Shown piece after piece: positions 1-64,000 of a stretch of DNA of 64,000 bases. The notes under the pieces are model-generated. The model was given only the letters and a program-made list of their open reading frames with translations. It did no database searches and was not told the DNA's origin. The position numbers and the translations under genes are program-made. Each line of letters opens with the position of its first letter. The first letter of the stretch is position 1. Origin of the DNA: an uncultured Actinomycetota bacterium (GTDB taxonomy: Bacteria > Actinomycetota > Actinomycetes > Mycobacteriales > Mycobacteriaceae); assembly GCA_963795995.1 (NCBI GenBank), contig CAWCJY010000005.1:44726-108725 (forward strand). Direction: 5' to 3'.

Positions 1-129
1 GCGGTCAACGAGGTGGCCGGAGTCCTCGACACGGCGGCGCTGGTCGATATGCAACGCCAGGTGGCCCGGGGTACACCCGTCCAGTCGGTGGCCGACGCGT
101 GGCTCGGCGAGCACCCGCTGGGGCGTTAG
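1..129 (+). CDS. 3' end of an upstream CDS (partial); possibly an LpqZ/OpuBC-like substrate-binding lipoprotein by synteny only
   Basis: Frame 1 is open from the window edge to TAG at 127-129 (...VADAWLGEHPLGR*). The identity is guessed only from its position next to the Rv1245c-like SDR. 42 aa is too little to assign a family. Confidence 0.35.
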   Translation, partial: AVNEVAGVLDTAALVDMQRQVARGTPVQSVADAWLGEHPLGR

Positions 130-154
130 CCGGAGGTCAAAGCGCCCGCGACGC

Positions 155-982
155 TCACCGAACCGGGATCAGCCGGTCCAACACGGGCTTGAGCAGCCGC
201 TGATATTCCGAACCGGTCAGCCGCACCATCAGGTCGAGCAGTTTGGCGTCCGGGCCGACCAGCACCCGGGCTTTGTTGTCCCGGACCGCGGCCAGGATGG
301 CGACTGCGGCTTGCTGCGGCCGAGTGCTGGCCAGCCGCTTGTCGAACAGCTTGGCCATTTTTTGGGAGTCGACCCCTTCGGCAGCACCGGCGTTGCGGGC
401 GATCGCGGTCTTGATGCCGCCGGGGTGCACCGTGGTCACCTTCACCGGGTGGCCGTTCCGCGTCATCTCCTGGCGCAGCGCCTCGGTGAAGCCACGGACG
501 GCGAATTTGGCCGAGTTGTAGGCGGCCTGCCCGGGAATCGAAAACAGCCCGAACAAGCTGGAGACGTTGATGACGTGGCCGTCACCGGAAGCGATGAGGT
601 GCGGCAGGAAGGCCTTGGTGCCGTTGACGACGCCCCAGAAGTCGACGTCCATCACCCGCTCGATGTCTTTGAACTGGGTGACTTCGACGTCACCGGTGAA
701 AGCGATGCCGGCGTTGTTGTAGATCTGGTTCACCTTGCCGAAGTGGTCGTTGACCTGATCGGCGTAGGCCAGAAACGCTTCGCGTTCGGTGACGTTGAGC
801 CGATCGGCTTTGACCGATGCCCCTAGCACGGTCAGCCGTTCCTCGGTGCGTGCCAGTCCCTTGGTGTCGACGTCACTGATCGCGACTTTGGCGCCCGAGC
901 GGGCCAGCTCGATGGCCAACGCCTGGCCGATGCCCGAACCGGCCCCGGTCACCACCGCGACCTTCCCGGCGAATCCCTCCAC
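155..982 (-). CDS. short-chain dehydrogenase/reductase (SDR), Rv1245c-like
   Basis: 275-aa ORF with the N-terminal Rossmann motif VTGAGSGIGQA (TGxxxGxG), NNAG, and catalytic YNSAK (YxxxK). Confidence 0.9.
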   Translation of the reverse strand: MEGFAGKVAVVTGAGSGIGQALAIELARSGAKVAISDVDTKGLARTEERLTVLGASVKADRLNVTEREAFLAYADQVNDHFGKVNQIYNNAGIAFTGDVEVTQFKDIERVMDVDFWGVVNGTKAFLPHLIASGDGHVINVSSLFGLFSIPGQAAYNSAKFAVRGFTEALRQEMTRNGHPVKVTTVHPGGIKTAIARNAGAAEGVDSQKMAKLFDKRLASTRPQQAAVAILAAVRDNKARVLVGPDAKLLDLMVRLTGSEYQRLLKPVLDRLIPVR

Positions 983-1087
983 GTCCCCTCCTAGCCCCTC
1001 CTGCGCTACCCGCGCGAGCGTGCGTGTTTGTCCGCCGACACGCCGATATCGGTGACACTCTACGCACGCTCGCGCAGGGCTGATCGC

Positions 1088-4000
1088 TCAGCCGAACGCC
1101 AGATCGAGGATCTCCTGCTGTTCGACCGCGTGCACTTTCGACGAGCCCGACGACGGCGCCGACATGGCGCGTCGGGAAATCCGTCTGATTCCGGTCAGTT
1201 TGTCGGGCAGCACCTCGGGTAGCTCCAGGCCGAACCGCGGCCAGGCGCCTTGGTTGGCCGGTTCCTCCTGCACCCAGAAGAACTCCGTCGCGTTCGGATA
1301 ACTCTCCAGGACTTCGTCGAGCCGCCGTTTGGGTAGTGGGGCCAATTGTTCAATGCGCACGATCGCGACGTCGTCGCGGTGCTCGTTGGCTTTCCGCGCG
1401 GCCAGCTCGTAGTACAGCTTGCCGTTGGTCAGCAGCACCCGGCTGACCAGGCTGCGGTCCCCGAAACCGTCCTCGTAGGTAGGCTCTTCGAGCACCGGCC
1501 GGAATTTGATCTCGGTGAAATCCTTGATGTCGCTCACTGCCGCTTTCTGGCGCAGCATCGACTTGGGCGTGAACACGATCAACGGCCGCTGGATGCCGCC
1601 CAAGGCGTGCCGGCGCAACAGGTGGAAGTAGTTCGCCGGTGTTGACGGAGTCGCGATCGTCATCGAACCCTCGGCCCACAACTGCAGGAAACGCTCGATG
1701 CGCCCGGAGGTGTGGTCGGGACCCTGGCCTTCGTGGCCGTGCGGCAGCAACAGCACCACGTTGGACAACTGGCCCCACTTGGCTTCACCGGAGCTGATGA
1801 ACTCGTCGATGATCGACTGCGCGCCGTTGACGAAGTCGCCGAACTGCGCTTCCCACATCACCAGGGCATCAGGGTTGCCGACGGTGTAGCCGTATTCGAA
1901 CCCGACGGCGGCATACTCAGATAGCGGCGAATCGTAGACCAGGAACTTGCCTCCGGTCGGGTTGCCGTCGGCATCGGTGGCCAGCAGTTGCAGCGGAGTG
2001 AACTCCTGACCGGTGTGGCGGTCGATGATCACCGAGTGCCGCTGTGAGAACGTGCCCCGCCGAGTGTCCTGCCCGGACAGCCGCACGAGTTTGCCGTCAG
2101 CCACCAGGGTGCCCAAAGCCAGCAGCTCGCCAAATGCCCAGTCGATCTTGCCTTCGTAAGCCATTTCCCGGCGCTTCTCCAGCACCGGCTTGACTCGCGG
2201 ATGCACGGTGAAGCCGTCCGTCATGGCTAGGTGCGCATCACCGATACGGGCCAGCAAGGACTTGTCCACTGCGGTGGCGACCCGGGTCGGGATCATCTGG
2301 TCGGACTCCACCGATGCGCTCGGTTGCACCGGGTGCTTCTCGAGCTCGCGGACTTCGTTGAAGACACGCTCCAGCTGGCCCTGATAGTCGCGCAGCGCGT
2401 CTTCGGCCTCTTTCATCGAGATGTCGCCGCGACCGATCAGGGCTTCGGTGTAGCTCTTGCGGACACCGCGCTTGGTGTCGATGACGTCGTACATGGCCGG
2501 GTTGGTCATCGACGGGTCGTCACCCTCGTTGTGACCGCGACGCCGGTAACACAGCATGTCGATGATGACGTCTTTCTTGAACTGCTGCCGGAAGTCGACC
2601 GCCAGCCGCGCCACCCACTCGCAGGCCTCCGGGTCATCGCCGTTGACGTGAAAGATCGGCGCTCCGATCATCTTCGCGACGTCGGTCGGGTACTCACTGG
2701 ACTTGGAGCACTCCGGGGAGGTGGTGAACCCGATCTGGTTGTTGACGATGATGTGAATGGTGCCGCCGACGCGGTACCCGGGCAGCAGCGCGAGGTTGAG
2801 CGTCTCGGCGACCACGCCCTGGCCGGCGAAGGCGGCGTCGCCGTGCAGCATCATCGGCACCACCGAGAAGCCTTCGTCGCTGTCACCGCGGTCGAGCAGG
2901 TCCTGTTTGGCCCGCACCAGACCTTCCAATACCGGGTCGACCGCCTCCAGGTGTGACGGGTTGGCGGTCAGCGACACCTGAATGTCATTGTCGCCGAACA
3001 TCTGGATGTAGACGCCGGTCGCCCCGAGGTGGTATTTGACGTCGCCGGAGCCGTGCGCCTGCGACAGATTCAGGTTGCCTTCGAATTCGCTGAAGATCTG
3101 CGAATAGGGCTTACCGACGATGTTGGCCAGCACGTTGAGCCGCCCGCGGTGCGGCATGCCGATCACGACTTCGTCGAGACCGTGCTCGGCGCACTGGTCG
3201 ATGGCGGCATCCATCATCGGGATGACGCATTCCGCGCCCTCCAGCGAAAACCGTTTTTGCCCAACATATTTAGTTTGCAGGAAGGTCTCGAACGCCTCGG
3301 CGGCGTTGAGTTTACTCAGGATGTACTTTTGCTGGGCCACGGTCGGCTTGTCGTGCTTGATCTCAAGCCTGTCCTGCAACCACTCCTGCTGCTCGGGTTC
3401 GAGGATGTGGGTGTACTCCACACCGACGTGGCGGCAGTACGCGTCGCGCAGCACCGAGAGCACGTCGCGCAGTTTCTTGTAGTCCGCGCCGGCGAAACCG
3501 TCGACTTTGAATTCGCGTTCCAAGTCCCACAGCGTGAGCCCGTGGGTCAACACGTCCAGGTCGGGGTGACTGCGGAACCGGGTGTTGTCCAGTTGCAGCG
3601 GATCGATGTCGGCCATCAGGTGGCCGCGGTTGCGGTAGGCGGCGATCAGCTCGATCACCCGGGCGTTCTTGTCGACGATGGAGTCCGGATTGTCCGGACG
3701 CCAGCGCACCGGCTCGTAGGGGACGCTCAGCTCGCGGAAGATGTCGTCCCAGAAGTCGTCGGACAGGATCATCTGGTGCAGAGTGCGCAGGAAATCGCCG
3801 GATTCCGCGCCCTGGATGATGCGGTGGTCGTAGGTCGACGTCAACGTGATCAGTTTGCCGATCCCGAGTTCGGCGATGCGTTCTGGACTGGCGCCCTGAA
3901 ATTCGGCCGGGTATTCCATGGCGCCCACGCCGATGATGGCGCCCTGGCCGGCCATCAGCCGCGGCACGGAGTGCACGGTGCCGATGGTGCCCGGGTTCGT

Positions 4001-4792
4001 CAGCGAAATCGTGACTCCGGCGAAGTCTTCGGCGGTGAGCTTGCCGTCACGGGCCCGGCGTACAACGTCTTCATAGGCGGCGACGAACTGCGCGAAGCGC
4101 ATCTGCTCGGTGCGTTTGATGCCGGCCACCACCAGCGAGCGTTTGCCGTCTTTGCCTTGCAGATCGATGGCCAGGCCCAGATGGGTGTGCGCCGGCGTGA
4201 CGGTGCTGGGCCGTCCCTCGACTTCGGCGAAGTGCCGGTTCATGTTCGGGAACTTCTTGACGGCTTGCACGATCGCGAAGCCGAGCAGGTGGGTGAAGCT
4301 GATCTTGCCGCCGCGGTTGCGCTTGAGTTGGTTGTTGATGACGGTGCGGTTGTCGATCAGCAGTTTGGCCGGCATGGCGCGGACGCTGGTCGCCGTGGGT
4401 ACCTCCAGCGACGTGGACATGTTCTTGACGACCGCAGCTGCCGCGCCCCGTAGCACCTGCACCTCCTCGTCGTCAGCCGGCGCGGGAGCCGCCGGTTTGG
4501 GCGGTGCCGGGGCCGCGGCGGTCACAGTAGCTTGGGCGGGCGGGGCCGGGGGGTTGCCCGCCGCAGCAGGCGGTGGCGCCGGCGCGGTGGCCGTTGTCGT
4601 GGCCGCCCGCCCGGCGGTCGCGCCGGCTTGGCCGTCGGTGGCGGATGGTGTCTCGCCGGCAGGCTCCGGGTTGTAGTCGACCAGAAACTCGTGCCAACTC
4701 GGGTCGACCGAGGAGGGATCGTCGCGAAACTTGCGGTACATCTCCTCGACCAGCCATTCGTTTTGACCGAATGGTGAATTTGTACTGCTCAC
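1088..4792 (-). CDS. kgd: multifunctional 2-oxoglutarate decarboxylase/dehydrogenase E1 component Kgd (SucA-like)
   Basis: 1234-aa ORF. N-terminus [37 protein letters not shown] is followed by an Ala/Pro-rich linker, an acyltransferase-like segment ([14 protein letters not shown]) and ThDP-dependent E1o core motifs. Length and position match Rv1248c. Confidence 0.97.
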
Positions 4793-4997
4793 GGCAGCTA
4801 CTCGCCTCGATTCGTCTTAAGGGCAAGTGCCGCAGTGACGCTTGCCACTTGTGGCGCTCAGATGTCCGGCGCCGTTCTCGCCTGCGGCGGACGCGATGAT
4901 TCCGCCCTTATAAAGGCTAACCTTTTGGCGCCGATACGCCAGGTGTGTAACACCGGCCACGAACACGCCGAGCACGCGTGCCCGGAAGCCGCCCGCG

Positions 4998-5765
4998 TCA
5001 GCTGATGCGGTGAACTCCTGGCAATACGTGCAACGTAACCGGCCAGCGCGCCGGCGGGGCGCCGAACGCCTTGCGGGCGTTACGGACGATCTTCTTACCC
5101 GCCATCCGGTTCCCTATCGCGCCGATCACCGCACCGATACCGACCGGCAGCAGTTTGCCGATCAACAGGGCGCTGCGCCGCAGCGTGTACCGCTTCACGG
5201 CATGTTTGAGCAGTCGCGCGTTCAGCTGTGACACCGCCGGCATCGGCAGTGACGCGACACCCTCGGTCACCCACGCTCCACCAGTGCGGCCGGGACCGAT
5301 CAGTTCGGCGATGGCGCGTTTGCTGTCATCGCCGACCAGCACCGCCAGCACCAGCGCGCGGCGTCGTTCCCGGTGGTCGGCGGGAACACCGTAGACGTCA
5401 GCGACCGCCAGCACGAATACCGCCGTGGCTTCGAGGAATACCACCGTTTCACCGGCGGCCGCGGAGAGCGCGGCCAGCGTGCCGACGCCGGGGAAGGCTG
5501 CCGTTGAACCAACGGCCGCCCCGCTGCCGGTGATCGCGGTCAGGTACCGCTTCTCCAGCTTCCGGACGATGTCGGCCGGTGTGGCGGCCGGGTGAGCACG
5601 GCGGAGCCGCTGCACATAGGCCTTGGCGGCCGGGCCCTGCACCCGGGAGCTGCGCTCGATGACTTGCGCTAAAGCCTTTGCGGATGCCTTAGGCCGACCA
5701 TGGGTGGGGCCGGGCAGTGGGTCGGGCCTCGACCGGCTCCGTCGGCTCATGATCCTCGACTCCAT
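4998..5765 (-). CDS. conserved membrane protein, Rv1249c-like
   Basis: 255-aa ORF with a basic N-terminus and hydrophobic Gly/Ala-rich segments (GSGAAVGSTAAFPGVGTLAAL, LLPVGIGAVIGAIG). It sits between kgd and the divergent MFS gene. The start may be the internal Met at residue 6. Confidence 0.6.
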   Translation of the reverse strand: MESRIMSRRSRSRPDPLPGPTHGRPKASAKALAQVIERSSRVQGPAAKAYVQRLRRAHPAATPADIVRKLEKRYLTAITGSGAAVGSTAAFPGVGTLAALSAAAGETVVFLEATAVFVLAVADVYGVPADHRERRRALVLAVLVGDDSKRAIAELIGPGRTGGAWVTEGVASLPMPAVSQLNARLLKHAVKRYTLRRSALLIGKLLPVGIGAVIGAIGNRMAGKKIVRNARKAFGAPPARWPVTLHVLPGVHRIS

Positions 5766-6080
5766 CGTGCTCTGGTCTGCGGGCCGGGACCCGGCCCGAT
5801 CACCGCTGGGGCGGTGAGGTCCTTTCAGGCTAACGCTGTCGCCAGGAGCACTGCTCTCAACGCACCGGCGCTGCCCCGCCGCATGGATTTGTCCTGCCCG
5901 ACGTCGGCCCCGTAGCGTCGAAGGTGATCATTCCGCTCCGGAGGAAACCCGCGTGACATCAACGACGATGACGCGGTGCATTGACCCGGGACGGAGCCGG
6001 CGATGAGAGTCGCCAACTGGCCACAGAGGTATCCACGGGCATCGTCGGGTATCTCAGGGTGTGTCGCGGGGAGGTGAGAC

Positions 6081-8090
6081 ATGACCACGGCGACGACGCG
6101 GCCGCGACCCGGGGGAGCCGCTCGAAGCGCGCTGGGGTGGCCGGGCAACCGGACGAGTCCTTATGACCCATGGCGCGCGCTGTGGGCGATGATGGTCGGC
6201 TTTTTCATGATCTTGGTCGACTCAACCATCGTTGCGGTAGCCAATCCCAGCATCATGGGCAAGTTGGGCACCGGCTACGACACGGTGATTTGGGTGACCA
6301 GCGCCTACCTGCTCGCCTATGCGGTGCCGTTGCTGGTGGCGGGCCGGCTGGGTGACCGGTTCGGCACGAAGAACCTCTACATGCTCGGACTATTGGTGTT
6401 CACCGCCGCCTCGCTGTGGTGCGGAATGTCCGGCAGTATCGAAATCCTGATCGCGGCACGGGTGGTCCAGGGAGTGGGCGCCGGCCTGCTGACGCCGCAG
6501 ACCTTGTCGATGATCACCCGGATCTTCCCCGCTGAGCGCCGCGGAGTGGCGATGAGCGTGTGGGGCGCTACCGCCGGCGTGGCTACCCTGGTCGGCCCGC
6601 TCGCCGGGGGTGCGCTGGTCGATGCGTTCGGTTGGGAATGGATTTTCTTTATCAATGTCCCCATCGGAATTCTCGGCTTGGCACTGGCGGTGTGGCTCGT
6701 CCCGGTGCTGCCGACTCACGATCACCGGTTCGACCTGGTTGCCGTCGGATTGTCGGGCGCTGGGATGTTTTTGATCGTCTTCGCTCTGCAGGAAGGTCAG
6801 TCGGCTGGGTGGCCACCGTGGATCTGGGCGGTATTGGTTGCCGGCATCGGGTTGGCGGCGACGTTCGTCTATTGGCAATCGGTCAACACCCGCGAGCCAC
6901 TGATCCCGCTGGAAATCTTTCAGGACCGGTACTTCAGCCTTTCCAACGTCGGGGTGGTGGTCATCGGGTTCTCGACCACCGCGATGGTGCTGCCGCTGAT
7001 GTTCTATGCGCAGGCGGTCTGTGGGCTGTCGCCGACCCGCTCGGCGCTGCTGATGGCCCCGATGGCTATCACCAGTGGAGTGCTCGCCCCGGTCGCCGGC
7101 AAACTCGTCGACAGATACCACCCCGGGCCGGTAATCGGTCTCGGATTTTCGGTGCTGGCGATTGCTCTGACCTGGCTGTCGATCGAGATGACGCCGACCA
7201 GCGCGATCTGGCGGCTGGTGTTGCCTTTCGTCGTGATGGGCGCGGGCAACGCATTCATCTGGGCGCCGTTGGCCGCCACCGCGACCAGGAACCTGCCGCC
7301 GCATCTGGCGGGCGCCAGTTCCGGTGTGTACAACGCCACCCGTCAGGTCGGTGCCGTGCTCGGCAGCGCCGGCATGGCCGCATTCATGACGTCACGAATC
7401 GGTGCCGAACTGCCGTCGGGCTCCGGCGGGCATGCGACCGGTGCGCAAGGCTCCGTCTTGCAAATGCCCAGATTTCTGCGCGAGCCGTTCTCGGCCGCGA
7501 TGTCTCAGTCGACCCTGCTGCCGGCGTTTGTCGCACTGTTCGGGGTCGCCGCCGCACTGTTGATGATCGGCATCGGCAGTTCGGTGCTGACCCGCGGGGC
7601 AGGAGTGCGCTCAAGTGATCACCGGCAGCGGCCGCCTGCCTTCGTCGACGACGTTGTCGACGATGAGGACGACGATGCCTACGTCGAGTTCACCCTTACC
7701 CGCGAACCCGAAGCGGGCCGCGGGTCCGACGCCCGGACCCGACCGGCCCGCCCGCGGAGGGACGACGACACCGACCCGCTGGCCTCCCGCGTTGACCGGT
7801 ATGGCCGACTGCCCGAGGAAGCTCTGCGCAGCAACGGCTTTCATTCCGACGACGAGCTGCACACTCATCCGCTGATTCATCTCGCGACGCCCGCTGGTGA
7901 GCCGGATTCCACCGACGCGATAACGGAGCGCCACTTCTTCGACGACGTTGGGGAGATCAGCTTCGAGGACCTATGGTCCGGCAAGGCGGCACGCCACCAG
8001 TCGAGCGCGGACCAGTTACCGAGTAATCGGCACTACCGCGTCGATCCCGACCAATCGGGCAACTACGGCCGGCATTCCTCCCCGGACTGA
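6081..8090 (+). CDS. MFS drug:H+ antiporter (EmrB/QacA-like, about 14 TMS) with a long hydrophilic C-terminal tail, Rv1250-like
   Basis: 669-aa ORF preceded by GGGGAGGTGAGAC-ATG (Shine-Dalgarno). It has typical MFS motifs ([14 protein letters not shown], multiple hydrophobic helices). The last ~165 aa are acidic and disordered. Confidence 0.85.
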
Positions 8091-8108
8091 CTAGGCTTCA
8101 GCTGTCTA

Positions 8109-11100
8109 TTACGTTGTGCCCGGAGCGGTCAGCGCCAAGAACGCGCCCAATTCCACCAGGCTCGCGGGCGTTGCGGGCAGGTAGTCGGTGAGTAGCTCCG
8201 AGCGCACGATCACCGCGGCATACTGCGCGCGGCTCACAGCCACATTGAGTCGATTCCGGTTGAGCAGAAACGACATCCCGCGCGGCACCTCGTCGACCGA
8301 GGAAGCCGTCATGGAGATGAAGACGACCGGCGCCTCCGCACCCTGAAACTTGTCGACGGTTCCAACCCGTATCGAGGCGAGTCCCGCGGTGGCCAGCCGC
8401 TCGCGTATCAGCACCACCTGAGCGTTGTACGGCGCTAGCACCAGCACATCAGAGGTCCGCAACGGTCGGCGACCCTGCTCGTCTGTCCACGGCGAGCCGA
8501 GCCGCCGCTTGATCTCCTCGACGATGACGTCGGCTTCCTCTGGGCTGGCGGTCGAGTTGCCTTGATGGGCAACCGCGAGTACCTGGACGCCCGGAGCGCA
8601 CCCTTCCAGGTGACGTGCGGCGGTGTGATCGTCATCGGACCGCAATCGGCCTCCGTAGGACAGCCGCGAGACCGCGGCGCAGACCGTAGGGTGCATCCGG
8701 TATGAGCGGTCCAGAAAGTAGCCGCGTTCGGCGGGCAATGTGCGCTGACCCTCGACGAGCCAACCCAACGCGGAAATGTCGACGGGCTCGGGATGAGTGC
8801 CTTGACTGACCTGAGGCAGCTGCTGCGGATCGCCCAGCAACATTAAGTTAAGCGCTGCCGGTGCTACTGCGATCGTGTTGGCCAGACAGAACTGACCGGC
8901 CTCGTCAATCACCAGCAGGTCCAAGCTTCCGGGCGGCACGCGACCGGCATTGGCGAAATCCCAGGCTGTTCCCCCGATTAAGCGTCCCGCGGTGCCGGTG
9001 ATGAAGTCGGCATACTGGGCCTCGTCGATCTGCTGCCAGGGCGCCTCGTCGCGGCCATAGCGCTTCTTCGCCACGCGCCCCGGATCGACACCAGCTGAAA
9101 TCGCGCATCTCAGCAGGTTTTCCACTACGGCATGCGATTGCGCGACGACACCGATCCGCCACTTGTGGTTCGCAAGAAGCTGTTTGATCACTCGCGCCGC
9201 AGTGTAGGTTTTACCCGTTCCTGGCGGCCCGTGCACTGCCAGGTACGACGAGTCCAAGTTCAGCAGTGCTGTAGTGATGTCGTGTGCGATGTCAGCGCCA
9301 CGCGGCAGCGCAGCGCCGCCGCGGGTTCGGGGCGGGCGGCGCAGCAGAATGTCGACGATGGCCGTATGGGGTAGCTGCGGCAACGCCGCAGCAACATCTG
9401 CGGCAGTCGACTCGATCGATTGCCGCAAGTTCGTCGTTGCGATGGGTCGCCCGGGAGCCAGCGCGAACGGCAATTGCTCGAAGGTGCTGCCGTCCTGCGC
9501 CGTCCGCTCCACTATCAGCACTTCAGTCGGCACCGTCGAATCGTCAGCAAAAACGACTTCGGCGGGTCCCGCCGCCCGACGATCAATGCCGTCGGCCATC
9601 CCCGCCGGTGCCGGCGGCTCGTAGAGCGCGAACACTGCCGATTTGAGCTCGCCGCGGGCCAGTTGACCGGTCAGCCGCAGCCGTCGCTGCGGCTTGCGTG
9701 CGCGTGGCGGCTTATGCCAGTCAACTGCCACCTTCGCCTGCTCGACAACGAACACGTCGGTGTCATCCGCCCATTCGTCGATGGGATGGTTCAGCCGGTC
9801 GAAATGGGCCCACCAGAACGGTTTATCCTCGCGCCGGTGATACCCCCTCGCTGCAGCCACCAGGGCCGCCGCCTGCCGCTCGGGGGAGCGCTGGTGAGGT
9901 GCCGCGTCGCCGACGAACTCTGACAGGGTCACCGCCACCGCGTCACGATGCTCGACGTTATCGCCGTCCGGGACGGGTTGAGCACCGCGCGGAGTGGTGC
10001 CGGATTCGAACGCCCGCATCAGCAGCCAGTCGCGCAGCGCACGGGTCGACCGGCAATCGTAGTGGTTATAGTCCTCGATCTCTTTGAGCACGGTGACGGC
10101 TTCGTCGGTGCGGCCGCTGACGCGCAGCTCGCAGAACCGGCCGTACTGGCTGATCGAGTCCGTGGCGGTGGTCACCTCTCCCGAACGCGATTCGTTGCCC
10201 ATGAACAGCGGCTCGAGCGCCTTGAGACTGAAAGATTCAGCACCTACCCGAAAAGCTTTACGCACAATGGGATACAGGTCGACCAGCGTTCCGCTGCGCA
10301 GTAGGTCATCGACCTCATCCTCACCGACGCCGTAGCGCCCGGCCAAGCGTAGCAACGTAGTCTTCTCGTACGGTGCGTAGTGGTAGATGTGCATGTCCGG
10401 GTAACGTTTTCGGCGCTTGGCCACCAGTGTCAGGAATTTGAGAAATACCTCTCGCTCCTCGGCCCGGTTGTGCGCCCACAGCGGATGAAAACCGTTCTTG
10501 CGCCCGGCCGCCAGCACACCGAACAGGTATTCCAGACCCCAACGAGTGCCGTCGTCGGTCCACAACGGATCCCCCTCGAAATCGAAGAACAGGTCACCGT
10601 CGCTGGGATCGGGTAGCAGCGCCAGCGGTTGCGGATCAGCCACCTCGAATTGAGGAACACCGGTATCCCTCTCCAATACGCGCAGTTTCGCCTGTGCAAT
10701 CAGCTTTTCTTGGGCACGTCGGGGCATGTCAGGTACCGGCGCGGTGCGCTCGGCGAGCTCTGTGACGGTGTTGATGCCGGCGTCGAGCAGTTTGGCTCGT
10801 TGACTCATCCGCATACCGGCGATCAACAACACGTCGTCGGAGTTGCGCACCTGTTCGTGACACTGCGGACAGCGGAAGCAGGCTCGCACCTGTTCGTCCT
10901 CCCAGCGCACCGGGCTACCGCTCGCATAGTGGCTGTCGAGGACTTGCTGTAGTCGCGTGCGCTGTGAGCGGTAGACCGGGATCAGTTCGTCGATTCGATA
11001 CCGCGCGACGGCGCCGTCACCCAGGATCAATTCGGCCTCCGGCGCCACCGGGATGTGCGCGCGCGCCAACGTGTCGGCATAGGCGGCCAGCTGCAGCAGG

Positions 11101-11546
11101 GCGGTGACTTTGGCGGAGCGGGCCAGCTTAGTGTCGGTGACGCGGTATCCCTCGGGCACCCGAACGAGGAAGTCGGCGAACCCGATGAACCGGCCGTCGA
11201 ACATCGCGGCTTGATACACCACCGGAGCCTGGCCGGCGATGGCCAGCTGAGTCGCCGTGGCGGCGGCGGTCAGACCTGCAACGGTGTAAGCGGGACGGCC
11301 GATGATGGTGACCGCGCCGAACTCGGCACCCAGCAGTTCGAGTCGGCGTCGCTCATGGTCGTCACCGAGAGCGGCGGTCCGGGCCAGCAAGTCGTCCTCG
11401 ACCGAGACGGCGGCGGCCCACCCCAGTCTCGCGTCGAACTGGCGCAACAAGGCGTATTCGCACTGCGACGCCACCGCGAGGTCCGACGCGCTGTAAAGGA
11501 CGACGTCATCGATGACCAACACAGCAGTAACTGTAGGTGCGCGCAC
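8109..11546 (-). CDS. RecB-family nuclease fused to SF1 (DNA2/Upf1-like) helicase, Rv1251c-like
   Basis: 1145-aa ORF. The N-terminal PD-(D/E)xK-like segment is GFADFLVRVPEGYRVTDTKLARS. The C-terminal helicase has Walker A VHGPPGTGKTYT and Walker B LLVIDEAGQ. Length is close to Rv1251c. Confidence 0.85.
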   Translation of the reverse strand: MRAPTVTAVLVIDDVVLYSASDLAVASQCEYALLRQFDARLGWAAAVSVEDDLLARTAALGDDHERRRLELLGAEFGAVTIIGRPAYTVAGLTAAATATQLAIAGQAPVVYQAAMFDGRFIGFADFLVRVPEGYRVTDTKLARSAKVTALLQLAAYADTLARAHIPVAPEAELILGDGAVARYRIDELIPVYRSQRTRLQQVLDSHYASGSPVRWEDEQVRACFRCPQCHEQVRNSDDVLLIAGMRMSQRAKLLDAGINTVTELAERTAPVPDMPRRAQEKLIAQAKLRVLERDTGVPQFEVADPQPLALLPDPSDGDLFFDFEGDPLWTDDGTRWGLEYLFGVLAAGRKNGFHPLWAHNRAEEREVFLKFLTLVAKRRKRYPDMHIYHYAPYEKTTLLRLAGRYGVGEDEVDDLLRSGTLVDLYPIVRKAFRVGAESFSLKALEPLFMGNESRSGEVTTATDSISQYGRFCELRVSGRTDEAVTVLKEIEDYNHYDCRSTRALRDWLLMRAFESGTTPRGAQPVPDGDNVEHRDAVAVTLSEFVGDAAPHQRSPERQAAALVAAARGYHRREDKPFWWAHFDRLNHPIDEWADDTDVFVVEQAKVAVDWHKPPRARKPQRRLRLTGQLARGELKSAVFALYEPPAPAGMADGIDRRAAGPAEVVFADDSTVPTEVLIVERTAQDGSTFEQLPFALAPGRPIATTNLRQSIESTAADVAAALPQLPHTAIVDILLRRPPRTRGGAALPRGADIAHDITTALLNLDSSYLAVHGPPGTGKTYTAARVIKQLLANHKWRIGVVAQSHAVVENLLRCAISAGVDPGRVAKKRYGRDEAPWQQIDEAQYADFITGTAGRLIGGTAWDFANAGRVPPGSLDLLVIDEAGQFCLANTIAVAPAALNLMLLGDPQQLPQVSQGTHPEPVDISALGWLVEGQRTLPAERGYFLDRSYRMHPTVCAAVSRLSYGGRLRSDDDHTAARHLEGCAPGVQVLAVAHQGNSTASPEEADVIVEEIKRRLGSPWTDEQGRRPLRTSDVLVLAPYNAQVVLIRERLATAGLASIRVGTVDKFQGAEAPVVFISMTASSVDEVPRGMSFLLNRNRLNVAVSRAQYAAVIVRSELLTDYLPATPASLVELGAFLALTAPGTT

Positions 11547-11564
11547 CGACAGGTTCGGGTGGCG

Positions 11565-12149
11565 TCAACCGTTATTGCCGATCAGCTCCACGCTGTCGCC
11601 GTTCCAGTGAAACTTGACCACGCTCACCAGCCCGACGCCGGTGGTGTAGGACAACGCCACGGTGTCACCCGTGCATTGAGCAGGGTCGATTCCGTTGAAT
11701 CCGAACGTGTCGGGTGTCCCTTGCGGAATGTACTTGCCGAGATGAAACATCACCGCCCGGGTGTTCGGGTTGTCGGCGTTGGTATTGGCTTTGATGATCA
11801 CGGCCGACAGCTGAGCGCATTCGTTGAAGTTGCCCGCCAGCGGTTCCGGGCTCCAGGGCTGCTGGCTGCGCGGATCGCGAGGCAGTTCGGAGACCGCCCT
11901 GGCGACGGCAGGCGCGGCAAGATCGGTGGCGCACGGATCGGCCGCGGCGGCGGGGGTGCTGGTAGGCGGCGCGGCGATCGTCGGCGGCGGGGCCGGTGGG
12001 CTCGACGTGGCGGGCGGCCGCGACGGGGCAGCTTGCGGGGTCTTGGCGACGGTGGAGTCGCCCGACCCGCACGCTGTCGACATCGCTAGCACCGATGCGG
12101 CGACCGCGATCCCCGTGATCGTCCGTGCCCGCCCCGATAGCCACCACAC
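11565..12149 (-). CDS. lprE: lipoprotein, LprE-like
   Basis: The ORF-track start (12269) lies inside the tandem repeat. The in-frame GTG at 12149 gives VWWLSGRARTITGIAVAASVLAMSTAC, a basic n-region, hydrophobic core and Cys lipobox, and a ~194-aa product (Rv1252c is about 200 aa). It has a Pro/Ala/Thr-rich mature N-terminus. Confidence 0.6.
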   Translation of the reverse strand: MWWLSGRARTITGIAVAASVLAMSTACGSGDSTVAKTPQAAPSRPPATSSPPAPPPTIAAPPTSTPAAAADPCATDLAAPAVARAVSELPRDPRSQQPWSPEPLAGNFNECAQLSAVIIKANTNADNPNTRAVMFHLGKYIPQGTPDTFGFNGIDPAQCTGDTVALSYTTGVGLVSVVKFHWNGDSVELIGNNG

Positions 12150-12223
12150 ACGGGGCACCGTACCGTCGTCACGTCCGCCTGCGTGGCAGGCGTGGCCGTG
12201 CGCCGCGCATCCATCACCGCCGA

Positions 12224-12370
12224 CCCGGCGCGCTCGGCGGCGCCGAGCTCGCGACACCACGAGGCTCATTGGTGGTGACCCGCCGCGCTCGGCGCCGCCG
12301 AGCTCGCGACACCACGAGGCTCAATGGTGGTGACCCGCCGCGCTCGGCGCCGCCGAGCTCGCGACACCAC
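12224..12370. repeat. 55-bp tandem repeat, about 2.7 copies (MIRU/VNTR-like) in the lprE-deaD divergent intergenic region
   Basis: Copy 1 is 12224-12278, copy 2 is 12279-12333, and partial copy 3 is 12334-12370. The unit is cccgccgcgctcggcgccgccgagctcgcgacaccacgaggctcaatggtggtga. Copies differ by only a few bases, and each full unit carries (A/T)TGGTGGTGA. Confidence 0.9.
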
Positions 12371-12386
12371 TAAACTCACTGTTCAA

Positions 12387-14102
12387 ATGGCTGCTCCTGA
12401 CAATCCGACAATGACCTCTTCCGTGTCATTCGCCGACCTGCAGATCCACCCGTTGGTTGTGCGGGCAGTCGTCGACGTGGGCTATGAGTCGCCGTCAGCC
12501 ATCCAGGCGGCAACGATCCCTGCGCTGATGGCGGGTTCTGACGTGGTGGGGCTCGCGCAGACGGGCACCGGCAAGACGGCGGCGTTCGCCCTGCCGATTC
12601 TGTCCAAGATCGACCTGAAAAATACCGCCACTCAAGCTCTGGTACTGGCGCCGACCCGCGAGCTGGCTTTGCAGGTCGCCGAGGCGTTCAGCCGCTACGG
12701 TGGGCAACTGCCGCAGCTCAACGTGTTGCCGATCTACGGCGGGTCGTCCTACGGCGTTCAACTGGCCGGTCTCAGACGCGGCGCCCACGTCGTGGTCGGT
12801 ACTCCCGGCCGCGTCATCGACCACCTCGAACGCGGCACGCTGGATTTGTCGAAAGTCGACTACCTCGTACTCGACGAGGCCGACGAGATGCTCAGCATGG
12901 GCTTCGCCGAGGACGTCGAGAGAATCTTGTCCGAAACCCCGGAATACAAGCAGGTCGCCCTGTTTTCAGCGACCATGCCGCCGGCGATTCGCAAGATCAC
13001 CGCGAAATACTTGCACGACCCGCTCGAGGTCTCGTCGGAGACGAAAACTGCTACGGCAGAGAACATTTCGCAGCATTTCATCCAGGTCGCCGGTCCACGC
13101 AAGATGGATGCCCTGACCCGGGTGCTCGAGGTCGAGCCTTTCGAGGCGATGATCGTTTTCGTCCGCACCAAGCAGGCCACCGAGGAGGTTGCCGAAAAAC
13201 TGCGCGCGCGAGGGTTTTCCGCGGCCGCTATCAATGGCGACATTCTGCAGGCGCAGCGGGAACGGACCATCGCCGCGCTGCGGGACGGCTCTGTCGAAAT
13301 CTTGGTTGCAACCGATGTGGCCGCCCGCGGCCTGGACGTGGAACGGATATCACACGTCCTCAACTACGACATCCCACACGACACCGAGTCCTACGTGCAT
13401 CGGATCGGGCGCACCGGCCGGGCCGGCCGATCGGGCACCGCGCTGCTGTTCGTCTCGCCGCGGGAACGCCATCTGCTCAAGTCCATCGAGAAAGCCACGC
13501 GCCGCAAACTCACCGAAGCGCAACTTCCCACGGTCGAAGACGTCAACGCCCAGCGGGTCACGAAATTCGCCGACTCCATCACCGACGCGCTGGGCTCGCC
13601 GGGTATCGAGTTGTTCCGCAAGCTGGTCGAGGACTACGAACGTGACCACGACGTTCCGATGGCCGACATTGCTGCGGCCTTGGCCGTGCAGTCCCGCGAC
13701 GGCGAGGCGTTTCTCATGGCACCGGAGCCACCGCCCGAGCGACGCAAGACCGACCGAGGCGATGAGGCATCGCGCAAGCCCGGAAAAGACCGAAAAACCA
13801 GATCAGACAAGGACTTCGCCAGCTATCGCATCGCGGTGGGCAAGCGGCATAAGGTCGGCCCCGGTGCGATCGTAGGAGCAATAGCCAACGAGGGCGGTTT
13901 GCACCGCAGCGACTTCGGCCACATCACCATCGGCCCGGACTTCTCCCTGGTCGAACTGCCGGCCCAGCTGCCCCCGACGACACTGAAGGCGCTGGAACGC
14001 ACCCGCATCTCCGGGGTGCTGATCAACTTGCGACCCGACCGGCCGCGAGGCGGCGACCGGCGCCGCGACGGCGGAAAGCCCAAGCGGAAACATGCCCGGT
14101 GA
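12387..14102 (+). CDS. deaD: DEAD-box ATP-dependent RNA helicase DeaD/CsdA
   Basis: Motifs AQTGTGKT (Walker A), VLDEADEML (DEAD), SAT and HRIGRTGRAG, with a basic C-terminal tail. The start was moved from 12324 (inside the repeat) to ATG 12387 (MAAPDNPTMTSSVSFADL...), giving 571 aa against about 563 aa for Rv1253. Confidence 0.92.
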   Translation: MAAPDNPTMTSSVSFADLQIHPLVVRAVVDVGYESPSAIQAATIPALMAGSDVVGLAQTGTGKTAAFALPILSKIDLKNTATQALVLAPTRELALQVAEAFSRYGGQLPQLNVLPIYGGSSYGVQLAGLRRGAHVVVGTPGRVIDHLERGTLDLSKVDYLVLDEADEMLSMGFAEDVERILSETPEYKQVALFSATMPPAIRKITAKYLHDPLEVSSETKTATAENISQHFIQVAGPRKMDALTRVLEVEPFEAMIVFVRTKQATEEVAEKLRARGFSAAAINGDILQAQRERTIAALRDGSVEILVATDVAARGLDVERISHVLNYDIPHDTESYVHRIGRTGRAGRSGTALLFVSPRERHLLKSIEKATRRKLTEAQLPTVEDVNAQRVTKFADSITDALGSPGIELFRKLVEDYERDHDVPMADIAAALAVQSRDGEAFLMAPEPPPERRKTDRGDEASRKPGKDRKTRSDKDFASYRIAVGKRHKVGPGAIVGAIANEGGLHRSDFGHITIGPDFSLVELPAQLPPTTLKALERTRISGVLINLRPDRPRGGDRRRDGGKPKRKHAR

Positions 14103-15301
14103 CCGTGCCTGATAGCACCACCGATCAAGGCGGCCTCGAACAGGTTTCTGGAGTCGACCGGGTCGCATCCCTGACCGGTATCCGTGCGGTGGCAGCTCTT
14201 CTCGTGGTCGCCACCCACGCGGCGTACACCACCGGCAAGTACACCCACGGTTATTACGGTCTGCTGTGCGCCCGGACGGAGATCGGGGTACCCATTTTCT
14301 TTGTGCTGTCCGGCTTTTTGTTGTTTCGGCCATGGGTCCGGTCGGCCGCTGACGGCATCCCACCGCCGTCGGCCAGCAGTTATGCCCGGCACCGGTTCCG
14401 CCGAATAATGCCGGCCTACGCGGTCACCGTGTTGGTGGCCTATCTCGTCTACCACTACCGCACCGTCTGGCCGAACCCTGGTCACACCGCCATGGGCCTG
14501 CTGCGCAACCTCACCCTGACGCAGATCTACAGCGACCACTACCTGAGTTCCTATGTGCATCAGGGCCTTACCCAGATGTGGAGTCTCTCGGTCGAGGTGG
14601 CGTTCTATCTGGTGCTGCCCGCGCTGGCCTACCTGCTGCTGACACTGGTATGTCAGCGCAGATGGCAGCCGGTGCGGTTACTAACCGGGCTGGCAGGTTT
14701 GGCGGCGATCACGCCGGCGTGGTTCACCCTGGTCTACACCGCCGCATGGTTGCCTCATGCCGCCCCGCTGTGGCTGCCCAGTTACCTAATCTGGTTCCTC
14801 GCCGGGATGGTCTTAGCGGTGCTGCAGGCGATGGGAATGCGCTGTTATGCGCTGGTGGCGCTGCCATTGGCCGCGGTCAGTTATCTCATCGTCGCCACCC
14901 CGCTTGGCGGTGCGCCGACAACGTCGCCACCCGGGCTGACGGCGGCGTTGGTCAAGTCGACGTTCTATGCCGTCATCGCTGCCCTGGCGGTAGCCCCATT
15001 GGCCCTGGGTAATTGCGGCTGGTATGCGCGAGTGCTGGCCAGCAGGCCGATGGTGTGGCTGGGCGAGATTTCCTACGAGATCTTTCTCATCCATCTGGTG
15101 ACCATGGAAATCGTCATGGTCGACGTCGTGCGGTACCACATCTATACGGGCTCGATGCTCAACCTTTTCATCACCACCCTGGCTGTGACGATCCCGCTGG
15201 CGTGGCTTCTGCACCGGTTCACTGCGCCGAGGGTGAACCACACGACGGGTGCTCGGCGTGTCACGTCGTCCACTGCACAGTCGCCGGCCCAATCGAGGTA
15301 G
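14099..15301 (+). CDS. membrane acyltransferase (acyltransferase-3 family), Rv1254-like
   Basis: 400-aa polytopic hydrophobic ORF (GIRAVAALLVVATHA..., FFVLSGFLL). The GTG start overlaps the deaD stop (GTGA at 14099-14102). Confidence 0.85.
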   Translation: MTVPDSTTDQGGLEQVSGVDRVASLTGIRAVAALLVVATHAAYTTGKYTHGYYGLLCARTEIGVPIFFVLSGFLLFRPWVRSAADGIPPPSASSYARHRFRRIMPAYAVTVLVAYLVYHYRTVWPNPGHTAMGLLRNLTLTQIYSDHYLSSYVHQGLTQMWSLSVEVAFYLVLPALAYLLLTLVCQRRWQPVRLLTGLAGLAAITPAWFTLVYTAAWLPHAAPLWLPSYLIWFLAGMVLAVLQAMGMRCYALVALPLAAVSYLIVATPLGGAPTTSPPGLTAALVKSTFYAVIAALAVAPLALGNCGWYARVLASRPMVWLGEISYEIFLIHLVTMEIVMVDVVRYHIYTGSMLNLFITTLAVTIPLAWLLHRFTAPRVNHTTGARRVTSSTAQSPAQSR

Positions 15302-15339
15302 GTTACCCTGCCCTAAGTCGACGGAAAGGGTGCCGGGAC

Positions 15340-16056
15340 ATGGCCGAGCAGGCATCGTCGAGGGGCTGGCAGGGTGCGGTCTTGAAGCTGCTGCGGGCCG
15401 GCGACTATCGGCTCACCATGACCGGCCGCCGCGAGATCGGCCCGCACTACCTGCGGCTGAGCTTCAATGCCGGGGGAATGCTCACCGACCGTGTCGCGCA
15501 TCCGACGATGTGGATCCGGCTGTGGTTCGCCGACGCCAACAAGCTGCACCAACGCGGCTACACGCTGGTGAACCCTGATCCCGCGGCTGACACCGTGGAC
15601 ATCGAGTTCGCGCTTCACGACGGCGTCGCGTCGCGGTGGGCGCAAGCGGCGGACATCGGTGACACCATCGAGGCGACGGTGCTGGGCAGCAAGTTCGCGA
15701 TCCCCGAGCCCCGTCCGGCCGGCTACGTCATCGTCGGGGACACCGCCTCGCTGCCGGCGATCAACTCGCTGCTCACCGCAATAGGCGACGCACCGGCCCA
15801 GGTCTTTCTCGAAGCCGGCTACGACGATGACAGGAAGCTTCCGGTGCTGCGCCGGGCCGGACTGACCTGGATCGACCGCAAAAACGGCGGTGAAGCGCTG
15901 GTGCAGGCGGTCAGCTCGGCGGCGTTCGACGCCGCTGACCACTTCGGTTGGGTCGCCTGCGACAGCCGCACTACCCGAGCGGTGACCAAGGTGCTGCGCG
16001 AAGAATTCGGTATACCCCGGAAAAGCATCAAGGCGCAGGCCTATTGGGTCGCTTGA
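15340..16056 (+). CDS. siderophore-interacting protein (FAD-binding 9 / SIP family)
   Basis: An internal ATG at 15340 gives a 238-aa product. It has the family pattern LTMTGRREIGPHYLRLSF, RGYTLV, GDTASLPAINSLL and C-terminal ...KAQAYWVA. The upstream part of the 347-aa ORF overlaps the acyltransferase. Confidence 0.8.
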   Translation: MAEQASSRGWQGAVLKLLRAGDYRLTMTGRREIGPHYLRLSFNAGGMLTDRVAHPTMWIRLWFADANKLHQRGYTLVNPDPAADTVDIEFALHDGVASRWAQAADIGDTIEATVLGSKFAIPEPRPAGYVIVGDTASLPAINSLLTAIGDAPAQVFLEAGYDDDRKLPVLRRAGLTWIDRKNGGEALVQAVSSAAFDAADHFGWVACDSRTTRAVTKVLREEFGIPRKSIKAQAYWVA

Positions 16057-16637
16057 CCGATCGTGTGGTCGACGGGCACCAGGATCGGGATGACGAATTC
16101 CTCGACCATCGCCGCCTCGTCGGCGTCGTCGCGGCCGGGAAACAACAGCAGCGATGTGATGACCCGCACCAGCCAGCGGGCGCGGCGTTCGATGGTGGTT
16201 GCATCGCCGGGGCCCAGTGAGTTGAGGAAGCCGGCGGCCAAGGCTCTGATCACCTCGGATTGCTCGGCGATCGCACCGCCGATCGGCGGTTGTGTGGTGG
16301 CGAACCACGAGGCGAGCGCGGGGCTTTCCCGAACCATGCGCAGCGTGGTCGTCACGCCGACAATTAGTCGTTGACGGGGATGATCGATGCCGCTGATCTG
16401 CTCTTTGATCTCGTCGTGCAGCCGATAGGTCTCGCGATGCACGTACGCGCGCCGCAGGGCATCGCGATTTTCGAAATATCGATATAGCGTGGCGCGCGAA
16501 CATCCCGCGGCGCCGGCGATTTCGTTCATGCCGATGGAACCGGGATCGTGCTCGGTGAAGAGTCCCTCGGCGGCATCCAGAATCCGGTCGGCGGCCACTT
16601 CGGTGCGATGTGACGCCAGCCAGTCCCGTCCCGCCAT
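16041..16637 (-). CDS. TetR family transcriptional regulator, Rv1255c-like
   Basis: The ATG at 16637 gives 198 aa with HTH MNEIAGAAGCSRATLYRYFENRDAL. Its ATG shares one base with the cyp130 stop (TGATG), which suggests co-transcription. Confidence 0.88.
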   Translation of the reverse strand: MAGRDWLASHRTEVAADRILDAAEGLFTEHDPGSIGMNEIAGAAGCSRATLYRYFENRDALRRAYVHRETYRLHDEIKEQISGIDHPRQRLIVGVTTTLRMVRESPALASWFATTQPPIGGAIAEQSEVIRALAAGFLNSLGPGDATTIERRARWLVRVITSLLLFPGRDDADEAAMVEEFVIPILVPVDHTIGQATQ

Positions 16638-17860
16638 CACGACCTCACGTGGAACGGCATTGATAGCGGGCGCCGCACATAACTGCCACCGGCCCAGACG
16701 ATGCCGGACTCGTCGACCTCGAAGTCCGGGCAGCGCGACAACAGCTCGCTCAGCGCGACTTCCGACTGCATCCGCGCCGCCGCCGCGCCGAGACAGTGAT
16801 GAGCGCCGTGGCTGAACGTGAGAATGTTGCGCGGGCACCGCGTCACGTCCAAATCGCCGGCGTCACCGCCGTACTGACGCTCGTCTCGGTTTCCCGAGCC
16901 GTAGAGCAGCAGCACTCGGCGGCCGGCCGGGACCGTGGTGTCACCGATCGTCACGTCTCGGGTGGCTGTGCGGGCCAGAGCCTGCACCGGAGAGGTCATC
17001 CGCAGCAGTTCCTCGACGGCGTCGTGGATCAGTGCCCGGTCATTGGCCAGCAGCTGGCGTTGATCGGGCCGCTGATGCAGCAATTGTGTTGTGCCGCCCA
17101 GCATCCCGGTGGTCGTATCGTTGCCGCCGGTGACCATCGTGAAGGTGAACGCCAATATCGACAGCGTGCCGGCGATGTTGCCGTCGGCCTCGACACCGGC
17201 CGCGACGAGATGCGACACGGTGTCGTCCTCGGGCTCGGTGCGGCGTCGTTCGATCAATTCGGCGAAGTAAGCCATCATCGAGCCGACCGCGTCGCCGGCA
17301 CCGGCAACACCGCCCGCGGCCGTGTTAGCCGCGACGATCGCTTCGGTCCAGCCGTCGAACCGGGTTCGATCCTCCTCTGGGACGCCCAGATAATGCGCGA
17401 CGACCATCGAGGGAAGCGGTTTGAACAACTCGGCGACGATATCGCCGCCGCCGTCTGCGCGCAGCCGCTCGATGCGCTGAACCACGAACTCGCGCACCTT
17501 GGGCTCGACTGCCCGGACCTGCCTCGGCGTGAACCCACGCGACACCAGTTTGCGGAACTCGGTGTGCACCGGCGGGTCCTGCATGACCATCGGCGGGTTG
17601 TCTCGCAATCCGATCAGATCGAGCTCGCCATAGTTGACGGTCAAACCTTGGGCTGACGAGAACGTTTCGTGGTCGCGGGCAGCTGTCCAGATGTCGGCGT
17701 GCCGGGAGAGCACGTAGAAGTCCTGGTCGGGCCTGCCGTCGGGAATGACGTGATGTACCGGGTCGTGGTCTCGCAGCGCCTGGTACATCGGCCAGGGATT
17801 GGACCACGTCTCGGCATCAGCAAGGCGAAATTCGGGCTTATGAGACAAACCCGCTGTCAT
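16637..17860 (-). CDS. cyp130: cytochrome P450, CYP130-like
   Basis: 407 aa. The heme-thiolate loop is FSHGAHHCLGAAAARM (FxxGxxxCxG), the EXXR motif is EELLR, and the I-helix is TGGNDTT. Position matches Rv1256c. Confidence 0.9.
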   Translation of the reverse strand: MTAGLSHKPEFRLADAETWSNPWPMYQALRDHDPVHHVIPDGRPDQDFYVLSRHADIWTAARDHETFSSAQGLTVNYGELDLIGLRDNPPMVMQDPPVHTEFRKLVSRGFTPRQVRAVEPKVREFVVQRIERLRADGGGDIVAELFKPLPSMVVAHYLGVPEEDRTRFDGWTEAIVAANTAAGGVAGAGDAVGSMMAYFAELIERRRTEPEDDTVSHLVAAGVEADGNIAGTLSILAFTFTMVTGGNDTTTGMLGGTTQLLHQRPDQRQLLANDRALIHDAVEELLRMTSPVQALARTATRDVTIGDTTVPAGRRVLLLYGSGNRDERQYGGDAGDLDVTRCPRNILTFSHGAHHCLGAAAARMQSEVALSELLSRCPDFEVDESGIVWAGGSYVRRPLSMPFHVRS

Positions 17861-17907
17861 GTCTTATTGATATGACGGCAGTCTACAAATGTCAAACGCC
17901 CGACGCG

Positions 17908-18357
17908 TCACTCGATCGGCGTCTTCCCGTCTTCGAATTCCAGTTGGTGCCGCAGCTCCTCGGCCGCCGCTTGCACATTGCGGCCCACGATGCCGCGGCC
18001 GATGACCTCGCTGAGCCGGGCGACGCCCAGCCCGGTCAGCGAAAACCTCAACGTCGCGGTAAAGCGGCTGCCGTGACCGTCGCCTTCAGCTCGCGCTTCG
18101 AACGAGTGGCGGGTGCCGCGCAGCGATCGCCACGACAGCTGATGGTGGCCGGAAGTCACCAACACCCGGCCGCCGACGAAAAGCGTGCCGCTGGCCAGGA
18201 AGACGTCCCACAGCTGGTCTCCGCCGCTATCCCCGAGGTATTCACAGCGGCCTACCGTGGCCAGCACCGGGATGAACCGGTGTGGATCGGCCACGAAAGC
18301 CCCGACCTCTTCGACCGGCCGGCGGATGTGCTTGTCGACGGTGACAGTTTGCGTCAT
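17908..18357 (-). CDS. SRPBCC (polyketide cyclase/dehydrase-like) family protein
   Basis: 149-aa ORF of typical size and beta-rich pattern for SRPBCC/START-like proteins, lying 4 bp downstream of the acyltransferase gene. The assignment is by eye only. Confidence 0.6.
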   Translation of the reverse strand: MTQTVTVDKHIRRPVEEVGAFVADPHRFIPVLATVGRCEYLGDSGGDQLWDVFLASGTLFVGGRVLVTSGHHQLSWRSLRGTRHSFEARAEGDGHGSRFTATLRFSLTGLGVARLSEVIGRGIVGRNVQAAAEELRHQLEFEDGKTPIE

Positions 18358-18361
18358 CGGA

Positions 18362-19171
18362 TCATCGGATCATCGGTACGACGGTTTTGCTGGCCAATCT
18401 TGAGAGGCCGACCTGCATGGCACTGGTGACGTATTCATAGGCGAGGTCCCAGTCGGGCTCTTGACCGAAGCGGGCGCGCAGGTCGATGGGGTCCAGCACC
18501 TGTATGCGGATCTTCGCCGGAAGGGGAAAGAACGGCAACGGGACCGGCAGCAGCCCCCACGGGAGGCTGATTGTCAGGGGCACCGTCTTGACGCGCAGGA
18601 ACTTGTCGAATCGCAGTGCCTTGGCGGTACGCCGGCCGTCATTCAGCACGATGAGGGTGTCGTGACCGCCGGTTGCCACGACCGGCACTATCTTGACGTT
18701 GCAACGATGGGCAAGCTGCAGGAAACCTTTGCGGCCGTCGAACATGATTCGGTTGCGGTCCCGCCAGGGACGCAGGGCCTCGACGTCGCCGCCCGGATAC
18801 ACCAGCGCAGAGCCGCCGCTGGTGAACACTTTCTCGGCGAAGGAATGGTCGGCGGGAACCACGCCGAACCTGCGCATGAGCCGGCCGACCCCGGGCGCCT
18901 TGGTCAAGAAGTCATGCGCCAGGGCGTAGAGGGGTCGACCTTCGACGGTGAAGTACGTGTTGTAGGCCAGCAGCAGAATCGAGGTGTCGGGCGTCGCGCC
19001 GCCGCCGCTGTGGTTGCCGACGAACAGCACCGGCTCGTCTGGAACTTTTTCGAAGCCGTCGACCTCGGCGCGAAACCACACGCTCGCCGCGAGCCACAGC
19101 GTGGGCAACATCGTGCGGATGTACTGCGGGTCGCGTTCACGCAACTCCACCGGCAGCGTCGTCTTCGTCAC
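18362..19171 (-). CDS. lysophospholipid/glycerol-3-phosphate acyltransferase family protein (PlsC-like)
   Basis: 269 aa with an acyltransferase block (PVLFVGNHSGGGATPD) and a later VYPGG / GF..LA pattern typical of this family. Confidence 0.75.
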   Translation of the reverse strand: MTKTTLPVELRERDPQYIRTMLPTLWLAASVWFRAEVDGFEKVPDEPVLFVGNHSGGGATPDTSILLLAYNTYFTVEGRPLYALAHDFLTKAPGVGRLMRRFGVVPADHSFAEKVFTSGGSALVYPGGDVEALRPWRDRNRIMFDGRKGFLQLAHRCNVKIVPVVATGGHDTLIVLNDGRRTAKALRFDKFLRVKTVPLTISLPWGLLPVPLPFFPLPAKIRIQVLDPIDLRARFGQEPDWDLAYEYVTSAMQVGLSRLASKTVVPMIR

Positions 19172-19197
19172 ACCGCCACGTTAGCCGGTTGGGGGAG

Positions 19198-20565
19198 TCA
19201 AACACCGGCGCCCGGGTTGAGGATGCCGTCTGGATCCAGCGCCTCTTTGATGCGGCGATTGAGCGCCATCGCGTCCGGACCCAGGTAGCCGGCCAGCCAG
19301 GGCCGCTTCAGCCGCCCGACGCCATGCTCGCCGGTGATCGTGCCGCCCAGTTCAGTGGCGAGATTCATGATCTCCCCGTAGGCGAGCTGGGCTTGCTCGG
19401 TCATCACCGGGTCGGCCGGGTCGTACACGATCAGCGGATGGGTGTTTCCATCGCCGGCGTGAGCGATCACCGAAATCAGCAGCCGGCGTTCGGCGGCGAT
19501 GTGTGCGACCCCGGCCACCAGGTCGGCCAGTGCGGGCAACGGAACCCCGACGTCCTCCAGCAGCAGCGGACCTTTGGCCTCCACCGCCGGGATCGCGAAG
19601 CGGCGGGCAGCGACGAACGCCTCACCCTCTTCCGGGTCGTCGGTCGAAAACACTTCGGTCGCGCCGTGTTCACCGAAGACCTCAGCGATGAGTGCGGCAT
19701 CGTCGCTGCCGGCCTGCCCGCGTTCGTCGGAGGCCGCCAGCAGCATCGCGGCCGCGCCGCGGTCCAGGCCCATCCGCAGCTTGTCCTCGACGGCGTTGAT
19801 CGCGACCGAGTCCATGAACTCCAGCATCGCCGGGCGGGTCCGGCTGGTCACCGCCAGCACCGCCTCGGCGGCGGCCTCCACCGTCGCAAAATTGGCGACC
19901 ACCGTGCTCATCGGCTGCTGCGGCGGCACGAGTCGCAGCGTCACCTCGGTGATCACCCCCAGCGCGCCCTCGCTCCCGACGAACAGCTTGGTCAGGGAAA
20001 GCCCGGCGACATCTTTGAGCCGGGGACCGCCAAGCCGAACCGCGCTGCCGTCGGCCAGCACGACCTGCAAGCCCAGCACATAGTCGGTGGTGACGCCGTA
20101 TTTGACGCAGCACAGCCCGCCGGCGTTGGTGGCGATGTTGCCGCCGATGCTGCAGATCTCCCACGACGACGGGTCGGGCGGATACCACAAGCCGTACTCT
20201 GCGACGGTGCGCTTCACTTCGGCGTTGAGCAGGCCGGGCTGCACCACCGCGATGCGGGTGACCGAATCGACGACGATGTCCCGCATCTTCTCCGTCGACA
20301 GCACAATTCCGTTGTCGACGGCGGTAGCCCCGCCCGAGAGGCCGGACCCCGCCCCGCGGGTCACCACCGGGATGCGGTGCGCGGCGGCCCACCGCAGGAC
20401 GGTTTGCACATCCTCGGTGCGGCGTGGACGCACCACGGCCAAAGGCTTTCCGGCGGACGGGTCGAAGGCGCGATCCTGCCGGTAGGACTCGGTGACGGCC
20501 GGATCGGTTACGAGCATGCCCTCCGGCAGTTCGGCGGCCAGGTCGGCCAACACATCGGCGCCCAC
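19198..20565 (-). CDS. FAD-linked oxidase (GlcD-like, D-lactate/glycolate oxidase family), Rv1257c-like
   Basis: The in-frame GTG at 20565 gives 455 aa, the length I recall for Rv1257c. It has a PCMH-type FAD-binding domain (VVTRGAGSGLSGGA) and C-terminal GTITGEHGVGRLK. The upstream 120 aa of the ORF are Arg-rich junk. Confidence 0.88.
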   Translation of the reverse strand: MGADVLADLAAELPEGMLVTDPAVTESYRQDRAFDPSAGKPLAVVRPRRTEDVQTVLRWAAAHRIPVVTRGAGSGLSGGATAVDNGIVLSTEKMRDIVVDSVTRIAVVQPGLLNAEVKRTVAEYGLWYPPDPSSWEICSIGGNIATNAGGLCCVKYGVTTDYVLGLQVVLADGSAVRLGGPRLKDVAGLSLTKLFVGSEGALGVITEVTLRLVPPQQPMSTVVANFATVEAAAEAVLAVTSRTRPAMLEFMDSVAINAVEDKLRMGLDRGAAAMLLAASDERGQAGSDDAALIAEVFGEHGATEVFSTDDPEEGEAFVAARRFAIPAVEAKGPLLLEDVGVPLPALADLVAGVAHIAAERRLLISVIAHAGDGNTHPLIVYDPADPVMTEQAQLAYGEIMNLATELGGTITGEHGVGRLKRPWLAGYLGPDAMALNRRIKEALDPDGILNPGAGV

Positions 20566-20621
20566 GCCTAACGATCCTACGGAGGCCGGGAACACAGCCC
20601 GGCGCAATCGGTACCGGCGGG

Positions 20622-22205
20622 CTATTTGACGCCGGGCAGCCGGCGCAGCACTCGCAGACCGGCGGTCATCGCCTTGGCGTAGCGGTCTGCGCGAAGCCAG
20701 GTCGGCGCTCCCACCGGAAGCAGACGTTCGGTCGCAATCGTCTGCGGCTCGGTGTATTTCATGATCCCGTGTTCGCCGTGGCGCCGGCCCAGGCCGGAGT
20801 CCTTCATGCCGCCCATCGGAGCGTCGACGGAGGCCCAGGCCGCAGCGTAGGCACCGTTGACGTTGACGGTGCCCGCCTTCAGTTGGGCGGCGACGCGCCG
20901 GCCGCGGGCCGGATCGGCCGTCCATACCGCGAAGTTCAACCCATAGTCGCTGTCGTTGGCTTTCTCGACGGCCTCCCCTTCGGAACTGACGGGATACAGC
21001 GAGACAACCGGCCCGAACGTTTCGTCGGCATACGCTTTCATGCCTTCACGAACGCCGGTCAGGATGGTGGGCTCGTAAAAATACGGGCCGATGTCGGGTC
21101 GCGCCCGCCCACCGGCCAGCACGGTTGCGCCGTTGGCGACCGCGTCGTCGACATGGTCAACGACGGTCTGCAGTTGCGTTTCGTTGATCAGGCTTCCCAT
21201 GTCGGCCTTGTAGTCAAGCGCGGTCGACAGCGACATGGCCTTGGTGGCGGCCACGAACTGGGCGACGAAGTCATCCCACAACGCTTGCTGGACGTAGATC
21301 CGTTCGATCGAGATGCACAATTGCCCCGAGTTGGAGAACGCCGCTCGCACGGCACCGGTGGCCGCCTTGGCGACGTCGGCGTCGTCGAGCACCAGGAGCG
21401 CGTTCTTGCCGCCCAATTCCATCGAGCAGTCGATGAGCCGCTCGGCCGCCTGCTTGGCGACGTTGCGTCCGACACTGGTCGACCCGGTGAACATCAAAAA
21501 GTCGGACTGCTCGATGATCGGCGTGCCCAATTCGGATCCCGGACCGGTCACCACCTGGACCAGGCCCGGCGGCATGCCGGCCTCTTCCAGCAGGGCAACG
21601 GCCCACAGCGCTGAAAACGGGGTGCGATCATCGGGTTTGGTCAATACCGCGTTGCCGGCGACGATCGCCGGGATCGCGTCACTGATCCCGAGCGTCAGCG
21701 GATAATTCCACGGCGAGATGATTCCCACCAGCCCTTTGGGGTGGTGATGCTCCCACACCTCGGTGAGCACCAGCTGCACGCCTTGGCGCCGTTTTGGGCG
21801 CAGGTATTCCTCAGCGGTGTGCGCGTAGTAACGGGAGGTGAGGCAGACGTCGAGGATTTCTTCGAACGCGTGCCGGCGGGCCTTACCATTCTCCAGCTGG
21901 ATCAGATCGAGCACTTCGTCTTGGCGGCGCAGCACCAAGTCGTGGAATCGCAGCAGTACCGCCGCACGCTCGGCGACCGGACGGGCAGCCCATTCGGCCT
22001 GCACGGCGCGGGCCCGCCGGGCCGCGGCGACGACATCCTCCGGTGCGCAGTGCGGCACCCGGCCCAGCGTCTCGCCGGTCATGGCGTTGGTGACCTCGCG
22101 GGAGCGGCTTGGGTCGGCGGCCTCGACCCGCCGGGCCAACGCCTCTAGCTGCGGGTCGCCGTCCCGCGTGGATGTCGACCGGGCGGGGGAGCGGAGTGCA
22201 TTCAT
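20622..22205 (-). CDS. NAD(P)-dependent aldehyde dehydrogenase (succinate-semialdehyde dehydrogenase-like)
   Basis: The ATG at 22205 gives 527 aa. It has the ALDH motifs [15 protein letters not shown] and catalytic Cys in NSGQLCIS. The upstream 162 aa of the ORF look non-coding. Confidence 0.9.
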
Positions 22206-22314
22206 GAACCAATCCTTATCCGTTGACGCTGCGGGCTGGATAACCTTTCGCGGAACTCGGGAAACGACCGTTTGCGGCTCGCTTGCGCCCGCTGCGCGAC
22301 GATCGTCCCCGACC

Positions 22315-23166
22315 GTGCACAGTAGACCGGTGCGCTTGGCCCATCCCCGTACCGCCGCGGTCTTCGATTCTCCGGTACCACCGGGCAGCGGTTGGCCCGG
22401 TGATCCCGCGACAGCCCGGACTCCGCCCGCCCTGTCCGCGACGCAGGTGGTCGCGATGTCCGAAGCCGTGGGGACGGCACCCGAGCTCGACGCAGCGGTG
22501 TCGGTGTGCCGGGCATGCCCGCGTCTGGTGAAGTGGCGAGAGCAGGTCGCGGTCACCAAGCGGCGATCGTTCGCCGGAGAGCCGTATTGGGGCAGGCCGA
22601 TACCCGGTTGGGGCGCCGAACATCCCCGGGTGCTGATCGTGGGCCTGGCCCCGGCGGCGCACGGCGGCAACCGCACCGGTCGGGTCTTCACCGGGGATCG
22701 ATCCGGCGACGTGCTCTACGCCGCCTTGCATCGAGCAGGGCTGGCCAATTCCCCGATCAGCGTCGACGCTGCCGACGGGCTGACCCTCAACGCCACCCGG
22801 GTGGTGGCCGCAGTGCGTTGCGCTCCGCCCGACAACGCACCGACCCCGGATGAGCGGGTGGCTTGCGCTCCCTGGTTGGCCGCTGAGTGGCGGCTGACCG
22901 GCGGCGACGTTCGGGTGATCGTGGCACTCGGCGGCTTCGGTTGGCGATCGGCACTGGCCATGGTCCGCGCCGGCGGCGGTCAGGTCGGCAGGCCGCTGCC
23001 AAAGTTCGGTCACAACGCCGCCGCTACCTTGGCAGCAACGCACGGCGAGGTGGTGTTGCTGGGCTGCTATCACCCCAGCCAGCAAAACACGTTCACCGGC
23101 AAGCTGACCCCCGCCATGCTCGACGATGTGTTCAGCCGGGCCGGGGCGATCGCCGGTATCCAATAG
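22315..23166 (+). CDS. udgB: uracil-DNA glycosylase, family 5 (UdgB), Fe-S type
   Basis: Motif [20 protein letters not shown] (family-5 GLAPA motif), Cys cluster CRACPRL, and C-terminal HPSQQN. The start is uncertain: GTG 22315 gives 283 aa and ATG 22456 gives 236 aa. The rest of the 442-aa ORF is antisense to the ALDH gene. Confidence 0.8.
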
Positions 23167-23213
23167 CGGCTGCATCCGGGAACGTCGGACCGGTTGCCGG
23201 CGTTGACGCCGTC

Positions 23214-24251
23214 ATGCGGCTTTCTGTCCTTGACCTTGTTCCTGTTCGCGCGGACCAGTCCACCGCCAACGCCCTGGCGGCCACCGTCCGGCTGGCTCAG
23301 ACCGCCGACCGACTCGGCTACACACGGTATTGGCTGGCCGAACACCACAACATGCCGTCGGTGGGCGCCACCAGCCCGCCGGTGTTGATCGCCTACCTCG
23401 CCGCCCAGACGTCACACCTGCGGCTCGGATCCGGAGGGGTCATGCTGCCCAACCACGCGCCGCTCGCGGTGGCCGAGCAGTTCGCCCTGCTGGAGGCCGC
23501 CGCACCAGGTCGCATCGACCTCGGCATCGGCCGGGCGCCCGGCTCCGACCCCGTCACGTCTTTGGCGCTGCGCGGCCCGGCCGGCCGAGACGAGCGCGAC
23601 ATCGAAGACTTTCCGGAGTACCTGGATGACGTGGTCGCGCTGATGGGACCACGCGGGGTGCGGGTGCCGATCCGCAACCAGCACTACGTCCTCAAAGCCA
23701 CTCCGGCCGCCGTCACCGAACCGCGCCTGTGGCTGCTGGGATCGTCGATGTATTCGGCACATCTGGCCGCGGCCAAGGGCCTGCCTTATGTGTTCGCCCA
23801 CCACTTCTCCGGTAAAGGAACCGAAGAAGCGCTCGCTTTCTACCGATCGAATTTCGTCCCGAGCGCGCTGGCCGCCGAACCGCTGACGTTTCTCACGGTG
23901 AATGCCGTGGTGGCCGAAACCCGCGAAGACGCGACAGCGCTGGCTTTGCCCAACCTGCACATGATGGCCAGGCTGCGCACCGGCCAGCCGCTGGGACCGG
24001 TTGAGCTTGTCGAGGATCTGCACAGCAGCGAGCTCACGCCACAGCAGCAGCACCTCGTTGACAGCGGCCTCAAGCGGGCGATCGTGGGCACACCGGCCGA
24101 AGCGGCCGAGCGAGTCCGGGCACTCGCCGAACGGTTCGACGTCGACGAGGTGATGGTGCACCCCGTTGCCTCGGCGCGGTGCGGCACCGATCCGGGCGCG
24201 GCACCGGCCCGCGAAGCCACCTTGGAACTGCTCGCCAAGGAATTGTTCTAA
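23214..24251 (+). CDS. LLM-class (luciferase-like) flavin-dependent oxidoreductase
   Basis: ATG 23214 (MRLSVLDLVPV...) gives 345 aa. The diagnostic motif is GYTRYWLAEHHN, followed by LGSGGVMLPNH. Confidence 0.85.
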   Translation: MRLSVLDLVPVRADQSTANALAATVRLAQTADRLGYTRYWLAEHHNMPSVGATSPPVLIAYLAAQTSHLRLGSGGVMLPNHAPLAVAEQFALLEAAAPGRIDLGIGRAPGSDPVTSLALRGPAGRDERDIEDFPEYLDDVVALMGPRGVRVPIRNQHYVLKATPAAVTEPRLWLLGSSMYSAHLAAAKGLPYVFAHHFSGKGTEEALAFYRSNFVPSALAAEPLTFLTVNAVVAETREDATALALPNLHMMARLRTGQPLGPVELVEDLHSSELTPQQQHLVDSGLKRAIVGTPAEAAERVRALAERFDVDEVMVHPVASARCGTDPGAAPAREATLELLAKELF

Positions 24252-24698
24252 CTAGCGCGGTGCCAACACGACGACCGGAATGGGCCGCGACGTCTTCTTC
24301 TGGTAAGCGGTGTATCGATTTCCGTTGTTCTTGTTCACCGTCTGCCACAACCGGTCGTATTCGGCGTCCCCGGGCAGCACGGAACGTGCGGTGACGCCGA
24401 ACCGCTTGCGGCCGACGTTGATTTCGACGTCGGGGTGGGCGCGCAAATTGTGATACCACCCGGGAGCGCGTGGATCACCGCCTTTCGACGCAACGATCAA
24501 ATAGTTGTCGCCGTCACGCGCGTACGTCAGCGCAGCAGTGCGGGGTTGACCGGTCTTGGCGCCGACGGTGTGCAGCAACAAACTGGGAATCCACAACGCG
24601 CGATGCCCGACCCAGCCATTCGTTCTCCGATACACAGTGTCATGTACGCGCAGTACTTGAGGAAGCAGGTTCTGCTCGAGCCAGGAGGGGAGCGCCAT
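24252..24698 (-). CDS. deazaflavin (F420H2)-dependent nitroreductase family protein (Ddn-like), Rv1261c-like
   Basis: 148 aa with the family pattern LLLHTVGAKTGQPRTAALTYARDGDNYLIVASKGGDPRAPGWYHNLRAHP. Confidence 0.85.
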   Translation of the reverse strand: MALPSWLEQNLLPQVLRVHDTVYRRTNGWVGHRALWIPSLLLHTVGAKTGQPRTAALTYARDGDNYLIVASKGGDPRAPGWYHNLRAHPDVEINVGRKRFGVTARSVLPGDAEYDRLWQTVNKNNGNRYTAYQKKTSRPIPVVVLAPR

Positions 24699-24749
24699 CG
24701 GTTCAGTATCGCTGCCTGGCAGCAGCCCGCGCCAGGCCTGGACGAGGGT

Positions 24750-25196
24750 CTACCGCTTCTGCAGCACAAAGACCGGGATCTGCCGTGATGTCCGCTGCTG
24801 ATAGCTGGTGTACCGGCTGGCGTTGTTCTTGTTGACGATCTGCCACAGCCGCAAAAAGTCCTCGTCATCGGGAGTGACCTCGCGGGTCGTGACCGCGAAT
24901 CGATCCGGGCCGACGTTGATTTCGGCCTCGGAACTCTTCCGCAGGTTGTGATACCAGCCCGGATAGCGCGATGCTCCGCCGTTGGAGGCCACGATCAAAT
25001 AGGAGTCGCCGTCGCGCGCGTACGTCAGCGCGTTGGTGCGCGGCCGGCCGGTCTTGGCGCCGATGGTGTGCAGTAGCAGGCTGGGCGGCGCACCTGGTAT
25101 GCGGTGGCCGATCCGGCCATTGGTCTTCTGATAGAGCAGATCGTGCACACGCAACAGGTGGGCGCCTACCCGCTCGAACGGCGAGAGATGAGTCAT
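24750..25196 (-). CDS. second deazaflavin-dependent nitroreductase family protein (tandem paralog)
   Basis: ATG 25196 gives 148 aa: LLLHTIGAKTGRPRTNALTYARDGDSYLIVASNGGASRYPGWYHNLRKSS. It aligns end to end by eye with the neighbouring gene. Confidence 0.85.
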   Translation of the reverse strand: MTHLSPFERVGAHLLRVHDLLYQKTNGRIGHRIPGAPPSLLLHTIGAKTGRPRTNALTYARDGDSYLIVASNGGASRYPGWYHNLRKSSEAEINVGPDRFAVTTREVTPDDEDFLRLWQIVNKNNASRYTSYQQRTSRQIPVFVLQKR

Positions 25197-25206
25197 GGGC
25201 TCAGTC

Positions 25207-25635
25207 TTACTGCTCGCTGTCGATGCGCGCCAGCGCGTCACGCAGCAACTGCCCGGTTCCTTCCGGGTTGCCGTCGCGTCGCAGCAGCATTCCCTTGGCC
25301 AGCGAGAGCTTGTCACCGTTGCGGCGCGGCAGCACGTGCAAATGAATATGCCGTACGGACTGAAACGCCGCGGGCCCGTCGTTGAGCGCCACGTTGGTGG
25401 CATCAGCTAACTCGGTGGCACGGGCGGCCCGCGCGATCCGCTGGCCGATCGTCACCATGTCGGCCAGCGTCTCGGGCGGGGTATCGGTCAGGTCGGCGGT
25501 GTGGCGTTTTGGTATCACCAGCGTGTGGCCCCGGCTGAACGGACGGAGGTCCAAGATGGCGAGGTAACGGTCGTCTTCGAAGATCCGGACGGCTGGGCCG
25601 TCCCCGCTGACGATGGTGCAGAACACGCAGGACAT
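25207..25635 (-). CDS. HIT family protein (histidine triad nucleotide hydrolase), Rv1262c-like
   Basis: ATG 25635 (MSCVFCTIVSG...) gives 142 aa, with the histidine triad HIHLHVLPR. Confidence 0.88.
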   Translation of the reverse strand: MSCVFCTIVSGDGPAVRIFEDDRYLAILDLRPFSRGHTLVIPKRHTADLTDTPPETLADMVTIGQRIARAARATELADATNVALNDGPAAFQSVRHIHLHVLPRRNGDKLSLAKGMLLRRDGNPEGTGQLLRDALARIDSEQ

Positions 25636-25694
25636 GCGGTCACCGTACTGGCTTGTCCGACGATGCGGATCACCCATCGCGATACGCTACCGCG

Positions 25695-27092
25695 GTGCAA
25701 GCCAGCGACATCGTGTTCGCCGGCGCAACCGAGCAGGCCCAAATGCTGGCCTCGGGGACGCTCACAGCACCGGCACTGCTCGAGACATACCTGGAGCGGA
25801 TTGCTCGACTGGATGGCAAGTTGCGGTCCTACCGCATCGTGCTCTCTGACGCCGCACGCGCGGAAGCCGCCGCCGCGCAGCGCCGCCTCGACGCCGGCGA
25901 GCGGCTGCCCTTGCTGGGCGTGCCCTTGGCGATCAAGGACGATGTCGACGTCGCAGGGGAGACCACGACATATGGCACCAGCGCCCACGGTCCGCCGGTC
26001 CGCAGCGACGCCGAAGTCGTGCGCCGGCTGCGCGATGCTGGCGCGGTGATCATCGGGAAGACCGCGACGCCGGAGTTGATGGCGATGCCGTTCACCGAGT
26101 CGCTCACCTACGGCGCGACCTGTAATCCATGGGACACCGGACGCAGCCCGGGCGGCAGCAGCGGCGGTAGCGGCGCGGCGGTGGCGGCGGGCCTGGCACC
26201 GCTGGCGCTGGGTTCCGACGGTGGTGGCTCGATCCGCATTCCCTCGAGCTGGTGCGGGGTCTACGGTCTCAAGCCGCAACGAGATCGGGTGTCGCTGGCA
26301 CCGCATGACGGGGCGTGGTACGGCCTGAGCGTCAACGGCCCGCTTGCGCGTTCAGTGACTGACGCGGCGCTATTTTTGGACGTAACGGCAGCGGTTGCCG
26401 GTCCTGAAGGCGGATTCGTCGCAGCAGCCGCGCAAGGTCCTGGCCGATTGCGAATCGCGTTGAGCGTCAAGGTTCCAGTGCCTGTGCAGCTCGCGTGCGG
26501 CGAAGCGCAGCGGACCGCCGTCGATCAAGCGGGCGCGCTACTTCGCGAGCTCGGCCATGACGTCGTCGTCCGCGATCCCGACTATCCGCCAACGGCAATC
26601 TCGGGCTATTTCCTGCCGCGCTACTTTCGCGGCATCTACGACGACGCACGTTCACTGCCGCATCCGGAGCGGCTGGAGGAGCGCAGCCGCGCCCTGGTGC
26701 GGATCGGACGCTTGGTCTCGGACCGCCGCATCGCGGCCGGGCGCGCCGGCGAATCGAACGTGATCGACAGGATCCAGTCGATCTTCACCGACGTCGACAT
26801 CCTCGTCACTCCCGCAACTGCAACAGGGCCGCCCCGCATCGGCGCCTACCAACGCCGTGGCGCGGTTTCCAGCCTGCTACGAGTGGCTGGCCGAGTTCCT
26901 TACTTCGAGATCTGGAACCTGACCGGCCAGCCCGCCGCAGTGGTGCCATGGGATCTGGACAGTCATGGCGTGCCGCTGTCTGTGCAACTCGTCGGCCGGC
27001 CCTACGGTGAGGCGACACTGCTGAGTCTGAGCGCCCAGATCGAGGCGGCGAGACCGTGGGCGCATCGGCGACCGCCCGGCGTTATACCTTGA
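25695..27092 (+). CDS. amiB2: amidase (amidase signature family), AmiB2-like
   Basis: AS-family motif [14 protein letters not shown] and upstream PLAIKDD. The start is uncertain: TTG 25653 in the ORF track would overlap the HIT gene, while GTG 25695 gives 465 aa against about 462 aa for Rv1263. Confidence 0.86.
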
Positions 27093-27096
27093 CGAC

Positions 27097-28236
27097 GTGG
27101 ACGACCCGGACATTGATGGTCTGCTGAACGGTCTGGAGGGCGCCGCGCGCCAGGAACGCGCAGAGCTGGTCAAGTGGCTGCTAGAACAGGGCATCAGCGC
27201 CGACGACATTCGTGGCGCGATCACCCCGATGCTGCTGCCCGCGCGCCGGTTGATGGGCGATGACGGCACTTACGTGTCGACCCGCGATATCAGCGAATCC
27301 GCCGGTGTGGACCTTGATCTGTTGCAGCGCGTGCAACGCGCCATCGGGCTGGTGCGGGTCGACGACCCTGACGCGGTCGTACACATGCGCGCTGACGGCG
27401 CGGCCGCCGCACATGCCCAGCGCTTCGTCGACGTAGGAATTCACCCTGATCACGTGGTGCAGGTGGTCCGCATACTCGCAGAGGGGCTCTCCCGTGCCGC
27501 AGAGGTCATGCGGTTCACCGCGCTGGCTGCGATCTTGGAACCGGGCATGACCGAGCTGGAAACCGCCAAGCGGTCCCAGGCCCTGTCCAGCGAGATCGCG
27601 CCGCGACTCGGGCCGATGATCGAGGACATGTTGTTCATGCAGCTGCGGCATTCGATGGAGACTGAAGCCGTCAACCTCAGCCAACGAGCTGCCGGTGCGC
27701 CGCTGCCGGGCGCGCGGCAGGTCACGGTGGCGTTCGCCGATCTCGTGGGATTCACCAGGCTCGGCGAGGCCGTGCCGCCCGAGGAGCTGGTGCAACTTGC
27801 GGACCGGCTCACCGACCTGGCCCGGGATGTGGCCGTACCGCCGGTGCGCTTCATCAAGACGATCGGCGACGCCGTGATGCTCGTCTGCGCCGACCCTGCG
27901 CCGCTGCTCGACGCCGTCCTCAAGCTGGTCGAGGTCACCGACTCCGACAATGACTTTCCGCGGCTACGGGCCGGGGTTGCCGCCGGATCCGCGGTATGCC
28001 GGGCCGGCGATTGGTTCGGCAGCCCGGTGAATGTGGCGAGCCGGGTGACCGGGATGGCACGGCCCGGCGCGGTCCTGGTCGCCGAGTCGGTGCACGAGGC
28101 GGTCGGCGATGAGGGCGGGTTCAGCTGGACCGACGCCGGGTCGCGTCACCTCAAGGGAATCAAGGGAGAGGTCAGGCTGTTTCGCGCCCGGCGCGGCGAG
28201 AGCGCGGACGACGAGTCAGAACCAACGCCTCCGTAA
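27097..28236 (+). CDS. class III adenylate cyclase with N-terminal regulatory domain, Rv1264-type
   Basis: 379 aa. The C-terminal cyclase homology domain has [16 protein letters not shown] and KTIGDAVML. The N-terminal ~190-aa helical regulatory domain and the position match Rv1264. Confidence 0.85.
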
Positions 28237-28320
28237 GCCGCGCCCGCTCGATCCGCTCGAATGTGTTCGCCCGCGGAGAACGCTGGTCCCTAGCGTCTGC
28301 AAGCGTGTAATCATGTAATC

Positions 28321-28887
28321 ATGAGACAACATCACACACATGGGCGCAGGTACGGCCGCCCGGGCGGTTGGCAGCAGGCGCAACAACCCGAGGCCAGCGA
28401 CGCGCCGGACTGGATCGCCGGTCGCATGCCGGAAGGCTGGTTCGACGGTGACCCCGCGGTCACTGTCGACCGGGAAGAGATCTTGATCATCGGAAAGCTG
28501 GCCGAGTCGGCCAACTCCCAGACAGCGGAAAGCGACGCCCGTGCCTCGGGCCGCGTGTCCCGTTTTCGTGAGGAAACCCGGCCCGAGCGGATGAAGATCG
28601 CCGACGAGGCACAGGACCGCTACGGTCGCAAGGTCTCCTGGGGCGTCGAGGTCGGCGGCGAGCGAACCTTGTTCACCCACCTCGCCGTGCCGGTCATGAC
28701 CCGCCTGAAGCAGCCGGAACGACAGGTACTCGACACGCTCGTCGACGCCGGCGTCGCCCGGTCACGATCGGACGCGCTGGCTTGGGCGGTGCGGCTGGTC
28801 GGCGAGCACACCGAGGAATGGCTCAACCAACTGCGCTCGGCTATGTCGGCAGTCGACGACTTGCGTGCACAAGGGCCGGAACTGTAG
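28321..28887 (+). CDS. conserved hypothetical protein, Rv1265-like (possible C-terminal ribbon-helix-helix)
   Basis: 188-aa ORF directly after the cyclase gene. The C-terminus VMTRLKQPERQVLDTLVDAGVARSRSDALAWAVRLV looks RHH/CopG-like. The ATG sits immediately after an AT-rich tandem octamer. Confidence 0.6.
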   Translation: MRQHHTHGRRYGRPGGWQQAQQPEASDAPDWIAGRMPEGWFDGDPAVTVDREEILIIGKLAESANSQTAESDARASGRVSRFREETRPERMKIADEAQDRYGRKVSWGVEVGGERTLFTHLAVPVMTRLKQPERQVLDTLVDAGVARSRSDALAWAVRLVGEHTEEWLNQLRSAMSAVDDLRAQGPEL

Positions 28888-28894
28888 CGAAACC

Positions 28895-29365
28895 TCACCC
28901 GACGGGCCCGCCCACCGCGGCGTCGTATCTGGTCGGCAGCGATCGCCGGCCCGCCGCCCCAACCCGAGAACAGAATGCGGCAAGTCCGGACGCTTTGACG
29001 CAATTTTGCTGAGGGCTCGAAACGAGCGCCAAACCTGCCGAGCAGACCGGACTTTCGGTAATCGTGCCAGTTCGCAAATGAATGCCGTTGATGGGGTCGT
29101 CGAAGAACACCGCGTAGTAGCCCGGCCAATAGTGCGGGTATTCGCGCGGTTCGTCGGTGACTGTGATTTTGCGTTGGAGCAGGAAAGCCCGATAAAAGCG
29201 GTCGACCTGTCGTCGGCTGCTGGCCCACAGTGCGATGTGATTGATCCCGACCGCTTGGTCGACGTGGTGGAGCTTCGCCCCGGTTCGGGCGGGTTGGATA
29301 CCGATGAAGCTGCGCGGCGCATGACCATCGTCAGAGTCGGCGCTGAAGTTTAGAGTCCGATGCAT
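28895..29365 (-). CDS. VOC (glyoxalase/bleomycin-resistance/dioxygenase) family protein
   Basis: Only the C-terminal 156 aa of the 363-aa ORF are plausible, from ATG 29365 (MHRTLNF...). The pattern INHIALWASSRRQVDRFY...PGYYAVFFDDPINGIHL is VOC-like. The 3' extension beyond the domain is unusually long, so the end or frame is uncertain. Confidence 0.55.
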   Translation of the reverse strand: MHRTLNFSADSDDGHAPRSFIGIQPARTGAKLHHVDQAVGINHIALWASSRRQVDRFYRAFLLQRKITVTDEPREYPHYWPGYYAVFFDDPINGIHLRTGTITESPVCSAGLALVSSPQQNCVKASGLAAFCSRVGAAGRRSLPTRYDAAVGGPVG

Positions 29366-29401
29366 GACGAAGGTTGAACCGGCCGAATCTGCGGGCCGCT
29401 G

Positions 29402-30274
29402 ATGAGCGCAGCGGCGCCGATGGAGACGCCTCGGTTGCTGTTCGTGCACGCCCATCCCGATGACGAAAGCCTCGCGACCGGTGGCACTATCGCCCATTAC
29501 GTCGCCCGGGGCGCCGATGTCCGCGTCGTGACGTGCACGCTCGGCGAAGAGGGCGAAGTCATCGGTGACCGTTACGCCTTGCTTGCGGTTGATCACGCCG
29601 ACCAGCTCGGCGGGTACCGCATCAGTGAGCTGACTAAGGCGCTGAACGCGCTGGGCGTCGACGAACCGACCTTTCTTGGTGGACCCGGGCGCTGGCGCGA
29701 TTCCGGCATGTCCGGGACCACCGGCCGCCCCCACACCGCCTTCGTCGACGCCGGAGATGACGCGATCAAGGAGCTGACCACACTCATCGACGACCTGCGT
29801 CCGTACGTTGTCGTTACCTACGACCCCAAGGGCGGCTACGGCCATCCCGACCATGTTCAAGTCCACCGCGTGACAACGGCCGCCGTCGAGGCCGCATCGT
29901 GGCGGGTGCCCAAGGTCTACTGGACCGTGCTCGCATCTACCGCGTTGCAGGCCGGGCTGGACGCGTTGAGCGATGTGCCGCCGCACTGGATCAGGCTCTC
30001 CGACCTCGGTGGGTCGGTGTTCAGTTACGCCGACCGCGATATCACCGCGGTCATCGACGTGCGAAAACAGCTACCGGCCAAGGTGGCAGCACTTGGCGCC
30101 CATAGCACCCAGTTGACGCTGGCGCCCGATAGCCGTTGTCTCGTGCTGTCGAACAACATTGTGTTGCCGGTACTGGCCGAAGAACATTTCGTCCTCGCGA
30201 GCGGTAATCCCGGACCACCGAACAGCAGAGGTTGGGAGACAGATTTGCTCGCGGGGCTAGAGCTCAGACCATGA
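29402..30274 (+). CDS. mshB: LmbE/PIG-L family deacetylase, MshB-like (GlcNAc-Ins deacetylase of mycothiol synthesis)
   Basis: [15 protein letters not shown] zinc motif, [51 protein letters not shown], and C-terminal [11 protein letters not shown]. All of these closely resemble my memory of M. tuberculosis MshB. Confidence 0.8.
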
Positions 30275-30289
30275 CGTTGCAGGCCCAAA

Positions 30290-32032
30290 TCAGGAGTACT
30301 TGGACCACCAGGTGTAAAGATCCTCGAGTGTCGGGCCCTGTGCAGAACCCATGATGGAACCGATCACGAGCTGGCGTGTGTTGGTCCACTCGAACTCTGG
30401 AGCGCTGCCGTTCAGAAGGCATTCGATCTGACCCAGGACAACACCGGGATTGTCGTTGTCCCACCAATCACCCGGGGACGCTTTTCCCTCCGGGCAGACG
30501 GACTGAACCTTCTCCGTGTCAGTGGTTTTGACGAATGCATCTCTTAGGGTCGCCGCGTCCGGGAACAGGGCATATAACCCGTTGAGCGGTCCGCCGGGCT
30601 CGGACGGCGCTCCGCACTGGGCGATGGCTAGCGCGTTGTGCCAGACTGCCGTCGAATCGATGTCTTCCGTTGTACAAACCCCGGGTCCGTAACCCTTGGG
30701 CAGGAGGCTGAGTAGCCGAGCGTTGGCATCGAATGGCACCGACGTGGTGGTGGACGTGGTCGCTGCGGGAGTGCGGGACGTGGTGGTGGTGTCGTCTCCG
30801 CTCGCCTGGCTGCTGTCATCATCTGATCGGGTGAGCAGCCAAATGCTGAGGCCGCTCAGGACCGCGATCACCAAGACGATGACCCCGGCCAGAACGGGCC
30901 ACGGATTGCGTTTTGGGGACGGCGGGCGGAGCGGATAGGGGGGTGGTCCAGCCCAGCCGGGACCGCTGAACTGCTGCAGCTGCGGTCTGCTGGCGGGCGC
31001 CCAATTGGGCGGGAGTGCGGGCGCAGTGTAGGGCCGGAAACCAGAATCACCCGGCGGCAGGTACGGCGGCGGTGTGGTTGCCTGAGGTGTGGGTGGTGGG
31101 TTGACCAGGCCGGCAGCAGCAGGGGCTGCGGTGTTGGGCATTGCCGATTCGTTGCTTCGGCGCAGCAAATCGGCGGCGTGGCCTTGGTCAGGGGTGCTGA
31201 GCGCTTGGTGGGCGGCCAGCGCCAGGTCTCCGGCGCTGGCGTAACGGTCCTGGGGATTCTTGGCCATGCCGCGGGCGATGACGTCGTCGAAGGCTTGCGG
31301 AATGCCGGGGCGAAAGCGGCTGGCCTGGGGGATGGGAGCGTGCAGATGAGCGTTGATGAGCATCCCGGCGCTATCAGCACGATAGGGCGGCACGCCCGTG
31401 AGGCATTCGTGCAGAACACAAGCCAATGCATAGATGTCGGCACGGTAAGTTACCTCGGCATCCGTAAATCTTTCCGGTGCCATGTATTTCCAGGTGCCCA
31501 CCGCTGTACCGAGCTGGGTGAGTCGCTCGTCGGTGGTCGCACTGGCAATGCCGAAGTCGACGAGGTAGGCGAAGTCGTCCGGAGTGACCAGGATGTTCTG
31601 CGGTTTGATGTCGCGGTGCATCACCCCGGCTGCATGGGCGGCGCCCAGAGCCAAGGCGATTTGGTGCACGATGGCCACCGCCCGCGGCGGGGCCAACGGC
31701 CCGAACCGCTTCAGTAGCTCGTCTAAGTCGGTGCCCGGTACCAGGCGCATCTCGATGAACAGTTGGCCGTCGATTTCACCGTAATCGTGAATAGGCAGCA
31801 CGTGGGGTTCCTGCAGTCGGCCGGCCAGGCGTGCCTCGCGCTGCATTCGCTTGCGAAACACCGGATCTTGAGATACTGCCGCGGACAACAACTTGACAGC
31901 CACCGTCCACTGCTTAACGGTGTGCTCGGCCTCATAGACCTCACCCATGCCCCCGCTGCCCAGCAACCGCTTGAGATAGTAGGGCCCGAAGTGTGAGCCG
32001 GTTCGGGTACCACGCGCGGTCTCAGCCATCAC
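30290..32032 (-). CDS. transmembrane Ser/Thr protein kinase, PknH-like (Hanks kinase, Pro-rich linker, TM, Cys-containing extracytoplasmic domain)
   Basis: 580 aa. Motifs are GSGGMGEVYEA (G-loop), VAVKLL, HRDIKPQNIL, DFGIA and APE. The TM helix is WPVLAGVIVLVIAVLSGLSIWLL. The C-terminal ~170-aa domain has 4 Cys. Position matches pknH (Rv1266c). Confidence 0.92.
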   Translation of the reverse strand: MMAETARGTRTGSHFGPYYLKRLLGSGGMGEVYEAEHTVKQWTVAVKLLSAAVSQDPVFRKRMQREARLAGRLQEPHVLPIHDYGEIDGQLFIEMRLVPGTDLDELLKRFGPLAPPRAVAIVHQIALALGAAHAAGVMHRDIKPQNILVTPDDFAYLVDFGIASATTDERLTQLGTAVGTWKYMAPERFTDAEVTYRADIYALACVLHECLTGVPPYRADSAGMLINAHLHAPIPQASRFRPGIPQAFDDVIARGMAKNPQDRYASAGDLALAAHQALSTPDQGHAADLLRRSNESAMPNTAAPAAAGLVNPPPTPQATTPPPYLPPGDSGFRPYTAPALPPNWAPASRPQLQQFSGPGWAGPPPYPLRPPSPKRNPWPVLAGVIVLVIAVLSGLSIWLLTRSDDDSSQASGDDTTTTSRTPAATTSTTTSVPFDANARLLSLLPKGYGPGVCTTEDIDSTAVWHNALAIAQCGAPSEPGGPLNGLYALFPDAATLRDAFVKTTDTEKVQSVCPEGKASPGDWWDNDNPGVVLGQIECLLNGSAPEFEWTNTRQLVIGSIMGSAQGPTLEDLYTWWSKYS

Positions 32033-32191
32033 CCACTCCTGAAGTATGAGCAGCGCCGCCGAGCGAGGTTTCGACGCTCACGATCAAGACGCGCAGCGGC
32101 ACACACAGCATCCTATGGGCCTGCATCTACGTCAGTATGCGGAATTATCGAGGGTTGCCTTCTCCCGGCAGCTGCAGCTTGGCCAATGAAA

Positions 32192-34126
32192 TCACGCCTG
32201 TGCCATCGCATAGTAAGCCCTGCGGCGCGCCATCAGCTCGTCGTGGCTACCTTGCTCGACGATGCGACCGGCCTGCATGACCAGAATGTGGTCGGCATCC
32301 CGGATGGTCGAAAGACGATGAGCGACAACGAAGCTGGTCCGACCGCGGCGGAGCTCTCGGGTGGCGTGCGCGATCAGTGCCTCGGTCCGGCTGTCCACCG
32401 AACTTGTCGCTTCGTCTAAGATCAGTAGCTGGGGGCGAGCAAGAAATGCCCGCGCGATGGTGATCAGCTGTTTCTCGCCTGCACTGATGTTGCCGCCATT
32501 GTCGCTCACTCGAGTTTGATAGCCGTCCGGCAGCGTGTGCACGAAGCGGTCGACGAAAGCCGACTTAGCAGCCTGAACCATGTCTTCTTCGCTGGCTTCA
32601 GGGCGCCCGTACCAGATGTTCTCAGCTATCGTCCCGCCGAAGAGCCAGGTTTCTTGCAGCACCATGCCGATGCGTGATCGCAGCGAATGCCGGCTCATTG
32701 TGGCGATATCGACGCCGTCGATCAAAATACGGCCGGAGTCAACGTCGTAGAACCGCATCAGCAGGTTGACCAGCGTGGTCTTGCCCGCACCCGTCGGGCC
32801 GACGATCGCAACCGTGCTCCCGGGTTTGGCCACTAGTGACAAGTCTTCGATCACCGGTGTGCCGGGCCGGTAGGCGAAGTTCACTTGCTGAAATTCAACT
32901 CGTCCGCTCAGCTTCGGTGCCGTGGAGGCTTGCGGGCTCTGACCGTTGAGCGGCGGCGCCTGCAGGTCACGATCCGGCGGTTCTTCAGGCTGGTCGAGCA
33001 GGTCGAAAACGCGTTCGGCGCTGGCGACACCGGACTGCAGCAGGTTGTAGGTGGTCGCTAGCTGGTTCAGCGGCCAGTTGAATTGCCGCACATACTGAAT
33101 GAACGCCTGAATGCTGCCCACAGTGATCTGCCCGCTCGCCACCTGCAGGCCCCCGACCACGGCCACCAAGACGTAGCTGAGATTACCGATGAATATCGTG
33201 GCCGGCGTAATCAGACCCGAGATGAATTGTGCACCGAAGCTGGTCCGGTAGACCTTCTGATTCAGCTCACGAAACCGCCTCTGAGCGCTGGCCCGGTGAC
33301 CGAATGTCTTGACCACCGTGAATCCGCTGTAGGTCTCCTCGATATGGGCATTGAGCCGTCCGGTGTTGGTCCACTGCGCGACGAACAATCGCTGTGAACG
33401 CCGGGTCATCACCCGAGTCACCAGCAGCGACAACGGCAGCGTCAGCAGTGTGAGTGCCGCCAGCAACGGCGCAATGGTCAGCATCATCACCAGCACCGTC
33501 AGCACTGTTAATACCGATGTCACCAACTGGCTGATCGTCACCGATAACGAAGTTTGAATGTTGTCGACGTCGTTGGTAACCCGGCTCAACACTTCACCGC
33601 GCTGCCGCCCGTCGAAGTAGGCCAACGGCAGCCGGTGCACCTTGTCCGCGACATCGGTGCGCAACTCCACCATCGTACGCTTCACCGTGACATTCAGCAG
33701 TCTCGCTTGAGCCCAGACCAGCAGTGCTGCAACGGCATAAAGAGCCAGCGCCAACGCCAGCGTTCTCCCCACCGCGGCGAAATCGACGCCTCTGCCGGGT
33801 ACGACCTGCATTCCGGACAACAAGTCGGCGAAGTTGTTGTCACCCCGCGCCCGTGCAGCTGCGACGGCCTGTGCTTTGGTGATCCCGTGCGGCAGCCGGC
33901 GGCCGATCACGCCGTTGAAGAGCAGGTCGGTGGCATGGCCGAGGATGCGAGGTACCACTACTCCGATCGCGGTGCCGCTGACCGCCAGCGCGATCACCGC
34001 GGCGGTCAATCCGCGTTGCGGACCCAGTCGTTTGGCCAGCCGGACCACCGAACCGCCGAAGTCGCGGGACCTTTCGAGGGGAGCTTGCACCATGCCGCGG
34101 ATCGGTGGCGTGGTCGATGCGGTCAC
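32192..34126 (-). CDS. ABC exporter, fused permease/ATPase, Rv1272c-like
   Basis: Walker [10 protein letters not shown], signature [14 protein letters not shown], Walker [10 protein letters not shown], and 6 N-terminal TM helices. The GTG at 34126 overlaps the stop of the upstream ABC gene (GTGA), giving 644 aa. Confidence 0.9.
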
Positions 34127-35865
34127 GATGAGCCGACTTCCGCGCCCAGCGATTGGGAATCTACGAATTCGACGTAGGTTCGGCAATTCGCCATCAGCGA
34201 GTCGTGCGTTCCGAACCCGACTATCCGCCCATCGTCGACGACCAGGATTTGATCGGCCGCAGCGATCGTCGATATCCGTTGCGCGACAACGATCACTGTC
34301 GAGCCAGCCGCTACATCACACAGCGCCGTGCGGATCTGCAAATCGGTGTGCACGTCCAACGCGGAGAAGGCGTCGTCCAACAAGTAGATCGCCGGGCGCC
34401 GGATCACCGCGCGGGCGATGGCCAGCCGTTGCCGCTGTCCGCCAGAGAAATTGGTGCCGCCCTGCGCCACCCGCATCTGCAGTCCGTCGTCGTGAGCCCG
34501 CACGAATTCCTCGGCAGCTGCCACCTGCAGCGCTTCCCACATGTCCTCGTCGGTTGCGTCGGCCTTGCCGTAGCGCAGGTTATCTGCGACGGTGCCGGAG
34601 AACAGGTACCCACGTTGCGGCACCAGCCCGATTGCTGACCACAACCGTTCGGTGTCGTAGTCACGGACGTCGAGGCCGTCGATCAGCACGGCACCAGCGG
34701 TCACGTCGTAATGCCGGCAGATCAGCGAGATCAGTGTCGACTTGCCCGAACCGGTGCCGCCGACGACGGCGGTGATGGTGCCGGGACGGGCGGTGAAGGA
34801 GATATCCTGCAGCACAGCACGATCCGCGTTGGGATAGCTGTATGCCACACCGTTGAGCCGTACTTCGCCGACCAAGCCGGGTGATGGCCTGAGCGGCTGC
34901 TCGGGGCTGGTCACCGCCGGACTGGTGGACAGCACCTCGGTGATCCGCTCGGCGCAGACCGCGGCTCGGGGCAGCATCATCAGCGTCATCGTCGCCATCA
35001 TCACCGCCATCAGGATCTGCGTGAAGTAGACCAAAAAGGCGATCAGGGAGCCGACTTGCATCTGACCGCCGTCGATGCGCTGCCCGCCGAACCAGATCAC
35101 CGCGACGCTGGAGACGTTGATGGTCAACGTGGTCACTGGCAGCATCAGCGCCTGCCAGTTACCGGCAGCGAGTGCGGTGTTACCAAGCCCTAGATTGGCT
35201 TGTTCGAATCTGCGCCGCTCAAACGATTCGCGCGCGAACGCCCGGATAACTCGCACGCCGGACAATTGATCGCGCATCACCCGGTTGATGTTGTCGACCA
35301 GCCTCTGCATGCTGCGGAAGAGCGGCAGCATCTGCGAGACGATCACGTAGTTCGCCACGGCCAGTACCGGAACACTGATCAGCAGGAGCCAAGAAAGGGC
35401 CGCGTCTTGGTGAATGGCCATGAACACCCCTCCGACGCACATGATCGGCGCGGTGACCAGAACGGTGGCGCCCATCTGGACCAAGAGTTGGATCTGACGG
35501 ACGTCGTTGATCGTGCGGGTGAGCAGCGACGGCGCGCCGAACCGGCTGGTCTCGTGCTCGGAGAAGGTGGTGACGTGCTCGAACATCGCCCAGCGAAGGT
35601 CGCGGCCTAACCCCATTCCGGTTCGTGAACCGAAGTAGACAGCGCCGACGGCGCAGAGCACTTGCAAAGCGGTAACTTCCAGCATCACCACGCCGAGCCT
35701 GACAATGGCCGAGGAGTTCCCCTGCGCGACGCCGTCATCGATGATCGCTGCGTTGACCGTCGGAAGGTACAGCGACGCCAAAGTGCTGATCAGCTGCAGT
35801 GACATCACCGCCGCCACCGGCCTGCGATACGGTCGGATGTACTGGCGCAGCAATGCCAGGAGCAT
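34123..35865 (-). CDS. ABC exporter, fused permease/ATPase, Rv1273c-like
   Basis: Walker [10 protein letters not shown], signature [14 protein letters not shown], Walker [13 protein letters not shown]. The start is taken at the internal Met ([13 protein letters not shown]...), giving 580 aa against about 582 aa for Rv1273c. Confidence 0.9.
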
Positions 35866-35906
35866 CTGGTAACTGTCGCATATCACACCGCTCGCCTGCG
35901 GTTAGT

Positions 35907-36269
35907 GTGCACGCTGTGATCGCCCGAACGCGTGCGGCGGTGGCACTGACAGCGCTTGCCGTCAACCTGGCCGCTGGCTGCGCCGACTCCATCACGCACT
36001 CGTCCCCGGCGCCGGGCCGGGCGGGCCGCCATGGGAACGCAAAACTGTCGAGGTCAACCACCCCGCCGTGAAGAACATCTCCATCACCGGCCACGAGGGT
36101 TTCCTGGCGGTCGGCAGCGAGCCCGGCCTGGGACAACTTGTGCGAGATCGGGCTCCAGTTCGGCGACGATTTCATCGAATGGACGGCGTACTTCGAACAC
36201 CCGCCGTTCCCCGAGCCGTACGACGTCGCCAAGGAATTGACACGTCAGTCGATAGCCAACTCGAAATGA
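35907..36269 (+). pseudogene. decayed DUF3558-type lipoprotein gene (third LprB/LprC paralog; frameshifted and internally deleted)
   Basis: In frame 0, GTG 35907 gives VHAVIARTRAAVALTALAVNLAAGC (signal plus lipobox), then a stop at 36069-36071. Frame 2 reads PWERKTVEVNHPAVKNISITGHEGFLAVGSEPGLG. Frame 0 resumes with DNLCEIGLQFGDDFIEWTAYFEHPPFPEPYDVAKELTRQSIANSK*. This aligns by eye with the LprB C-terminus RERKTEELQRSSVEDININGHGGFIAIGNEPTLGDSLCEVGIQFQDDFIEWSVSFSQKPFPDPCDVAKELARQSIANSK. Confidence 0.6.
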
Positions 36270-36349
36270 GCTAAAGCTCCTGGTCAGCCGGTGTCGCGGT
36301 GGTTGAGGTGGGGTGCTGCCGCTACAGTGCATCCTGTGACCGGCAGTAG

Positions 36350-36910
36350 GTGCGCATGGTGACGCGAGGCAAGCCGACGGCGCTGGCACTGGCGGTGGCG
36401 ACGCTGATCCCTGTGATTGCCGCATGCTCAAATTCCGGCTCCGGCCCGAATCAGTCGCCGGAATCGTCGGGCGGGCCGTCCGCGGCGTCGCACCATGGTC
36501 CGTTCTTTCCGCAATGCGGCGGCGTCAGCGATCAAACGGTGACCCAGCTGACCAGGGTGGCCGGATTGGTCAATACCGCGCAGAATTCGGTGGGCTGCCA
36601 GTGGTTGGCCAGCGGAGCCATCGTCGGTCCGCATTTCTCGTTTTCGTGGTACCGAGGAAGCCCGATCGGCCGGGAACGCAAGACCGAGGAGTTGCAGCGT
36701 TCCAGCGTCGAGGACATCAACATCAACGGGCACGGCGGTTTCATCGCGATCGGCAACGAGCCGACGTTGGGTGACTCTTTATGTGAGGTAGGGATTCAAT
36801 TCCAGGACGACTTCATCGAGTGGTCGGTCAGTTTCAGCCAGAAACCATTTCCGGATCCGTGCGACGTGGCCAAAGAACTCGCGCGTCAGTCGATCGCGAA
36901 TTCCAAATGA
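36350..36910 (+). CDS. lprB: DUF3558-family lipoprotein LprB
   Basis: 186 aa with signal plus lipobox ALALAVATLIPVIAAC and conserved Cys pairs. Position matches Rv1274. The start could be GTG 36350, ATG 36356 or GTG 36359. Confidence 0.8.
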   Translation: MRMVTRGKPTALALAVATLIPVIAACSNSGSGPNQSPESSGGPSAASHHGPFFPQCGGVSDQTVTQLTRVAGLVNTAQNSVGCQWLASGAIVGPHFSFSWYRGSPIGRERKTEELQRSSVEDININGHGGFIAIGNEPTLGDSLCEVGIQFQDDFIEWSVSFSQKPFPDPCDVAKELARQSIANSK

Positions 36911-37449
36911 AGCGTGCGCTCGCCGGCGCGGCCGTCGCGCTCACGGTGGTGTCGGGGCTGGCGGGCTGTTCTCGGGCGGTGGGAGGCACGCCGGTCAAGG
37001 TGGGTGCGGGCGACGTACCGCCGAACAGCAATTCCCAACAGCAGTATCCGAATTTGCTGAAGGAGTGCGAGGTCTTGACCACCGACATCCTCGCCAAGAC
37101 GGTCGGGGCTGACCCGCTTGACATCCAGAGCACCTTCGTCGGGGCGATCTGCCGCTGGCAGGCCCTCAATCCGGCAGCTCTCATCGACATCACGCGGTTC
37201 TGGTTCGAACAGGGCAGCCTGGACAACGAGCGAAAAGTAGCCGAGGGCCTCAAGTATCAGATAGAGAACCGGTCGATCGCCGGTGTGCAATCGATCGTGA
37301 TGCGTACCAACGACGCCAACGGCTCGTGTGGAGTCGCCAGTGACGCCGCCGGCGTCGTGGGCTGGTGGGTCAATCCGCAAGGGCCCGGCATCGACGCCTG
37401 CCAGCAGGCCATCAAGCTGATGGAACTGACGTTGTCGACCAATTCCTAG
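36907..37449 (+). CDS. lprC: DUF3558-family lipoprotein LprC
   Basis: ATG 36907 (MKRALAGAAVALTVVSGLAGC...) gives 180 aa, the length of Rv1275. It overlaps the lprB stop (ATGA). Confidence 0.8.
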   Translation: MKRALAGAAVALTVVSGLAGCSRAVGGTPVKVGAGDVPPNSNSQQQYPNLLKECEVLTTDILAKTVGADPLDIQSTFVGAICRWQALNPAALIDITRFWFEQGSLDNERKVAEGLKYQIENRSIAGVQSIVMRTNDANGSCGVASDAAGVVGWWVNPQGPGIDACQQAIKLMELTLSTNS

Positions 37450-37525
37450 GCGCGACACAGACCTCACGGCTGCGATCGCTTCGCTGTCACGACCTAGGCT
37501 GCTGTTTGACGGCGGCGTCGCACCT

Positions 37526-38029
37526 TCACCGTGGGACGTGGAAATCGACGAGCGTGGCGCTCGCGGGTTGCAGCTGTTGCCAGCGGTCGGCGACATCTAG
37601 CACTGCGATGCCCGACGTCGGGAACTTCGTCGAAACCTGTTGAGCTGCCGAAACATCGGTTTTATCGCCGGCCAGGTCCAGGGTCACCTCGGACATCGTC
37701 GGCTCGTGCCCAACGACGAGCAGGGTGTCGACGTCGTCGGCAACGCTTCTGATCTCGTCGATCACCGTAGCCGCGCCGGCGCCGTAAAGCCGCTCGACGT
37801 AGTGCACTGATCCCTCGACAGCCGCGCGAGCCAAGGTCTGACGGGCGCGCTCAGCGGTCGAGCACAGCACCAAGTCGATGCGTGGCACGCTAGCCTTCAA
37901 CCAGTCACCGGCTAGCCCGGCCTCGCGCACACCGCGTGGCGCCAACGGCCGGTCGTGATCGGCCACCCCGGCCGGGTACGCCGATTTTGCGTGCCTCAGC
38001 AATACCAGGGTGCGGCGCCGCGCTGTCAC
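37526..38029 (-). CDS. histidine phosphatase superfamily protein (SixA-like), Rv1276c-like
   Basis: GTG 38029 gives 167 aa starting VTARRRTLVLLRHAKS (RHA/RHG catalytic motif), with a later VVGHEP. The upstream 110 aa of the ORF look non-coding. Confidence 0.8.
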   Translation of the reverse strand: MTARRRTLVLLRHAKSAYPAGVADHDRPLAPRGVREAGLAGDWLKASVPRIDLVLCSTAERARQTLARAAVEGSVHYVERLYGAGAATVIDEIRSVADDVDTLLVVGHEPTMSEVTLDLAGDKTDVSAAQQVSTKFPTSGIAVLDVADRWQQLQPASATLVDFHVPR

Positions 38030-38169
38030 GACGATGACGGTATAGCAATCACCCTCGCAGTCAGGCTTCTCCAACGACGCGAAAAGGTAGCGCCCGATGT
38101 TTGGAGCCATTAGCGTCGGTACGCCAGCGATTCTCGGGAGGAGGTTCGCTCGACACCAGGGGGCAAGAA

Positions 38170-39756
38170 TTGGGTAGCGGGTCGCGTTGGCGGGTGTGCT
38201 CGATCGGCGTGCTTGTGATGGTGTCGCTTGTCGCATGTGCGGGTCACAATCCGTCCGCATCAAAGAGTCCGGTCGGATCGACGCCTCAGCCCACCGCGCC
38301 ACAGCCGGCGTCCGTTCCCACCGTGTTGATTCTCGACGCCTCCGGATCGATGACCACACCGGACGCGCCGGGTCCGCGTATTGACGCCGCCAAGTCTGCC
38401 GCCAAGGGCCTGGTCAATGATCTGCCGGCGCAAGCCCAGGTCGGGTTGGTCACCTACGGCACCGGCACCGGCAGCAGCGACGACGAGAAGGCCGCGGGAT
38501 GCCAGGACGTGAAGACGCTGATCCCGTTGGGGCCGCTGGATCGCGCGGTTATGGATGCGCAGATCGACAGCCTGCAGCCGTCCGGCTATACACCGATCAG
38601 TCTGGCCCTCAGCAGGGCTGCGGAGCTGTTGCCCGGCGACGGCAGCCCGCAAGCCATCGTGCTGGTATCTGACGGTGAGGACACTTGTGGTCAGCCGCCG
38701 TGTGACGTGGCGAGGCAGCTGCGGCAACAGCATCCTGGGCTGTCTATTTCGACCGTGGGTTTCCGCACCGACGGCCCGGCCAGTGACCAGCTGAACTGCA
38801 TCGCCACCGCCACCGACGGGCTGTTCGTGCAGGCCGCCAACTCCGAGCAGTTGGCCGCGCGGCTGCGCGCCACCCAGAACGTGGCAGCGGCGAAGGAAAC
38901 TCTGTCGCCCAACGGCTTCGCCGGAATCACCCTCGGGTCGCGAGCTGGTGACATCCGCGCTGCGCACCCCGATTTTCCCGCGGTCGCTTCAGCCGGACAG
39001 GTGGTCGTCATCTGGCGCAACTGCGACTTCTCCTTCGTTGACGGTGTGCTGCGGTCGATCGCCCCGCATGACGGTGGCCGCACGATCGACGGAGTCACGG
39101 CCGGGTCGACCGTCACGGAGGCCATCAAGTTCTACGGCAACCCGGTGGGCACACCGACGATCGAAGGCGCGCTGAACTGGCTGGCGTTCGTCGCCGACGA
39201 GGCCGCACAGACCGCCTTCCGGATGGCCGTTGACGGGTATTCGGTCGCCGGCACCAACTACGCCGGCACGATCAGGCGAATCGTGCTCTGCAACTGCCTA
39301 CCCAGAGCGGCGCCGTCGGCGCCGGTGGCAACATTCGACGGCTTCGGAGCGCTGCGGATCGGGATGACCGAAGCCGAAGCGACAACCGCCATGGGTTCAG
39401 CCCCGAACAACCACTTCTACCACTGCACGGTGCTGGGGGAGAACCAGGTCATCTCATTGAAGGTCTGGATCGCCGATAGCAGCGGGCGGGTGACCGGCAT
39501 CGAAACACCAGCTGGTGCCATGACAGATCGGGGTGTGGGCGACGGTTCGAGTCCGGCCGAGGTCCGGGCGGCGTATTCCGGGCCGCAATACAGCATCGAC
39601 GAAGGCAATGTCGGCGGACAGGGCACGCCGGCGATCAACGTGTATGAGGGGCCGAAGGGCGACACGAACCATCGTCTGCTGAGCTTCTCGATCGGTGACG
39701 ACGGGCGAACCGGGCCACCCAGCATCGGACGGGCCACGGCCTCGGAGGGCTGCTGA
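38170..39756 (+). CDS. secreted/lipoprotein von Willebrand factor A (VWA) domain protein with C-terminal repeat modules
   Basis: The signal-like N-terminus is SRWRVCSIGVLVMVSLVAC (lipobox). The MIDAS motif LILDASGSM (DxSxS) lies at 38335-38349, followed by LVSDGEDTCGQPPC. The start (TTG 38170 or GTG 38194) is uncertain. Confidence 0.8.
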   Translation: MGSGSRWRVCSIGVLVMVSLVACAGHNPSASKSPVGSTPQPTAPQPASVPTVLILDASGSMTTPDAPGPRIDAAKSAAKGLVNDLPAQAQVGLVTYGTGTGSSDDEKAAGCQDVKTLIPLGPLDRAVMDAQIDSLQPSGYTPISLALSRAAELLPGDGSPQAIVLVSDGEDTCGQPPCDVARQLRQQHPGLSISTVGFRTDGPASDQLNCIATATDGLFVQAANSEQLAARLRATQNVAAAKETLSPNGFAGITLGSRAGDIRAAHPDFPAVASAGQVVVIWRNCDFSFVDGVLRSIAPHDGGRTIDGVTAGSTVTEAIKFYGNPVGTPTIEGALNWLAFVADEAAQTAFRMAVDGYSVAGTNYAGTIRRIVLCNCLPRAAPSAPVATFDGFGALRIGMTEAEATTAMGSAPNNHFYHCTVLGENQVISLKVWIADSSGRVTGIETPAGAMTDRGVGDGSSPAEVRAAYSGPQYSIDEGNVGGQGTPAINVYEGPKGDTNHRLLSFSIGDDGRTGPPSIGRATASEGC

Positions 39757-39868
39757 CTCAGCCGGCCTGGCGGCCGCGTCAGCCGCACCCGGTGCGCGTC
39801 CCCGAACTTGTCGGCACCCGGCCCTAAACTCGCCTTGCTCCCAGCGCCCAACGCCAGAAGGGGACAAG

Positions 39869-41026
39869 ATGCGATTCGTCCACACCGCCGACTGGCAGTT
39901 GGGCATGACCCGCCATTTCCTCACCGGCGAAGCCCAACCACGGTATTCGGCCGCCCGTCGTGACGCGGTGGCCGGGCTCGGCGCGCTGGCCGCCGAGGTG
40001 GGCGCGGAGTTCGTTGTGGTGGCCGGCGACGTCTTCGAGCACAACCAACTTGCGCCGAAGATGGTCAGCCAATCGTTGGAAGCCATGCGCGCCATCGGTA
40101 CGCCGGTGTACCTGCTACCCGGAAACCACGACCCGCTGGGCGCGTCGTCGGTGTACACCAGCGCACTGTTCACCGCCGAGTGCCCCGGCAACGTGGTCGT
40201 CCTGGATCGGGCCGGCGTCTATGACGTCCGGCCCGGCCTGCAGATCGTGGCCGCTCCGTGGCGATCCAAGGCGCCGACCAGCGACCTGGTCGCCGATGCG
40301 CTGCAAGATCTGCCCGCCGACGGAACCACCCGGGTGCTGGTCGCGCACGGCGGCGTCGACATACTCGATCCCGATCGTGCAAACCCCGCCCTGATCAAGC
40401 TCGTCACCGTCGAGGACGCGCTGGCCAGTGGCCGGCTGCACTATGTAGCACTGGGCGACAAGCACTCTCGTACCTGTGTGGGCAGCAGCGGTCGAGTGTG
40501 GTATTCCGGTTCACCCGAAGTCACCAACTTCGACGACACCGAGTCCGACCCTGGACACGTTCTGGTTGTCGACGTCGACGAAACAGCCACCGGTCGGCCC
40601 GTTACGGTCGACGCGCGCCACGTCGGGCGGTGGCGGTTCGTCACCATGCGCCGCCACGTCGACACCGGCCGCGACATCACCGATCTCGACTTGAACCTGG
40701 ACTTGCTGCCCGGCAAGGACCGTACCGTGGTGCGGCTGGCGCTGACGGGTTCGTTGACGGTGACCGATCGGGCCGCGCTGGACGCTTGCCTGGATAGGTA
40801 CGCCCGGTTGTTCGCCTCGCTGAGACTGTGGGAGCGCCACACCGATCTGGCGGTGGTCCCCGGCGACGGCGAGTTCAGCGACCTGGGAATTGGCGGATTC
40901 GCCGCCGCCGCCGTCGAAGAACTTGTCGCGACAGCACGCAACGGTGACACGCACGTCGCCGACGATGCACACGCGGCGCTGGCGTTGCTGCTGCGGCTGA
41001 CCGAGCACACCCAGGGCGCGGCGTGA
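39869..41026 (+). CDS. metallophosphoesterase, SbcD/Mre11-like nuclease subunit, Rv1277-like
   Basis: ATG 39869 (MRFVHTADWQLG...) gives 385 aa, with calcineurin-like motifs VVVAGDVFE, LLPGNHD and VAHG. Confidence 0.85.
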   Translation: MRFVHTADWQLGMTRHFLTGEAQPRYSAARRDAVAGLGALAAEVGAEFVVVAGDVFEHNQLAPKMVSQSLEAMRAIGTPVYLLPGNHDPLGASSVYTSALFTAECPGNVVVLDRAGVYDVRPGLQIVAAPWRSKAPTSDLVADALQDLPADGTTRVLVAHGGVDILDPDRANPALIKLVTVEDALASGRLHYVALGDKHSRTCVGSSGRVWYSGSPEVTNFDDTESDPGHVLVVDVDETATGRPVTVDARHVGRWRFVTMRRHVDTGRDITDLDLNLDLLPGKDRTVVRLALTGSLTVTDRAALDACLDRYARLFASLRLWERHTDLAVVPGDGEFSDLGIGGFAAAAVEELVATARNGDTHVADDAHAALALLLRLTEHTQGAA

Positions 41027-43629
41027 AGTTGCACCGACTGGCCCTGAGAAATTACCGAGGCGTCGCCAACCGCGACATCGAGTTTCCGGACAGCGGCGTG
41101 GTGGTGGTATCCGGAGCCAACGAAATCGGCAAGTCCTCGATGATCGAAGCGCTGGATCTGCTGCTGGAATCCAAAGACCGCTCGACGAAGAAAGAAGTCA
41201 AGCAGGTCAAGCCGACCAACGCCGATGTCGGGTCGGAGGTCACTGCCGAAATCAGCACAGGCCCCTACCGTTTCGTCTACCGCAAGCGCTTCCACAAGAG
41301 AACCGAGACGGAGCTGACGGTGCTGGCGCCGCGGCGGGAACAGTTGACCGGCGATGAAGCCCACGAGCGGGTTTGCGCGATCCTGGCCGAGACGGTGGAC
41401 ACCGACCTGTGGCGCGCGCTGCGGGTATTGCAGGCGGCGTCAACGACCGCGGTGGAAATGTCTGGCTGCGAGGCGCTCTCGCGTGCGCTCGACGTCGCCG
41501 CTGGAGCCACTGCCGGCCTGTCCGGTAGCGAGCCGCTGCTCGTCGAGCGGATCGATACCGAATATGCCCGCTACTTCACCGCAACCGGGCGGCCCACCGG
41601 AGAATGGGCGGCAGCGGCCGCGCGGCTGCGCGAGGCCGAAGAGGACGTTGCACGCTGGTCGGCGGCGGTCACCGAGGTCGAGGACCGGGTGCGACGACAC
41701 GAGGCGTTGACCGAGGAATTCGCCGAGCTGTCCCGACAGCAGGCCGTTGTGAGTGACCGGCACACAGCCGCCCAAGCCGCCGCCACCACGGTCGGTGAAT
41801 TGGCCGACCAGTTGCGCGAAGCACAGCTGGTCGCCGCCGCCGCGACAGCAAAAAACGCTGCCTCGAGCGCGGCGCACAGCGAACGGTTGCGGCTGCGCGC
41901 CGATCTGGGCACCCGCGCCGCGACACTCACCACGGTGGAAGCCGATGCCCGGAAAGCCGCGGGCGTGCAGTCAGCGGCGCAGCAAGCCGCGGAAAACGCT
42001 GACGCCGCCCTCGCTCGGGCCACCACCGCCCTGGCGACCGCCCAGCAGCGCGTCGACTCGTTTCGGCGCACCTTGGTGCAGGCTGCCGAGCATGAGGAAG
42101 CCGAGCGGCTGGCCGCTCGGCTGAGCAAGATCGACGCTGCCCAGCGTGACCGCGACCGAATCTGCTCGGAGCTCTCCGCAATCGGAGTCACCGAAGCCGT
42201 CGCTCAGCGCGTGGAAGCGGCTGCTGCGGCCGTCGAACGGATCGAAGGCCAGCTCGCCTTGGTTGCCGGAACACTCGAAATCACCGCGGCCGCCGACATT
42301 AACATCGTCACCGCGGACCAACATGTAAACCTGGCCACCGGCCAGAGCTGGTCGACCACCGCCAGTGAACCCGCCGAGGTCGAGGTATCCGGAGTGCTGA
42401 CCGCCCGGTTCAGCCCCGGCGTCACTACACGCGACATCCACGCGAAATACGCCGCGGCACAACATGACTTGGCTGCTGCTTTGGCGGCGGGCTCAGTCGC
42501 TGACCTGGCCGCCGCCCGGGTCGCCGACCTGCGTCGCCGTGAGCTGCAGGGCAGCCGCGATCAGCTGACCGCCACCCTGGCCGGGCTGTGCGGCGACGAC
42601 GAGATCGAACAGTTGCGCTCGCGGCGGCGTGCGGGTCAACCGGCGGTCGCCGGCGAGGTGAGCAGCACCTCCGCGCGCGCCGAGCTCGAAACGGCCGAAA
42701 CGGCTCACGCACAGGAGGCCACACAATGCGAGGCATGTCGGCGGGCGGCGGCAAGCGCGGCGGCAAAGCTCGCTGAAACAGCGGTTCGCACAGCGGTATT
42801 ACGCGACAAGCTAATAAGCCAACGCGCAGAACTGGATGCGGTGGCCGACCGGCTGGCCCAACAGCGGGCGGTGCTGACCGACGACGAGCTGGCGGCCACG
42901 GCAGATGCTGACCTGCGCGCTCGGCACAGCGCTGACGAGCAAGTCGTGGCTCTTAGTGCACAACTGGACCGCGCGGCCCCTGACGCGGTGGCGGCGGAAC
43001 TGGCCGATGCGGCCACGGCGGCCGAGGCGTTGCGAATCCGCAGGGATCAGAATGGCCGCGCTCTGCATGAAGTCACCGTGGAGCTGGCGGTGTTCGGTAC
43101 CGAAGGCCGTCACGGCGAGCTGGATACTGCCGAGATCCGCCGTGAGCACGCCGCAGCGCAGTACTCCGCCCTGCGCCGTCGTGCCGGTGCTGCCGAGCTG
43201 CTGCGCTCGGTGATGATCCGCCACCGCGACACCACCCGGCTGCGATATGTCGAGCCATTCCGCGCCGAGTTGCAGCGGCTCGCCCGTCCGGTGTTCGGGC
43301 CGAGTTTCGAGGTCGATATCGACAGCGATCTGAGAATCTGCAGTCGCACCTTGGACGGCTGCACCGTGCCCTACGAGTCGCTATCGGGCGGGGCCAAAGA
43401 GCAGCTAGGCATCCTGGCTCGACTTGCCGGAGCGGCGCTGGTCGCCAAGGAGGACGCTGTTCCGGTTCTGATCGACGACGCGCTGGGATTCACCGATCCG
43501 GACCGGTTGGCGAAGATGAGCTCGGTGTTCGACATTGTCGGCTCCTACGGACAGCTCATCGTGCTGACCTGTACGCCGGCACGGTACGACCGTGTCCAAG
43601 GCGCACATCGCATCGATCTGAGCGCATAG
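41023..43629 (+). CDS. SMC/Rad50-like AAA ATPase, SbcC-like, Rv1278-like
   Basis: 868 aa. Walker A GANEIGKSS lies at the N-terminus. There is a very long Ala/Glu/Arg-rich coiled coil, then the ABC signature LSGGAKEQL and Walker B VLIDDALGFTD at the C-terminus. The GTG start overlaps the SbcD-like stop (GTGA). Confidence 0.85.
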   Translation: MKLHRLALRNYRGVANRDIEFPDSGVVVVSGANEIGKSSMIEALDLLLESKDRSTKKEVKQVKPTNADVGSEVTAEISTGPYRFVYRKRFHKRTETELTVLAPRREQLTGDEAHERVCAILAETVDTDLWRALRVLQAASTTAVEMSGCEALSRALDVAAGATAGLSGSEPLLVERIDTEYARYFTATGRPTGEWAAAAARLREAEEDVARWSAAVTEVEDRVRRHEALTEEFAELSRQQAVVSDRHTAAQAAATTVGELADQLREAQLVAAAATAKNAASSAAHSERLRLRADLGTRAATLTTVEADARKAAGVQSAAQQAAENADAALARATTALATAQQRVDSFRRTLVQAAEHEEAERLAARLSKIDAAQRDRDRICSELSAIGVTEAVAQRVEAAAAAVERIEGQLALVAGTLEITAAADINIVTADQHVNLATGQSWSTTASEPAEVEVSGVLTARFSPGVTTRDIHAKYAAAQHDLAAALAAGSVADLAAARVADLRRRELQGSRDQLTATLAGLCGDDEIEQLRSRRRAGQPAVAGEVSSTSARAELETAETAHAQEATQCEACRRAAASAAAKLAETAVRTAVLRDKLISQRAELDAVADRLAQQRAVLTDDELAATADADLRARHSADEQVVALSAQLDRAAPDAVAAELADAATAAEALRIRRDQNGRALHEVTVELAVFGTEGRHGELDTAEIRREHAAAQYSALRRRAGAAELLRSVMIRHRDTTRLRYVEPFRAELQRLARPVFGPSFEVDIDSDLRICSRTLDGCTVPYESLSGGAKEQLGILARLAGAALVAKEDAVPVLIDDALGFTDPDRLAKMSSVFDIVGSYGQLIVLTCTPARYDRVQGAHRIDLSA

Positions 43630-43854
43630 GCAGGGCCTGGACGACAGTTTGCTGGTTCGGCTCTGGCGGCGAGCCGGGGGAATTACGATGAGCCGGTCGC
43701 TAAGTGAGTGACGTCGCTGGGGTGATCCATTTGCTGCAATCCGTATGCGGAAACCGTCCGGGGAGACGGTTGGCGACACAGGGACAAGCAAAGTCGTTTA
43801 CCCGTTCCGCTTCGTGTGTCTCGACAATCGGCGCTAGGCCGGCCCGGTAGCAGC

Positions 43855-44220
43855 ATGTCGCGCCTCTTCTTGAGCCACTCAAGCGTCAACAATGCCGAAG
43901 CTGTTGGCATGCGTGACTGGCTTGCCAGCGAAGGCTGGGAGGACCTATTCCTCGACCTCGATCCCGAGCGAGGCATCGCGGGCGGCGAGCGGTGGGAGCG
44001 CGCCCTCAACGAGGCCGCCGCGCGCTGTGAGGCTGTGCTATTTCTGGTCTCCGGGGCTTGGCTGGCTTCTGAGTGGTGCCAGAAAGAGCTGTCCCTCGCG
44101 CATAAGCTCGATAAGCGCTTATTTGGCGTGCTGATCGAAGGTATCGACCCTGCCGCGTTACCGCCGGACCTGAGCGACACTTTTCAAGTCGTCGACCTGG
44201 CTTCAGGGCGGGACCACCGG
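43855..44220 (+). other. TIR domain (approximate boundaries)
   Basis: MSRLFLSHSSVNNAEAVGMRDWLASEGWEDLFLDLDPERGIAGGERWERALNEAAARCEAVLFLVSGAWLASEWCQKELSLAHKLDKRLFGVLIEG. This has the beta-A FLSHS start, the E..L....C..vl.lvS block and the SxWCxxEL motif with the putative catalytic Glu at 44086-44088. Confidence 0.8.
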
Positions 44221-47200
44221 CAATTCAGGGTCACGCTGCCGCGCACGCATGAAGAAGTCCAGATCACCTTTTCACAAGAGGGCCTCAAGCGGCTTCGCGC
44301 TGGGCTGGTCAAGGCGGGCCTTGACCCTCGATTCTTCGACTGGCCACCGGAAAGCGACCCTGACCGCCCGCCCTACCGCGGCCTGCGGCCACTGGAGGCA
44401 GAAGATGCCGGAATTTTCTTCGGCCGAGACGCGCCAATCTTCGATGCGCTCGATCAGCTGCGCGGGCTGCGTGAAGATTTACCCGCACGGCTTATGGTGG
44501 TCTTAGGCGCATCGGGCGCCGGCAAGTCGTCGTTTCTACGGGCCGGCCTGGTCGCACGGATGGCCCGATATGACCGAGACTTCCTTCCATTGCCTATCGT
44601 TCGCCCGGGAAGGGCGGCCATTTCCGGCGAAAACGGTTTATTGCGCGCGCTCGAGACCGCGTTGGACAAGGCTCAGATCGGGTTGTCCCGCACGACACTT
44701 AGGGCGGCCATCATCGGGGGCTCGGAGAAAGTGCGCCCTATTCTTCAGGACTTGGTCGATAAGAACACACCTACTTTTTTCGACGACGAGATCTCAGCGA
44801 AGCCACCGGCTTTAGTCATCTCGATTGACCAAGGCGAAGAACTATTCCACCTGGAAGGACAGGACGAAGCGCTGTCGCTCCTTGCCCTGCTCCGAGACCT
44901 GCTGACTGATGACGCGCCAGCGTCGATCGTGGTAATCGCGATTCGTTCCGACTCCTATGCGCGGTTACAGGAGGCCAAGTCGCTGGAGGGCATACGGAAA
45001 GTCCCATTCGATCTGGGACCCATGCCGCGCGGCTCCTATGCTGCGGTGATCACGGGCCCGACCAAGCGATTGGAGGGAACAGCGCGGCCAGTCCAGATCG
45101 ACGACGCACTGGTCGATGTGCTGCTCCATGACGTCGAGGTCGGCGGGGCCAAAGACGCACTGCCGTTGCTCAGTTTCACATTGGAGCGTTTATACCTAGA
45201 GAAGGGAGGCAGCGGCGCCCTGACCGTCGACGACTACCACAACCTCGGCGGGATCAAAGGCTCGATCGAGGAAGCCGTTGCGCAGGCGCTCTTGGCAGAC
45301 ACCAACCCCCCCACTCCGAGGGACCGCACAACGCGGCTGGCGTTACTGCGCCGCGCGATGATCCCGCGGCTGGCTGACATTGATCCCGACACCGGCGCAC
45401 CGCGGCGGCGCGTCGCCCGGCTTTCGAAGATTCCGGTCGAATGCCAGCCCGTGCTCGAGAACCTGGTGAAACAGCGTTTGCTGACAAAGGACAGGGTTGC
45501 GAAGACGGGGGAGATCACCATCGAGCCGGCTCATGAGGCACTGCTTCGGCAGTGGGACCTCCTTGAGGGCTGGCTGACCGAGGATACCGCTCTGCTCGCG
45601 GTACTTGAGGGCGTCAAGCGCGCAGCACGGGACTGGACGAAGTCCGTTAGGAGCACTGGCTGGCTCACTCACTCCGCAGATCGCCTCGCGGCCGCCGAAG
45701 CGCTGAGTGAACGGCCCGACCTTGCAGCAAATCTGGAGCCGACGGATCTCGAGTACCTCGGCGCATGTCGCAGGGCGGAAGATAAGCGCCTAGCCGCTGA
45801 AAAGCAGCAGCGCGAAGCCGAGCTCGAAGCCGCAAAAAGACTCGCGGCTGCCGAGACAACCGCCAAGGAACATGCCGAAAGCCGGGCGAACGAAGCCCAA
45901 GCTCACACCGCGGTCCTGCGCAAGCGCTCACGCATCCTGCGCGCCGTGCTGGGCGTCACTGTCATCATTGCCTTAGTCGCAGTGTACGAGTTGTTCTCGG
46001 CACGGCAGGAGAGACGGGAAGCGCTGCAGAGCGCCCGGAATGCGACGGCGCAGAAGCTGGTCTCAGAGGCGCAGGCGATTCTGGCCGGGGCGAGCACTGA
46101 CGGCGACGATGTGCGAGCGTTCCAGGAACTTCTGGCGGCCAAAGAATTGGCGACCCAGCCGAACGACAAACCTTTGCTCGACGCGCTCGTCAAGAGATCC
46201 AGCACGGACCTCATTGTGAATAGCTCCGTTCCGGTGGTCGGCGTGGCGTTCGCCGAGGTCGGCCACCGCTTGGCCGTGGCCGACAGCAGCGGTCTGCGCT
46301 TATGGGACACCAGCTCGAAGACGTGGCTAGAGGACCTGCGCAAAAGTTCCTGTGCGGTGGGCCCAGTCGAAGAGAAATCCGGTCAAGTGGGCTGCTGGTC
46401 ATGGCCCATGGGCTCCAAGAAACTCACCAGTGTGGCAATCAGTGCCGACGGTCAAGTAGTCGCTGGGGGCAGCGAGGACGGGACCGTGCAGGTTTGGCAT
46501 CTAAACGATCGACGACCCGCGCCGAAATCTCTCGATCAACCGCACCAGGGTCGGGTGAGTGGCATTGCGTTGAGTCGCGACGGCCACCGCCTTGCCTCGG
46601 CTGGTGTCGATGGAACGATCGAGATCTCGAACACGGACGGGTCTGATATGCGTTCGATACGCACCGACGGAGCGATTTTCACCGTGGCGTTCAATCATGC
46701 GGCAGACAGGCTCGCGGCCGGCGGAGCGGACGGGGCCATCCATATTTGGAACGTCAGCAGCGTGCCGCCCGCGGGCGGCAATGTGCCGGCCGGCGACCAG
46801 CATCTGAATGCCCACACCGACGGAGTCATGAGTGTGACCTTCAGCCCGGACGATCAGCTCGTCGCATCCGGTGGCGCGGACAACACGGTGCGAATCTGGC
46901 ACAGCGACAAGCTCACCCCGGCGGGACAGTTGCCAACCCCGGCGGGCCAAGTTCACACAGCTCCCGTGACCAGCGTCGCCTTCAGTGCAGATGGCACCCG
47001 TCTCGTGTCAGGCAGCATGGACAAGACCGTGCAGCTGTGGGACGTCTTGAGTCGCCAGCAAATTGGCGACCCCATGATCGGACACCAGGGTTTCGTCCTG
47101 AGTGTGGCATTCATCACCGACGGCACCCAAAACGAAATCATCAGCGGCGGAAACGACCACGCACTGCGCTTCTGGAACGCCGTTGTCGGCCAACCACCTA

Positions 47201-48309
47201 CAAAACCTCTGATTGGCCATCAAGGCCCTGTGACGAGCGTGGCGATGAGTCCTGATCGCCGTCACATCGCATCAGGAGGCGTGGACGGGACGGTACGGCT
47301 ATGGGATTCTCACACCGGTATCGAGATCAACAAGATGACCGAGCCTGCAGGGGTCATCACCCGTGTGGCGTTCAACCAGGCCGGCGACGTGGTCGCTTCC
47401 GGAAGCGCGGACGGAAAGATCCGATTGTGGGACTTGACTACGGGCATCGTCACGCCGATTGACACTGGACGGCCGGTATCCGTGATCGCGCTAAATCGTG
47501 ACAGTAGTCGTCTGGCCTCCGCGGGAATCGACGGGCAGATCACGATCTGGGAGTTACCGTCTGGGCGAGTGACCCGGCTAGAGAATAGGGACCGCGCGAT
47601 GGTTTTCGACATCGCGTTCAATCCGCAGGGCGATCGATTGGCATCGGGCGGCGTAGCCGGGATTGTGCGTTTATGGCAACTCAACGGCCGGGAGGTGTGG
47701 GAGGCTGACGCCGCCGCCGAACTACCGGAATCGTTCAGCGACCAGTGGTCGCTGGCGATCGGACATCCCGGTGAGATCCTTGGTCTCGCGTTCAGTCCGG
47801 ACGGCCGCCGGCTGGCGTCCGGAAGTACCGTTTGGGGGATAGCGAACGGTGGGTCGGCCATCGGAGTGATCCAGCGCTGGAGTGCCGACACCGGCAGGCC
47901 GCTGGGCGGCCCAGCAGAAATCGGTAACGCAGGGATGGGTCTAGCGTTCAGTTCCCAATCGACCAACCCATCGGAGGACCGCGTCGTCGTGGGAAGCTTC
48001 GACCCCTATAACGTGCAGCTGTGGAGCGCCAGCGATGGGAGCCAATACACCTTCACGGGTCACGAAGGTCAAGTCGTAAGCGTCGCGGTTAGCCCCGACC
48101 GCACCCGCATCCTGTCCGGTAGCGTCGATGGAACCGTCAGAATATGGCCGAACCCAGCCCCAATCCCAGCCGTGGCCGCCGACGCCATATGCACCAAACT
48201 AACGACGACCATTAGCCGGGAACATTGGAATCGATGGGTGTCGCCACAGATCCCCTACCGAGACCTGTGCCCTGGGCTACCGCCGACTCCCGCTGGAATG
48301 CCTGACTAG
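43855..48309 (+). CDS. TIR domain / STAND P-loop NTPase (nSTAND1-like) / single hydrophobic helix / 14x WD40-repeat protein (candidate NLR-like immune sensor)
   Basis: Uninterrupted 1,484-aa ORF from ATG 43855 (an alternative GTG at 43816 adds 13 aa). See the sub-features below. It contains in-frame rare codons (TTA at 44503, 44638, 45190, 46300; AGA-ATA at 48139-48144). Confidence 0.9.
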   Translation: MSRLFLSHSSVNNAEAVGMRDWLASEGWEDLFLDLDPERGIAGGERWERALNEAAARCEAVLFLVSGAWLASEWCQKELSLAHKLDKRLFGVLIEGIDPAALPPDLSDTFQVVDLASGRDHRQFRVTLPRTHEEVQITFSQEGLKRLRAGLVKAGLDPRFFDWPPESDPDRPPYRGLRPLEAEDAGIFFGRDAPIFDALDQLRGLREDLPARLMVVLGASGAGKSSFLRAGLVARMARYDRDFLPLPIVRPGRAAISGENGLLRALETALDKAQIGLSRTTLRAAIIGGSEKVRPILQDLVDKNTPTFFDDEISAKPPALVISIDQGEELFHLEGQDEALSLLALLRDLLTDDAPASIVVIAIRSDSYARLQEAKSLEGIRKVPFDLGPMPRGSYAAVITGPTKRLEGTARPVQIDDALVDVLLHDVEVGGAKDALPLLSFTLERLYLEKGGSGALTVDDYHNLGGIKGSIEEAVAQALLADTNPPTPRDRTTRLALLRRAMIPRLADIDPDTGAPRRRVARLSKIPVECQPVLENLVKQRLLTKDRVAKTGEITIEPAHEALLRQWDLLEGWLTEDTALLAVLEGVKRAARDWTKSVRSTGWLTHSADRLAAAEALSERPDLAANLEPTDLEYLGACRRAEDKRLAAEKQQREAELEAAKRLAAAETTAKEHAESRANEAQAHTAVLRKRSRILRAVLGVTVIIALVAVYELFSARQERREALQSARNATAQKLVSEAQAILAGASTDGDDVRAFQELLAAKELATQPNDKPLLDALVKRSSTDLIVNSSVPVVGVAFAEVGHRLAVADSSGLRLWDTSSKTWLEDLRKSSCAVGPVEEKSGQVGCWSWPMGSKKLTSVAISADGQVVAGGSEDGTVQVWHLNDRRPAPKSLDQPHQGRVSGIALSRDGHRLASAGVDGTIEISNTDGSDMRSIRTDGAIFTVAFNHAADRLAAGGADGAIHIWNVSSVPPAGGNVPAGDQHLNAHTDGVMSVTFSPDDQLVASGGADNTVRIWHSDKLTPAGQLPTPAGQVHTAPVTSVAFSADGTRLVSGSMDKTVQLWDVLSRQQIGDPMIGHQGFVLSVAFITDGTQNEIISGGNDHALRFWNAVVGQPPTKPLIGHQGPVTSVAMSPDRRHIASGGVDGTVRLWDSHTGIEINKMTEPAGVITRVAFNQAGDVVASGSADGKIRLWDLTTGIVTPIDTGRPVSVIALNRDSSRLASAGIDGQITIWELPSGRVTRLENRDRAMVFDIAFNPQGDRLASGGVAGIVRLWQLNGREVWEADAAAELPESFSDQWSLAIGHPGEILGLAFSPDGRRLASGSTVWGIANGGSAIGVIQRWSADTGRPLGGPAEIGNAGMGLAFSSQSTNPSEDRVVVGSFDPYNVQLWSASDGSQYTFTGHEGQVVSVAVSPDRTRILSGSVDGTVRIWPNPAPIPAVAADAICTKLTTTISREHWNRWVSPQIPYRDLCPGLPPTPAGMPD
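44371..45225 (+). other. STAND-type P-loop NTPase module (approximate boundaries)
   Basis: Pre-P-loop motif PYRGLRPLEAEDAGIFFGRD. Walker A GASGAGKS lies at 44506-44529. The Walker-B/sensor-like LVISIDQGEELF lies at about 44812-44847. A helical/winged-helix-like region follows. Confidence 0.75.
45934..45996 (+). other. predicted transmembrane (or strongly hydrophobic) helix between NTPase and WD40 modules
   Basis: ILRAVLGVTVIIALVAVYELF is flanked by LRKRSR on the N-side and SARQERRE on the C-side, and is preceded by a charged coiled-coil segment (AEKQQREAELEAAKRLAAAETTAKEH). Confidence 0.6.
46228..48150 (+). other. 14 WD40 repeats (two predicted 7-bladed beta-propellers)
   Basis: I counted 14 units of the pattern H.G.V.SVAFSPDG..LASGS.DGTVRLWD. 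Examples are HTDGVMSVTFSPDDQLVASGGADNTVRIWH, HTAPVTSVAFSADGTRLVSGSMDKTVQLWD, HQGPVTSVAMSPDRRHIASGGVDGTVRLWD and HEGQVVSVAVSPDRTRILSGSVDGTVRIWP. Confidence 0.85.
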
Positions 48310-48319
48310 CATCGCCTTT

Positions 48320-48832
48320 TCAGGGCCGGTCGGAGTACAGGTATACGACGGCCGCGGCCCCACCGGTACACGTGACAAAGTCGCGTGAACTCAGGCAAGC
48401 GAGGTTGTACCACTTAGAGGTCGCGGGACTGAAAACTCTCAACTGGTTCGGTCCTGGTGAGGATGAATCTGGAGCCGCATACTGCTTACGCACCTGCTCG
48501 GCGAATGCACAAGACGTCATCGGCGTGCCGCGCGCGCTGGCATTAAACGGACCGGGAATGTCGGCGTCGATGGGTGTGCACTTCGCCGCACCCGGCGGTA
48601 GGCCCTCTACTGTCGGAATAGCGGACTCTGACCGAGTCTGTCGTGAAGGGTGCGACACCAAGGCGTTGATACTGAAATAGCACAGCACTATGACGGCAAG
48701 GACTATGATCGCCGCCGCGGCGCCTGCCCGTCTCTTCCACCATGGCCGCCTTGGCGGCGCATCAGTCCGCGCGGGGGGTGTCTGGGTCTGCGGCTCAGCG
48801 GTGTCAGCGCCGTCGCCGTCCGGTTCGGTCAC
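48320..48832 (-). CDS. hypothetical single-pass membrane protein with 4-Cys C-terminal domain
   Basis: 170-aa ORF with a Pro/Thr/Asp-rich N-terminus, basic stretch RRPWWKRR, TM helix AAAAIIVLAVIVLCYFSINALV, and a ~100-aa C-terminal domain with 4 Cys. It is convergent with the TIR gene, with stops 10 bp apart. Codon usage is atypical (ATA x2, AGA, AGT, GTA). Confidence 0.55.
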   Translation of the reverse strand: MTEPDGDGADTAEPQTQTPPARTDAPPRRPWWKRRAGAAAAIIVLAVIVLCYFSINALVSHPSRQTRSESAIPTVEGLPPGAAKCTPIDADIPGPFNASARGTPMTSCAFAEQVRKQYAAPDSSSPGPNQLRVFSPATSKWYNLACLSSRDFVTCTGGAAAVVYLYSDRP

Positions 48833-49089
48833 CTTGGCTCCGTCACAACGTATTTCGTGTGCAGTATTGCCGATACCGGCCAGCGTGCGGGTGCGTTTGG
48901 CCGCAAATTTCCCGGTTGATGACGGAACCGCCCGCTGTGCAGCGTCACAATGTAGGTTAGGCCAGCCAATTCGCGGTCTGGTTCATAACCTGGATTCCGT
49001 CGTCGTGCGCGCCCTTCTTGCCAAAGTGCTGCTAGGTGATTGGGCGCAGTCGCGAAACCTGTCGCTGACTGCACCCTCGCGCAACCGAA

Positions 49090-50748
49090 TTAGTCCCGGG
49101 TGAAACCGATTGCGGTGTAGATCGGATCCGCCAGCCCGAACGCGCCATAGTTCGACAGATCGTTACGTACCGCGGTGTCGCCGGGGGACTGGAACAGCGG
49201 TAGGCTAAATCCTTCCTGCCAGATCATTTGATCGACTTCGTTCGCGAGGGCGCGGGCCTTGCCCTGATTCAGCTCGGACAGCGTCTGATCGATCTTGGCG
49301 TCGATCTGCGGATTGCCGATCTTCCCGAAATTGCTGGCGCCGTCGGAGGTGAATATCTGCGGCAGCGCCGACAGCGGATAAGCGCCGCCCACCCATCCGA
49401 ATTCGACGATGTCGAAGTCTCCCGTTGAGACGTATTGCTCGAAGAAACCGGTAGCCGGTTTGGGATCGAGCACCAGCTTGACCCCGACTTGTGCCAGGTT
49501 CTGCTGAGCGATCAATGCGATCTCTCGTCGGAATTGCTCGTCGAAGAATGGGTCACGGATGACCAGTTGTTTGCCGGCTTTCTCCCGCACCGATCCATTG
49601 AGCTTCCAGCCCAACGCATCGAGCTCCCGGCGCGCCTCCTCGGGGTTGTAAGCGGCTGGCGCGCTGTTGTCATGGTAGCCAACCTGACCCGCGACGTAGA
49701 TGTGGTTGTTAAGCGGAACCGGATTGCCGGTGAGGCCGTGCTGGACGACGTTGGCAATGGTCTGGCGGTCGATTGCCTTACAGATCGCCAACCGCAGCTT
49801 CTCGTCGGCCATGATGGATCCTGGTGCACCGTTGAACGTGAAGTGGTACCAGACCGGGGCCGGCGCATGCCGGATCGTGATCCCGGGCGCGCGCCGCGCA
49901 ATGACCATGTCGTCGAGTGAACCCACGTCCGCGGCGTCGATCGCATCGTTCTGCAATGCGGGGACCACCGCAGAGGGGTCAAGCACCAGGAACGTGATTG
50001 AATCCAGCCGCGGCTTAGCGCCCCACCAGCGGGGATTGCGGGTCAGCACGATTCGCTGCGCGGCCCGGTCGATGCGTGACACGACGAACGGTCCGGCTGA
50101 CGGGCCCGGAGCGTTGAGCTGACCGGTGTTGAACACCTCCGGGTCCGCTGTCATGCTGCGGGGTTGCAAGCCGCTGAATATCGCCCGCCATTCCGCGTAC
50201 GGCTTGTCGAACGTCACCACCGCCTGGCGGTCGTCCACACCCCTGGTCACCGAGACCACCCGTTCGAACCCCGCACTGCTGGCGATCAAGAACCGCTGGT
50301 CGCGGCCACTGCACGCGTCAACCTCGGCTTTGAAGTCCTGCCAGCTGATTGGGGTGCCGTCGCTCCAGACCGCCTTCGGATTGATGGTGAATGTGGCGAC
50401 CTGAGGGGTTGTGTTGGTCAGTTCGGCACGGGTGAAGTAATCGGTGTTGAGCCGCTGTTGTCCGTCGGCGCTGGTGATGAACACACTCGGCGACGTCGGG
50501 ACGATCACGGACCCGGTGTCGGCCGAGTTTCCGTCAATGTTCAGTAGGTTGAAGTTCGACGGGAACATGTTCAGCGCGAGCCGCAGATTACCGCCGTCGC
50601 GCAGGGTTGCCGGGTCGCGCGGATTGATGTCGCTGGCTTTGCCGACTTGGGCCGCCCGCGCAGTCGGGAGGTCCCGGTAACCGTCTGAGCAGCCGGTGCC
50701 GATAAGGCACGCCAATAGTATGAGCAGCATAAGCAAGCGCACCGTCAT
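49090..50748 (-). CDS. oppA: oligopeptide ABC transporter substrate-binding lipoprotein OppA
   Basis: SBP family 5 pattern across the ~550-aa protein. The start is taken at the internal Met, giving MTVRLLMLLILLACLIGTGC (signal plus lipobox). Position matches Rv1280c. Confidence 0.88.
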   Translation of the reverse strand: MTVRLLMLLILLACLIGTGCSDGYRDLPTARAAQVGKASDINPRDPATLRDGGNLRLALNMFPSNFNLLNIDGNSADTGSVIVPTSPSVFITSADGQQRLNTDYFTRAELTNTTPQVATFTINPKAVWSDGTPISWQDFKAEVDACSGRDQRFLIASSAGFERVVSVTRGVDDRQAVVTFDKPYAEWRAIFSGLQPRSMTADPEVFNTGQLNAPGPSAGPFVVSRIDRAAQRIVLTRNPRWWGAKPRLDSITFLVLDPSAVVPALQNDAIDAADVGSLDDMVIARRAPGITIRHAPAPVWYHFTFNGAPGSIMADEKLRLAICKAIDRQTIANVVQHGLTGNPVPLNNHIYVAGQVGYHDNSAPAAYNPEEARRELDALGWKLNGSVREKAGKQLVIRDPFFDEQFRREIALIAQQNLAQVGVKLVLDPKPATGFFEQYVSTGDFDIVEFGWVGGAYPLSALPQIFTSDGASNFGKIGNPQIDAKIDQTLSELNQGKARALANEVDQMIWQEGFSLPLFQSPGDTAVRNDLSNYGAFGLADPIYTAIGFTRD

Positions 50749-50758
50749 CCCGACGATG

Positions 50759-52612
50759 CTAGCCATCAGGGCCCTCATGGTGGATCCGCGGAATCGCGCC
50801 CAGTAGTCGTCGGGTGTACTCGTGCTGGGGATTGGTTAAGACCTCTTCGCTGTCGCCTTGCTCGACGATCGTTCCCCGATACATCACCGCCACCCGGTGA
50901 GCGAGATGTTTCACCACCGAAAGATCATGTGAGACGAAAAGATACGACAGCCCGAACTGATCTTGCAGGTCGAGCAGCAGGTTGATGATGCCCGCCTGTA
51001 TCGACACATCGAGTGCAGACACCGGCTCGTCGAGAGCCAGAATCTTCGGCTGCAGGGCCAGCGCCCGGGCGATGCCTATTCGCTGCTTTTGGCCGCCGGA
51101 GAACTCGGCGGGATAGCGGCTGGCGTCGCCACGGTTCAGGCCCACAGTGGTCAACAGCTCCGCCACCCGGTCCTCGCGCCGATGCCGGTCCAACCCGTCG
51201 GCGACCAACGGTTCGGCGAGGATGTCGAACACCGGGAGGCGAGGATCCAGCGACGCCACCGGGTCCTGAAAGACCACTTGCAGGTCGGTGCGCAAAGTAC
51301 GGCGCCCGGATGCATTCAACGCCGCGACATCGGCACCGAGGACCTCGATCGAACCCGCCTCCGGTGTTTTCAGATCCAGAATCTGGCGCAGCGTCGTCGA
51401 TTTGCCTGAACCGGATTCACCGACGATGCCCAGCGTTCGGCCCTCCTCCAGGCTGAAACTGATGCCGTCGACCGCACGCACCTCGCCAACTCGCCTGCGA
51501 AGGATCACACCCTTGGTCAAGGGATAAGTTTTCGCAAGCTCGTTGACCTTCAGCACCACCGGGGAGCTACCGGCCCCGGTTTCGGTTGGCTCGGGAAGCC
51601 TGGACACGCCGAAGATCTCGGCTGCGCTGCGGCCGGCGACGTCGTCGGTGCGTATGCACGCCGCCGAGTGACCGTTGCGAATCGTCACCAGATCGGGTTC
51701 GGCCGAATAGCAATCGTCGACCACTAACGGACAGCGAGGCGCGAACGGGCACGCATCGAACGGCACCGACGACATCGTCGGCGGCGCGCCCGGTATCGGT
51801 ATCAGGCGGGTGCCCTGCGGGGCGTTCAGTCGCGGCACCGAACCCAACAGGCCGACGGTGTAAGGCATCCGGCGGTCGCGGTAGAGCTCGTCGACGCCGG
51901 CATTTTCGACCGCACGCCCTGCGTACATCACCAGCGCGCGGTCGGCGAACTCCGACACCACCCCCAAGTTGTGGGTGATGATCAGCACGCCCGCGCCGGT
52001 GACGTCGCGTGCGGTTCGGAGCAGGTCGAGAATCTGCGCCTGCACGGTGACGTCCAGCGCGGTGGTCGGTTCGTCGCAGATCAACAGGTCCGGGTCGTTG
52101 GCGATCGCGATGGCGATCACCACCCGCTGGCGCTCACCGCCGGACAACTCGTGCGGAAAGGCTTTCGCCCGGCGCGCCGGCTGCGAGATGCCGACCAGGT
52201 CGAGCAGTTCGACCGCGCGCTCGCGCGCATCGGCTCGGCTGATGTCGTCGTCGTGCACTTGGATGGCTTCGGCTATCTGGTCACCGACCGTATAGACGGG
52301 TGTCAGGGCCGACATCGGGTCCTGAAACACAGTGCCGATTGTGTTGCCGCGAATCCGTGACATGGCGTGGTCGGACAACCCGAGTAATTCCCGGCCCTGC
52401 AGCCGCACGGACCCCGATACCTGCGCGTGGTCCGGCAGCAGTCCGACGACGGCCATCGCGGCGGTGGTTTTACCTGAACCGGATTCGCCGACAATGGCGA
52501 GCACGTTGCCGGGCTCGATGGAATAGCTGGTGCCGCGCACCGCTGCGACGTGTACGTCATCGGTGGCGAAAGTGACATTCAAATCTGTTACTTCGAGCAG
52601 AGGCGCCGTCAC
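50759..52612 (-). CDS. oppD: oligopeptide ABC transporter, fused double ATPase OppD(F)
   Basis: Two ABC cassettes: GESGSGKTT / LSGGERQRV / [11 protein letters not shown] and GESGSGKST / FSGGQKQRI / [14 protein letters not shown] 52612 overlaps the oppC stop (GTGA), giving 617 aa against about 612 aa for Rv1281c. Confidence 0.9.
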
Positions 52613-53544
52613 TTCGGTCGCCGCTTTCTGGCGCGGGCAGGCCGACTGCGAGGGTCCAGCGCGTCCCGCAGTCCGTCGCCGGCAAGGTTGGCGCACAACA
52701 CGATCAGCACCAGAGCTCCGGCTGGGAACAAAAAGACCCACGGGAAGGTGGTGGTTGACGGGGTGCCGTCGGCGATCAGCGTGCCCAACGACACGTCGGG
52801 CGGCTGGATACCGAAGCCGAGAAAGCTCAATCCGGTTTCTGACAGCACCGCGGAGCCGACATTGAGGGTGGCGTCGATGATGAGGATCGAGGCGACGTTC
52901 GGCAGGATGTGGTTGACGATTATTCGCCGGGTCGACACTCCCATATACCTTGCCGCGCGGATGAATTCACGTTCCCGCAGGCTCATGGTCAAGCCGCGCA
53001 CCATTCGCGAGCTGACCATCCAGCCAAAGACCGCCAGCAACACAATGAGCCAGACTATGCTGCTCGACTGTTTGATGCGGGGAGTGATGATGGCGATCAC
53101 GATGAAGCTCGGCACTACCAGCATCAGGTCCACCAACCACATCAGCCCGCGGTCTCGCCAGCCGCCGAAGTATCCCGCCACCGATCCGACGGTGGCGGCG
53201 ATAGTGGTCGAGATCAGCGCGACGCAGAACCCGATCAGCAGCGACTTTTGCATGCCCCGCAAAGTCCGCGCCAGCAAATCCTGCCCGAGCGTGTTGGTGC
53301 CGAACCAATGTCGCAGCGACGGCGGCTGCAGCAGCGCGTGGTAGTCCAGCGCGGTGTAGTCGTACGGGAGCAGCGGTGGCATCGCGTAACAGCCGACGAA
53401 CAACAACACCAGCAGAATCGACGCCACCATCGCAGGTCTGTTGCGAATGAATCGCCGTATCAGCAAGTTTCGTCGTGACACGAAGTCCCCCGGCTGAATG
53501 CCGGCCCGCATGGGCGTGGCCTCCACGGTCGCTTTCTGCGTCAT
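52609..53544 (-). CDS. oppC: oligopeptide ABC transporter permease OppC
   Basis: 311-aa polytopic protein of the BPD-transport family, with the EAA-like loop [15 protein letters not shown]. Confidence 0.88.
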
Positions 53545-53593
53545 AAGCGCCGCTCCTCCTCATCGCTGCGCTCTGCATCGTCGCCGGCGCGCG

Positions 53594-54571
53594 TCATGAC
53601 ACCCGCACTCTGGGATCAAGCACCCCGTAGAGGATGTCGGACAGCAGCCCGGCCAGCAGAATGGTCGCTCCGATGAACACGGTGATCACGACGACGACGT
53701 TGGTGTCTTGCGTCGAGATGCCCTGCACGACCCATTCACCCATGCCGTGCCAGCCAAATATTCTCTCCACGAAGACCGCTCCGACCACCAACCCACTTAC
53801 CCCGTAGGCGAACAACGTGGCCATCGGGATCAGCGCGGTCCGCAGGCCGTGCTTGAGCAGCGCCCGGCGACGGGTGAGTCCCTTGGCACGCGCGGTCCGG
53901 ATGAAGTCCTCGTTCAGCACATCCAGCATCGCGTTGCGTTGGTAGCGGCTGAACCCGGCGATCTGGCTCAGTGCCAGAGTGAGCGTCGGCAGAATAATGT
54001 GCTGCGTGCGGTCGACGAGCTGCGCCCAGACCCCGCCCGGCGGCAGCGGAGAAGTCTCACCGGTGTACAGCAAGACTCGTGAACCGGTCAGCATGTTAAC
54101 CCGGAGGCCGCCGATGATGAGCAGGCCGGCCAGTACGAATGAGGGGACGCTCAAGACCAGCAACGACACCACGGTGATGACTCGATCGCTGAGCTGATAT
54201 TGACGCACCGCACCCCAGGCTCCCACAACGACGCCGATCACCGCGCCGAACACCGAACCGATCACCACCAGCCGCAAGGTGACCCCGATTCGCCGCCCCA
54301 GCTCCTCGGCGACCGGGTGACCAGTCACCGTGTCGCCGAAATCGCCGTGCAGGGTCCCAGTGAGCCAGGTTGCATATCGGATAGGGATTGGCTTGTCGAG
54401 GTGCAGCTCGACGGTTTTGGCGTCGACGGCTGCTTGTGGTGGCCGCGGATGGCGCTGAATGAAGCTGTCCAAGGGGTGAAACGCCGCCGAAGTCAGGCAG
54501 TACGTCAGGAACGACGCCAGCAACAGCAGCAGGATGTAGTTGAGCGACCGCCGCGCAAGGAAGCGAATCAT
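53594..54571 (-). CDS. oppB: oligopeptide ABC transporter permease OppB
   Basis: 325 aa, the same length as Rv1283c. N-terminus MIRFLARRSLNYILLLLLASFLTY, with the EAA loop NEDFIRTARAKGL. Confidence 0.9.
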   Translation of the reverse strand: MIRFLARRSLNYILLLLLASFLTYCLTSAAFHPLDSFIQRHPRPPQAAVDAKTVELHLDKPIPIRYATWLTGTLHGDFGDTVTGHPVAEELGRRIGVTLRLVVIGSVFGAVIGVVVGAWGAVRQYQLSDRVITVVSLLVLSVPSFVLAGLLIIGGLRVNMLTGSRVLLYTGETSPLPPGGVWAQLVDRTQHIILPTLTLALSQIAGFSRYQRNAMLDVLNEDFIRTARAKGLTRRRALLKHGLRTALIPMATLFAYGVSGLVVGAVFVERIFGWHGMGEWVVQGISTQDTNVVVVITVFIGATILLAGLLSDILYGVLDPRVRVS

Positions 54572-54765
54572 GCCTGACGGTTTCGCCCGTATCGCATTGG
54601 CTCAGGGTAGGAGATGAGTCGTCGGTCGGCGCAGCGGGCGCGACGGTGCGGCTGAATCAGCGCTGGAACCGTTGCGATCTGGGTGATTCGGACCGGTGAA
54701 TTCCAGACCGCCGGTTGTTACACTTCGTCAGCTCAAGCCGTCGGCGATATTCAGGGGAGACCGGT

Positions 54766-55257
54766 GTGACCGTTACCGATGACTACCTGTCCAACAACGC
54801 CGAGTACGCAAACAAGTTCAACGGGCCCCTGCCGCTGCCGCCGAGCAAGCATCTTGCGGTCCTGGCGTGCATGGACGCCCGATTGGACGTCTACCGCATC
54901 CTCGGCATCAACGAAGGGGAGGCCCACGTCATCCGCAATGCCGGCGGAGTGGTCACCGACGACGCAATCCGCTCGCTGGCCATCAGCCAACGGCTGCTGG
55001 GCACCAAGGAGATCATCCTGATCCACCACACCGACTGCGGCATGCTGACGTTCACCGATGATGACTTCAAGCGGGCCATTGAAGAAGAATTAGGTATCAA
55101 GCCGGCGTGGTCAGCCGAAGCCTTCCCCGACCTCGCTGAAGACGTGCGGCAGTCGCTGCGTCGCATCGAGGCCAGCCCCTTCGTCAGCAAGCACGAGTCG
55201 CTGCGCGGGTTCGTCTTCGACGTCGCCACCGGCAAACTCGACGAGGTCACCCTCTAA
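54766..55257 (+). CDS. canA: beta-class carbonic anhydrase CanA
   Basis: GTG 54766 gives 163 aa, the length of Rv1284. The zinc ligand motifs are ACMDAR (CxDxR) and HHTDCGM (HxxC). Confidence 0.88.
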   Translation: MTVTDDYLSNNAEYANKFNGPLPLPPSKHLAVLACMDARLDVYRILGINEGEAHVIRNAGGVVTDDAIRSLAISQRLLGTKEIILIHHTDCGMLTFTDDDFKRAIEEELGIKPAWSAEAFPDLAEDVRQSLRRIEASPFVSKHESLRGFVFDVATGKLDEVTL

Positions 55258-55366
55258 CTCCTTGGCGCTCGGCGCGGGTTGACAGCAGCAGGTCGGACTG
55301 GTTCCATACCGGGTATTGCCCATTAACCTGACCAAGACTACCAACTTTACCTGGAATCGAGGTGTC

Positions 55367-56296
55367 GTGACTCAGGCGACCACGGCCGGCCCCGCGGTAG
55401 GGCAGTACGAGTTGAGCCACCTGCGCTCGTTGGAGGCCGAAGCTATTCACATCATCCGGGAGGTCGCCGCCGAGTTCGAGCGGCCAGTGCTGCTGTTCTC
55501 CGGCGGCAAGGACTCGATCGTGATGCTGCACTTGGCGGTCAAGGCGTTCCGACCCGGTCGGCTGCCGTTTCCGGTGATGCATGTCGACACCGGCCACAAC
55601 TTCGACGAGGTCATCGCAGCCCGCGACGAACTCGTCGAGGAAACCGGCGTGCGGTTGGTGGTGGCCTCGGTGCAAGAAGACATCGATGCCGGTCGCGTCG
55701 TCGACAACGGCCCATCGCGCAACCCCCTGCAGACCGTGACGCTGCTGCGCGGCATCCGGGAGAACAAGTTCGACGCGGCATTCGGCGGCGCTCGGCGCGA
55801 CGAAGAGAAGGCGCGCGCGAAGGAGCGGGTGTTCAGCTTCCGTGACGAGTTCGGCCAGTGGGATCCGAAGGCGCAGCGGCCGGAATTGTGGAATCTGTAC
55901 AACGGGCGGCACCACAAAGGCGAGCACATTCGGGTTTTCCCGTTGTCGAATTGGACCGAGTTCGACATCTGGTCGTACATCGGCGCCGAGAACATCACCT
56001 TGCCCTCGATCTACTACGCGCATCGGCGCGAGGTGTTCGCGCGGGACGGCATGCTGCTGGCGATGCACCGCTTCTTGCAGCCGCGGGCCGGCGAAGAAGT
56101 CTTCGAAACATCGGTGCGCTTCCGCACCGTCGGTGACGTCACCTGCACCGGCTGCGTGGAATCGACAGCGACCACCGTCGATGAGGTGATCGCCGAAACG
56201 GCGGTGTCGCGATTGACCGAACGGGGTGCAACACGAGCCGACGACCGCATCTCCGAGGCGGGAATGGAAGACCGCAAACGGCAGGGGTATTTCTGA
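55367..56296 (+). CDS. cysD: sulfate adenylyltransferase subunit 2 CysD
   Basis: PP-loop LLFSGGKDSIVMLHL with C-terminal ...DRISEAGMEDRKRQGYF. GTG 55367 gives 309 aa. TTG 55316 is an alternative start. Confidence 0.92.
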   Translation: MTQATTAGPAVGQYELSHLRSLEAEAIHIIREVAAEFERPVLLFSGGKDSIVMLHLAVKAFRPGRLPFPVMHVDTGHNFDEVIAARDELVEETGVRLVVASVQEDIDAGRVVDNGPSRNPLQTVTLLRGIRENKFDAAFGGARRDEEKARAKERVFSFRDEFGQWDPKAQRPELWNLYNGRHHKGEHIRVFPLSNWTEFDIWSYIGAENITLPSIYYAHRREVFARDGMLLAMHRFLQPRAGEEVFETSVRFRTVGDVTCTGCVESTATTVDEVIAETAVSRLTERGATRADDRISEAGMEDRKRQGYF

Positions 56297-58149
56297 TGGC
56301 TGCGTCAACTACGTTGCTACGTATCGCCACGGCCGGGTCTGTCGACGACGGTAAATCCACACTGATCGGGCGGCTGCTCTACGACTCGAAGGCGGTGATG
56401 GAAGACCAGTGGGCGTCGGTCGAGCTCAGGAGCAAGGAGCGCGGTCACGACTACACCGACCTTGCTCTGGTCACCGATGGTCTGCGCGCCGAACGCGAGC
56501 AAGGCATCACGATCGACGTGGCCTATCGGTACTTCGACACCCCGAAGCGAAAATTCATCATCGCCGACACCCCCGGCCACATCCAATACACCCGCAACAT
56601 GGTGACCGGGGCATCGACCGCGCATCTGGCGATCATGCTGGTCGACGCTCGGCACGGCGTTCAGGAGCAAACCCGCCGGCACGCGTTCCTGGCGTCGCTG
56701 CTGGGCATCCGTCACATCGTGCTCGCGGTCAACAAGATGGATCTCGTCGACTGGGACGCAACAAGATTCGAGACGATTCGGGACGAGTTCCGGGCCTTCG
56801 CCGCTCGACTCGACGTGCCCGACGTAACCACTATTCCGCTGTCTGCGTTGGACGGTGACAATGTGGTGAGCAAATCCGACCGCGCGCCGTGGTACGACGG
56901 CCCGGCGTTGCTCGCCCACCTCGAAGAGGTGGACATCACCGCCGACCGCAACCTGGCCGACGTGCGGTTTCCGGTGCAGTACGTGATCCGGCCGCAGAGC
57001 CGAGAGCATCAAGACCACCGCAGCTACGCCGGCACGGTGTCCAGCGGCGTAATGCGGCCCGGCGACGACGTCATCGTGTTGCCCACCGGCAAGAGCAGCC
57101 GCATCGTCTCGATCGACGGCCCCAGCGGCCCGGTGACAGAAGCGTTTCCGCCGATGGCCGTCTCGGTGACACTGGCCGACGACATCGACATCTCACGTGG
57201 CGACATGATCGCCTACACCGACAATCCGCCGCGGGCCTCCGAGGAGTTCGACGCGACCGTGTGCTGGATGGCCGACGGCGCTGCGCTCGAACCGGGTCGC
57301 GACTATGTCCTCAAGCAAACCACTCGCACCACCCATGCGCGAGTGACCGCGTTGGACTATCGGTTGGACGTCAACACTCTGGAGCACGACAACAGCGCAA
57401 CTGCGTTGAAGCTGAACGAGCTTGGCCGCATTTCGCTGCGGACTCAGGTACCGCTGCTGCTCGACGAGTACACCCGCAACCCGAGCACCGGATCCTTCAT
57501 CCTGATCGATCCGAACACTAACGGCACGGTGGCCGCTGGCATGGTGTTGCATGAGGTGTCTGCTCGCGTTTCGAGCCCGAATACCGTGCGGCACCAGTCG
57601 CTGGTCACCGCGGACGACCGGCTTTCGCGTGGCGCCACCGTGTGGTTCACCGGACTGTCGGGTTCCGGAAAATCATCGGTGGCGATGCTCGTCGAACAGA
57701 AGCTGCTCGAAAATGGCGTCGCCGCTTATGTTCTCGACGGCGACAATCTGCGGCATGGCCTCAATGCCGATCTGGGTTTCAGCCTGGCTGATCGCACGGA
57801 GAATTTGCGCAGGCTGGCGCATGTCGCGGCGTTACTCGCTGACTCCGGGCAGACCGTGCTGGTGCCGGCGATCAGCCCGCTGACCGAGCATCGCGACCTT
57901 GCCCGTCGCGTGCATGCCGACGCGGGGTTGGGCTTTTTCGAGGTGTTCTGCGACACGCCGATCGAGGAATGCGAGAAGCGGGACCCCAAGGGTCTTTACG
58001 CCAAAGCGCGTGCCGGTGAGATCACCGACTTCACCGGGATCGCCAGCCCATACCAGCGCCCCGACAATCCGGAGCTTCGGCTCACCCCCGACCACAACCT
58101 GGACGAGCTGGCGCAGCACGTCATCGACTTACTCGACTCGCGACAATGA
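56296..58149 (+). CDS. cysN: bifunctional sulfate adenylyltransferase subunit 1 / APS kinase CysN-CysC
   Basis: 617 aa. GTPase motifs are GSVDDGKST, DTPGH and NKMD. The C-terminal APS kinase P-loop is GLSGSGKSS. The ATG overlaps the cysD stop (ATGA... tctgATGg). Confidence 0.95.
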   Translation: MAASTTLLRIATAGSVDDGKSTLIGRLLYDSKAVMEDQWASVELRSKERGHDYTDLALVTDGLRAEREQGITIDVAYRYFDTPKRKFIIADTPGHIQYTRNMVTGASTAHLAIMLVDARHGVQEQTRRHAFLASLLGIRHIVLAVNKMDLVDWDATRFETIRDEFRAFAARLDVPDVTTIPLSALDGDNVVSKSDRAPWYDGPALLAHLEEVDITADRNLADVRFPVQYVIRPQSREHQDHRSYAGTVSSGVMRPGDDVIVLPTGKSSRIVSIDGPSGPVTEAFPPMAVSVTLADDIDISRGDMIAYTDNPPRASEEFDATVCWMADGAALEPGRDYVLKQTTRTTHARVTALDYRLDVNTLEHDNSATALKLNELGRISLRTQVPLLLDEYTRNPSTGSFILIDPNTNGTVAAGMVLHEVSARVSSPNTVRHQSLVTADDRLSRGATVWFTGLSGSGKSSVAMLVEQKLLENGVAAYVLDGDNLRHGLNADLGFSLADRTENLRRLAHVAALLADSGQTVLVPAISPLTEHRDLARRVHADAGLGFFEVFCDTPIEECEKRDPKGLYAKARAGEITDFTGIASPYQRPDNPELRLTPDHNLDELAQHVIDLLDSRQ

Positions 58150-58880
58150 GTGATCACCAGCTAGCCGCGCAACTGGCCACCCAGGCCGGCAAGCTGTTGC
58201 TTGCCGTCCGCGACGAGCTCGCGGGCGCCACGGAGGGGGAACGGAAATCCGCTGGCGACAAGCGATCCCACGAGTTTTTGATGGACGCATTGCACGAAGC
58301 CCGGCCCGGGGACGCGGTGCTTTCCGAAGAGGGTGTCGACGATTCCCGGCGGTTGACAGCGGAGCGGGTGTGGATCGTCGACCCGTTGGACGGCACCCGA
58401 GAGTTCTCCGAGCTCGGGCGTCCCGACTGGGCCGTGCACGTGGCGTTGTGGGAGGCCGGTGCACTGGCCGCAGGTGCGGTTGGGTTGCCCGCGCAAGGCC
58501 TGACCCTGGCCACCCCCGATGTCGTGACACCGCCGATGAATCCGGGGCCGCCGCGGATTGTGGTGTCGCGCACCCGACCGCCGGCGATTGCGCTACGGGT
58601 TCGTGAGCAGCTGGATGGCACGCTGGTCGAGATGGGATCCGCGGGCGCCAAAGTCGCGGCCGTGGTTCAGGGGCTGGCCGACGTCTATGTGCACGCTGGC
58701 GGGCAACACGAATGGGATTCGGCAGCCCCGGTCGCGGTGGCCCGGGCGGCCGGACTGCACACGTCGCGAATCGACGGCTCGGCACTGGAGTACAACCAAA
58801 CTAATCCGCTGCTGCCCGATCTGCTGGTGTGCCGGGCGCAGTATGCCGACGCGGTACTGGCCGCGGTCAATCGAGGCTGA
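58146..58880 (+). CDS. cysQ: 3'(2'),5'-bisphosphate nucleotidase CysQ-like (inositol monophosphatase family)
   Basis: 244 aa with IMPase-family motifs [17 protein letters not shown] and HEWDSAAP. The ATG overlaps the cysNC stop (ATGA at 58146-58149). Confidence 0.82.
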
Positions 58881-58888
58881 GTCAACAA

Positions 58889-59371
58889 ATGCGCATGTCG
58901 GCCAAGGCGGAGTACGCGGTGCGGGCAATGATCCAGCTCGCTACCGCCGACAACGGCGCGCTGGTCAAAACCGACGACCTGGCGGCAGCCCAAGGCATCC
59001 CGGCGCAATTTCTGGTCGACATCTTGTCCGAACTGCGCGCCGACCGCCTGGTCCGCAGCCACCGCGGCCGCGACGGCGGATACCAACTGGCGCGGCCCGG
59101 CACCGAGATCAGCATCGCCGACGTGCTGCGCTGTATCGACGGCCCACTGGCCAGCGTGCGCGACATGGGCCTTGGTGATCTTCCCTACGGCGGCCCAACG
59201 GCGGCGCTCACCGACGTCTGGCGGGCGTTGCGCGCCAGTATGCGCTCGGTGCTGGAGCGGACCAGCTTGGCCGACGTGGCTGCCGGTGCCCTGCCCGGAC
59301 CCGTCGCACAACTGGCCGACGACTACCGCGACCAGGAACGGAATCGGCACGGCCGCCGAACGGCCGGGTGA
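58889..59371 (+). CDS. Rrf2 family transcriptional regulator, Rv1287-like
   Basis: ATG 58889 gives 160 aa: [18 protein letters not shown]...[33 protein letters not shown] (winged HTH of the Rrf2 family). Confidence 0.88.
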
Positions 59372-59373
59372 CG

Positions 59374-59763
59374 TCAGTTGCCCGACCCGTAGGGCCGGGT
59401 CAGGATTTCCAGGTTATGGCCGGCCGGGTCGGGGAAGTACACCCCGCGCCCGCCGTCCCGGTGGTTGATCTGACCGGATCGTTCTCCTCGCGGGTCGGCC
59501 CAGTGCGGAAGCCCGCGCGCTTGAATCTTGTGGTAGATCGCATCGAACTCCTCGTCCGTAACCAGGAAGGCGTAATGCTGCGGCCGGATCTCTTCTCCGT
59601 CGGACGTGTCGGCGTAGTCCAGGCTGGCGCCGTGCTCGAGTGTGACGACCATGAAGCGGCCGAACGGCGTGGGATCCGGTAGCCCGAACAGCTCGGTAAG
59701 GAATTCGGCCGACGCACGCTTGTCCCGGGCCGCGACGATGGTGTGGTTGAAACTGATCGGCAT
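59374..59763 (-). CDS. VOC family protein (glyoxalase/dioxygenase fold)
   Basis: 129 aa: MPISFNHTIVAARDKRASAEFLTELFG...HYAFLVTDEEFDAI...YFPDPAGHNLEILT. Confidence 0.8.
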   Translation of the reverse strand: MPISFNHTIVAARDKRASAEFLTELFGLPDPTPFGRFMVVTLEHGASLDYADTSDGEEIRPQHYAFLVTDEEFDAIYHKIQARGLPHWADPRGERSGQINHRDGGRGVYFPDPAGHNLEILTRPYGSGN

Positions 59764-59863
59764 AGGTTGCCTTTCTTTCCTGCGCCTCTCCCGCGCGAGC
59801 GTGCGTGTCTGTCCGGCGACGCGTCAGCGCTGGCAGTCTGGGCACGCTCGCGGAGGGCGTTCT

Positions 59864-60286
59864 TCACTTCGGGGCGGTGAGCTCCAACGCGATGTTGTCC
59901 GGATCGCGAAACTCCAAGATGTACGACGGTCCGATGTCCTTCACCGGTTCGTGCCGAATGCCCAAGTCATCGAGGTGTCTAGCGGCGTCGTCCAATTCGC
60001 CTTTGCTGACGCTACGAAACGCGATGTGATCCAGCCCGGCCCGGTCCTCGTCGAAGGCGTCGGAGGCCACTGGGCGCAGCCCGATCAGCGCGCCGCCAAG
60101 GTCGTAGACGACCCCGCCGAACAAAAAGTCGAATTGGCTGCGGGTCGACTCGTTGACATTCTCTGGAACCTCCACCAGCACGGGCCAACCGAAGACGCTT
60201 TCATAGAATCGCCGGGATCGTTCGATGTCGGTGACGGTGAGCCGGACGTGCGCAATGGAACCGCTGCTGATGCTCACCTCATCCAT
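59864..60286 (-). CDS. VOC family protein (second, adjacent)
   Basis: ATG 60286 gives 140 aa: IAHVRLTVTDIERSRRFYESVFGW...GLDHIAFRV...LEFRDPDNIALELT. Confidence 0.8.
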   Translation of the reverse strand: MDEVSISSGSIAHVRLTVTDIERSRRFYESVFGWPVLVEVPENVNESTRSQFDFLFGGVVYDLGGALIGLRPVASDAFDEDRAGLDHIAFRSVSKGELDDAARHLDDLGIRHEPVKDIGPSYILEFRDPDNIALELTAPK

Positions 60287-60340
60287 GCTGCCACCCGAGA
60301 CGGCCGACGCACAGTGAGGCGGCATGCCAAAATCTCGGTC

Positions 60341-61231
60341 GTGCAGATAGCCATGACGATGCCGGTGATGGAACCGGACCTGGATGCGACGTTGCTCCGC
60401 AATTGGGCGCACACGATCGACGAGGGGCCGTTCTCGTCATTGTGCTGGGGCGAGCGCATCGCCTTCGACAATCCCGAGACCCTGACCCTGCTGGGGGCGC
60501 TGGCGGCCTGGACCGATCGGGTCAGGCTGATGACCACTGTGATCGTGCCTCAACTGCATGATCCGGTGCTGCTGGCTAAGGCGCTGGCCAGTGGTGACTT
60601 GCTGTGCGGGGGCCGGTTGACCGTAGGCCTCGGGGTCGGGGGTCGGCACGAGGACTACCTCGCGGTCGGGGCGGATCTGGCGACCCAAACCATGCGCGGA
60701 CTAGCGGAACGCGCGGCGGTCATGAAGCGCGTCTGGTCTGGAGAGAAGCTCACCGAGTCGACTTGCCCGGTCGGCCCGTCCCCGCTCCAGCCGGGCGGTC
60801 CGCCCGTCCTGGTGGGCACCATCGGAGCAAAGACTGTGCGCAGCGCCGCGGCTTGGGCCGACGGGCTGGTGGCCACCACGCTGGATCTCGACGTCGGTGT
60901 GCAGAACGAGTTGTTCGACGTGGCGCGGGCGGCATGGGCCCAGGCCGGCAAGCCGAAACCGCACCTGGCGACATCATTCTGGTTTGCCCTCGGTTCGCCG
61001 GAGCAGGCACGCGCTCAGGTGCATCGCCACCTGCAGCGTTACCTGAACTGGAGACCGGCCGAGTACGTCGACGCGATGGCGCCGACCACCGGCTGGGCCG
61101 GGGGCGAAGATCAGTTGATGTCGGTGCTGCGCGAATTCGCCGCCGTCGGTACCGACGAAATACAGCTCATCCCAACCAGTTCCGACCTTGGGCAGCTTCG
61201 GTGCGTGGCCGAGGTGGTCGCCGGGCTGTGA
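60341..61231 (+). CDS. LLM-class flavin/F420-dependent oxidoreductase
   Basis: Only the C-terminal ~295 aa of the 529-aa ORF are plausible, because the N-terminal part is antisense to the two VOC genes. The pattern is a luciferase-like TIM barrel (LGVGGRHEDY, PPVLVGTIGAKTVRSAAAWADG, GTDEIQLIPT). The start is GTG 60341 or ATG 60353. Confidence 0.78.
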   Translation: MQIAMTMPVMEPDLDATLLRNWAHTIDEGPFSSLCWGERIAFDNPETLTLLGALAAWTDRVRLMTTVIVPQLHDPVLLAKALASGDLLCGGRLTVGLGVGGRHEDYLAVGADLATQTMRGLAERAAVMKRVWSGEKLTESTCPVGPSPLQPGGPPVLVGTIGAKTVRSAAAWADGLVATTLDLDVGVQNELFDVARAAWAQAGKPKPHLATSFWFALGSPEQARAQVHRHLQRYLNWRPAEYVDAMAPTTGWAGGEDQLMSVLREFAAVGTDEIQLIPTSSDLGQLRCVAEVVAGL

Positions 61232-61285
61232 TCCCGTTTGGCGCGCATTCATCGACGCGGTGACGTGGGCGGCCATACTGGACGG

Positions 61286-61672
61286 GTGGCTGAACGTAAC
61301 GTGCTCGGCGGCCCGCTCGAACCGTGCGGCACCGAACCGCTTACCGGGTTCTACCGCGACGGCTGCTGCTCGACCGGCGACGAAGACCTCGGTCGGCACA
61401 CCATCTGTGCGGTAGTGACCGCGGAGTTCCTGCAGCATCAGCGCTCCATCGGGAACGACCTGTCGACACCAAGACCGGAGTACCGATTCCCGGGCCTCGC
61501 ACCAGGCGACCGTTGGTGCGTCACCGCGATCAACTGGTTTCGGGCTTACCGCGACGGCTGCGCCGCGCCGATCGTGCTGGCATCGACACACGAGCGCACG
61601 CTTGACTCGGTGCCCCTGGATGCACTGAAGGAGTGCGCCGTGGACGTACCCGATGACCTGGCCGACTTGTAG
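61286..61672 (+). CDS. DUF2237 family protein
   Basis: NVLGGPLEPCGTEPLTGFYRDGCCSTGDEDLGRHTICAVVTAEFL...GNDLSTPRPEYRFPGLAPGDRWCV matches my memory of DUF2237. The start is uncertain (GTG 61265, 61286 or 61301). Confidence 0.72.
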   Translation: MAERNVLGGPLEPCGTEPLTGFYRDGCCSTGDEDLGRHTICAVVTAEFLQHQRSIGNDLSTPRPEYRFPGLAPGDRWCVTAINWFRAYRDGCAAPIVLASTHERTLDSVPLDALKECAVDVPDDLADL

Positions 61673-61704
61673 CGAACCGAGCAGGCTCACCTAGCATCTC
61701 CGGG

Positions 61705-62607
61705 ATGCGTGACTGCAAGATACTCATCACCGGTCCGACCGGCCAACTCGCCAACCCGATCGCGCTGGCCCTTGCCGCCGACAACGAAGTCTGGGGTGTC
61801 GCACGCTTCTCCAACGCGGCGGCACGTGAAGCGCTTGAAGAGGCTGGGATTCGTTGCGTGTCAATCAATCTTGCCGCCGGTGACTTCAGCGTCTTGCCGA
61901 CCAACTTCGACTACGTCCTCAACTTGGCGGTGGCGAAGAGTGGCAACTGGGGCATCGATCTGCGGGCCAATGCCGAGTCGGTGGGTCTGCTGATGGCGCA
62001 TTGCCGCGGCGTCAAGGCGTTTCTGCACTGCTCGTCCACCGCCGTCTATGACCCTCCTGACGACGAGCCGCGCACCGAACGCGCCGCGCTGGGCGACAAC
62101 CACCGAGCGATGTTTCCCACGTATTCGATCTCAAAGATCGCCGCCGAAGCCGTTGCGCGGTCGATGGCGCGTGTGCTCGACGTGCCCACCACCATCGCTC
62201 GTCTCAATCTTCCGTACGGCGACAACGGCGGATGGCCGTACTTTCACATGGAGATGATGCTGGCCGGTATGCCGATACCGGTCCCGCCTGGTGGGCCGGC
62301 TCGCTATAACCCGATCCATCAGGACGACACCATCGCGACCGCCCCCAAACTCCTTGCCGCAGCCTCAGTTCCGGCGACGACGGTCAACTGGGCCGGGAAT
62401 CAGACCGTCAGCCTGCAGGAGTGGTGCGCCTTTCTTGGTTCGCTGATCGGCCGCGAACCAGTATTCGAGGAAAGCGAGCAGGCGCTGCGTGGCGTGCCCA
62501 CCGACGTCACCCGAATGCACGAGCTCGTCGGCAGCACATCGGTCGACTGGCGCGATGGGATGCGCCGGATGGCAGCCAAATTCCACCCCGAGCTAGTCAA
62601 CGCGTGA
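61705..62607 (+). CDS. NAD-dependent epimerase/dehydratase family protein
   Basis: 300 aa with an N-terminal Rossmann motif ILITGPTGQLANPIA and catalytic-type YSISK (YxxxK). Confidence 0.8.
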   Translation: MRDCKILITGPTGQLANPIALALAADNEVWGVARFSNAAAREALEEAGIRCVSINLAAGDFSVLPTNFDYVLNLAVAKSGNWGIDLRANAESVGLLMAHCRGVKAFLHCSSTAVYDPPDDEPRTERAALGDNHRAMFPTYSISKIAAEAVARSMARVLDVPTTIARLNLPYGDNGGWPYFHMEMMLAGMPIPVPPGGPARYNPIHQDDTIATAPKLLAAASVPATTVNWAGNQTVSLQEWCAFLGSLIGREPVFEESEQALRGVPTDVTRMHELVGSTSVDWRDGMRRMAAKFHPELVNA

Positions 62608-62625
62608 ACGGCTGAACCTCGCCGG

Positions 62626-63336
62626 CTATAAGTGACTTACCGCGAAATCCGCGCCTTGATCGACCAAACCGTTCGCCTGATACAAGGTATGCGCGATGCT
62701 GGGCTGACCAGGAGGCGCGCCATTGCAGATGTTGTCGTCGGGAATGCACAGCTCATCGGTCTTGGCCGCATACAGCGGACCGATGGTGATCGGAGGCGCG
62801 CCGGCGCCCTGCAGGAACGCATTCGAAGGTGTTCCGAACAGGACCACCGCAGCAACGTGGTTGGCTACCTCCGCCGGCAGCGGCTGAGGAACGTAAGACG
62901 CGTACTCGGCAGGCACTTCCTGCGGGACGGCAGGCGAGGTGACGAAGCCGGACACAACGGCGCCTTGGGAATACCCGCCGAGCACTATCCTGCTGTTCGG
63001 GCAATTCGCCGCCGTGGATTGGACGTGCCCAGCCGCGTCGCGGATCCCGTCGACGACCGTCCTGGCGAAGTCGACGCCGCCACCGAAATCGCTGCTGGCT
63101 TGGTAGTTGACCGGATACACCCCGACCGACCTGCCGCCGACCCGCGACTGCAGGGCGTCGACGAACGCCTGCCCGACTCCGCCAACACCAGCTGCTTCGC
63201 CGGTACCACGGGCGAATACCACCTCGACATCGGAACACGGGTCGGCAGACGCTGCTGGAATGGGTGCGCTCGCCATGGTCGCCCAGGTTGCTATCAGGGC
63301 CATACCGAGCAGACGAGTTAAGCGTACAAGTTTCAC
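62626..63336 (-). CDS. secreted cutinase family protein
   Basis: 236 aa with signal peptide MKLVRLTRLLGMALIATWATMASAPIPAASA. It has CSDVEVVFARGTGE, the nucleophile elbow GGYSQGA, and a C-terminal DELCIPDDNICNG disulfide motif. Confidence 0.88.
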   Translation of the reverse strand: MKLVRLTRLLGMALIATWATMASAPIPAASADPCSDVEVVFARGTGEAAGVGGVGQAFVDALQSRVGGRSVGVYPVNYQASSDFGGGVDFARTVVDGIRDAAGHVQSTAANCPNSRIVLGGYSQGAVVSGFVTSPAVPQEVPAEYASYVPQPLPAEVANHVAAVVLFGTPSNAFLQGAGAPPITIGPLYAAKTDELCIPDDNICNGAPPGQPSIAHTLYQANGLVDQGADFAVSHL

Positions 63337-63419
63337 GCCTCCGCGAATGCCCGGTTGGTGTCGAGCCGAAACCGGTCTTGCGATGATGTCCCGAGAGATG
63401 ACTAGCTGCTGTCGCCGGC

Positions 63420-63495
63420 TGGTGCCCCCGGCAGGATTCGAACCTGCGGCCTTCTGCTCCGGAGGCAGACGCTCTATCCCCTGAGCTACGGGGGC
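63420..63495 (-). tRNA. tRNA-Arg (anticodon CCG), CCA encoded
   Basis: The reverse complement GCCCCCGTAGCTCAGGGGATAGAGCGTCTGCCTCCGGAGCAGAAGGCCGCAGGTTCGAATCCTGCCGGGGGCACCA folds by hand into a canonical cloverleaf. Stems are 7-bp acceptor, 4-bp D, 5-bp anticodon (loop CTCCGGA) and 5-bp T (loop TTCGAAT). Confidence 0.92.
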
Positions 63496-63607
63496 GCACG
63501 CGCATCACGCTGCGCCATTGGGCTCCGACAGCCTAACCCATCCCGGCGGCCGCCCGGAGTGCGACGGATTCGGGACCAGACGACGCCAGCCAATAGGATG
63601 GACCTTT

Positions 63608-64000
63608 GTGACCCCCGCTGACCTGGCCCAGCTGCTCAGGGACACCGCCGCCGCGGTGCTCGCTGAGCATGGGCTCGATGCTGCCGTGCTACCGCAGACG
63701 GTGACCGTCGAACGGCCGCGCAACCCTGAGCATGGTGACTATGCCACCAACTTGGCGTTGCAACTGGGTAAGAAGGTAGGCACTAACCCGCGGGAGCTGG
63801 CCGGATGGCTGTCCGAAGCGTTGTCGAAGGCCGACGGCATCGCCTCGGCTGAGCTGGCCGGACCGGGCTTCGTCAACCTTCGCCTCAAGACGTCGGCCCA
63901 GGGCGTCATCGTCAACAACGTCATCAGCGCTGGCGCGGGGTACGGCCACTCCGAGGCCCTGGCCGGACACAAGGTCAACCTGGAGTTCGTTTCGGCCAAC
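63608..64000 (+). CDS. argS: arginine--tRNA ligase ArgS (5' part, runs off the window)
   Basis: GTG 63608 opens a frame that runs to the window end: [68 protein letters not shown]...GPGFVNLRL...[10 protein letters not shown]. This is the typical ArgS N-terminal domain up to the start of the catalytic core. Confidence 0.92.

Follow-up and report, generated by a model that had tools for sequence, protein, structure and literature searches.

The closest described relatives of the locus considered here are the nSTAND1-clade conflict systems defined by Kaur et al. 2021 (PMC8195603), which share its NTPase family (PF20703), with TIR as effector at the N-terminus and a sensor of repeat or lectin-like type at the C-terminus, and whose TIR-nSTAND1-FGE(CLec) proteins are the closest paralogues of the protein described below. 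The lectin-like sensors are termed 'intracellular invader-sensing' in that work, and no TM helix between NTPase and sensor is mentioned. The Avs and bNACHT receptors of a 2026 STAND survey (PMC13581612) share the same logic of effector, STAND NTPase and sensor; WD40 and FGE-sulfatase are among the sensor types, receptors of the Avs/bNACHT type are described as recognising phage proteins inside the cell, and the word 'transmembrane' appears a single time in the text, where a figure legend labels an effector with it, whereas 'membrane' and 'periplasm' do not appear. In Apaf-1 and the AP-ATPases, likewise, a double WD40 propeller comes after a NOD-type NTPase. However, Apaf-1 is soluble, has no TM helix, binds cytochrome c in the cytosol through its propellers, and belongs to the NB-ARC clade rather than to nSTAND1. 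The metacaspase-TM-CHASE2 and EACC2-caspase-TM-CHASE2 proteins (PMC3501461; PMC8195603) combine a cytoplasmic death effector, TM helices and an extracellular sensor, and the authors of both papers drew the same topological inference for them as we do here; these proteins differ in their effector and have no STAND NTPase between effector and membrane. In the excerpted text, Andolfo et al. 2019 (PMC7145615) suggest that NLRs arose from 'cell-surface surveillance' and remark in passing that NB-WD40/TPR proteins of bacteria and algae occur 'with or without transmembrane signatures'; in that excerpt this refers to predictor hits in a few algal proteins, with no family-level topology evidence and no nSTAND1 or mycobacterial example. 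Some DGR targets are predicted to be periplasmic (PMC10907252). A full-text literature search for the family-wide occurrence of a TM helix that separates a STAND NTPase from its WD40 or FGE sensor returned passing remarks only, and in view of the prior hints (PMC7145615, PMC3501461, PMC10907252) we limit the finding to that of a variant.

The window, a stretch of 64,000 nucleotides, contains an ORF whose product is ordered as TIR, nSTAND1 NTPase, charged helix, hydrophobic helix, helical stalk, ~14 WD40 blades and a Cys-containing tail. Residues are numbered from GTG 43816, and the features are as follows.

43816..48309, forward strand: whole ORF, TIR-nSTAND1-predicted TM helix-WD40 x ~14-Cys tail, 1497 aa (translation)
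43867..44226, forward strand: TIR_2 domain (PF13676), residues 18-137 (profile match)
44371..45654, forward strand: nSTAND1 STAND NTPase (PF20703), residues 186-613 (profile match)
45739..45903, forward strand: long charged helix toward the predicted membrane, residues 642-696 (AF2, helix H43-97 of the model)
45916..45933, forward strand: basic cluster LRKRSR, residues 701-706, predicted cytoplasmic side (translation)
45934..45996, forward strand: hydrophobic helix ILRAVLGVTVIIALVAVYELF, residues 707-727, predicted single-pass N-in/C-out signal-anchor
45997..46203, forward strand: helical stalk, residues 728-796 (AF2)
46204..48159, forward strand: WD40 array, ~14 blades, two propellers, residues 797-1448 (WD40 profile, AF2, Foldseek)
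48160..48306, forward strand: C-terminal helical tail after the WD40 array, with C1459-x25-C1485 (AF2, orthologue consensus)
48320..48832, reverse strand: convergent partner gene, 170 aa, with N-terminal tail, RPWWKR, predicted TM helix and 4-Cys ectodomain (locus comparison)

The equivalent of M14 is the first residue of the homologues, which makes ATG 43855 a likelier start than GTG 43816, and we consider it probably the true one. Exact-product look-ups for the receptor from either start, and for P0295, found no database record. The nearest locus, in an Actinomycetota MAG (L001), shares 90% identity across the N-terminal 830 aa. The TIR_2 match covers residues 18-137 (E=1.3e-15; 58.4 bits vs a cutoff of 28) and includes W87-C-Q-K-E91-L, kept in homologues and orthologues, which resembles the WCxxEL motif that we take to be the site of the catalytic Glu in plant and bacterial NADase TIRs. 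The TIR domain probably acts as an enzyme rather than as an adaptor. Membership in the Thoeris ThsB or FxsC TIR-like families (NCBIfam) was rejected, at 24.1 bits vs 130 and 19.2 bits vs 220. The match to PF20703 is almost complete (profile positions 1-377 of 379; E=2.9e-68; 231.7 bits vs a cutoff of 27.1), and both Walker A (GASGAGKSS, residues 231-239) and the acidic residues of a Walker B-like LVISIDQGEE (hhhhDQGEE, residues 333-342) are retained in the orthologue consensus. With these motifs and the TIR WCxxEL conserved, the signalling half looks functional. Compared to L001, identity is 92-95% in the signalling half and 74-77% after the TM segment, the pattern expected of a sensor.

An AF2 model of residues 600-1497, read as secondary structure, gave a continuous helix at 709-758, helices at 762-778 and 785-796, and, from residue 797 to 1445, ~53 strands. 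The WD40 profile match is strong (E=1.2e-89), and the best Foldseek match in the PDB is 2ymu, a 14-blade double propeller (E=7e-45); Apaf-1 (3sfz) also matches this region (E=1.4e-33). The strand count and the 2ymu match thus bear out the ~14 repeats counted in the earlier note. No DNA-level tandem repeat was found across the array, so the propeller is not of the 'highly repetitive' type. An insert in the array carries the pair C846/C860, and the tail has the conserved motif LCxKLTxxxSxxxWxxWxSPxIxYxxxCPxLP. A Pfam scan of residues 609-830 and the stalk gave sub-threshold noise only.

Between the NTPase and the propellers, positions 45904-46026 of the forward strand translate to HTAVLRKRSR-ILRAVLGVTVIIALVAVYELF-SARQERREAL, exactly the 21-residue segment and LRKRSR/SARQERRE flanks that the earlier note had given. 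The Kyte-Doolittle 19-residue maximum, 2.26 at residues 710-729, belongs to the sole stretch of the protein reaching at least 1.6 (runner-up 1.35), and the Eisenberg values (<H>=0.80, hydrophobic moment 0.09) indicate a helix that is uniformly hydrophobic and not amphipathic. AF2 draws the segment within a 50-residue low-confidence helix, as expected of an isolated TM helix. The charge-free stretch is just 15 residues (A710-Y724, between R709 and E725), compared to 18-30 residues in orthologues and an uncharged core averaging 23.7 aa in homologues, and a simple sum on the Hessa scale, without position terms, gives -1.6 for the 15-mer and +1.1 for a 19-mer that includes E725. The protein is rich in Ala, Val and Leu, and 9.8% of 5000 composition-preserving shuffles reach a KD19 of at least 2.26 somewhere. 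The hydropathy peak of this single sequence is therefore weak evidence, only modestly beyond chance (p ~0.1), and the weight of the argument comes from conservation at a fixed position in the family.

We compared the segment across close homologues and across diverse representatives, the latter being the nearest 146 with a usable C-terminal tail among the 30,102 cluster representatives (E<=0.001) of an NTPase-domain-only search clustered at 50%. A hydrophobic segment occupies the same place in 119 of 121 close homologues and in 119 of the 146 (~80%), at a median of 45 aa after the NTPase, these representatives being related to one another so that the counts are not independent events. Its sequence drifts: four orthologues (L001-L004) keep the segment although identity inside the helix falls to 43%, it is wholly different between the WD40 and FGE subfamilies, and an Anaerolineales HTH-kinase-nSTAND1-TM-WD40 protein (~30% identity) carries it as well. 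TM-less relatives with the same WD40 sensor also exist and presumably sense in the cytoplasm; the helix is thus an acquired or lost module and not universal. The conservation check proposed in the earlier note therefore came out in favour of the helix and, as far as the relatives' sequences tell, it is real and conserved in most of them.

The charge on either side of the segment is strongly asymmetric. The 15-aa flanks of close homologues hold on average 6.05 Lys/Arg on the N-terminal side vs 2.48 on the C-terminal side (N>C in 118 of 119), and those of the diverse representatives 5.1 vs 2.6 (N>C in 108 of 119); the window protein itself has 5 vs 3. Such a one-sided bias is the mark of a spanning helix, with its N-terminal end in the cytoplasm. 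The NTPase and TIR domains require cytoplasmic ATP and NAD+, which places them on the same side. 

What follows the helix in paralogues also points outside. CHASE2, described as an extracellular receptor domain (PMC3501461, PMC8195603), is found there in P0147, P0132 and P0197; P0147 has three more hydrophobic segments after it, the usual CHASE2 arrangement, and its four spans put both termini on the same side. YARHG, a domain described as extracellular, follows the helix in P0170. Sel1 follows it in P0222 and P0265, and a weak dCache_1 match, below the Pfam cutoff, in P0127. The position of CHASE2 places that part of the paralogues outside. 

Cysteine content was consistent with this. The post-TM parts hold 0.48 Cys per 100 aa, with an even count in 70 of the 88 proteins that have any (binomial p=2e-8), compared to 57 of 112 for the N-terminal halves of the same proteins; in the small control group of TM-less relatives (n=16-19), the density is 1.21 Cys per 100 aa and 5 of 16 counts are even. 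Among FGE-type close homologues the count is even in 108 of 111 after the TM segment vs 43 of 111 before it. The post-helix part thus shows the even-Cys, low-Cys signature of exported proteins. In the window protein it holds exactly two close pairs, C846/C860 and C1459/C1485, both conserved in orthologues; the tail pair is weakened as a disulfide marker because a similar C-x24/25-C tail is present in the TM-less P0168 and P0221.

Together, these computed results, along with a co-conserved neighbouring gene for a predicted single-pass membrane protein (described below), suggest, with a probability of about three in four, that the segment is a single-pass TM signal-anchor of type II (N-in/C-out) that splits a STAND/NLR-like receptor across the cytoplasmic membrane. 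The earlier note had considered that charge mildly favoured a cytoplasmic TIR and NTPase with external propellers, and the flank bias of the family, the CHASE2 and YARHG positions and the Cys signature raise this above 'mildly'. Its concern that propeller export without a cleavable signal peptide would be unusual does not hold. In the mycobacterial receptor Ser/Thr kinase PknD, a single TM helix links an N-terminal kinase in the cytoplasm to a beta-propeller on the far side of the membrane, and anti-sigma factors follow the same plan, with an internal signal-anchor and an exported C-terminal domain. PknD differs in its kinase output, in its six-bladed NHL propeller and in having neither NTPase nor TIR, but its architecture makes propeller export behind an internal signal-anchor feasible in a mycobacterium. 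Tat export of folded propellers was considered and rejected, the twin-arginine motif [ST]RRxFL occurring in 1 of 119 representatives and the window protein having KRSR; insertion presumably uses the Sec/YidC route. 

The Toll-like logic proposed in the earlier note is supported. Toll-like receptors, too, have an ectodomain of repeats linked through a single TM helix to a TIR domain in the cytoplasm, and sense outside while signalling inside. The order is mirrored, however: the window protein would be type II with an N-terminal TIR, compared to type I with a C-terminal TIR, its ectodomain is WD40 and not LRR, and a STAND NTPase lies between TIR and membrane. The resemblance, on this comparison, is one of logic only and not of homology across the whole architecture.

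The same topology could serve a purpose other than immunity, the protein being an envelope-state, developmental or kin-recognition receptor whose TIR output is regulatory rather than suicidal, and the surroundings of the gene bear on this reading. The convergent partner gene is predicted to encode an N-in/C-out single-pass membrane protein with four invariant Cys in its ectodomain; at all orthologous loci examined it is the neighbour of the receptor gene, also where the other neighbouring genes that were compared or listed differ, and the pairing spans three different neighbourhoods, down to 46% identity. AF2 modelled its ectodomain well (pLDDT above 90), Foldseek of that model against the PDB returned nothing below E=0.75, and Pfam assigned no family, EACC1 included. 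In the window the neighbours are housekeeping-like (vWA, an SbcCD-like pair, oppABCD), and receptor and partner are chromosomal and syntenic in related mycobacteria. PADLOC (PADLOC-DB v2) found no known defence system and no Avs, bNACHT or other system model fitting the receptor; the individual profiles matching the receptor were HEAT-ARM_XIII (over the WD40 region), mad3 with a weak E=0.0014 and ThsB with E=0.0028. The locus is not an obvious defence island, and it is domain content only that leads us to propose an immune role. The missing PADLOC system, the housekeeping-like and syntenic setting, and the general environmental sensing served by CHASE2 and Cache domains all agree with a non-immune receptor. 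We nevertheless consider it less likely than not, because PMC8195603 and PMC13581612 regard combinations of TIR, STAND and a repeat sensor as conflict systems or systems directed against invaders, sequence change is quicker in the sensor half than in the signalling half, the gene pair lies in different neighbourhoods in different genomes, as a mobile module would, and the FGE-type sisters fall in a class of DGR-diversified proteins (PMC8195603, PMC10907252).

Two readings would leave the entire protein inside the cell. The more serious, also put forward in the earlier note, is a monotopic or re-entrant tether, in which the helix dips into the inner leaflet and TIR, NTPase and WD40 all remain cytoplasmic, for example near sites of phage DNA entry. 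The TM-less relatives with their presumably cytoplasmic WD40 sensors, the short 15-aa uncharged core and the action of characterised STAND sensors on intracellular phage proteins (PMC13581612) fit such a tether, but it is improbable. Segments of 15-30 aa with a moment of ~0.09 are neither amphipathic in-plane helices nor of hairpin length, and a helix of 15-30 residues that crosses the bilayer has its ends on opposite sides, which makes a tether with both halves in the cytoplasm topologically awkward. The charge bias marks a spanning helix, the parity and low density of post-helix Cys, absent in TM-less relatives, go unexplained in a reducing cytoplasm, and CHASE2 in the paralogues puts the corresponding part outside. 

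Alternatively, the segment could be a non-membrane helix buried in a soluble protein or oligomer, such as the core of a helical bundle, with the protein cytosolic like canonical Avs/NLR sensors. That composition-matched shuffles so often equal its hydropathy, the Ala/Val/Leu richness of the protein and the presence of E725 within the 21-mer speak for this, yet we hold it to be very improbable, because a buried helix would normally keep its sequence or at least a heptad or amphipathic pattern, whereas this segment retains nothing but its hydrophobicity and basic N-flank, with identity down to 43% among orthologues and lost between the WD40 and FGE subfamilies. The segment also sits between two long, highly charged helices, and the flank charge, Cys parity and CHASE2 arguments count here too. 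An inverted topology, with WD40 inside and TIR and NTPase outside, can be dismissed, as no point in its support was found, the flank charge points the opposite way, ATP and NAD+ are cytoplasmic and the Cys parity is confined to the C-terminal side.

If the receptor does span the membrane with its N-terminus inside, the TIR and nSTAND1 NTPase would lie in the cytoplasm, and the ~70-residue helical stalk, two seven-bladed WD40 propellers and Cys tail in the periplasm-like space of the mycobacterial envelope. The propellers would bind a ligand on the envelope side. It could come from a phage or another invader, be a piece of the cell wall, or consist in an altered state of the co-conserved small membrane protein (48320-48832); both ligand and function are inferred. 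Clustering induced by the ligand, or a conformational change that travels along the TM helix and the flanking helices 642-696 and 709-758, would relay the signal and allow the nSTAND1 modules to oligomerise within the membrane plane in an NTP-dependent manner. The oligomers would gather the TIR domains, whose NADase or signal-nucleotide activity could lead to growth arrest or cell death. In known STAND proteins the sensor contacts the NOD module and keeps it autoinhibited; a TM helix between sensor and NOD would require a different coupling, which weighs against this layout.

Compared to the account of PMC8195603, in which lectin-like sensors are intracellular, the ~80% of nearest representatives of this clade that carry the helix, and the evidence above, point to an external sensor. 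We tentatively extend this, as a possibility that may well prove too broad, to a large clade of NLR-like STAND receptors that would sense outside the cytoplasm through WD40, FGE/C-type-lectin, CHASE2, Sel1 or other ectodomains, each connected by a single TM helix to a TIR or kinase in the cytoplasm that is gated by the NTPase. Such proteins would be prokaryotic TLR-NLR hybrids that detect invaders or damage at the envelope before or without entry, joined in mycobacteria by the small Cys-rich partner. If this is true, most of this clade would contradict the 'intracellular sensor' assumption for STAND-FGE and STAND-WD40 proteins, and the FGE/CLec sisters diversified by DGRs would act as hypervariable receptors outside the cell. 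STAND activation could then cross a membrane with sensor and NOD not touching each other, a separate mechanistic question, and NLR-like immunity in bacteria would include surveillance of the cell surface, with a logic like that of the Toll-like receptors. For mycobacteria, the receptor and its small partner would be a tractable candidate for the sensing of phage or cell-wall events in the periplasm-like space.

The receptor gene is an open reading frame of 1497 aa in which one hydrophobic segment, ILRAVLGVTVIIALVAVYELF, separates the signalling half from the sensor half, with ...HTAVLRKRSR on its N side and SARQERREAL... on its C side. The gene, the parts of its product and its neighbours are as follows.

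43816-48309, forward strand: receptor gene
residues 18-137: TIR_2 domain, profile match E = 1.3e-15
residues 186-613: nSTAND1 STAND NTPase (PF20703), 231.7 bits against a cutoff of 27.1
residues 642-696: long charged helix in the AF2 model, then a low-confidence break
45934-45996, forward strand (residues 707-727): hydrophobic segment
residues 709-758: continuous helix including the hydrophobic segment (AF2), then two more helices
C-terminal to the helix: WD40 array, E = 1.2e-89
residues 797-1445: about 53 beta-strands (AF2), then a small helical tail
48320-48832, reverse strand: convergent 170-aa small partner, its stop codon 10 bp from that of the receptor
38101-43629, upstream: vWA, calcineurin-like phosphoesterase and 868-aa AAA_23/SMC-like ATPase (SbcCD-like pair)
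49090-54571, downstream: oppA/D/C/B

The AF2 model covers residues 600-1497 with a mean pLDDT of 72. Its top PDB match was the 14-blade double propeller 2ymu (E = 7e-45), and Apaf-1 (3sfz) was also among the matches (E = 1.4e-33). Translation, profile matches, model and 14-blade match show that the hydrophobic segment and domains had been described accurately in the earlier note. The profiles placed the receptor in the nSTAND1 clade with a TIR_2 domain, and outside the catalogued Avs, bNACHT and Thoeris families. The P-loop (GASGAGKSS) and Walker B (DQGEE) are intact and, like the WCxxEL motif of the TIR domain (E91), conserved across orthologues. Identity with the full-length orthologue L001 is 92-95% in the signalling half and 74-77% in the sensor half, a sign of tighter constraint on the former. 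Translation from the listed GTG gives 13 N-terminal residues that are missing from homologues (43816-43857), and the ATG at 43855 (M14, MSRLFLSHSS...) is the likelier start.

The Kyte-Doolittle mean over 19 residues (KD19) peaks at 2.26 in the segment, the receptor's only window of at least 1.6 (runner-up 1.35), and the segment is uniformly hydrophobic (<H> = 0.80, hydrophobic moment 0.09). The charge-free stretch is just 15 residues (A710-Y724), the receptor is very rich in Ala, Val and Leu, and 9.8% of composition-preserving shuffles reach equal hydropathy somewhere. Judged from this one sequence, the peak is suggestive but falls short of compelling.

We searched for homologues with receptor residues 1-830, which returned 3635 proteins, and counted the helix in 120 listed homologues plus the window protein. 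An equivalent segment (KD19 of at least 1.6) was present in 119 of these 121, irrespective of the C-terminal domain, the two exceptions ending upstream of the helix position. That domain is WD40 in actinobacterial orthologues and FGE-sulfatase (C-type-lectin fold) in many soil-metagenome proteins, whose few source names include Mycobacterium sp., Methylovirgula and Xanthobacteraceae. The orthologues L001-L004 (1484-1508 aa; Actinomycetota MAGs and Mycobacterium sp. E787) keep the helix at within-helix identities down to 43%, and helix sequences are unrelated between the WD40 and FGE subfamilies; what is conserved is hydrophobicity and not sequence. An NTPase-only query (residues 186-640), chosen against bias towards the helix, gave 30,102 matches at E ≤ 0.001 among 1.84 billion cluster representatives. 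In the best 150 (47-75% identical to the query), 119 of the 146 members with at least 120 aa past the NTPase carried a hydrophobic segment, a median of 45 aa downstream. The conservation raised as a check in the earlier note holds in most close and diverse homologues. In several of the other 27, a weaker hydrophobic stretch (KD 1.3-1.57) comes after a basic cluster; P0134, P0168, P0193, P0221, P0236 and P0139 are truly TM-less, with WD40 or TPR straight after the NTPase. The helix also precedes the WD40 array in a distant Anaerolineales protein (about 30% identity; L007, 6783-11558, 1591 aa: HTH_3, Ser/Thr kinase, nSTAND1, TM, WD40), the same membrane-split C-terminal module with another cytoplasmic output. 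The helix at the NTPase-sensor joint is thus a module that is frequent and old, yet dispensable. The TIR-nSTAND1 half (43816-45780) is 64-72% identical to alphaproteobacterial and soil-metagenome proteins with an FGE-sulfatase C-terminus (P0012-P0120, L005), and this similarity ends just upstream of the helix (about 77% query cover), which suggests that sensors have been exchanged at the membrane joint and that there was transfer across phyla.

To assess topology, we counted Lys+Arg in the 15 residues on either side of the helix. Close homologues have 6.05 on the N side vs 2.48 on the C side (N>C in 118/119) and diverse representatives 5.1 vs 2.6 (N>C in 108, equal in 6, N<C in 5); the receptor itself has 5 vs 3, with net charges of +5 and 0.

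Domains behind the helix in paralogues gave a second line of evidence. P0147, P0132 and P0197 carry CHASE2, described as an extracellular receptor domain (PMC8195603, PMC3501461). P0147 reads TIR, nSTAND1, TM (655), CHASE2 (668-1001) and three hydrophobic segments (989, 1011, 1042), which is the usual CHASE2 arrangement; four spans would leave TIR, NTPase and C-terminus all cytoplasmic. We found no description of this combination in the literature. P0170 carries YARHG, which Pfam presumes extracellular, P0222 and P0265 carry Sel1 repeats, and a dCache_1 match in P0127 was weak and under cutoff. A caspase (Peptidase_C14) follows TIR, nSTAND1 and TM in P0128 (Pfam-confirmed) and P0219 (grouped by sequence clustering); this domain may lie on the predicted outer side, or the topology may differ there.

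An excess of even cysteine counts marks export to an oxidising compartment in disulfide-making bacteria, actinobacteria included. The post-TM part of TM-bearing representatives contains 0.48 Cys per 100 aa; of the 88 that have any Cys there, 70 have an even number (binomial p = 2e-8). The N-terminal parts of these representatives are even in 57/112. The corresponding part of TM-less relatives has 1.21 Cys per 100 aa, even in 5/16. FGE-type close homologues are even in 108/111 after the TM (mostly 8 Cys) and in 43/111 before it. The receptor has 4 Cys in 770 post-TM residues, as pairs C846-x13-C860 and C1459-x25-C1485 (conserved tail motif), both retained in L001-L004; the tail pair is similar in two TM-less relatives, which weakens it as a disulfide marker, and the family statistic is the stronger argument. 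A C-terminal helical cap with this C-x24/25-C pair follows the last blade (48190-48270) and recurs at the C-termini of TM-less P0168 and P0221; the pair could be a disulfide, a metal site or structural. A twin-arginine motif occurred in only 1 of 119 representatives, which makes the Tat route unlikely; the receptor presumably inserts by way of SRP/Sec/YidC, its helix serving as internal signal-anchor.

The small partner has a Pro/acidic N-tail, RPWWKR, a predicted TM helix and a ~90-aa ectodomain with four invariant Cys (ARGTPxTSCAFxEQVR...TCTGGxxAVVYLY). It had no Pfam family or PDB fold match, and its family numbers 36 proteins in 5.8 billion, the few source-named members all being Mycobacterium. 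It adjoins the receptor gene in L001-L004, L006, L010 (46% identical) and L011/L012.

L001, small partner: 12495-13025
L002, small partner: 12534-13226
L003, small partner: 12465-12974
L004, small partner: 12469-12978
L006, small partner: 12556-13410
L010, small partner: 3049-3555
L011, small partner: 7001-7663

The two genes stay together although their surroundings vary from locus to locus. The window and L001 share vWA, the SbcCD-like pair and opp around the gene pair, with the upstream trio, oppA and oppD syntenic; L011 is surrounded by an ABC-2 transporter, a glycosyltransferase and GreA, and L010 by an amidase and a beta-lactamase-like gene. In the window, the region around the receptor-partner pair resembles M. 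tuberculosis Rv1266c-Rv1283c, with the pair apparently as an insertion; further upstream come a Ser/Thr kinase gene and those of two ABC exporters. In L006 (8022-12546), L010 (3591-8050) and L012 (7670-12184) the receptor gene is split into several ORFs with partner and neighbours intact, L011 being the intact counterpart of L012; this reflects either recurrent pseudogenisation or assembly indel errors. The small protein is a candidate extracytoplasmic partner, and a dedicated partner with its bulk predicted outside fits a receptor with an external sensor.

Together, four independent lines (charge bias, paralogue domains, cysteines and the conserved partner) make N-in/C-out the best-supported topology, in favour of the earlier note's main reading of TIR and NTPase in the cytoplasm and propellers outside. 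Its alternative, a membrane tether with both halves cytoplasmic, here as a re-entrant segment, is disfavoured: the one-sided charge bias, Cys parity and CHASE2 paralogues would go unexplained, and the segments are too short for a hairpin and too non-amphipathic for an in-plane helix. A helix buried in a soluble protein does not explain hydrophobicity conserved without sequence, or the basic N-flank. The inverted topology is contradicted by every line of evidence and by the cofactor needs of TIR and NTPase.

With N-in/C-out, the receptor follows the logic of a Toll-like receptor, with a repeat ectodomain, a single TM helix and a TIR domain in the cytoplasm; it is not a TLR, since its domains run in mirrored order, WD40 forms the ectodomain and an NTPase lies between TIR and membrane. 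Apaf-1 likewise combines a NOD module and a double propeller, yet it is soluble. Metacaspase-TM-CHASE2 proteins (PMC3501461) and EACC2-caspase-CHASE2 (PMC8195603) have been interpreted as external sensors with internal death effectors. Andolfo et al. noted that NB-WD40/TPR proteins of bacteria and algae occur "with or without transmembrane signatures", and they proposed that NLRs originated in cell-surface surveillance (PMC7145615). For some DGR targets, Doré et al. predicted CLec domains in the periplasm, but they called their nSTAND1 targets cytoplasmic (PMC10907252), and the nSTAND1-defining paper labels associated lectin-like sensors "intracellular" (PMC8195603). A term search of the 2026 STAND survey turned up no discussion of membranes (PMC13581612), and our literature search found no paper stating that an NTPase-sensor TM helix is the majority state of any STAND clade or giving topology evidence for one.

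We infer that the external propellers would bind an envelope ligand or monitor the small partner, and that the signal would cross the membrane through clustering or through the long helices flanking it on both sides. The nSTAND1 modules would then oligomerise on ATP, and the assembled TIR domains would become an active NADase causing growth arrest or death. Coupling across the membrane is the least secure step: autoinhibition in known STAND proteins uses direct sensor-NOD contact, which an intervening TM helix makes impossible, and by analogy with TLRs and receptor kinases ligand-induced clustering would be the simplest substitute. The domain content and the nSTAND1/FGE literature (PMC8195603, PMC10907252, PMC13581612) suggest an immune role. 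PADLOC matched the receptor to no known system and its neighbourhood is not a defence island, so the role may instead be envelope sensing unconnected with immunity.

The receptor gene is one among thousands of similar database entries, and its TIR-nSTAND1-TM-WD40 architecture is a little-discussed, experimentally untouched variant. In P0147, P0132 and P0197 an NTPase-gated TIR is coupled to CHASE2, a classical extracellular sensor of small molecules. If borne out, the topology would extend NLR-like sensing beyond the bacterial cytoplasm.
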